Positions 1-27,144 of a DNA stretch of 27,144 nt are shown here, piece by piece. The translations under genes and the position numbers were made by a program. Numbering within the stretch: the first letter of the stretch is position 1; every line of letters begins with the position of its first letter. The notes under the pieces are model-generated. The model was given only the letters and a program-made list of their open reading frames with translations, made no database searches and had not been told where the DNA came from. Source of the DNA: Macrostomum lignano (taxonomy: Eukaryota); the NCBI GenBank assembly GCA_002269645.1, contig NIVC01002175.1, positions 1-27,144 on the forward strand, written 5' to 3'.

Positions 1-297
1 GAATTCGAGTGCAAAGATCAAGAAACTGCAAAGGCGTGAAGCAAGTCAGTAGTAAGCAGCAAATTTCGCATGCGAACTATGTCGACGCGTTTCGAGTCCA
101 AGCAAGAGCAGATGGTTGCCATGACAGCGATTGTTTCCAAGAAACACGAAATCTTCACGTCGGTCATGGAGAAAAGAAGCCTATCGGTGTGGGAGGATAA
201 GCGAGTGTGGCTTAGCAGTAATCGAAGCCTGCCCTACGGACACTATGCGCTGACGCCCGCATCCCACGATCAGCTGAAGCGCATCCGACTGGTCTAG
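1..297 (+). CDS. Protein-primed family B DNA polymerase (pPolB), C-terminal fragment, frameshifted near 87-89
   Basis: ORF 9..200 gives KGVKQVSSKQQISHANYVDAF. ORF 70..297 gives SKKHEIFTSVMEKRSLSVWEDKRVWLSSNRSLPYGHY. Joined, they match the Polinton pPolB C-terminal pattern KGV..., S..H.i.t, K.sLs..dDKR, PYGHY. Confidence 0.85.
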
Positions 298-871
298 TGC
301 GGGTGTTTAACAGACTGTTTAGTACTTTTTCTTGCTTTTAGAGTTGTTTAAATTGCCAAATTCTGTTTTAAATGTAGTGACTTGCATGTAGTAACTTTTA
401 CAAATTTGTATGCTTGGCTAATTGCGCTAGATTTAGCTGTCAATTTGTTTTTGCGGCGTGAAATATTGATATCAATTTAAGTTTTACTTTTTATAAAGCT
501 GTGGCAAGTGCGCTCATACAATATTAATTCATTTTTGTTTGCTTTGTGTACTACTTGTTTAAAATGTGTTTTTGGTTTTTATCTGACATAAATTGTTCCT
601 GTAAATTCAATCAGCGTTTTAATCATATTTTCTCTATCACTTTTCTATTTCTCTTCTCTCGGTGCACATCGTTTGTTATAACGATGGTAGTATTGTTTAC
701 TTTCGGATTTGATATGCGTTTTGCGATACTTTTGGTGATGGGCTAAATACGTTTTTGAAGTGTTCCATAGCTGTCTGCCTGGGAAAATGAATGTAAAGAA
801 TACTAAGTTTATCCTTTTATTCACTTTTCACTAATCATTGAAATATTTGCGGCAAATTGCTTGACTTGACT

Positions 872-883
872 TTTATTTTTATT
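872..883 (-). promoter_or_regulatory. Tandem AATAAA polyadenylation signals overlapping the TBP-like stop codon
   Basis: Minus strand reads GAA TAA AAATAAA; AATAAA at 878-883 and 872-877. Confidence 0.55.
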
Positions 884-1449
884 CAATGGAAAGAACTACA
901 TTGAGTAGACGCATGCTATCGGTATGCAACTGATTCAAGGACCGAGCTCCACTGAGAACAAAAGAGCCGCTGTGAAAAAGCAGACATTTACAAAAGTTTA
1001 AATTGAAAATTAAAGCAGAAAAGGATTCTGGTTCATATTCGGCGTTTGGGATAATTGATTTTAACATTAATAAGGAAAGTGCGGAATGAACTGGGAGCTG
1101 TCCATGAGCAGTAATAGTTTTAATTCGAACACAAATTGTTTGATGAGGCAGCAGTTGAGCCGGCACTCTCCGATGCAGCATAGCCACGAAGCGACGGGCA
1201 GCCCTTTTGGCGTCTGCGTGGGTCTTGGCACCGCAGATGCTCAGTTGCCCAGTAGGGTAGAGTAGCAGAGTCACTCTGGGATCGCATCCGCTTGATGAGC
1301 ACCCGGGGCCAGACGGGCCGGTAGATCACATGAGCCATGCTGAGAGCCAGTTCCCGTAGAGGCAGCTGAGCGCCCCTGCCACCATCCAGTCTCAGATCTA
1401 CTCCGCCAACCAGATTGGTCACTCTTAGGGCTGTAGCTGGTGGGCTCAT
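879..1449 (-). CDS. TATA-binding protein (TBP)-like protein, about 190 aa after repairing one frameshift at 1278-1280
   Basis: ATG at 1449: MSPPATALRVTNLVGGVDL...ELALSMAHVIYRPVWPRVLIKRMRS, joined to VTLLLYPTGQLSICGAKTHADAKRAARRF...EYEPESFSALIF...CLLFHSGSFVLSGARS. Both TBP direct repeats are recognisable against LQNIV..., ALIF.SGK.V.TGAK, YEPELFPGLI and LLIF.SGK.VLTGAK. Confidence 0.88.
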
Positions 1450-1967
1450 TTCGATCGTCAACTTCTTCACCAAATCTGCTTCTGCCAACTTTACTGCTCG
1501 TGTGCCACGGACACTGCTCGCTTCTTAAGTTGATGCAGAACTTTGGCTTAAGCCAACTGTAGTGCAGCAACGAATTTCTCACTGCACAGCCAGTATCTGA
1601 ATCTTCAGTCGAGGGTGCTCCCAAATCTTCTAGGTTATAAACCTGTCTTCCAAGCAGCTCAGTCAGAAAAATCGACTTCCTTTCCCCATTTGACCAGATC
1701 GGACCACTGGCAATGCTCAGAATGTCTTCCGCCAGTTCCATGTACGGACGGGTTCCATCATTCCACTTAAACTGGTGCAGACTCTTAGATAGCTGTCTGT
1801 AGTAAACTCGCATGTCAGGTGAGACTCTCTCCCATGGATACGGAGGTGCGTACACATGGTGAGCAATGCGGTAGCTCCCGCTCTGATTTGAACAACTGCC
1901 AACTCCTTCACAACAAATTTTTTGCTTGTGCTGTTGCACGGAATCCTTGGAAGTCAATGTAGTTCAT
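1271..1967 (-). CDS. Polinton-associated DnaQ/DEDD-like fold protein; two frameshifts (1918-1923, 1877-1879); true 3' end uncertain
   Basis: Reconstructed MNYIDFQGF...KFVVKELAVV...HHVYAPPYPW...LHQFKWNDG...NGERKSIFLTELLGRQVYNLEDLGAP...CAVRNSLLHYSW resembles a family recurrent in animal Polintons. The fold call is inference. Confidence 0.55.
1522..1530 (-). promoter_or_regulatory. ACTTAAGAA motif upstream of TBP-like gene (putative late promoter)
   Basis: Exact 9-mer; the first downstream ATG on minus is 1449. Confidence 0.5.
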
Positions 1968-2008
1968 GATGCAGCTTTCCTTCGAAAATTTCGGAGTCAG
2001 TCCACCTT

Positions 2009-2017
2009 CTTATATAC
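2009..2017 (-). promoter_or_regulatory. TATA box GTATATAAG upstream of DnaQ-like gene
   Basis: About 42 nt upstream of ATG 1967; the identical 9-mer occurs at 9003-9011. Confidence 0.55.
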
Positions 2018-2067
2018 TTTTCTGGCAGGCAGTTTCAGCCAGGCTGTGTTGCTCCCGTACCCCTTGA

Positions 2068-2687
2068 CTAGACTCTCCTGTTCTTTCTCCAGTTCACCCC
2101 TCTGCTGGTTGCCATTTTCTTCTTAACTGATTTACCAATAGCGGAAAGCGGAACATTAAGCTTTTTCTGCTGCAGAAAATCGATGAACTCGTTCCACCCA
2201 ACTGGTTCACGCTCACATGGCGAATCCCTCACTGCGTGCTGAATCAAGTCCAGTATGTTTGAGGAAGGGATTGACGTGCCTGCGATTTCCACCTCCCCGT
2301 TTTCACAAACTCGAATCAGCTCTGGATTGGTGGACAGGATCGTCCACAGACTGCGAGCCCTGGTTTTGAATTTCTGTGGCACCGACTTGCTGATCTTCTC
2401 TTCCCAGGTGTTCATCTGGGGTGTCTCTGTTTTCATCAACTTGGCTTCAGTATTCGTGATCCTTCTTTTCCAGCGTGCTTGCGCTTGGCCAGCAAACTTT
2501 GCATTGCACTTTGGTACATGGCGGTTTTCACATCTTCTGGACAATCCTCGGCATACAAGATGTCATCGCATTTCTTCTGAGCCTGCTTCAAGTCAGCTTC
2601 AGTGGTAGTCTCATTTGGCTTCAAATTCTGCATCAACATCTCATACTCTGCTTTAGGAATCAGAACCATTTCTGAAAATTTGTTCAT
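2068..2687 (-). CDS. Conserved Polinton hypothetical protein, frameshift near 2466-2469
   Basis: N-part MNKFSEMVLIPKAEYEML...CDDILYAEDCPEDVKTAMYQ and C-part SVPQKFKTRARSL...GEVEIAGTSIPSSNILDLI...PVGWNEFIDFL...NVPLSAIG. The pattern is typical of a Polinton gene found downstream of the ATPase. Confidence 0.7.
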
Positions 2688-2991
2688 TTTGCTTCTTCTT
2701 CTTTACCAGCTTAAGCAGAATCGGGAGTATTTTGATGAAGCCAGCCTTCAACAAGTCTGTCTTTCTTCTTTTGTGAGTAATTTTTCGAATTATCTCTTTT
2801 GACTTTGCAAGAACAGCTTTTTCATCGAGCGAAAACGATAGATTGTTTTGTAAGAGATTATGGCAGGCCTCGACAAGAAAATAACGCACTTCTTTTGGAC
2901 AATTTTTTATCAACAGCCGCTTGAAGCGCACGGTATATTTAGGTGACGCAAGAACCGCAAAAAAACTTGCATGTGAATCAAGCACTTCCAT
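2653..2991 (-). CDS. Small conserved basic Polinton protein downstream of the ATPase
   Basis: ATG 2991: MEVLDSHASFFAVLA...LVEACHNLLQNNLSFS...LAKSKEIIRKI...GFIKILPILL. Matches the EcxNxL...L.k.k..lR.l pattern and sits at the syntenic position. Confidence 0.68.
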   Translation of the reverse strand: MEVLDSHASFFAVLASPKYTVRFKRLLIKNCPKEVRYFLVEACHNLLQNNLSFSLDEKAVLAKSKEIIRKITHKRRKTDLLKAGFIKILPILLKLVKKKKQNEQIFRNGSDS

Positions 2992-3712
2992 AGCGATGAA
3001 AACAATAGCTGATAAAAACAAGCTTCACTTTCACTTTCAAATACAAGATGGGGTCGCTGGTTGGGCAAAATTCTGGCCCGCACTCGCAGCTCATCGGGAG
3101 TTGATGGGTGAAAATCCAGGAACAGGTAAGCTCCCCTGCCCTGCGCGGTCACGTGCTTGAACACTGACAGCAGAAAGCCGGGCTTCTCTGTAAAGCACTG
3201 CCTGCCCAGTGCTGCAATCTGCAGCTGGTCTCTGGGGTTTTTCAAGATAGCTAAATACATTACATTCAAGCTCATTGTTCGCGACTCTTTTCCCTTGAAA
3301 AATATATTCTGAGTCAGCATCACCAAAAGCACGGCAAGTGATGTGCGATTCCTGTGAAAAAATTTCGCATTGAAGCAGAGTTTGAAGTTTCCTCTATTAA
3401 GTCATCGAAAACAACCAGGTCATTGGGCCTAAGTGCTGCCTCGATGTTGGTGGGAAATCCCTGGCGCAGCTGCACACCTAGGCTGCTCAGTTCTGCATGG
3501 CCTGCCTGTGAGATCCCATAGTACCACAGAACTCTGCCAGGCTTCACATCAAACATGACGTCTCTGTACTGGATCAGGTGTTTGACAAAGGTTGTTTTTC
3601 CTGCATTGGTGGGCCCGCAGAAAATCATGCAGCTTCCCTGCCTGAGGCGGATATCGTAGCAAACTTGCTTTTCTCCCATGTTTAATGCATAAATATTAGA
3701 AATCACGGACAT
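2910..3712 (-). CDS. FtsK/HerA-superfamily genome packaging ATPase, frameshift at 3325-3328
   Basis: Walker A GPTNAGKT, Walker B LVVFDD, then LTQNIFFKGKESRTMSLN and KNPRDQLQI...LGRQ, and YLFLDFHPSTPDELRVR. Confidence 0.93.
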
Positions 3713-3716
3713 CTTT

Positions 3717-3725
3717 TTCTTAAGT
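3717..3725 (-). promoter_or_regulatory. ACTTAAGAA motif upstream of ATPase
   Basis: Minus strand reads ACTTAAGAAAAAGATG; ATG at 3712, second Met at 3679. Confidence 0.5.
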
Positions 3726-3755
3726 TGGCTTCAAACCTCTGTAAGATTCTATCAT

Positions 3756-4214
3756 TCAAATGATTTTTTCATTAGCATGCAAATGCTTCAAAATCCCCTC
3801 AAATGACCGATTGAACAGAAACTTTTGATAAGCAAAATAGATGCAAAACACTCCGCATTTATTAGAGTTAGCACATTGAACTCTGTTTATATTGCTTCGG
3901 AGCCAAAAGCCAGTTGTTTTAATCTCTCGAAACAAATTATAAACCAAAGATAAAATTTCAGGTTCCCAGCCGAGGGAGTTGAACAACTCAATGCGATTTC
4001 CTTGCCCAACATAGCACACCACCCAGTGACCAAATGAGCCATTGTGCTGAAGTAGGACAAAAACAAACTTGTTTTCAAAGGAAATTGATGATCTAAATTT
4101 TCTTTTTACATTCAAGGGCAGAGAATTTTTATAGCGCAAATGTAAAGTAACTATGAGAAATTTTTGGTAAGGCAAAAATTTTCTGGCGAGATTAAGTAGT
4201 TGAATTGCATCCAT
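3756..4214 (-). CDS. Adenain-like cysteine protease (capsid maturation)
   Basis: GHW (His), ELFNSLG, and Q..NSNKCGVFC (oxyanion Gln and catalytic Cys); immediately downstream of the major capsid gene. Confidence 0.9.
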   Translation of the reverse strand: MDAIQLLNLARKFLPYQKFLIVTLHLRYKNSLPLNVKRKFRSSISFENKFVFVLLQHNGSFGHWVVCYVGQGNRIELFNSLGWEPEILSLVYNLFREIKTTGFWLRSNINRVQCANSNKCGVFCIYFAYQKFLFNRSFEGILKHLHANEKII

Positions 4215-4219
4215 GTCAA

Positions 4220-5503
4220 TTAAGATGAATAGTCCAGCAAAAGCTCTCGGTGCTTGGTGACCTCAATCAGCGAGTCATACAGGCACATAGCAATCAGGGA
4301 CACCGCTTCATTCAGAGCCTGTTGGAAGCGAATCTCCAGCCGCAGGTTGCCCTCCTTCTGTCCGTACCACAGAGCCGCTCCCTCGGGTGTGAGATCGAAT
4401 GCAAACACCGTGCTGTTGTTGGAGAAGAGCTGGTAGGGGATCCACGGAACCGAGTTTGTGTGGCTTGCAGATTGACAGCTTTTCAGGTAGTGCAAGTATT
4501 CTCTTACAAAGGAATTGTTTTCAGGTGTGAAGGCGCCGTGGCACACGGTTTCCCCACCTTTCTTTAGAGCCAATCGGCTAAGGTTGAAGCTCTGGAACTG
4601 GAACGGGCTCGCGTGATGATGACCGTTGAATGCTCGGTGGCTCACGAAGGCCAGCATGATAAACTTCGGCAATTTTCCATGAGTGAATCCTTCAATGTTT
4701 TTTGACTGAATACCCTGGGGTAGGATGAAGTTCTGCATTTCAGTTCGCTCGATGGGATACAGTGCATTTTGGTTTGTCAACCCCTGCTCGTGGGCCAGGC
4801 TGATGTGGGGCATCACTTTGACTCGGCGAAGATGCAGAATGCTGTGAGAGATTTCCATTCGGTATGCCGCGTTGTTTGCATTCGGGGTTCTGATGGCAAA
4901 GGCCCCATCGCTGGGGACCAGTTTGATGTGCAGGTGCAGATTGCTTAGCAGAAACACTGGGCACTGGAAAACATCGCTGAAGAGCGGCCCCGCATACTCC
5001 ATCCATTGGGATTCCCTGTGGCTCTCCGTGTGCTCTTCAGCTGCCGAGTTCGGCTCCAGGAAGCCAGCAGGGTAAAGTTTTAGTTGCTGGGCATCGGATG
5101 AGCTCATTAGTGCTTTGAAGTACGCATGGTAGGGATAGAGCTGGTCTCCACCAGACACCACTCGCTGGTTAATGCTCACAATTACATCTGAGAAGGCTGT
5201 AGACAGAACAAAATTTTCTGGGTGCACGTCACTGTCTCTGCGCTCGGTGATGATGCCATCTCCATCTCGAACATCCTCCCTCAGCAAACCCCCATCCAGT
5301 CTCACAAGGCGGCAGCGAATATAAAGAAAAGAATTCAGCAGATCTGTGTATTCATCGGCAGATTGGTGGCAGTCAAATTCAATGGGAGAGTTTGCAACAA
5401 TGGAATTAACTGGGTGAATATCAACATAAGTAGCTTTTTCAATGCAGGTTTGTAGAACGGGCGTCTTAAATAAATCAAGTCTGGGATTGAATCCGTAAGC
5501 CAT
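4220..5503 (-). CDS. Major capsid protein (double jelly-roll, Polinton PY/hexon-like), intact 427 aa
   Basis: N-terminal LDLFKTPVLQT...PIEFD...YTDLLNSFLYIRCRL..DG and C-terminal GNLRLEIRFQQAL...IEVTKHR; size and gene context fit. Confidence 0.92.
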   Translation of the reverse strand: MAYGFNPRLDLFKTPVLQTCIEKATYVDIHPVNSIVANSPIEFDCHQSADEYTDLLNSFLYIRCRLVRLDGGLLREDVRDGDGIITERRDSDVHPENFVLSTAFSDVIVSINQRVVSGGDQLYPYHAYFKALMSSSDAQQLKLYPAGFLEPNSAAEEHTESHRESQWMEYAGPLFSDVFQCPVFLLSNLHLHIKLVPSDGAFAIRTPNANNAAYRMEISHSILHLRRVKVMPHISLAHEQGLTNQNALYPIERTEMQNFILPQGIQSKNIEGFTHGKLPKFIMLAFVSHRAFNGHHHASPFQFQSFNLSRLALKKGGETVCHGAFTPENNSFVREYLHYLKSCQSASHTNSVPWIPYQLFSNNSTVFAFDLTPEGAALWYGQKEGNLRLEIRFQQALNEAVSLIAMCLYDSLIEVTKHRELLLDYSS

Positions 5504-5505
5504 GT

Positions 5506-5883
5506 CTATGACAGAGAGTCGAGCACGCGTTTCACAGTTTTCTTGCTGACTTTTCGCTTTCGCTTTCCTCCGCCTGCTCTATTCTTCTTTGCTTTCGTCT
5601 TCCTATTCTTAAGCTTTTTCCCACTAGCCTTGCTCGACCTCTTACTGCGATTTCCACCAGTTGCCTTTCGGGTGCCCTTCTTTTTCTTCAATCGTTTCGG
5701 ACTTGCTTCAGTATTTCTTTTGCGCCTGACGTTGCTAAGCGTCGAGGCTGATGATGATGATATAGCCGCTGGCGGAGGCTGGTATGTCATGATCCCTGGG
5801 AAGCTCCCACAGCCATAGAGTGCAGGCTTTTCGTGTCCTGTCCTCACCCCCGAATATTGCTGGATTAGCTGCTGGTAGTTCAT
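5506..5883 (-). CDS. Small Lys/Arg-rich protein, putative genome-condensing core protein (125 aa)
   Basis: ATG 5883 overlaps the minor capsid stop (ATGA). The C-terminal half is KRLKKKKGTRK...KKLKNRKTKAKK...KRKRKVSKK. Lies between the two capsid genes. Confidence 0.68.
   Translation of the reverse strand: MNYQQLIQQYSGVRTGHEKPALYGCGSFPGIMTYQPPPAAISSSSASTLSNVRRKRNTEASPKRLKKKKGTRKATGGNRSKRSSKASGKKLKNRKTKAKKNRAGGGKRKRKVSKKTVKRVLDSLS
5606..5614 (-). promoter_or_regulatory. GCTTAAGAA motif upstream of major capsid gene
   Basis: One mismatch to ACTTAAGAA; the first downstream ATG on minus is 5503. Confidence 0.42.
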
Positions 5884-6689
5884 TGAATGCGTTTCTCCTG
5901 AATTTGAACTGTAAGCAGAACAGGGCTGTGAGTCTGTGCAATCAGTGGGCAACCATAGATGTCACGGAGCTGAACTCGAATGCTGTGAAGAAGACTGATT
6001 CGTTGAATCGGGAAGAATATTGTTTTCTTAAATATTTTTGTTTGATAGTTGCCCCATTCAATGCCGGCTTTCATTCCAACTGTTCTCAACAAGGAGCTCC
6101 AGTTGCAATTAGTTGACTCAACGATACTGCAGTGCACATTGATTAAGCTGGTGCGCGGGCAGCCAATGCAATGCTCGGACACGCGGCTCCCTGGCTGGAT
6201 TTTCACAGCCTGGTTTCCAAATCCCAGCCAATGCAGAATTTTACTAGATGGAAGAAACAGCTCTGCTCTCGCAGTGTTGTTGTGCACCACAGTTCGTGAG
6301 TTGTGGATTTCGAACTTCATACCGAATTCCCTGTTGCCACTACGCCCCATCAGGCCGGACTCATCAGCCTCCATCTCAGACTCCCTGTCACTCATTGCAT
6401 CAAAGAACAGCGAATCAGAGTTGGCCAGCAGCTCATTCAGGCGCTCCACCAGCTCCTCCACTCTAGCAAAGCGTCCGGGTTGAAGAACCAGGGCCTCATG
6501 CTCTCTTCCATCTGAGACAGTGAAGCAGTAAGGCTCGTCAACATTGAACCATGCAGCAGGCAGATGGATTTCAGCCAGACCTGCCTCATAGTCCACATTT
6601 CGATCCAAGTAAATAGGTGAAGGCAGGTAAAAATTAAAGTCACTAGGAGTACCTTCAGCATGCTCACTGTTAATCAAAATAGTTCGCAT
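5880..6689 (-). CDS. Minor capsid protein (penton-like, Polinton PX)
   Basis: ATG 6689: MRTILINSEHAEGTPSDFNFYLPSPIYL...YEAGLAEIHLPAAWFN and C-terminal SIRVQLRDIYG. This is the typical Polinton penton pattern F...LP..i.L...evgL.EI..P..w.N. Confidence 0.85.
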   Translation of the reverse strand: MRTILINSEHAEGTPSDFNFYLPSPIYLDRNVDYEAGLAEIHLPAAWFNVDEPYCFTVSDGREHEALVLQPGRFARVEELVERLNELLANSDSLFFDAMSDRESEMEADESGLMGRSGNREFGMKFEIHNSRTVVHNNTARAELFLPSSKILHWLGFGNQAVKIQPGSRVSEHCIGCPRTSLINVHCSIVESTNCNWSSLLRTVGMKAGIEWGNYQTKIFKKTIFFPIQRISLLHSIRVQLRDIYGCPLIAQTHSPVLLTVQIQEKRIQ

Positions 6690-6726
6690 TATAATGATAA
6701 ACTTCAAGATGAGGGATGTGCCAAAG

Positions 6727-7797
6727 CTAAACCTTTCTTAAGTCTTTTTCATCCACCCAGCCAGTCGAGTCGTAGCCCGCTCATTTCACCAGATAGCGAA
6801 TTTTTCCCTTCCGCTTCTCCGTTTTCAGGATCTTCTCAATCACATACAGCCGCTGTGAGTCCGGGACAGCCTGCAGCTCGTGCTCATGGAAGAGTCCTCG
6901 AATCTCTTGCCCCCGCATGTCTTTAATCTTGTACATGTAGGGATAATGTTTTGGGGCTCTGCTCACCACGGTGTACACTTCCTCACTCCAGCTCGCTTTG
7001 TATCCCTTTTTGAATAGCCGTGGAGCATTGGAAATTCTCACTGACTGGTTTTCAGCGAATTTAGGCTTCCTTAATTTTTCTAGAGTCTCGACTGCTTTTC
7101 CGTCGTACAGGTTCATCCACACTTCAGATTCATTATCTTTGCAGACACTAGTGGGTGCCATTTTGATGCTTCTGTGGTAGGTATTGTTGTAGGATTTTAC
7201 CAGCTTAGGCAGCACATCAAGCCAGTGCAGTGTGCTCTTGTAGGTGAAGTAGCGCCACATTCTACTTTTCAGAGTCCGATTCCATCGCTCAATGACAGCC
7301 GCCTTCTGCTCGCTGTTAGTTGGGAAAGCCAGAATCCCTCTGTCAATGCAGTATTGACGGAAAGTGGAGTTGATAAATTCCTTCCCCTGATCTGTGCGAA
7401 CTGTGCGCGGCTGTCGCTTTGAACTTCTCAGTATGCTCTCGAATGCTGACTTCACTTCTGCAGCAGATTTATTTTTCAGTGCCTTGGCCCAAGCACATTT
7501 TGAGAGCACGTCAATGCATGTGAGAATATATTTGTAGCCTTTATTATGCTTTGCAAATGGAATCATTTCCACTAAGTCAAGTTCCCACTGATCATCGATT
7601 GCGCGCACTATGATTGGGGCCCTTGGATATCGCCTCCTAGCTGGCTTGTGCAGAGTGTGCACTGGCTGCTCGCTGAGCCACTGCTCAATGCTCTTTGCAG
7701 ATATTCGATCACCTCTTTGCCTCACTTCATGCAGCAACTTTGAGGCACAAGAAAAACTAGCCGGTTGCTCAGGTTTCAAATAAATTTTCTCCATCAT
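6727..7797 (-). CDS. Retroviral-type (c-INT) DDE integrase with C-terminal chromodomain interrupted by an in-frame TGA at 6781-6783
   Basis: WELDLVEM (D), RTDQGKEF (D), AAVIERWNRTLK (E). Chromodomain YVIEKIL...YLVK*AGYDSTGWVDEKDL continues in frame to TAG at 6727-6729. Confidence 0.96.
6735..6743 (-). promoter_or_regulatory. ACTTAAGAA motif upstream of minor capsid gene
   Basis: Exact 9-mer; the first downstream ATG on minus is 6689. Confidence 0.5.
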
Positions 7798-7849
7798 GGG
7801 TTTATCAAGATACGTGCCTATCCACCTGCTCTAGCTGTACAGTATTTTT

Positions 7850-7858
7850 TTCTTAAGT
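7850..7858 (-). promoter_or_regulatory. ACTTAAGAA motif upstream of integrase
   Basis: Exact 9-mer in intergenic DNA; the first downstream ATG on minus is 7797. Confidence 0.55.
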
Positions 7859-7906
7859 AGAAATTTATATTCCAATTAAATGATAGAGAAACGAGTGGCA
7901 AATTAA

Positions 7907-7912
7907 TTTATT
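7907..7912 (-). promoter_or_regulatory. AATAAA polyadenylation signal for the PC4-like gene
   Basis: About 210 nt past the stop at 8125, in an AT-rich spacer and just before the integrase motif. Confidence 0.35.
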
Positions 7913-8124
7913 ACTGTCAGATTGAAACCTCTAACATCGTAACAGTCGGTGTATTTTCCGAAAGCAAACAATCCATAAAAACGAACACTAAAACACTCGC
8001 ACACCAGCATTTCAGAAATAGCAGAGATAAAAAACAGCATAGTGCCGTCAGATATAGGCTGGATAATCATGTGCAAGCTAAAAGTAATTTAGTTAGTCCA
8101 ATGCATTCAAAGCATTCTAGCTGT

Positions 8125-8898
8125 TCAGTTATCAAAGCGAACATTGGGCAGCCTCATCGCGTCCTGCCGACGAAGTTGAAATGGCAGCTTTCGCTTCCTG
8201 CTGCTGCTGCTCACCGTCGAAGCCGCTGCATGCGCCCTGAACTGATACCACACCGGATCTTCCTCAAGGTTGGTGTCCCGCTGCGGAAGCAGTCCAGCAT
8301 CAGAATCAACCAAAGGTATCGGTGTGGATGTGATAGGCTCAGTCACAATGCGCGGCCTTGTGGGCGAGCTAACGTCCTCGTCATCAGCATGCTCTCCGCC
8401 CTCATCAGTCTCCATTATGGGCTTCGTGTCCTGGTCAGCCTCCAACTTGAGCTTCTTGTCCTCTTCCTCCTCTTCCTCATCAGACTCCAGCTCGTACTGC
8501 ATTGAGTTCCTCAAGGGAGCCACCAGCTGACCGTCGATCCAGGAGGCGATTTTCCAGAGCTTCTGCCACAGCGGCGGAGTCAGTGGTACGGCGTTTCGTC
8601 TCAAAAACTCCTCGCAGCAATCTTCCGGCAGCCGTTTGAGCCAAATGATGCCGCCTTTGACTTCCACAAACTTATCGAAGCCGAGTTTCACGACCTTGGG
8701 CTCGTTGTTGCGTGCAGAAATCACAAGTGAGCGTTTCACCTCCTTCAATTTCTTCCATTGGTGAACATTCAGGTTGAATCCTGGGACGCCTGGCTTCAGA
8801 CTTGCCGTGCTGCCGTGTCGGTAAAACTTGCGAATAGCGATAAATTTTTGTCCTTCAAACTCCTGGACTTGTGCCTTATAGCCTTCACAGATGTCCAT
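8125..8898 (-). CDS. PC4/Sub1-like ssDNA-binding protein with two tandem PC4 domains and an acidic tail
   Basis: YKAQVQEFEGQKFIAIRKFY...LKPGVPGFNLNVHQWKKLKE aligns by eye with the PC4 CTD (YVSV.DFKGK..IDIREYW...KPGRKGISL..EQW..LKE). A weaker second copy ends VPLTPPLWQKLWKIASWID. Confidence 0.8.
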   Translation of the reverse strand: MDICEGYKAQVQEFEGQKFIAIRKFYRHGSTASLKPGVPGFNLNVHQWKKLKEVKRSLVISARNNEPKVVKLGFDKFVEVKGGIIWLKRLPEDCCEEFLRRNAVPLTPPLWQKLWKIASWIDGQLVAPLRNSMQYELESDEEEEEEDKKLKLEADQDTKPIMETDEGGEHADDEDVSSPTRPRIVTEPITSTPIPLVDSDAGLLPQRDTNLEEDPVWYQFRAHAAASTVSSSSRKRKLPFQLRRQDAMRLPNVRFDN

Positions 8899-9002
8899 TT
8901 TCCTTTCGCAATTGAAAACTCACAAAAGTTAAAAGCTGAGGAAAAGTTCGGATGAAATTTTGGATTTGAAAAATTGAGAATTCTTTCTTGTCAGTTTCGG
9001 GG

Positions 9003-9011
9003 CTTATATAC
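9003..9011 (-). promoter_or_regulatory. TATA box GTATATAAG upstream of PC4-like gene
   Basis: An Inr-like TCAATTT lies about 33 nt downstream (A at 8975); ATG at 8898. Confidence 0.55.
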
Positions 9012-9130
9012 CCTCGACCGAACCACCCCAAACCACCCATCCCACTCCGGGCTCTGTGATTGGCTCTTTCGCAAACATTATTTCCAATTACATAGATTAA
9101 CATTCATTCAGCTAAGCTAACCCACTCCAT

Positions 9131-9568
9131 CCTATCTCTGCAGTGTTAACCACCCCCAATGCAAAGAGATAGGCCGCCTCTCCTCCTATCTCTGCAGTGT
9201 TAACCATCTCCAGTGTAAAGAGATAGGCCGCCTCTCCTCCTATCACTCCAGTGTTAAGCAGAGATAGAGCTCATATCTCTGCAGTGCTTAGCCGTCCCCA
9301 ATGCACAGAGATAGAGCTCATATCTCTGCAGTGCTTAGCCGTCCCCAATGCACAGAGATAGAGCTCATATCTCTGCAGTGCTTAGCCGTCCCCAATGCAC
9401 AGAGATAGAGCTCATATCTCTGCAGTGCTTAGCCGTCCCCAATGCACAGAGATAGAGCTCATATCTCTGCAGTGCTTAGCCGTCCCCAATGCACAGAGAT
9501 AGAGCTCATATCTCTGCAGTGCTTGGCCGTCCCCAATGCACAGAGATAGGGCTCATATCTCCGCAGTG
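9131..9568. repeat. Subterminal Polinton tandem array: two approx. 54-bp units, then six full and one partial 47-bp hairpin units
   Basis: Unit CAGAGATAGAGCTCATATCTCTGCAGTGCTTAGCCGTCCCCAATGCA starts at 9259, 9306, 9353, 9400, 9447, 9494 and partially at 9541. Each has an 8-bp stem CAGAGATA/TATCTCTG. Confidence 0.95.
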
Positions 9569-9637
9569 TATTTTTCCCTGTACATTTGCATTGCCGCCTA
9601 TCTCGCCAGTGCTAGTGCGGCAGTATCATAATTCGCC

Positions 9638-9647
9638 CTACTACTCT
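9638..9647 (-). other. Polinton terminus (outer end of terminal inverted repeat)
   Basis: Minus strand reads AGAGTAGTAG. Homology to the TRP paralog stops exactly here. The partner TIR is outside the window. Confidence 0.75.
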
Positions 9648-10318
9648 GGTCCGATGGTCTCAAAGTAGCTCAGGAAGGACACTGACCGGAAGCCCCACAG
9701 CAAGAATGCGGTGCTGAGAACCATCTGGCAGGAATAGGCAGTGGGGTAGGAGATGCCGTGTGAGAAGATGATCCACTTCCAGACCAGACCGATCCACAGG
9801 AATAGAATCGCGGCACAGTCAAACATATTGAGCTGTTCCTTAAAATATCGCGGCAACATAAATGCTTTGCTGCCTTTCAAAAAGTGTCGTTTGCTAGCGC
9901 CCTTGTAAATTTCAAACGATTCTTGCAGCGTAAATGAAGCCAGGTAGAGTGCCATTATCACGTCTGGAATAGCCCAGTCAAAAGTCACCCGGAAATCAAT
10001 CAAGTACCACGCAAAAAACACTAAAAAGGCAATGAATGCAAAGAAGTTTATAGAGTAGTTAGTTTTAGGAGAAAGGCAGTTGTCTTTTGGTGCTTCGTTC
10101 CATTTTTTCTTAAGGAGTCGGTGGATGCACTCAGTTGCAAAAATATCTTTTGAATCGAGCAGCTTGACCATTTCGTAAACGGAGTAGTAATTGACGGTAT
10201 CCTTTTCTGGCTCCACAGCGTTCTTTTCAGTATCCTTTTCGTAGATGGAACGTTGGTTCTCCTTGTACCGGCTCGGAAATTTTGGGCCGAGTACGACTTT
10301 TTTCTCGTCGTCAGACTG

Positions 10319-10474
10319 CTGGCTTTGCGTTTGATCATTGCCATTAGGCTGTTCTTCAGAGTTTGTCTCTTGATCAGCTTTTTTGCTGTCTTGCCGTTTG
10401 GCCAGATTTTTTGCTCTTTTGTTGTCTGACGGCTGGCTTTGCGTTTGATCATTGCCATTAGGCTGTTCTTCAGA
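10319..10474. repeat. 42-bp exact direct repeat, 114-bp period, inside TRP paralog 1
   Basis: Copies at 10319-10360 and 10433-10474, encoding SEEQPNGNDQTQSQ twice. Confidence 0.9.
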
Positions 10475-12804
10475 TTTTTCCTCTTTATAACTGCCAATTT
10501 TTCCGTTTAAATACTTCATTAATAGCTTCTTATCTTTAGCGTTATCGATATTAGCGTACAAGCACTCAAGAGCATTCACTGCAATTTGAAGGAGCTTTGC
10601 TTTAAGTTCCAGCAGTTGATTTTGCGTGGTGGTGTCTTCGCTATTAGCGATTTCCAACCTCAGGTACAATAGCAGGCTTAGTGTCACTGGGATCAACTCA
10701 AACTGCCGTGTCAGAATAAGGTCCGGCAAGATTTTCAGTTTTCTGAGGAACAGAGCGACGTCAACTACCAGCATCTCCGATGATCCGGTCGGTGAATGGA
10801 TCCGAGGGAGCTGCTTGTACTTGGCCAATGAGGTATCTCGTTTCTTTCCTTTTTCTTTTACCTGTTTACTTTCTTCTATCTGTTCTTTTCCGTTGTTGCT
10901 TTTGTGCTGCAAGTAGTCCCAAAGTCGTGCCTCAACTTCTCGAGTAACCCGTTTCAGTCGGAGAGCACATCGGAACATGATTGGCGAATCAAGATCTAAC
11001 GCCTGGAACAAGATACACTCATCCGTGCGTTCATCATCTTCATTGCCTTCCCCAAGCTCAACATTTACGTTTCCAATGAATTTACTCTGCTTGCTATCTT
11101 TGCCTCTGGCAACTTTATCGCGGGATGCTTTGTCCAGCATGGAGAAAAGAAGTTGACGAGCTATAGTTCTGCGCGGCAATTGGAGTCCGTGGTGAACAGG
11201 ATCGATTAGACACAGAATTTCTAACTTAGATTTCTCTTCCTGGCGTTTAAAAGTTTTGTCAACAACTTTCATTCGGCTAATGATTTTGGCGAAGTCGAGA
11301 GCAGTCAGCCCAGAATGCGTAGCAGCGGCGAGGGCCTGCCAATTTCTTCGACGCATAAGCCATTTGATGTTCTCTTCATTGTTGGTCTCGCAGGCGAAGT
11401 GCAGACAGGTGGCACCCTTGAGCGGACCGCTGCTTACTGTAAGCTGCAGCAGGGACTCCGTTGGCGAATCAGACAGTTTGGCCAATAGTGGAGCTACTTT
11501 TTTGAGTTTGTATTTGCTCGCAAACGAATGGATGGCGTGAAAGCCGTTTAATGCCTTTAGAAGCTTTTTTAATTCTCTGCGAAAATCCGCGACGAGGCAT
11601 GTATTGTCTTCCTTTGAGTCTTTCCCCTCATTTCCTACCGAAGCTGCTTTACTCAATATCTTTTCCAAAGTATCTTCTGTTAGGGTCGAAGCGTGTAGGC
11701 AGTTCTGACCGAGGTCATTTTCCTCTGCTATTTCGGTTACTGACGCAATATTCAAAAATACTTCCATAAAATTTTCAGCACGTTTGTCAGGTCCGTCTTG
11801 GCTGTCATCTGCAAGTTTTCCGGTATAGAAGAACAGTGCGTGGAGCAGGGTATTTTTGTCGAAGTCCGTGCACGGCAAAATTTTGAAACCATTTCCTTTG
11901 GGCAGAAGAAGATCAAAATTCCACCCCATGCACGCGTAGAAAAGGCACGATCTGCCATCTCCGTCGAGTGTGCTCTCAGAAATCAGTTCATTGTGCTTTT
12001 TCTTCAAGTGTTTCGTAAATTTCGAGCTTTGAAATGCGAGATGCAACGCGCTTTTGCCATGGTTATTCATGAGAGACCAGTGCTGTCTATCAGTGCAATG
12101 AAATAACTTCCTCGCTGTTTTGTGCTTTTTCTCTTCTTTGTTGAAACTCATTGCAGCCAGAATAAACGCCGTGTTTCCACACTTGTCTCTTTGTTCAATG
12201 TACTTCTTGAAATCGATCTTACCTTCGTTTCCAAGACTTTTCAGCTTTTTATAGATTTTTACTACCGTCTGATCTTTGCAACTTTTACTGTCGATTGCTC
12301 TCTGGAGTAGCGTGAGTCTCTGAGCTTTTTGAACTTTTTGAACTTTTTGAGTTTTTTGAGATTTTTCATTTGTAGTGGCGTATTCGCCTATCAGTGTGGA
12401 GACCATTTCTTTGTCCACTTTGTCAAGAACGGACAACAGTTCGTCCACAATTTTATCATTTTGGTTCTCGTTCTGAACTGCATAATGGCAAAAGTTGTAG
12501 CCATCTTTGTCCTGTGCTTCCAGGCATTCTTTATCGAGATTGCAGGCAGTTTTCAGTAGAAAACTGAGTTCCTTAGGGCTCGCATGCATTGCAGCCAGAT
12601 GCAGCACTGTCTGGTCCTTTTTGTTCTTTAACAAGAGAACTTTTTTTGCACTTTCCGCTTCTGTATCTTCTTTATTATGTGCACTTATTTTCGCAAGAAC
12701 TAACCCAAATAGTGTAGATTGTTCTTCATTTGTTTTATGGTTCGGCATAGGTTTACCTTGCGATTCATTACCGCATTTTTTGCGTTGCCCTTCGTTGGCT
12801 GCTT

Positions 12805-13193
12805 GATTGCTTCTGTCTTCAGGAGTAACAGTACCGCTGCAACAGGAACTCGCGCCGCGAATCCAGCAAACGCAGCGTTCTCCAAAACTTTCTTCCTCGT
12901 CACTTTTCTCGCTCTCACTTTCCTCCTCGTTGTCACTTTCCTTGCTGCTACTTTCCTTGTTGGCACTTTTCTCGTTGTTGGTTATCTGGTTATTAACCTT
13001 CATTGCTGGATTGCTTCTGTCTTCAGAAGAACCAGTACCGCTGCAACAGGAACTCGCGCCGCGAATCCAGCGAGCGCATCGATCTCCAAAACTTTCTTCC
13101 TTGTCACTTTCCTCCTCGCTTTCACTTTCCGTGCTGCTACTTTCCTTGTTGACAGTTTCCTGGTAGTCAATTACCTGGTTTTTAACCTTCATT
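12805..13193. repeat. Approx. 200-bp in-frame tandem duplication inside TRP paralog 1
   Basis: Copies start at 12805 and 13009, encoding KESSS..ES.EE..F.G.RC..WIRGASSCCSGT...EDRSN twice. Confidence 0.9.
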
Positions 13194-15291
13194 TTTTCAC
13201 ATTTCTCTGCGTTTTCTTCGCTGCTGTCTGAGTCGCACGAGTAATCAGTCGAAATATTTTTCTCTTCTGGGCGGTTTAAGTTGACGGCGGCAAAATGGAA
13301 CACGGTATCGCCATCGCAGTTTGTTCTGTAAAAGTATTTGGGTTTCTGCACCATCTTAATAATCTCTTTCAGAGATTCTTTTGAGAAGCAACTCATACAG
13401 TAATGCAGAGGCGTTGTCCGGTGGCTGTCTTTTTTCAGCATGCAGTTTTTTTTATGCTTGAAGTGTTCTATAATTTTTAAAAGCGTCTTTTCGCCCCCTG
13501 GAGTCATTGCGGCGTAGTGCGCTGCAGTTCTCTTGCATCCTTCTTCTGTATCGTCTTTCACCAGTTTTTCGGTCGAAAATTTTTATTTCGCTTTAAGAGA
13601 TTCCGGGCCTTCTGGAATTTTTTTGCTTTTGTAAACTGAAGAAGTTCCAAATATGGGTCTTTTCGGTCTTCTGTGTTTTCTGGGTCTTCAGACTCTTCTG
13701 AGTCTTCTGGGTCTTGAGGGTCTTCTGTGTCTTTTTCTTTGTTTGCAGACATTTGAAAGTCTGAATTCTCAACCGAACATTTTTCCGAATTCAGAGATTG
13801 TTTGCTAGCTGTATTCCTCGCGTCGGGAAGTCCTGGTGGCAGGGTATCCCCGTCGGTCTCGTCACAAGAGCTGCTGTCATAGTAGACCGCGTGCTTTCCT
13901 TGAACACTCACGCTCGACTTCGGCTGCTGCATTATCCAACCAGCTGAGTCGCACTCGCGCTGGGCTGCCGCTTCTGTGATGGGTTTTTGCATTTTATAGT
14001 TTGAGTTTCATTCCTTTTTTTAATTTGTCCCGCAAAATTATTGATCGGATAACCACATAAAAACAGTTGATTGGCTTGAAAGCTTACCCATCAATCTAAG
14101 TTAGTATAGAATTGTCAACAAACAATGTTCAAGATAGTCAAAGCACACGACTTTAAATTGAGTAATAAATCGCTAGTGAATCTACCTAAGATTTACGAAA
14201 TCATCAAAAATAATTAATGAGAAATGAATTCGGAATTACCGGTGTACAGTGTTTACAGTGCAGTTAGAGCTACTTAATCACTTCAGTGTGCTCGTATTTA
14301 CTCTATTACAGCGTAATAAATTTACATTTGAATCCTAATTCTCATGAATATCATTATTTAACCATAAGTTTCCTAATGCCCAAGAATTCTCTGCTTGCTA
14401 CTTATCAGTAGCATACATTGATTATGAATAATTCAGACTCGGTCGACGCTATCAAACCTAACGTAGTAACTATGGCTTGTATCTCATCTACTCCGTATGT
14501 TGTTTGTTCTGTGCTCTTTAGCGACTCATTCATTATTTAAGGTCTGCCGCTCTCCTCTCCTTTTTATTCATCATATTTCACTTCGGCCAGGCAACTAAAA
14601 TGACAACAACTATGCCTGAATCTAGCGAGCCCAACAAATAGCTGCTATAGAGTTGCTGTCACAGTTGCGGCTCTTTGTACGGAACGAATACAACTGATGC
14701 AAAGTGAGCTTATTCTACAGCTACTAAGCGATGCTAAAGAGGTGCAATAGCTACAGCTTGTATGGCGACAGCAATAAGGTTTCAACTAGTCGTATTACTG
14801 TTGTGTTTGTAAAGGCAATAGTGTGATTTCAACCAGTAAAATCTATAGTTCACAGACATCTACATATTTCTCCGACTATCACAGCCTTATTAAATCTTTC
14901 TTATGAAACGAACTGTCTGATCTTTAATCTCTATATTGGAATATTTAATTAATAATTATAAAGAATGAAAGCAAAAATCTCAAGATTGCGCGTATTCATT
15001 AATTAGACAGATGTTCAATTTTTAATAAGCATACAATAAGTTTTACAAGGTATTAAGTTAATACCTTGAATAAGGATCCCTTATTCACTTCTACTTTTGG
15101 TCGGCGTCCTGTGTCTCTTACCTACATTACCTCGAGATGCATTACCTCGCTACTCTCAGCGGAACCCGAACTCTCAATTAATTCGCCTCCAAATTGTAAT
15201 TGTGGACGAAGTCTGCGTTTCACTAATCCTAACTACTCTGTAGAGACACTGATATAGAAACTTTTAAACCTTTTATCTATCCCTTTGTCTA

Positions 15292-15656
15292 GGGGGGCCG
15301 TAGCCCAGCGGTAGCGCAGCTGCTCTGGTGTGCCAGCGACCCAGGCTCGATTCCAAGTGCAGTCACATTAATTTGGGGCTGAATTGGAATCTCGGCTTGG
15401 CTCTGCTCGTGCAATTAACGGCCTTGAGAGCCGACCCCCCAAGGCGCAGTGAAGTGTACATGCCTAACGATAATTTAAAGTTAGGGCCGCTGTACACTCC
15501 TGTGTGAGTGTGTGCCTGCGTACGTATCCGCGCGCTTGTATGCCTGCTCAGGGGAGTCGGCGGAATGGGCAGTAATGCCTCTCGCCGGTTGTGTGCCTAT
15601 GTCGCTTAAAGTGCGCCAGGGTGCACACAACCCCCCTGCCTCTATCTATATCCATA
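15292..15656 (+). mobile_element. tRNA-derived SINE with 14-bp target site duplication
   Basis: A box TAGCCCAGCGG at 15301-15311 and B box GGCTCGATTCC at 15344-15354. TSD TATCCCTTTGTCTA at 15278-15291 and 15657-15670. TCTA-like simple tail. Confidence 0.88.
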
Positions 15657-16660
15657 TATCCCTTTGTCTACTAACATTGCCCAAACGGGAACTACTGCCA
15701 GTATGTTTAAAGCACATCTACTTTAGCAATCTACCCAATTACAAAAGAATGTTCAGTATTCGTACATAGCTGGTGTTCTTCTACGATCGCAATAAAGGTC
15801 GAGTCTTTTTCTATCGAGTTTTCCCGACTCTTCCCTATTTACTTGACGACAAAAGTCTCCCATCTTTAGGCCTTCCATTCCCAGCAGCATAGTGAAGGCT
15901 TGTTAGAAAAAGGTATGATTGAAATTCAGGTCTAAACTACGAGCGTACATGAAACAGACTGAACCATAATAAGTTATAGTACACAGAAACGCTTGTAGGT
16001 CTCAGTCAGATTTTTTAAATCTTTATATTAAATAATAAAAAATAATCAAATGCAAAAAATCGGTATGCTTACCTCTAGTACACTTTTAGTTCGCTTTTCG
16101 GGGGAAACTAACTTCGAATTTAAAGGAGAAAATGTAAAAAGCAATACAGCAACCAGCAGCACCAATGTGCTTTGATAATGCTTGCTAGAAAAATAGCTGC
16201 CTCAAAGTTTTTATGGGTTTATAAGAAGGTTGAAAAGATACAAAGAACTCATTCATTCGTTGCCTCTTCTTTACTTAAGCAACCTGGCAACGGTATATAG
16301 TTGAACTGTACCTTGCCAGTATTTTAGTCGTTTTTCTACGGGTGTATACCACTTCTAGGGGTAAGAGAAACTACTCAACTACTCATATCTTTAACTAGAT
16401 GGTATTAAGAGAATTTATTGCACGTGTCCCAAAAGAAGCGTATAGTTCCACCTTGCTTTCATGTCATTGTATTGTGGCAAGGGGTGGAGCGTGAGCTCAG
16501 AATACTGTGAGCAGTGCCGTGAGTCTACTATCTATCTCCCGCCGTTCTGTACTTAGGCTCGTTTTGAAACTTTACCGGACTGTATTGACCCGTCTTCGGA
16601 CTTCACAGCTTGTTGTTCATAAATACGACGTATACTGATATGTTTTGGGATCACTTGGAT

Positions 16661-16716
16661 TGAATAGACCCTGATGACGTCTATATGATTAACGAAACGC
16701 AATGGCAACAAATAAA
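16661..16716 (+). other. Hammerhead-core-like motif followed by AATAAA; possible Penelope-like element pLTR remnant
   Basis: CTGATGA at 16671-16677, GAAAC at 16694-16698, AATAAA at 16711-16716. Stems I and III do not pair convincingly. Confidence 0.33.
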
Positions 16717-17512
16717 AATTATGCTATTCTTCTTAATACTAAAACTGGTGCGATGTTTCTTTGTTTGTCTGTTGGTTTGTATGTTGCCTAGACTACTTGC
16801 AACTCAGTAAGTATTTGATAGGTTTTGTAGAGGATTTGGAGACGATTTGGAAGATGAGATTCAAGTCATGAGATTTCAGCTGATGGATTTCAGGTAATGG
16901 AATTCTGGCGGTGGGAGTTCTTCCCCTTTCTCCTCCGTAGGAGGAGTTTCACTCCTCGTATATTTTTCTGTTGGCTTTTGTTTTCTTACTACCTTATTTT
17001 CACGTGCAATTGAATTTAGCTCGTAAATGCTATTTACGAGTATTAAGACTGCGCTTAATTTGAACATCGTTCTAAAAAATTAAGACTTTTTAATACATAA
17101 CGATGATGAAATTCAGCTATTATTGGACAAACTAGGATACCAGAAAATTATTTTATCAATTTGTTTACGTTCTAATTGTTCATCAGTAAATAAGAAAGAA
17201 TTGATGCAAGGAAACAATGACGAATTATTATTTTCTCCACGCTTACAAATTATTTAACATTGAATTTTAGCAATCTAAATGTTCTCTCCAATTAATTTGT
17301 ATTTAAGATTTTAATCGAGAATAATAATTCTAAATATGGGTCGGACAGTTTCGCTGCAAGTCAGCGTTGGGCAGTTGAAAGTTAAATAAGATTTTTTGAG
17401 TAAACCATAGAGAAGCAGCAAACCTTTTATTTGGACACTAAAACAGGAGGCGCCGTAGTCATGCAGAACTTCCAATTCGCGGTAAGATAATCTTCTCCGC
17501 ATAGATACTCTC

Positions 17513-17710
17513 AATAGATAATCTCCTCTGAATAGATAATCTCTTATGAATAGATAATCTTCTCTGAATAGATAATCTTTTATGAATAGATAATCTTCTC
17601 TGAATAGATTATCTCCTCTGAATAGATAATCTCCTCTAAATAGATAATATCCTCTGAATAGATAATCTCCTCTGAAAAGATAATCTCCTCTGAATAGATT
17701 ATCTTCTATG
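17513..17710. repeat. 18-bp minisatellite, 11 copies
   Basis: Consensus AATAGATAATCTCCTCTG in exact 18-bp phase from 17513. Confidence 0.95.
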
Positions 17711-17749
17711 CAGGGGTAAAAATAATTGCTTCTTTCTCCCTATAGACAG

Positions 17750-18150
17750 AGGGATAATCTACTCTCATGGATATGGATAAATCTCCTCTCATGAATATGG
17801 ACAATGTCCTCTCATCGATCTGGATAATCTTCTTTCATATTTAGAGATAATCTCCTCTCATGGGTTGGATAATCTCCTCTCCTAGATTAAGTAATCTACT
17901 CTACATGGATGTGGATAATCTCACATGATCTCAAATGGATTTTCATTCTCATTATTAGTCTCATCCCATGGATATAGATAATCTCAACTCAAAGATATTG
18001 ATAATCTCCTCTTTTAGACATTGACAATCTTCCGTACATCTATATGAACAATCTTCTCTACGTGGATGTGGATAATTTGTTCTACTTAGGTCTCTCTTTG
18101 TACATGGACATTGAAAATCTCCTGTCATGGACGTTAATAATCTTTTCCAC
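17750..18150. repeat. Degenerate approx. 23-bp repeats related to the 18-mer
   Basis: Recurring GGATAATCTCCTCTCATGGATAT-like units. Confidence 0.7.
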
Positions 18151-18161
18151 ATAGATTCGCT

Positions 18162-18428
18162 TCAACCCCTTTTCTTCCTTGCAGTCTGAGTAGCGACAGG
18201 CAGGCAGCTTTTTGGTTTCTGAGCATTATTATATCGTCGATTTTCTTGCGGCATTCTGGAAGTCTGACCGCTTGTCATCGGCAATGCCGGCTGGAATGCC
18301 GAGCGCAAATGCGGCTGATGCTCCAAGAGACTGGCCAGCTGGTAGCGCAGGTGGCGGAGCTGGTTGGCTTGGAAGCCAAGATAACGCAGGTACTCCAGCG
18401 GGTACTGATGCTCATTGTTCCACCAGCC
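18162..18428 (-). CDS. Probable terminal exon of TRP paralog 2
   Basis: Acceptor CTCGCTAG, then an open frame GWWNNEHQYPLEYLRYLGFQANQLRHLRYQLASLL... to TGA at 18162-18164. Missed by the ORF track because it has no early ATG. Confidence 0.45.
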   Translation of the reverse strand, partial: GWWNNEHQYPLEYLRYLGFQANQLRHLRYQLASLLEHQPHLRSAFQPALPMTSGQTSRMPQENRRYNNAQKPKSCLPVATQTARKKRG

Positions 18429-18600
18429 CTAGCGAGGGGTTTATATTGCGAGTGAGTTACATGACGAATGTGAGGCTTTGATAATACGCCAAGGTAAATC
18501 ATTTTCGTTAGTTCTATCGATTTACGTGTGTTTCGTGCATCTGGATTGCAATGATGCACATTGTATTACGAGCATAGGATTTAATAATTGCGTCACTTAC

Positions 18601-18647
18601 TTTTCATTGTCTGTTGCAGTGTAGAATATACGCACATAGCTGCAGAA
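18601..18647 (-). CDS. Probable micro-exon of TRP paralog 2 (FCSYVRIFYTATDNEK)
   Basis: Acceptor CACTCAG and strong donor GTAAGT at 18600. Phase fits the next exon only if the terminal A4 run lacks one base. Confidence 0.4.
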
Positions 18648-18927
18648 CTGAGTGCATACTTACGTCTTGCAACCGCGAATACATGTAGAAATTAAGTCCA
18701 AGGGAAGGTGGAAGGTGGGAAAAATTCCTAAACGAACAAACCATACATTATATTTTAGGATCAGTGTCGTTAGTACACTGATTTTTTTAACTGCAGGCAC
18801 TCATTTTGGCGTCCAAAAAGCAAACCGATTACTATCTTTGTCCGCCACATATAGCTTTACTGGGAGGACAATATTTCTACTGTCTTTTCCCGTGGTGACT
18901 ACAATAAACAACAACAAACAGACGTAC

Positions 18928-21900
18928 CTCATTGTCACAATCAACTTTCAACCGTCTGAAGCAGCCACAAGACCAGCAGGTAAAGAGCGCCACTCGTCTC
19001 TGATGCTCACGCAGCAGCTCAAAATACGACCGCCTCCACAGCCCGACCGCTTTGTCACGCATTTCATTGACGCGGCTACTGAACCTGGCAATGAGCAGGT
19101 ACAGCATCACGATGTTTACCAGGCTGAGAAAGACAAACACGAGTAGATTTTGAAACCAGGAGAGCCCGATCGCGTTGGCAACTGATCCTACAGACTGGTC
19201 GAGGCCGCTACGCGGTGTGTCGAAGTTGATCTGGTCAAATTTTGTAAACAGCAGGTCAAGTGGCAGGGTGAATATCTGTAGAATCACTCGCCACCAGTAG
19301 GTGTTCGCACTGAGCTCACTCTGCACTGACGTAGTCACAGGAAACAACAAGTTGAAGTAGAAAACTCCGAATGAGTAAAAAATAATTCCAACGATGCTTA
19401 GAAAAGGCAGAAAGTCTTTCAGAACAACGCACTTCATCATAGCGATCATGGGTCCTACTGTCGATGAAAAGTTCAAGAAAGCAATTAGCCGAAGTCCAAA
19501 CAACAGACATGAGGCCGACATTGTGGCTTGACAAGCGTACACGGTGATATCAGTGGGCCTGAGAAAGATGCACCACTTCCAAATTATTCCCAACCAGAGT
19601 AGAATAAGAGCACACCAGTCTATCAAGTTAGAGAAGTCTCTGCAGTACGGCGGACAGCTTCCAAGTCTTCTTGGTCTGGCGCTGGTCCCGCATCTGCGGC
19701 AGGTGTGAGGCATCAAAGCCATGACAACATCGATCACTTGTAGAATTAGGAAGAACGAAGCAAAGGCTGTTAAAATCGCGTCAATTGTCCATGAGTTAAA
19801 AGTCCGCGCAAAGTCAGTTGTGTACCACGAAAAGTAAAGTAGGAACACTGCATGGACGGCTAGACGCGCATAAAACAACATTGCAAGTCCGAAGCTATAA
19901 ATCCAGGAGCTGGAACTTGTTCCTTGGCCTCGCCTTTCATAACACGAAGATCGCCATTCATCATTGGCCATCCTATGAAGACAATCTGTTGCTAGGAGCT
20001 CGTCGCAGTCGGCCTCCTCAATCAGATCCATGATGGTGACACTCGTAGCCGTGTGGTAAATTTCACAAGTACTACAGTTCGCTCCAGGAAAACGAGGCCC
20101 ACCAGCTTGAGCTTGGTCGTCACAAATGTTGCCCCGGATGTACCGGAATAGCATCTGTTTCTCGCTCCAGCTAGCATTTTCAAACAGATGGTTGACGACA
20201 ACGACGAGAACTCTTATTACTCTTTTATATAGGTTTTCGAGTTGCTCATATCCGCTGCAAGTCTCACCCCGCTGATTTTGCAGCTGTATGATCAGACGCA
20301 GGCATGCAGGAATCAGGTCAAACTGTCTCGTGATGACAAGATCTGGTAGAAGCTCGAACTTGCCAGCTTTCAGGGCGATATCAACTATTTGAAGCTCCGA
20401 CTGCGAATTTGTTTGCTGACAGCCTGGAAGCAGATTTGATCGACTTTGCTCAACCAGATAGTCGAGGAACTTTGTTTCCGCGTCTGGACTAATAAGATTT
20501 AGTCTGAGTGCACTTCTGAAAGCCACAGAAGAGTCTAGGTACCAAGCTTGGCGAAATGCGTCTGCAAAAAGCATCTGTTGTTTTGATACCACAAGAGGCT
20601 GCTGCTCCAGAGTGGAAACCGTTGATCCATTGTCTGCCACAGACAGCACATGACATGCGCTGTCATAGTCAGGTAGCTCTAGCGACCATCGGATTGGGTC
20701 AATAAAACGAAGCGCGTCAACTACGCGGATTTCGAGAGCCTCTAAAAGGCTTTCTAGCTTGCCGGCTTCAACTGCATAGTCAATGCAAGTGAGCCCTGCG
20801 CTGTCTAAATCTGTAAGTCTTAGCCGCTTCTTCAAAAGAAAGTCAATGTTGTTCTTGTGAGCAGCTTGACAAGCAAAGTGTAGGCAGGTGGCGCCGAGTC
20901 TGGGGCCTTTCAGGACCTGCTCTCTTACAAGTTTGTACGACTTTGTGTTCAACTGGGTCTTAAATACGTTAACAATGTTCTCTAGAGAATACCTGCCAGA
21001 GTAGAAATGAAGAATATGAAAACCTGACGAGTTGTAAGCGTTCAAGTTTAGTGACACTTTGACATGCTTTGAAGCCGATGATAGCACGGCTTTAAGAACG
21101 TCTTCATTCAGGCGACTGCACTGAAGCCAGTTTTGTCCCAGAATGTTCTCAGCTCTCTGATCGATGCCAAAGTTGTTGATCAGCTTTTGGACAGCGGCAT
21201 TGAAATTCTTGATTGACTCGCTATTTCCACTGCCGAGCATGACAGCATGAAGTAGGCTGTTTCCTTCCAAGTCACAAATTCGAAAGTCCTTCTTAGGTGC
21301 ATCAGTAGCGAGAAGAAACTCGAAATTCCAGCCCATGCATGCGTAAAACAGCATGTTCCTGCCGAATCGGTCCTGCTTGCTTGAGTACCAGTTGATGTCG
21401 CTTGTTTCTTTGAGAAAGTCCATAACGCCTTTGTCCTGCGCAGCAAAATGTATCGGTGTCTGGCCGTCGTTATTGGCATCTTCTGTTATTTTCTCAGCGA
21501 AATTTTCAACTGGCGTCATGACCATCCGTCTGGTAATTTTCATGAAAGTCCTGGGCTTCCCATACAGCCCAGTGTAATGCAGAACCGTGTTACCGGACTT
21601 ATCGGGTCTAAACAGTTCCAGTGAGACTATGTCAGCCATTTGTTCTGCTGCGCTGTCAGGCAGGTACTTAATGATAGCCTGCATCACTGACTGACCGTTG
21701 GCATTCTTCCAATTCAAGCACTTTTGTCCCCAACATGCCAGAGCCACTGAATTGAAAAGCTGTCATGCTGTTTCCCTGAATATGCATCCAAATGAACGTG
21801 CTGGTTCCTAGCTGCATAGTGAGCGAGAGTGTCGCCCTCGTCATCAACCAGATTTTTAGGAGCACCGAGTTCATCAGATTCCAATGCATGATTTAGAAAA

Positions 21901-22468
21901 GTCTTGGCGGTCTCTACACTGCAGTGCTCCATGGCTATGTGAAGCACGGTCTGTTTTTTGCTATTCTTCCACAGCATAAATCCTCTTGTGACAGGCCAGT
22001 TGGTCCGCTGGTTGCCGTCTGATGCTCGTAAAATTTCTAGAATGACCTCCTCGTGGCTGCAGTTCCGAGCGGCACAATGGGCCAGTGTGTTTCCGTATTT
22101 GTCTCTGAGCCGGTAGCTGCATAAAAAACGAAGCACGTTCGGCCAGAGTTGCTTGAGTTGCTCGAGCGAGTAGCTTGCGGTGGCGTAATGAAGCGGAGTT
22201 GCTTTGTGTTCATCTTCCATGTCAAGACAAGAAAGTCCTGCACTGCGAGACAGTTCCTCGAGCAAACGGAAGCCTCCTGGTTTCATGGCGGCAAAGTGAG
22301 CCGCAGTTCGACCCTCATCGTCTCTTTCCAAACTGAAGGCCTGCTGAATGTGCTTGATGGAAACTTCGAAATTGCCTCGTTTGGCTTCAACAAGCAGGCT
22401 TCCTCTGATCTCTCATTCTGTAACTGCGCTGCTGCAGGCGGACCGACTGCAGTCGTCATATTGATCAA
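18928..22468 (-). CDS. Ankyrin-repeat TRP-like cation channel, paralog 2, main exon with complete S1-S6 and TRP-helix region; frameshifts near 22400 and 21755-21758
   Basis: ORFs 22283..22468, 21714..22331 and 18877..21747 join into ankyrin repeats plus FGLRLIAFLNFSSTVGPMIAMMK..LKDFLPF, LLFP, VNIVMLYLLIARFS and WRRSYFELLREH. Donor GAG|GTACGT at 18928/18927. Confidence 0.88.
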
Positions 22469-22699
22469 ATGGTACTCAGGACAATGCAGTTGTAGGACCA
22501 GCGCAGCCTGCGATTCAAGTGATGTTTTTATTCCGTGAGTAAATCAGAGTGGCTTAGGAATCGCACTTGGTTAAAATGCACGCACAAGGTACATAATCTA
22601 CTGAAACGGTATTTACAAAACTCGTGCTTTCAGTAGCGAACTTTTAAAACATTGGCAGCTAAACTACCGTGGCTTACGCAGAGTAAGGGGCACCACGGT

Positions 22700-25410
22700 C
22701 CACTAAGAGACAGGGGCGCCCACTAAAGAGACAGGGGCCCACTAAGAGACAGCAGCGCCCACTAAAGACAGGGGCGCCCACTAAGAGACAGGGGCACCCA
22801 CTAAGAGACAGGGGCCCACTAAGAGACAGGGGGCCCACTAAGAGACAGGGGCCCACTAAGAGACAGGGGGCCCACTATTAAGAGACAGGGGACCCACTAT
22901 TAAGAGACAGGGGGCCCATAAAAGGACAGGGGACCCACTAAGAGACAGGGGCGCCCACTAAGAGACAGCGGCGGCCACTAAGAGACAGGGGCGGCCACTA
23001 AGAGACAGGGGCGCCACTAAGAGACAGGGGCGCCCACTAAGAGACAGGGCGGCCACTAAGAGACAGGGGCGGCCACTAAGAGACAGGGGCGCCACTAAGA
23101 GACAGGGGCGGCCACTAAGAGACAGGGGCGCCCACTAAGAGACAGGGGCGCCCACTAAGAGACAGGGGCGCCCACTAAGAGACAGGGGCCCACTATTAAG
23201 AGACAGGGGCGCCCACTATTAAGACAGGGGGCCCACTATTAAGAGACAGGGGCCCACTAAAGAGACAGGGGCGCCACTATTAAGAGACAGGGGCGCCACT
23301 AAAGAGGCAGGGCGCCCACTAAGAGACAGGGGCGCCCACTAAGAGACAGGGGCGCCACTAAGAGACAGGGGCGGCCACTAAGAGACAGGGGCGCCCACTA
23401 AGAGACAGGGGCGCCCACTAAGAGACAGGGGCGCCACTAAGAGACAGGGGCGCCACTAAAGAGACAGGGGCGCCACTAAAGAGACAGGGGCGGCCCACTA
23501 AAGAGACAGGGGCGCCCACTAAAGAGACAGGGGCGCCACTATTAAGAGACAGGGGGCCCACTAAGAGACAGGGGCGCCCACTAAGAGACAGGGGCGCCCA
23601 CTAAGAGACAGGGGCGCCCACTAAGAGACAGGGGCGCCACTAAGAGACAGGGGCGCCCACTAAGAGACAGGGGCGGCCACTAAGAGACAGGGGCGCCCAC
23701 TAAGAGACAGGGGCGCCCACTAAGAGACAGCGGCGCCCACTAATAGACAGGGGCGCCACTAAGAGACAGGGGCGCCCACTAAGAGACAGGGGCGGCCACT
23801 AGAGACAGGGGCCCACTATTAGAGACAGGGGACCCACTATTAAGAGACAGGGGACCCACTAAAGACAGGGGCCCACTATAAGAGACAGGGCGGCCACCAA
23901 GAGACAGCGGCGGCCACTAAGAGACAGGGGCGCCCACTAAGAGACAGGGGCGCCCACTAAGAGGCAGGGGCGCCCACTAAGAGACAGGGGCGCCACTAAG
24001 AGACAGGGGCGGCCACCAAGAGACAGGGGCGGCCACTAAGAGACAGGGGCGGCCCACTAAGAGACAGGGGCGGCCACTAAGAGACAGGGGCGCCACTAAG
24101 AGACAGGGGCGCCCACTAAGAGACAGGGGCGGCCACTAAGAGACAGGGGCGCCCACTAAGAGACAGGGGCGCCCACTAAGAGACAGGGGGACCCACTATT
24201 AAGAGACAGGGGCAGCCACTATTAAGAGACAGGGGGCCCACTAAGAGACAGGGGGACCCACTATTAAGAGACAGGGGCAGCCACTAAGAGACAGGGGCGC
24301 CCACTAAGAGACAGGAGTGCCCATGCACCAAGGGACAGGGGCGCCCACTAAGAGACAGGGGCGCCCACCAAGAGACAGGGGCGGCCACTAAGAGACAGGG
24401 GCCCACTAAGAGACAGGGGCGGCCACTAAGAGACAGGGGCGCCACTAAGAGACAGGGGCGCCCACTAAGAGACAGCGGCGCCCACTAATAGACAGGGGCG
24501 CCACTAAGAGACAGGGGCGCCCACTAAGAGACAGGGGCGGCCACTGAGAGACAGAGGGACCCACTATTAAGAGACAGGGGGCCCACTATTAAGTGACAAG
24601 GGGACCCACTATTAAGAGACAGGGGGACCACTATTAAGAGACAGCGGCGGCCACCAAGAGACAGCGGCGGCCACAAGAGACAGGGGCGGCCACTAAGAGA
24701 CAGGGGCGCCCACTAAGAGGCAGGGGCGCCACTAAGAGACAGGGGCCCACCAAGAGACAGGGGCGGCCACCAAGGACAGGGGCGGCCACTAAGAGACAGG
24801 GGCGCCCACTAAGAGACAGGGGCGGCCACTAAGAGACAGGGGCGGCCACTAAGAGACAGGGGCGCCCACTAAGAGACAGGGGCGCCACTAAGAGATAGGG
24901 GCGCCCACTAAGAGACAGGGGCGGCCCACCAAGAGACAGGGGGCCACTAAGAGACAGGGGCGGCCACCAAGAGACAAGGGCGGCCACCAAGAGACAGGGG
25001 CGGCCACTAAGAGACAGGGGCGCCCACTAAGAGACAGGGGCGCCCACTAAGAGACAGGGGGACCCACCCAGGGGACCCACTAAGAGACAGGGGGACCACT
25101 ATTAAGAGACAGGGGGCCCACTATTAAGAGACAGGGGGACGCCACTATTAAGAGACAGGGGGACCCACTATTAAGAGACAGGGGGCCCACTATTAAGAGA
25201 CAGGGGGACCCACTATTAAGAGACAGGGGACCCACTATTAAGAGACAGGGGGACCCACTATTAAGAGACAGGGGCGCCCACCAACAGACAGCAGGGCGCC
25301 CACCAACAGACAGCAGGGCGCCCACCAAGACACAAGCACAAGGGACAGGGGCGCCCACCAACAGACAGCAGGGCGCCCACCAACAGACAGCAGGGCGCCC
25401 ACCAAGACAC
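22700..25410. repeat. Approx. 2.7-kb GC-rich satellite of 19-23-bp units
   Basis: Core CCACTAAGAGACAGGGGCG(C/G) with CTATTAAG and GGGACC variants; last units become CCACCAACAGACAGCAGGGCGC. Confidence 0.98.
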
Positions 25411-26099
25411 CAAGCATTCGAATTGTGAGTTTTGTGTTTGCTGTTCTGGGGTTGGCCTGCGCTGGGGGGTTGGGCACGCTTTTATTTACCTGCGTCAATA
25501 TCGATTACATACATGTACATGAATACTTCGTGCGTGACAAATATATATATCGACTAAATTTGGCCTTTGAGTGTGTATTTCTCTCGCAATTCTGGTCTTA
25601 CAGAATGTTGGCGCCCCTTTATGCATGAGGCCCTTACATAAAAATTCCTGAGTATGCCCCTGCAAAAGCAAGGTCCGAAGTATTTTTGCCGATTAACTTA
25701 CCACACGAGAAGTACCAAAGAGTCTAGCTATACAAATAATTCGCCAAACCAATGTTTTTGATAAACGCTTAAAGTTGGTTTAAATTTATCAGCTTAAACG
25801 AGAAAATATTGCCCTTAAGCCTGGCTTGTATCCATTTTATACTTCTGTTCGTCCTACTGACATGCAAGCCCTGCTAAATTAGGCACGCATTGCAGGTACC
25901 CCAGTGTGAGTTGCCAAGATAGTTCAGTAAATCTGTCAAGTGTCACGTTTTACTGAACTGAGTGGGTAAAACACGTACAGTTCCTGATAGATGGAACTAG
26001 AGAAAATACAAATGTCTGGGTGTCACACTACTACCGTATTATTGCACACTTTGAGTTCATATACTTAAAATACCCTAACCCTGCAGTGACGTCGATGTC

Positions 26100-26375
26100 C
26101 AGGGGCGTCGCCATGGATTTCATGGTGGGGGGACAAAGCCCAAGAATTCTACATGTACATTATTTTAGGAATTGATGCTGTTAACAATCATTTTGGCCGC
26201 AGGCACTAAATATGTTTTGTTGCCCTGAAGCAAAATTATTGATTTCCATAACAAGTCAACAAAGGCGGGGTGAGGGGGGGGGCAAAGCATTGGCATGTCC
26301 CCCATAACTTTTAATGGGAGGATCTAGAGGGGGACATGTCCCCCTGTTCCCCCCTGGTGGCGATCGACGCCCCTG
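26100..26375. mobile_element. MITE-like non-autonomous DNA transposon, about 276 bp
   Basis: Left TIR CAGGGGCGTCGCCA at 26100-26113. Right TIR TGGCGA(TCGA)CGCCCCTG at 26358-26375. Subterminal GGGGGACA/TGTCCCCC inverted pair. No canonical TSD seen. Confidence 0.7.
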
Positions 26376-26584
26376 TCGAAAGCGTCAACCCAAGGCCAAA
26401 ATTATTCTGTTTGACCTAATAAATATTAACATTAACGACGTCATATGTCGGCCGAACGTCGGTGCAATTTAGACCGTTGCCGACGTCGGGTTGCTGTACA
26501 GGTGACTAGTTAGAACTCCTGGTTTTTGAAGACCAGGTGAGTAAAAAGCTGCGCACAGGCCACGCCAGTTTATTTAGTGTGTTT

Positions 26585-26825
26585 GGATGAAGCTGTGAGG
26601 CTGAGTTTGTCTGGATGAAGCTGTGAGGCTGAGTGGGTCTGGGTGAAGCTGTGAAGCTGAGTGGGTCTGGATGAAGCTGCGAAGCTGAGTGGGTCTGGAT
26701 GAAGCTGCGAAGCTGAGTGGGTCTGGATGAAGCTGTGAGGCTGAGTGGGTCTGGATGAAGCTAGATGTGAAGCTGAGTGGGTCTGGATGAAGCTGTAAAG
26801 CTGAGCGGGTCTGGATGCTGTGAGG
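26585..26825. repeat. 28-bp minisatellite, about 8.5 copies
   Basis: Consensus GGATGAAGCTGTGAGGCTGAGTGGGTCT. Confidence 0.95.
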
Positions 26826-27144
26826 ATTTTAAATGAGAAAGTTACTCAAATTTGTCTCCCAATTTTATGCTACCAAGGTAGCTCTTAGGATGGTTAATTT
26901 TTCAAATAAATATAATTTTTTAAACAACATAGCAGTGCCGATTTGAATGACTTTACTTGACTAAGTTTGCTTTTATTTTCATCAAAAGTTCTCGCTTCAC
27001 TCTCGCATTCTTTTCAAAGTCAAAGACAAACACTTGATTAAATCTTGCTGCATCGAGTTATCTGACAGGCAACACCCATACCTCAGCTTTAATTCTTCCA
27101 ATAGGTACATTTATTCTTTCGATTTAAAGTGCTCGATTTGCTGC

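Follow-up and report, generated by a model that had tools for sequence, protein, structure and literature searches.

A Polinton in the flatworm Macrostomum lignano encodes a divergent TBP and carries an altered TATA word, YNTAAGAA (hereafter the late word), before most of its particle genes, and the element therefore likely switches those genes on itself. We consider it probable, from sequence evidence, that the element TBP binds YNTAAGAA and starts host Pol II on the virion, packaging and integrase genes, with host TBP serving the TATA boxes of the replication genes.

The window, that is, the entire 27,144-nt stretch analysed, contains the right arm of a Polinton, as identified by the AGT/ACT ends and by the 6-bp target duplications found in the sister copies C530, C114 and C84. 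The right terminal inverted repeat (TIR; 9274..9645), which ends in CTACTACT, matches the left end of C530 over 372 nt; TIRs of this element are 340-372 nt long, and its end in the window is at 9645. The protein-primed DNA polymerase gene, of which the window has the 3' end (1..297, plus strand; the remainder lies past the contig start), was recognized by a tblastn match to the C-terminus of the polymerase in other copies. The polymerase ORF of copy C100 spans 1152 aa, and the related copies C114 and C754 have PF03175 matches in Pfam. Alongside this protein-primed polymerase B of the related copies, we identified an rve integrase, an adenovirus-type protease and a packaging ATPase, the latter by its P-loop and weak matches only. 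The Pox_A32 profile had no match anywhere in the genome, and scans of IMG/VR with the MCP and TBP queries detected no relative. The window element represents family A1, and the sister family A2 shares 39% capsid identity with it. Because the element copies are mutually related, tallies over copies are not independent. As to RNA, no listed holder of the element is recorded as such, and four sequencing runs, consisting of contigs that cover all 30 bins and give no start, strand or level, were counted neither for nor against any reading.

The other genes of the arm lie on the minus strand. The retroviral-type integrase (6781..7797) matches Pfam rve (E 2e-13), and the adenovirus-type maturation protease (3756..4214) matches Peptidase_C5 with an E of 1e-4, over the cut-off. 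The packaging ATPase gene (2910..3679; P-loop and weak Pfam NTPase matches only) is broken in the window copy and forms a single ORF of 215-235 aa in other copies and families. The major capsid protein (MCP; 4220..5503) was assigned by size and gene order, and the minor capsid protein (mCP; 5880..6689), an ORF, by gene order. No match was obtained for MCP among Pfam, PHROG or PDB sequences, nor any family match for mCP in the Pfam and PDB sequence searches, and none of the 28 MCP homologues bears a capsid name. The gene order int-mcp-pw-Mcp-pro matches that given for vertebrate Mavericks (PMC8097293), and double and single jelly-roll capsid roles of MCP and mCP, respectively, are predicted from order and size. 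The PZ, PW and PM-type labels used here rest on gene order only (PMC8097293, section 7): they denote the ORF of the basic PW-position protein (5506..5883), the PM-position gene (2653..2991) and the PZ-position gene (2068..2687), which is broken in the window copy and encodes 206-240 aa in other copies. The exonuclease-like gene (a putative label; 1120..1967), also broken in the window and a 283-aa ORF in other copies, adjoins the TBP gene in A1, A2 and L129 and overlaps, with its tail, the first 110 TBP codons. The DnaQ-like identity proposed for its product in the earlier note found no backing in Pfam, PHROG or PDB: an IDF(E/Q) start is the sole DnaQ/DEDD-type feature, no profile matches, the Atlas neighbours are nameless, and Maelstrom (0.88) is a lead only.

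The TBP-like gene of the element, as announced in the earlier note, is real, with a TBP fold, purifying selection and a mostly open frame. In the window (879..1449, minus strand), the frame is broken near 1281, and the C-terminal half matches Pfam TBP with an E of 5e-11; a naturally open copy, with 190 codons, reaches 8e-25, with both repeats matched. The frame is open (at least 185 aa) in 28 of the 30 fetched copies, and dN/dS is 0.06-0.32. The two-repeat saddle fold of the TBP family is present, as indicated by the two stretches matched in Pfam and by Foldseek (TBP E 2e-14, TM 0.77, for an AF2 model with pLDDT 75.8); ranks 1-44 among the Foldseek matches listed all contain TBP. In a 31-row quick tree, recent capture of a host TBP was disfavoured (AU p 0.026), whereas a single origin of all element TBPs was neither established nor rejected (p 0.27), with family B and L129 forming long branches.

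The late word, mostly CTTAAGAA in the window, occurs once per gene, on the sense strand, 45-149 nt upstream of 7/11 genes. The CTTAAGAA sites previously reported ahead of the virion, packaging, integrase and TBP genes were all recovered on the coding strand, at 1522 (TBP), 3717 (ATPase), 5606 (MCP), 6735 (mCP) and 7850 (integrase); the class is broader, with TTTAAGAA at 6025 having been missed. The strongest is the intergenic site ahead of integrase (7850..7857, minus strand like all those that follow), where 6-8 of the 8 bases are common to six lineages with flanks only 22-37% alike; the A2 integrase row (TATATACG in 9/18) was excluded from the tallies. The site 53 nt ahead of mCP (6735..6742) is kept in 15/15 A1 and 11/12 A2 copies, the one 45 nt ahead of the conserved ATPase start (3717..3724) in 21/21 copies, and the one 80 nt ahead of the TBP start, within exonuclease-like coding sequence (1522..1529), in 24/27 A1 copies. 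The TTTAAGAA located 149 nt ahead of the basic PW-position protein (6025..6032) is present in all 16 A1 copies, and A2 has TATAAGAA there in 12/15. Ahead of the PM-position gene, the word (near 3030-3037) is lost in the window copy; CTTAAGAA is found in 19/20 A1 copies and TATAAGAA in 19/19 A2 copies, at equal placement relative to the ATPase stop codon. The weakest site (5606..5613) lies 110 nt ahead of MCP in a lysine-rich coding stretch and has a chance of ~0.19 given the amino acids; it is present in 17/17 A1 copies (CTT 10, CCT 6, TTT 1), with CATAAGAA in 13/15 copies of A2. The exonuclease-like gene is preceded by a composite promoter, TATATAAGAA (2007..2016), that combines the canonical TATA register with the late-word register; here the word occurs in 20/21 copies (TATAAGAA 12, TTTAAGAA 7, CATAAGAA 1) and, as TATAAGAA, in 21/21 copies of A2. 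The late word is absent upstream of the protease (0/21 A1, 0/13 A2), the PZ-position gene (0/20) and the PC4-fold gene (15/15 copies).

The late-word signal consists in position, strand and conservation rather than in number: the window as a whole shows no excess of the word (12 occurrences against 9.95 expected; 33/100 shuffles as high), and a sixth CTTAAGAA, at 10107, is in host coding sequence. Upstream intervals, which make up 17.5% of the block, contain 7/7 sense-strand words (P 5e-6, with the word, the intervals and some start codons picked after the data were seen), and such intervals hold 8/8 words in subfamily C130 and 5/6 in A2. A blind scan ranked TTAAGAA first (7/11 genes, corrected 4e-8). 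For the seven coding sites, the joint chance under synonymous codons is 4e-7, and that of single sites is 0.02-0.36. In C100, the polymerase arm (7.9 kb) is free of sense-strand words, as is the arm of C530; in copy C529, a late word stands immediately ahead of the polymerase ORF.

Canonical boxes are retained by the replication genes, and the words of the virion genes drift in one direction. A canonical TATA box, TATATAAG (9003..9010, minus strand), precedes the PC4-fold gene, and TATA(T/A)A is found 76-112 nt upstream of this gene in six lineages with mostly unrelated flanks. TATATAAG also occurs at 2009-2016, ahead of the exonuclease-like gene, where it overlaps the TATAAGAA member of the late word. 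Thus, of the TATA class that had been proposed for PC4 and 'DnaQ', the box before both genes stands, but since the exonuclease-like promoter also carries the late word, the classes do not divide into these two genes versus the rest. At the late-word sites, A2 has TATAAGAA or TATAAAAG, aligned in exact register, which marks the late word, by sequence, as a derivative of the TATA box. The A2 TBP gene itself has the canonical TATAAAAG in 19/21 copies, at a codon position equal to that of the A1 CTTAAGAA site, so that the postulated self-activation of TBP does not hold as a general rule. CTTAAGAA is three changes away from TATAWAWR; TATAAGAA, TATAAGC and TATAAAC differ from the consensus by one or two changes and may be readable by host TFIID.

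Related words occur in other TBP-bearing families, as the earlier note had suggested checking. In family B, the word is TATAAGC (5/10 genes, corrected 6e-5). This family was first taken as a TBP-less control, a use that we gave up once a TBP-like ORF emerged with a broader profile; Pfam missed this ORF, its Atlas recognition (1920) is under the 2300 mark, and about half of the nearest Atlas clusters are viral. TATAAAC is present in 16/30 upstream intervals of 13 metagenome loci (25 sense versus 0 antisense), two of which carry TBP, but at 0/5 genes of locus L140. The AT-rich families C and E have neither a TBP match nor an upstream word, with the absence of TBP being weak evidence because that of family B is barely detectable (E 0.01).

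Judging from the alignment, the element TBPs are changed at residues through which the TATA box is read, among them the proline that is said to impose T on position 1. In what we take to be the yeast TBP numbering, P191 is S/T/N and V203 is K in 12/12 family-A TBPs. Among the intercalating phenylalanines, F190 and F207 are kept, F99 is P and F116 is Y; among the central asparagines, N69 is kept and N159 is T. With this incomplete Phe/Asn set, the protein is classified on sequence as a divergent, non-canonical TBP homologue. Throughout family A, the altered DNA face shows neither variation nor decay, and both stirrup glutamates that contact TFIIB are kept in 11/12 element rows (K in one degraded copy). 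Residues 191 and 203 both read the TATA box's 5' half: yeast Pro191 limits base 1 to T, and changes at V203 and near I194/L205 alter the reading of base 2 in the yeast mutant TBPm3 (PMC1636458). In the element TBPs, residues 191 and 203 are both altered, as are bases 1-2 of their word. TBPm3 is a laboratory mutant reading TGTAAA (PMC1636458), whereas the element TBPs form a natural lineage with other substitutions and a predicted specificity. The TBPs of B, L129 and L134 retain proline 191, and the words of B and L129 begin with T; A2 words are mostly T-first although the A2 TBP lacks the proline, and A1 and A2 represent one single proline-loss event.

Under the proposed mechanism, the late word would lie ~30 nt ahead of the start site and would be read poorly by host TBP, and the element TBP would recruit host TFIIB via the two kept glutamates. 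The first TBP would be made from a host-readable promoter, namely, its own TATAAAAG in A2 and the composite exonuclease promoter upstream in A1. An early-to-late switch would result.

Alternatively, host TFIID or TRF2 could read the word as a weak TATA-like box, with the element TBP titrating TFIIB, NC2 or Mot1 and so dampening host transcription, or boosting all element promoters unspecifically. The words in A2, B and the metagenome relatives start with TATA, TATA-like elements with at most two changes are common host promoters (PMC10005294), and in the element TBP the TFIIB glutamates persist beside an altered N-terminal pair of phenylalanines; TRF2 lost TATA binding through the loss of intercalating-type residues (PMC10005294). 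We nevertheless regard this reading as unlikely, given that CTTAAGAA, three changes from TATAWAWR, shows base-for-base conservation between unrelated flanks, that the virion genes drift one way as the replication genes hold canonical boxes, and that family A has an unvarying altered DNA face.

A joint initiation module of TBP and PC4, with PC4 as the coactivator, is doubtful. The PC4-like gene itself was confirmed (8125..8898, minus strand; Pfam PC4 E 5e-8). Its product combines a single clear PC4 repeat with a further repeat-like unit and an acidic disordered tail, and the best Foldseek matches of the AF2 model are to the human PC4 core (E 6e-3, rmsd 1.5). The ssDNA-binding core is present and begins at residue 4-10; the N-terminal serine/lysine-rich region, which has the coactivation and regulatory role in PC4, is absent from the element protein. 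For the module speak the presence of both genes in A1 and A2, although arranged differently, the conserved acidic-aromatic helix and basic patch of the tail, and the role of human PC4 as a transcription cofactor (PMC7549692). However, the two genes are separate in the genome: family D (9-kb elements with a polymerase and no TBP, capsid or integrase match) has a PC4 homologue in 3/5 stretches, and family B has a PC4 match in 0/5 stretches and a TBP-like gene in 3 of those 5. The PC4 homologue of phage T5, which, like human PC4, has the core fold and sequence motif in common with the element protein, is a replication factor (PMC7549692); the element protein differs in having two repeat-like units per chain, the acidic tail and a place beside a protein-primed polymerase. 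Because PC4 accompanies the polymerase in TBP-less, capsid-less elements, it is likely a replication protein, an ssDNA-binding polymerase helper outside the TBP module, rather than the partner of TBP that had been envisaged.

TAAG is the baculovirus-type late initiator, and A1, A2 and B all have a TAAG core. The word could accordingly serve the RNA polymerase of a helper virus, in the manner of virophages that share giant-virus promoters, and Mavericks have been suggested to be activated by helpers (PMC8097293). We find this very improbable and rejected the baculovirus-type reading on sites without TAAG, namely, TAAAC in the metagenome relatives and TAAAA at the A2 TBP site. In addition, assigned start codons are at least 35 nt downstream of the word, the ATGs found 7-17 nt after it at 3/15 sites would enter the mRNA, and the element TBP would be left unexplained. 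A trans-splice acceptor was rejected as well, since most sites lack a preceding pyrimidine tract and the rows listed share no loose end at them. Finally, an origin of the word as a side effect of lysine-rich gene ends, where most sites fall, and of stop codons is barely credible despite the chance-level window count, the word in host coding sequence and single-site chances up to 0.36, given the strand and position bias, the joint synonymous chance, the three different reading frames that the sites occupy and, largely refuting it, the intergenic integrase site kept with random flanks.

The closest analogue of the element TBP acting on its word appears to be the viral TBP/TATT system of herpesviruses, which it would resemble in function without being a member. 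The vTBPs of beta- and gammaherpesviruses (KSHV ORF24, EBV BcRF1; late promoter TATTWAA) are likewise virus-encoded TBP folds with a more polar DNA face, and a short TATA variant likewise stands ahead of structural genes, with host Pol II and canonical early promoters (PMC12529657). ORF24, however, is large and works within a complex of six members; it is devoid of the TFIIB glutamates, contacts Pol II by direct binding and requires all four phenylalanines and the proline (PMC12529657), whereas the Polinton TBP is a bare 190-aa core in which the glutamates persist and the proline and one phenylalanine are gone. No family match in the element points to partners of a herpesvirus-type six-protein complex. 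The element TBP sequence matches cellular and archaeal TBP; we infer an origin probably independent of ORF24. Giant viruses and mirusviruses also have divergent viral TBPs, but mirusviruses encode their own RNA polymerase (PMC10132985), and none was seen in the Polinton element. Polintons/Mavericks and adintoviruses share the AGT/ACT ends, terminal repeats, polymerase, integrase, protease, ATPase, gene order and a size of about 12-17 kb, and the sections of these reports covered here describe no TBP or promoter word for vertebrate Mavericks (PMC8097293; PMC8502044); TBP appears once, as a gene label in a Fig. 5 legend on MELD viruses (PMC8097293 / PMC8502044). In the openly accessible literature searched, we found no account of a Polinton TBP-promoter system beyond this label.

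For integrated Polintons, switching of the capsid genes by helper viruses has been proposed (PMC8097293). Tentatively, we suggest that a clade of animal Polintons instead has an autonomous early-to-late switch, in which one minimal viral TBP and its private TATA variant (CTTAAGAA, TATAAGAA, TATAAGC or TATAAAC, by lineage) evolved together. This would be a far simpler second invention of the herpesvirus late strategy, with host TFIIB, no helper virus and a natural series of orthogonal TBP-promoter pairs. A self-encoded TBP with a private word amounts to one protein and one 8-base site, directly testable in a laboratory flatworm that carries many near-identical copies. As a natural experiment, the series of TBP faces and words across lineages would bear on how TBP reads the TATA box.

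The Polinton right arm occupies positions 1-9645 of the window. It carries the end of the polymerase gene (297, plus strand) and, on the minus strand, genes for PC4-like protein, integrase, minor capsid protein (mCP), basic protein, major capsid protein (MCP), protease, ATPase, two small proteins (PM- and PZ-position), exonuclease-like protein and TBP-like protein, in that order. The orders int-mcp-pw-Mcp-pro and atp-pm-pz are those described for vertebrate Mavericks in a section of PMC8097293. The capsid proteins matched nothing in any library searched, and their names therefore rest on gene order. The element ends at 9645 with CTACTACT and a terminal repeat of ~370 nt, with 47-bp tandem repeats within this end (9130-9600); 6-bp target duplications were found in three sister copies. 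The insertion lies in a host ankyrin-repeat, channel-like gene (9641-13992, minus strand), whose 1288-aa ORF ends at the Polinton boundary; a paralogue at 18877-21684 extends beyond the matching residues. The host DNA also contains minisatellites with units of 18-23, 20 and 28 bp (17472-18160, 22677-25410 and 26548-26831). Copies of the window's family (A1) are mosaic, with PC4, basic protein and the TBP C-half far more diverged than adjoining sequence, which suggests recombination between subfamilies. A repeat-rich first exon may belong to the A1 polymerase gene (genome stretch L031, 8776-9600), where a GTAAGT donor is found near 9172 and sites resembling acceptors near 9500.

On the coding strand, CTTAAGAA is found upstream of the integrase, mCP, MCP, ATPase and TBP genes. 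The wider pattern YNTAAGAA (the late word) brings in sites at 6025 and 2007, giving one site each for 7 of the 11 genes, 45-149 nt upstream, and none antisense in the block; genome copies C96 and C130 each have 8 sense sites, with 3 and 1 antisense, respectively. The upstream windows (~17.5% of the block), fixed, like the pattern, after inspecting the data, hold all seven sense sites of the window (P = 5e-6) and all eight of C130 (P = 9e-7). In a blind k-mer scan, TTAAGAA ranked top (corrected, 4e-8); over the whole window, the word is not enriched (12 found, 9.95 expected). The chance of the word arising through synonymous codons is 4e-7 jointly over seven coding sites (0.02 to 0.36 for single sites), and the intergenic pre-integrase site keeps 6-8 of 8 bases among six lineages, with flanks 22-37% alike. 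Among A1 copies, which are related, so that the counts are not independent, the word precedes integrase in 12/14, mCP in 15/15, basic protein in 16/16, MCP in 17/17, ATPase in 21/21, exonuclease-like in 20/21, TBP in 24/27 and PM-position in 19/20 (the window being the one missing), and is absent upstream of protease (0/21), PZ-position (0/20) and PC4 (0/15). No sense late word was found in the polymerase arms of copies C100 and C530; C529 has one directly 5' of the polymerase ORF. Position, strand and conservation thus bear out the shared word that the earlier note had placed before virion, packaging, integrase and TBP genes.

Sequence comparison identifies the late word as a TATA derivative. 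In the sister family A2 of the same genome (TBP and MCP each ~39% identical to A1; core gene order shared), the same sites read TATAAGAA at PM-position (19/19), exonuclease-like (21/21) and basic protein (12/15), CATAAGAA at MCP (13/15), CTTAAGAA at mCP (11/12), CATAAGAG at ATPase (16/16) and TATAAAAG upstream of TBP (19/21). When exonuclease codons are aligned, A2 TATAAAAG falls base for base on A1 CTTAAGAA before TBP, and at the PM-position site the ATPase stop codon lies at the same place inside both words. In family B (MCP 29%), TATAAGC precedes 5 of 10 genes (corrected, 6e-5). A TBP-like frame is also present but far diverged (Atlas 30/30 TBP at 0.95, low recognition; profile E = 0.01; hhalign 58%; no Pfam match). 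The first 46 codons of this frame (L102-L103, G000:C4619:71-17522) lack an ATG and are preceded by TTTTCAG; the gene may be spliced. Family B also encodes dUTPase and deoxynucleoside kinase. In 13 of 14 metagenome loci (MCP 26-34%; L141, without a usable start, was left out), several of them near relatives, TATAAAC is present in 16 of the 30 upstream windows, with 25 sense occurrences and no antisense one; L139 and L140 have no match. The order MCP-protease-exonuclease-TBP of L129 is that of the window, L134 has a TBP fragment, and the other loci are too short for judging TBP. The AT-rich families C and E yielded no TBP match and no significant upstream word, a weak negative. The earlier note's refuting condition, the word being equally present in TBP-less Polintons, was checked in part, on one genome and short contigs; no family came up that bears the word and clearly lacks TBP.

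The TBP region is multi-copy (39 of 40 scored candidates, from 147, at >=98% identity). The frame is broken near 1281 in the window, where three other genes of the same copy are also broken, and open in 28 of 30 fetched copies. In an open copy, both repeats match Pfam TBP (E = 8e-25), and the predicted fold (pLDDT 75.8) resembles that of solved TBPs (top match E = 2e-14, TM 0.77). Pairwise dN/dS in six subfamily copies ranges over 0.12-0.31 for the N-half (15/15 pairs) and 0.06-0.32 for the C-half (11/15 pairs, the other 4 saturated). The proposed TBP-like gene is upheld by Pfam, predicted fold, dN/dS and open copies. Among 1.84 billion representatives, a profile search found only 5 matches below 1e-30. 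The TBPs of A1, A2, P0036 and P0041 form one clade apart from host TBP and TRF2 (support 95 and 99 in two quick trees); their grouping with host TBP was rejected (AU p = 0.026). The exonuclease-like gene overlaps the TBP N-half in another frame, by 109 codons in A1 (1120-1449, minus strand) and 128 in A2 (L112, 1524-2405, minus strand); the overlap residues are not conserved, with dN/dS >1, yet the frame is kept open (P = 0.03 and 0.004). This gene is split in one A2 copy by a piece of LTR retrotransposon that has direct repeats (L063, 5880-7460).

Compared with host TBP, in yeast TBP numbering, family-A TBPs retain N69, F190, F207 and both stirrup glutamates, and share F99P, A100R, F116Y, Q158K, N159T, V161T/S, V203K and loss of P191, with single-position exceptions in one degraded copy and in P0184. 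According to parts of PMC1636458, the C-terminal repeat of TBP reads the TATA box's 5' half, Pro191 tolerates only T at position 1, and base-2 reading is altered by changes at 194, 203 and 205. Variation of the family-A word is confined to bases 1-2 (CT, TA, TT, CA, CC); the proline is retained in the TBPs of B, L129 and L134, and the words of B and L129 start with T. This residue-word match, which stems from one evolutionary event, would fit an altered specificity. Alternatively, by analogy with TRF2, the comparison for TATA-binding loss in an excerpt of PMC10005294, the lost phenylalanine could mean no TATA binding.

In the model of the PC4-like protein, the PC4 core is accompanied by a second unit that resembles it, and the tail is acidic and disordered. 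The suggestion that PC4 is the partner of TBP was not supported. Family D has a PC4 homologue (hhalign 97%) in 3 of its 5 stretches; the one delimited element, of 9 kb (L081-L082, G000:C173, ~4634-13632 over two stretches; 1181-bp inverted repeats, 6-bp duplication), has no genes besides a polymerase, which is split and probably spliced, and one of PC4 fold, with no TBP, capsid or integrase match. This element is probably mobilised in trans; its ends are reversed in orientation (ACTACT...AGTAGT). No PC4 match was found in family B stretches, including one element with both ends. By gene content, PC4 tracks the polymerase rather than TBP. The phage T5 homologue is described in part of PMC7549692 as a replication factor; PC4 may have a second role in transcription.

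Six lineages whose flanks are mostly unrelated have a canonical TATA 76-112 nt upstream of PC4, and the A2 polymerase-start ORF is preceded by TATAAATA or TATAAACA. Of the two promoter classes drawn in the earlier note, the TATA class stands for PC4; the exonuclease-like ('DnaQ-like') gene belongs with the late word, which precedes it in each of the three lineages and which in A1 overlaps a canonical TATA register (TATATAAGAA, TATTTAAGAA). Since the TBP stop is overlapped by a poly(A) signal, a composite-promoter transcript would traverse TBP. The first TBP of A1 would come via this host-readable promoter, and that of A2 from the canonical box of the TBP gene itself. Assigned gene starts lie at least 35 nt from the late word, and ATGs occur at +7 to +17 after it in 3 of 15 sites, a placement that would fit TATA geometry better than an initiator.

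Herpesviruses provide a working analogue, a viral TBP with a TATTWAA late promoter, but differ in using a six-protein complex that bypasses TFIIB (both from sections of PMC12529657). For Polinton-like elements, the literature searched gave TBP only as a figure-legend label, in PMC8502044. We consider it somewhat probable that the element TBP acts through the late word. The element TBP together with the word is a real feature, a variant of a known strategy; what is new here is that the word links base for base with a canonical TATA box, that residues and word correspond, and that PC4 separates from TBP.

Follow-up and report, generated by a model that had tools for sequence, protein, structure and literature searches.

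The provirus in this window (the whole 27,144-nt stretch of DNA analysed here) bears on two questions: are Polintons of animals autonomous viruses, and by what means would the expression of their capsid genes be timed in the absence of an RNA polymerase of their own? A sequence-only reading had noticed a motif recurring upstream of the late-type genes of the element and had likened it to the (A/G/T)TAAG sites at which baculovirus late genes initiate. The first part of this proposal, that a Polinton carries a late-type promoter element, is supported by the position and strand of the motif RCTTAAGAA, by held-out copies and by a second clade. The evidence is weaker for initiation within the motif by a viral RNA polymerase, given the presence of a TBP homologue in the element, the location of the motif at a TATA-box position and the spacing of extra ATGs downstream of the motif. 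The combination of a late box with an element-encoded TBP makes the question of autonomy testable, in a host that is a laboratory flatworm according to database labels.

Gene content of the element

The window holds part of the element (one end, and only the C-terminus of the polymerase), which is inserted in a host ankyrin/TRP-like ORF. The hallmarks of Polintons and adintoviruses are present: a protein-primed family B DNA polymerase, an rve integrase, an adenain protease and a packaging ATPase. The features are as follows, with early and late classes assigned by gene type.

70..297, plus strand: protein-primed DNA polymerase, C-terminal end, converging on the late cassette
879..1449, minus strand: TBP-like gene, split over two reading frames here (PF00352, 5.3e-11)
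1271..1969, minus strand: exonuclease-like gene, fragmented
2068..2687, minus strand: conserved Polinton gene in two ORFs, presumably PZ-like
2653..2991, minus strand: conserved Polinton gene, 112 aa, which we take to be PW-like
2910..3712, minus strand: packaging ATPase, in two reading frames
3756..4214, minus strand: adenain-like protease (PF00770, above cut-off)
4220..5503, minus strand: putative major capsid protein, 427 aa, assigned from gene order and unnamed homologues
5506..5883, minus strand: basic core-like protein
5880..6689, minus strand: penton-like gene
6725..7797, minus strand: rve integrase with a chromodomain-like tail (PF00665, 1.7e-13)
8125..8898, minus strand: PC4-like gene with an acidic tail (PF02229)
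9125..9645, minus strand: element end, with tandem repeats of 54 and 47 nt and an AGTAGT terminus

The C-terminal 75 residues of the polymerase match the polymerase of a distant Polinton, L023 (45% over 58 aa), which in turn matches PF03175. The packaging ATPase is a P-loop ORF with orthologues in relatives, that of L023 matching Pox_A32 weakly, and the integrase is broken by an in-frame stop near its end. The capsid and penton-like proteins have no Pfam or PDB sequence match, and a capsid profile run against PDB sequences gave 0 matches; homologues of both occur, in matching gene order, in 81 loci. The exonuclease-like gene, which we assume to be of the DEDD type, has no match in a Pfam search, and further conserved ORFs have no assigned function. 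No RNA polymerase gene was seen when the 15 ORFs of the partial element in the window and the 18 ORFs of L023 were scanned, and a Pfam search of the element ORFs finds no TFIIB-like ORF.

Position and rarity of the motif

RCTTAAGAA occurs in five copies, all on the coding strand of the provirus and each 4–102 nt before a gene start. Together with its variants and the canonical-type TATA sites, the copies are:

7850..7858, minus strand: ACTTAAGAA box, intergenic, 52 nt upstream of the integrase start
6735..6743, minus strand: ACTTAAGAA box in the integrase 3' end, 45 nt upstream of the penton-like gene
5606..5614, minus strand: GCTTAAGAA box within the basic core-protein ORF, 102 nt upstream of the major capsid gene
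3717..3725, minus strand: ACTTAAGAA box, intergenic, upstream of the packaging ATPase, first ATG 4 nt off
2992..3050, minus strand: upstream region of the 112-aa conserved gene, motif absent in this copy
2710..2716, minus strand: GCTTAAGC core variant preceding the PZ-like gene (2687)
1522..1530, minus strand: ACTTAAGAA box within the exonuclease-like ORF, 72 nt upstream of the TBP-like gene
1547-1552: second CTTAAGC, near the 1522 box
6025..6033, minus strand: weak variant ATTTAAGAA, about 150 nt upstream of the core-protein gene
2120..2128, minus strand: AGTTAAGAA, a weak variant of doubtful status lying upstream of the exonuclease-like gene
2007..2016, minus strand: canonical-type TATATAAGAA, a putative early promoter preceding the exonuclease-like gene
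9003..9010, minus strand: canonical-type TATATAAG, a putative early promoter preceding the PC4-like gene

The sequence-only reading had placed the five boxes and the core variant correctly, and the first downstream ATGs that it named as gene starts (1449, 3712, 6689, 7797, 5503 and 2687) are confirmed, with gaps of 72, 4, 45, 52, 102 and 22 nt. The weaker variants that it reported at 2120 and 6025 do occur, and the first ATGs after them (2115 and 5956) are not gene starts. It had stated that most copies lie in the upstream ORF; of the five full copies, three are inside ORFs and two intergenic. The additional CTTAAG at 1547 had been overlooked. A TATAAAT (7863-7869) lies just upstream of the 7850 box, and the 6735 box uses TTA, the rarest Leu codon (17/248). 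The variant at 2710 fits the YTTAAGC form of the L023 clade. Upstream of the 112-aa gene no match within 2 mismatches is found over 300 nt, and the protease has no upstream motif in any of four elements (the window element, L023, L031 and L045). Within the window YTTAAG-type copies precede late genes; ATAAG and GTAAG copies do not. A role as poly(A) signal or terminator was rejected because the copies lie upstream of the stop of the ORF that contains them.

The rarity claimed for the motif holds despite its post hoc choice. None of 100 dinucleotide shuffles (mean 0.82) and none of 5000 codon-preserving shuffles (mean 0.23, maximum 3) reach five copies, and in a control for the post hoc choice the best k-mer of a shuffle is equally extreme in 6/400 (k=9), 10/400 (k=8) and 16/400 (k=7). 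All five copies fall in the 14% of the element that lies no more than 110 nt upstream of one of 11 starts (p 5.8e-5), TTAAGAA is found 7 times in the sense and 0 times in the antisense direction, and host DNA at 9650-22600 contains no RCTTAAGAA. The bare core CTTAAG, a palindrome, is not enriched in the window (10 vs 9.1 expected; 42/100 shuffles), the 9-mer fails Bonferroni correction against an order-3 Markov background, and with blind ORF calls the window by itself is non-significant (3/12, p 0.1).

Recurrence in sister copies and in other Polintons

Sister copies were read as differences between contigs, the runs comprising contigs only; the sister families in the host are 80% identical. 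In 4/4 runs sister-copy contigs carry the full motif before the gene starting at 2991, which has none here, and none of the 40 substitutions listed (there are 873 more) falls inside the five window copies. In a distant Polinton clade (L023, L031 and L045), whose capsid is ~29% identical, genes of the same classes are preceded by YTTAAGC, and the TTAAG core does not vary in either lineage. Between -120 and -10 of non-early genes, YTTAAG is found in 5/9 cases in the window, 7/13 in L023, 6/9 in L031 and 7/11 in L045, for a null of ~1 per element (p<=1e-3), and the exonuclease-like gene is preceded by TATA in 3/3 elements (window, L023 and L045). The exact 9-mer does not mark the family as a whole, with at most one sense-strand copy in any of the 81 loci, and when 85 upstream windows are pooled, TAAG-type words are missing from the most enriched words. 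Scans of viral_contigs returned 0, 1, 1, 1 and 5 loci and that of genome_contigs none; no further YTTAAG-type element came from either. A quick tree gives no support for grouping the window clade with the L023 clade.

In relatives, the place occupied by the 5606 box before the capsid gene carries TATAAA in 19/42 cases vs 28/378 internal windows, with no enrichment of TACAAA, which is synonymous to it. The type of box matches the lineage. The base after TATAAA is C in 8/8 loci outside and 0/11 inside a capsid clade of 37 rows that yielded no TBP; this clade has TATAAA(A/G) plus an initiator at the equivalent place, and TBP-bearing lineages have TATAAAC.

Between motif and gene start, extra ATGs occur at 11/626 positions up to +30 and at 0/751 beyond, for ATG rates in control ORFs of 1.21% vs 0.89%. 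Their confinement to the first 30 nt is the pattern expected of a box ~30 nt upstream of the start site. All 11 come from three related elements (L023, L031 and L045), and true TATAAA sites show a weaker contrast (13/1040 vs 13/1796). The next in-frame ATG of the packaging ATPase lies 11 codons after the first, and a start there would leave one out-of-frame ATG at +34, a counterexample. No initiator peak follows YTTAAG (at most 2/30 at any position), and an initiator follows TATAAAC in 0/21 and canonical TATAAA in 16/46.

A TBP homologue encoded by the element

The sequence-only reading did not include the TBP homologue. A natural database protein of 190 aa (P0058), 99% identical to the matched part of the window TBP, has both TBP repeats and a predicted fold that forms the TBP saddle (pLDDT 94.8; TM 0.83 to human TBP 1cdw). 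The two-lobed TBP fold is encoded in the window lineage and in L023, and in L023 and L045 the TBP gene adjoins the same exonuclease-like and PC4-like genes; L082 is a contig with TBP and no capsid or integrase match. The first N-lobe Phe (3/3 other rows) is replaced by Pro in 13/13 Polinton-type TBPs; among the TBP rows compared, neither the pair of C-lobe Phe residues nor the second glutamate of YEPE varies. In the window lineage (4/4 rows) Ser takes the place of the C-lobe Pro, a residue that, according to the text available from PMC12529657, favours T at box position 1. All 6 strong boxes of this lineage begin with C, and in the L023 clade, which retains the Pro, T begins the box in 12/22.

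No DNA-contact residue common to the window and L023 clades alone was found. The presence of TBP does not predict YTTAAG: seven TBP-bearing rows include L080, L021 and L006, with TATAAA(C), and L015, with neither. The TBP gene itself lies behind a box in the window, so that its first expression needs another route; this is not so in L023 and L045. According to the available text of PMC4893493, EBV BcRF1 binds TATA and TATT alike in vitro, thus a viral TBP need not set specificity alone.

Proposed mechanism and alternatives

RCTTAAGAA is probably a variant TATA box read by the TBP of the element itself, as herpesvirus vTBPs read TATT. The early genes (PC4-like and exonuclease-like) retain TATATAAG and would be served by the TBP and RNA polymerase II of the host. 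The divergent TBP of the element would then bind the variant box, the putative core promoter of virion, packaging and integrase genes, and is expected to favour the box of its own element over TATAAAAG. Host TFIIB would be recruited via the retained YEPE glutamates of this TBP, and transcription would begin ~30 nt downstream of the box. Most boxes lie inside the upstream ORF because the genes are packed. The findings suggest that the element controls its late genes by a switch of its own, as some herpesviruses do, and not by a start signal of the baculovirus type. We give about even chances to the broader proposal that, in a deep branch of animal Polintons, divergent TBPs co-evolve with private boxes (TATAAAC, YTTAAGC and RCTTAAGAA) and use host TFIIB and Pol II.

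Chance together with codon bias in Lys/Leu/Arg-rich ORF ends is largely refuted and very improbable. The post hoc choice of the motif, the unenriched core, the Markov background and the blind ORF test speak in its favour, whereas the codon-preserving shuffles, the two intergenic copies, the occurrence in three reading frames or contexts, the held-out sister copy and the second clade contradict it. A post-transcriptional or non-promoter signal (a trans-splice acceptor, an RNA cleavage site, or a packaging or protein-binding site) would suit a strand-specific motif that contains AG, and trans-splicing occurs in flatworms. Against an acceptor, no copy is preceded by a polypyrimidine tract and the nearby extra ATGs would stay in the message, while TATA plus initiator at the same place in relatives argues against non-promoter roles generally; we regard such a signal as highly unlikely.

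The motif could also act upstream of the start, as a late core-promoter or activator site, yet be recognized by a different factor: a TBP-related factor of the host, some other protein of the element, or TBP acting solely together with a partner. The element TBP would then serve another purpose, for example general boosting. We consider this reading rather doubtful. The restriction of YTTAAG and TATAAAC to lineages outside the clade without a TBP match, and the shared manner in which TBP contact residues are altered, point away from such a factor; it would accommodate a box type not fixed by TBP presence, two YTTAAG lineages without a common specificity residue, the window TBP gene behind a box and the conserved ORFs of no assigned function. 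A baculovirus-like initiator, with the start inside TTAAG and the RNA polymerase supplied by a helper such as a nudivirus-like virus, appears improbable. It draws on the invariant TTAAG core, the lack of an initiator at +30, the requirement of baculovirus RNA polymerase for a TAAG start-site motif (available text of PMC9786725) and the helper dependence of some Polinton-like viruses (available text of PMC11296320), and has to contend with the 11 extra ATGs within 30 nt after the motif and 0 beyond, the restriction of late genes in the window to YTTAAG rather than ATAAG or GTAAG, the place of the motif, where relatives have TATA boxes, and the TBP of the element.

The box would mark the genes of the virion programme, the integrase included, and the elements offer natural TBP variants in which DNA reading by TBP can be studied. 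If true, the broader proposal would represent an independently evolved one-protein late-transcription switch and evidence for an autonomous viral gene cascade run by these Polintons, and their TBPs would form a natural series of variants with altered DNA specificity.

Comparison with known systems

The comparisons below draw on the parts of the cited papers that were available. The element resembles Polintons, Mavericks and adintoviruses in its genes (pPolB, rve integrase, protease, ATPase, and putative capsid-like and penton-like genes), in the repeats at the one end seen and in having multiple copies in an animal genome (PMC8502044; 10.1101/2023.08.22.554363). In the portions of that literature searched no promoter motif is described, the sole mentions of TBP are in figure legends, for related viruses whose hosts are not animals (PMC8502044; 10.1101/2023.08.22.554363), and no report was found of a late box paired with an element TBP in a Polinton.

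Like the baculovirus late promoter, the motif contains TAAG, precedes virion genes and often lies inside the upstream ORF (PMC9786725). In baculoviruses a viral RNA polymerase starts transcription at TAAG (PMC9786725); no such polymerase was seen in the Polinton, and, unlike in baculovirus, the flanks of the Polinton motif are fixed and the ATG spacing points to a start further downstream. A two-lobed, virus-encoded TBP for a viral promoter class is shared with large dsDNA viruses (PMC7221094; poxvirus VITF-3, PMC12917281). In most of them the TBP is accompanied by a viral TFIIB and its C-lobe glutamates are diverged (PMC7221094), unlike the Polinton, in which the glutamates are kept and Pfam finds no TFIIB-like ORF.

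In beta- and gamma-herpesvirus late promoters a TATT box is read by BcRF1/ORF24/UL87 with host Pol II (PMC4893493; PMC12529657). The Polinton box is RCTTAAGAA or YTTAAGC rather than TATT, and the Polinton TBP is a stand-alone protein of 190 aa that retains the glutamates for binding TFIIB, residues missing from ORF24; Pfam finds no homologue of the remaining herpesvirus late factors, partners in a six-protein viral pre-initiation complex. The Polinton belongs to a virus group unrelated to herpesviruses, and the likeness is one of analogy only: in both, a non-canonical box occupies the TATA position of structural genes and canonical TATA lies on early genes, and in both a TBP-like protein is encoded and no viral RNA polymerase is seen.

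Gene content of the element

A partial Polinton/adintovirus-like provirus spans window bases 1 to 9645. Pfam support within it is limited to the integrase, protease, PC4 and TBP, and the capsid, penton, core and exonuclease labels, together with the names PW and PZ for conserved Polinton genes, are tentative assignments from gene order and unnamed homologues. The element is multicopy in Macrostomum lignano, the host named on two near-identical database proteins, with sister families ~80% alike. In the window copy, frame breaks interrupt the TBP, exonuclease-like, PZ-like and ATPase genes, and the integrase frame contains a late stop codon. Judged from sequence, the element is inserted into a host channel-like gene.

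Features of the element and its flanks
Minus strand: PC4-like, integrase, penton-like, basic core, major capsid, protease (3756-4214) and ATPase genes
Minus strand: two conserved ORFs, exonuclease-like and TBP-like genes
Plus strand: end of the DNA polymerase gene, converging on the minus-strand cassette
1522, 3717, 5606, 6735 and 7850, minus: RCTTAAGAA boxes
7863-7869: TATAAAT, 5 nt upstream of the integrase box
9125-9568: tandem repeats just within the element end, 54-nt (2.4 copies) and 47-nt (6.6 copies, 98% matches)
9641-9645: AGTAGT element end, providing the stop of the host ORF
9641-13507, minus: host ankyrin/TRP-like ORF (1288 aa), truncated at the point equivalent to residue 745 of its paralogue
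17508-17704: host tandem array, 18-nt unit x11
18877-21684: 935-aa host paralogue
22700-25407: host tandem array, 20-nt unit x134
26576-26817: host tandem array, 28-nt unit x8.5

Enrichment and conservation of the box

RCTTAAGAA is a real motif. The five copies located by the sequence-only reading were all recovered on the coding strand, with a gene start 4 to 102 nt downstream, and all fall in the 14% of the element lying ≤110 nt from a start. Against an order-2 background no word at k=7, 8 or 9 ranks above this family, the 9-mer passing Bonferroni correction under order 2 (~0.016) and failing under order 3, while TTAAGAA occurs seven times on the sense strand of the element and never on the antisense. 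The CTTAAG core by itself is not enriched in the window. The motif had been chosen post hoc, and it withstood a codon-matched control that kept all protein sequences and let any word win: shuffles were as extreme in 6/400 (k=9), 10/400 (k=8) and 16/400 (k=7) cases, and none of 5000 protein-preserving shuffles reached five RCTTAAGAA copies.

A held-out test in sister copies was passed at the gene starting at 2991, which lacks the motif upstream in the window copy. In contigs of 4/4 runs the full motif lies ≤50 nt upstream of this gene, with all or almost all of the depth supporting it; it recurs there in a diverged sister contig.

Among 81 related loci (62 non-redundant; capsid identity 26-34%) the RCTTAAGAA word is missing from most. 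In three distant Polintons (L023, L031 and L045), which form one clade and thus count as one independent lineage, YTTAAGC precedes the ATPase, PZ-like, integrase, core and capsid genes, and a TTAAGC variant lies upstream of the penton gene where sequence covers it. When starts are picked by hand, YTTAAG appears at 7/13 (L023), 6/9 (L031), 7/11 (L045) and 5/9 (window) non-early genes, against a chance expectation of ~1 per element. With blind ORF calls the counts are 8/17, 6/12, 7/16 and 3/12 (p 0.1 for the window), and none of the remaining 27 rows reaches significance. The PZ-like gene of the three distant elements has TATAAA or TATAAG just upstream of its box; these and the window TATAAAT could possibly form dual early/late promoters with the adjoining boxes. 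All three elements that contain the exonuclease-like gene have a TATA box before it. None of the four elements (window, L023, L031, L045) has the box before its protease gene; as this gene comes immediately after the capsid gene, the capsid transcript may serve for its expression.

Boxes at the equivalent place in other Polintons

Before the capsid gene TATAAA occurs in 19/42 relatives vs 28/378 gene-internal windows (p 1.6e-9). These sites lie mostly within the core-protein ORF, and TACAAA, which codes for the same residues, shows no enrichment (4/42 vs 33/378). A TCA[G/T]T initiator stands at +30/+31 in 7/28 sites. Quick tree-building on 62 capsid rows, with 7 short loci excluded, gave a 37-row clade (support 99). 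The base 3' of TATAAA is A or G in 11/11 cases within this clade and C in 8/8 outside it. No TBP was found in the clade's loci, many of them short, and all TBP matches fall outside (window, L023, L045, L020, L080, L006, L021, L015). Since the outside rows are unsupported as a clade and kin share states, the match of box type to lineage should be read as a pattern; it does not test co-evolution. The boxes can be arranged in a series across Polintons, TATAAA[A/G], TATAAAC, YTTAAGC and CTTAAGA; the window early-type box TATAAGAA differs from CTTAAGAA in the first two bases only. L006, L021, L015 and L080, also Polintons, encode TBPs that are shorter or have diverged further, and TATAAA, often TATAAAC, precedes 5/6 ORFs in L006, 4/5 in L021 and 7/15 in L080.

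The element-encoded TBP

The window TBP-like gene matches PF00352. Its closest natural database protein (P0058, 190 aa, with 99% identity over the matched part) contains both repeats and has a predicted TBP saddle fold (pLDDT 94.8, pTM 0.85; TM 0.83 to 1cdw). The L023 protein is likewise predicted to form a saddle, and its 29 homologues lack genomic context. In our TBP alignment the first N-lobe Phe column holds Pro in 13/13 Polinton-type rows, six of them classed as such from similarity alone, and Phe in 3/3 others, while the C-lobe Phe pair and one TFIIB glutamate are invariant and the other glutamate nearly so. The 3' end of the box, the site of the C or G changes, would be read by the N-lobe pair. 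In the window lineage all four rows carry Tyr at N-lobe L5.1 and a Ser replacing the C-lobe proline, and all six strong boxes of this lineage have C at position 1; the L023 clade retains the proline and has T at position 1 in 12/22 boxes. According to the available parts of the sources, cellular TBP uses four phenylalanines to bend the DNA, and one of its C-lobe prolines gives a preference for T at box position 1 (PMC12529657); TFIIB is bound through two glutamates of the C-lobe, and exchanging Phe for Tyr at L5.1 affects TATA binding (PMC7221094).

A 44.7-kb viral contig (L082) encodes a TBP at 9842-10390 whose N-lobe Phe position is of the cellular type, with TATATA-rich upstream regions; the part of the contig examined has no capsid or integrase match. 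The L023 polymerase (13684-17724, minus) has a C2H2 finger at its N terminus as well as an endonuclease VII domain.

Transcription start and proposed mechanism

ATGs other than the listed start were counted downstream of 28 boxes in four elements. They occupy 11/626 positions up to +30 vs 0/751 beyond (Fisher p 1.6e-4; p≤0.003 at all cuts from 25 to 35), all 11 belonging to the L023 clade. ATG rates in box-free ORFs (1.21% and 0.89%) lead to an expectation of about 7 beyond +30. The contrast is weaker at canonical TATAAA sites (13/1040 vs 13/1796), and at TATAAAC the counts are 10/473 vs 4/689. The window ATPase leader has an ATG at +34, which would count against a +30 start were translation to begin at the second ATG. 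No initiator was found downstream of YTTAAG or TATAAAC, which would be compatible with a TBP acting outside TFIID and equally with a start elsewhere.

RCTTAAGAA is probably a variant TATA box for the Polinton-encoded TBP. On the fuller scheme, which we lean towards, host machinery would read TATATAAG at early genes, and the element TBP with host TFIIB and Pol II would read RCTTAAGAA at virion, packaging and integrase genes. The window TBP gene itself sits behind a box, which would imply positive feedback, primed when transcripts from the TATA promoter of the adjacent upstream exonuclease-like gene read through; the TBP genes of L023 and L045 do not lie behind one. That another factor reads the box seems unlikely. 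A TAAG initiator used by a helper virus is improbable, as the ATG spacing appears to fit a start near +30 and not one within TAAG. We give slim odds to a signal acting at the RNA level, and chance, set beside the shuffles, is very hard to credit.

Comparison with known systems

The literature covered, which lay outside subscription journals and Repbase, yielded no paper describing a late box in Polintons or a TBP in animal Polintons. A term search of the accessible portions of PMC11296320, 10.64898/2026.10.13.758929, 10.1101/2023.08.22.554363 and PMC11131425 found no mention of TATA or promoter. In the accessible text of PMC8502044 and its preprint 10.1101/697771, TBP is named solely in figure legends, and there for related viruses of non-animal hosts; one text supplement to these gave no TBP match, and genome maps in picture form may label such genes. 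The window contributes a TTAAG-type box in two lineages and a box type that matches lineage. The baculovirus-like late start, (A/G/T)TAAG, implied by the sequence-only reading failed the polymerase test taken from the available part of PMC9786725: no RNA polymerase gene was seen among 15 element ORFs of the window or 18 ORFs of L023. By analogy, and as far as the available part of PMC4893493 describes it, the element would work like the TATT/vTBP system of beta- and gamma-herpesviruses, yet without being a member of it.
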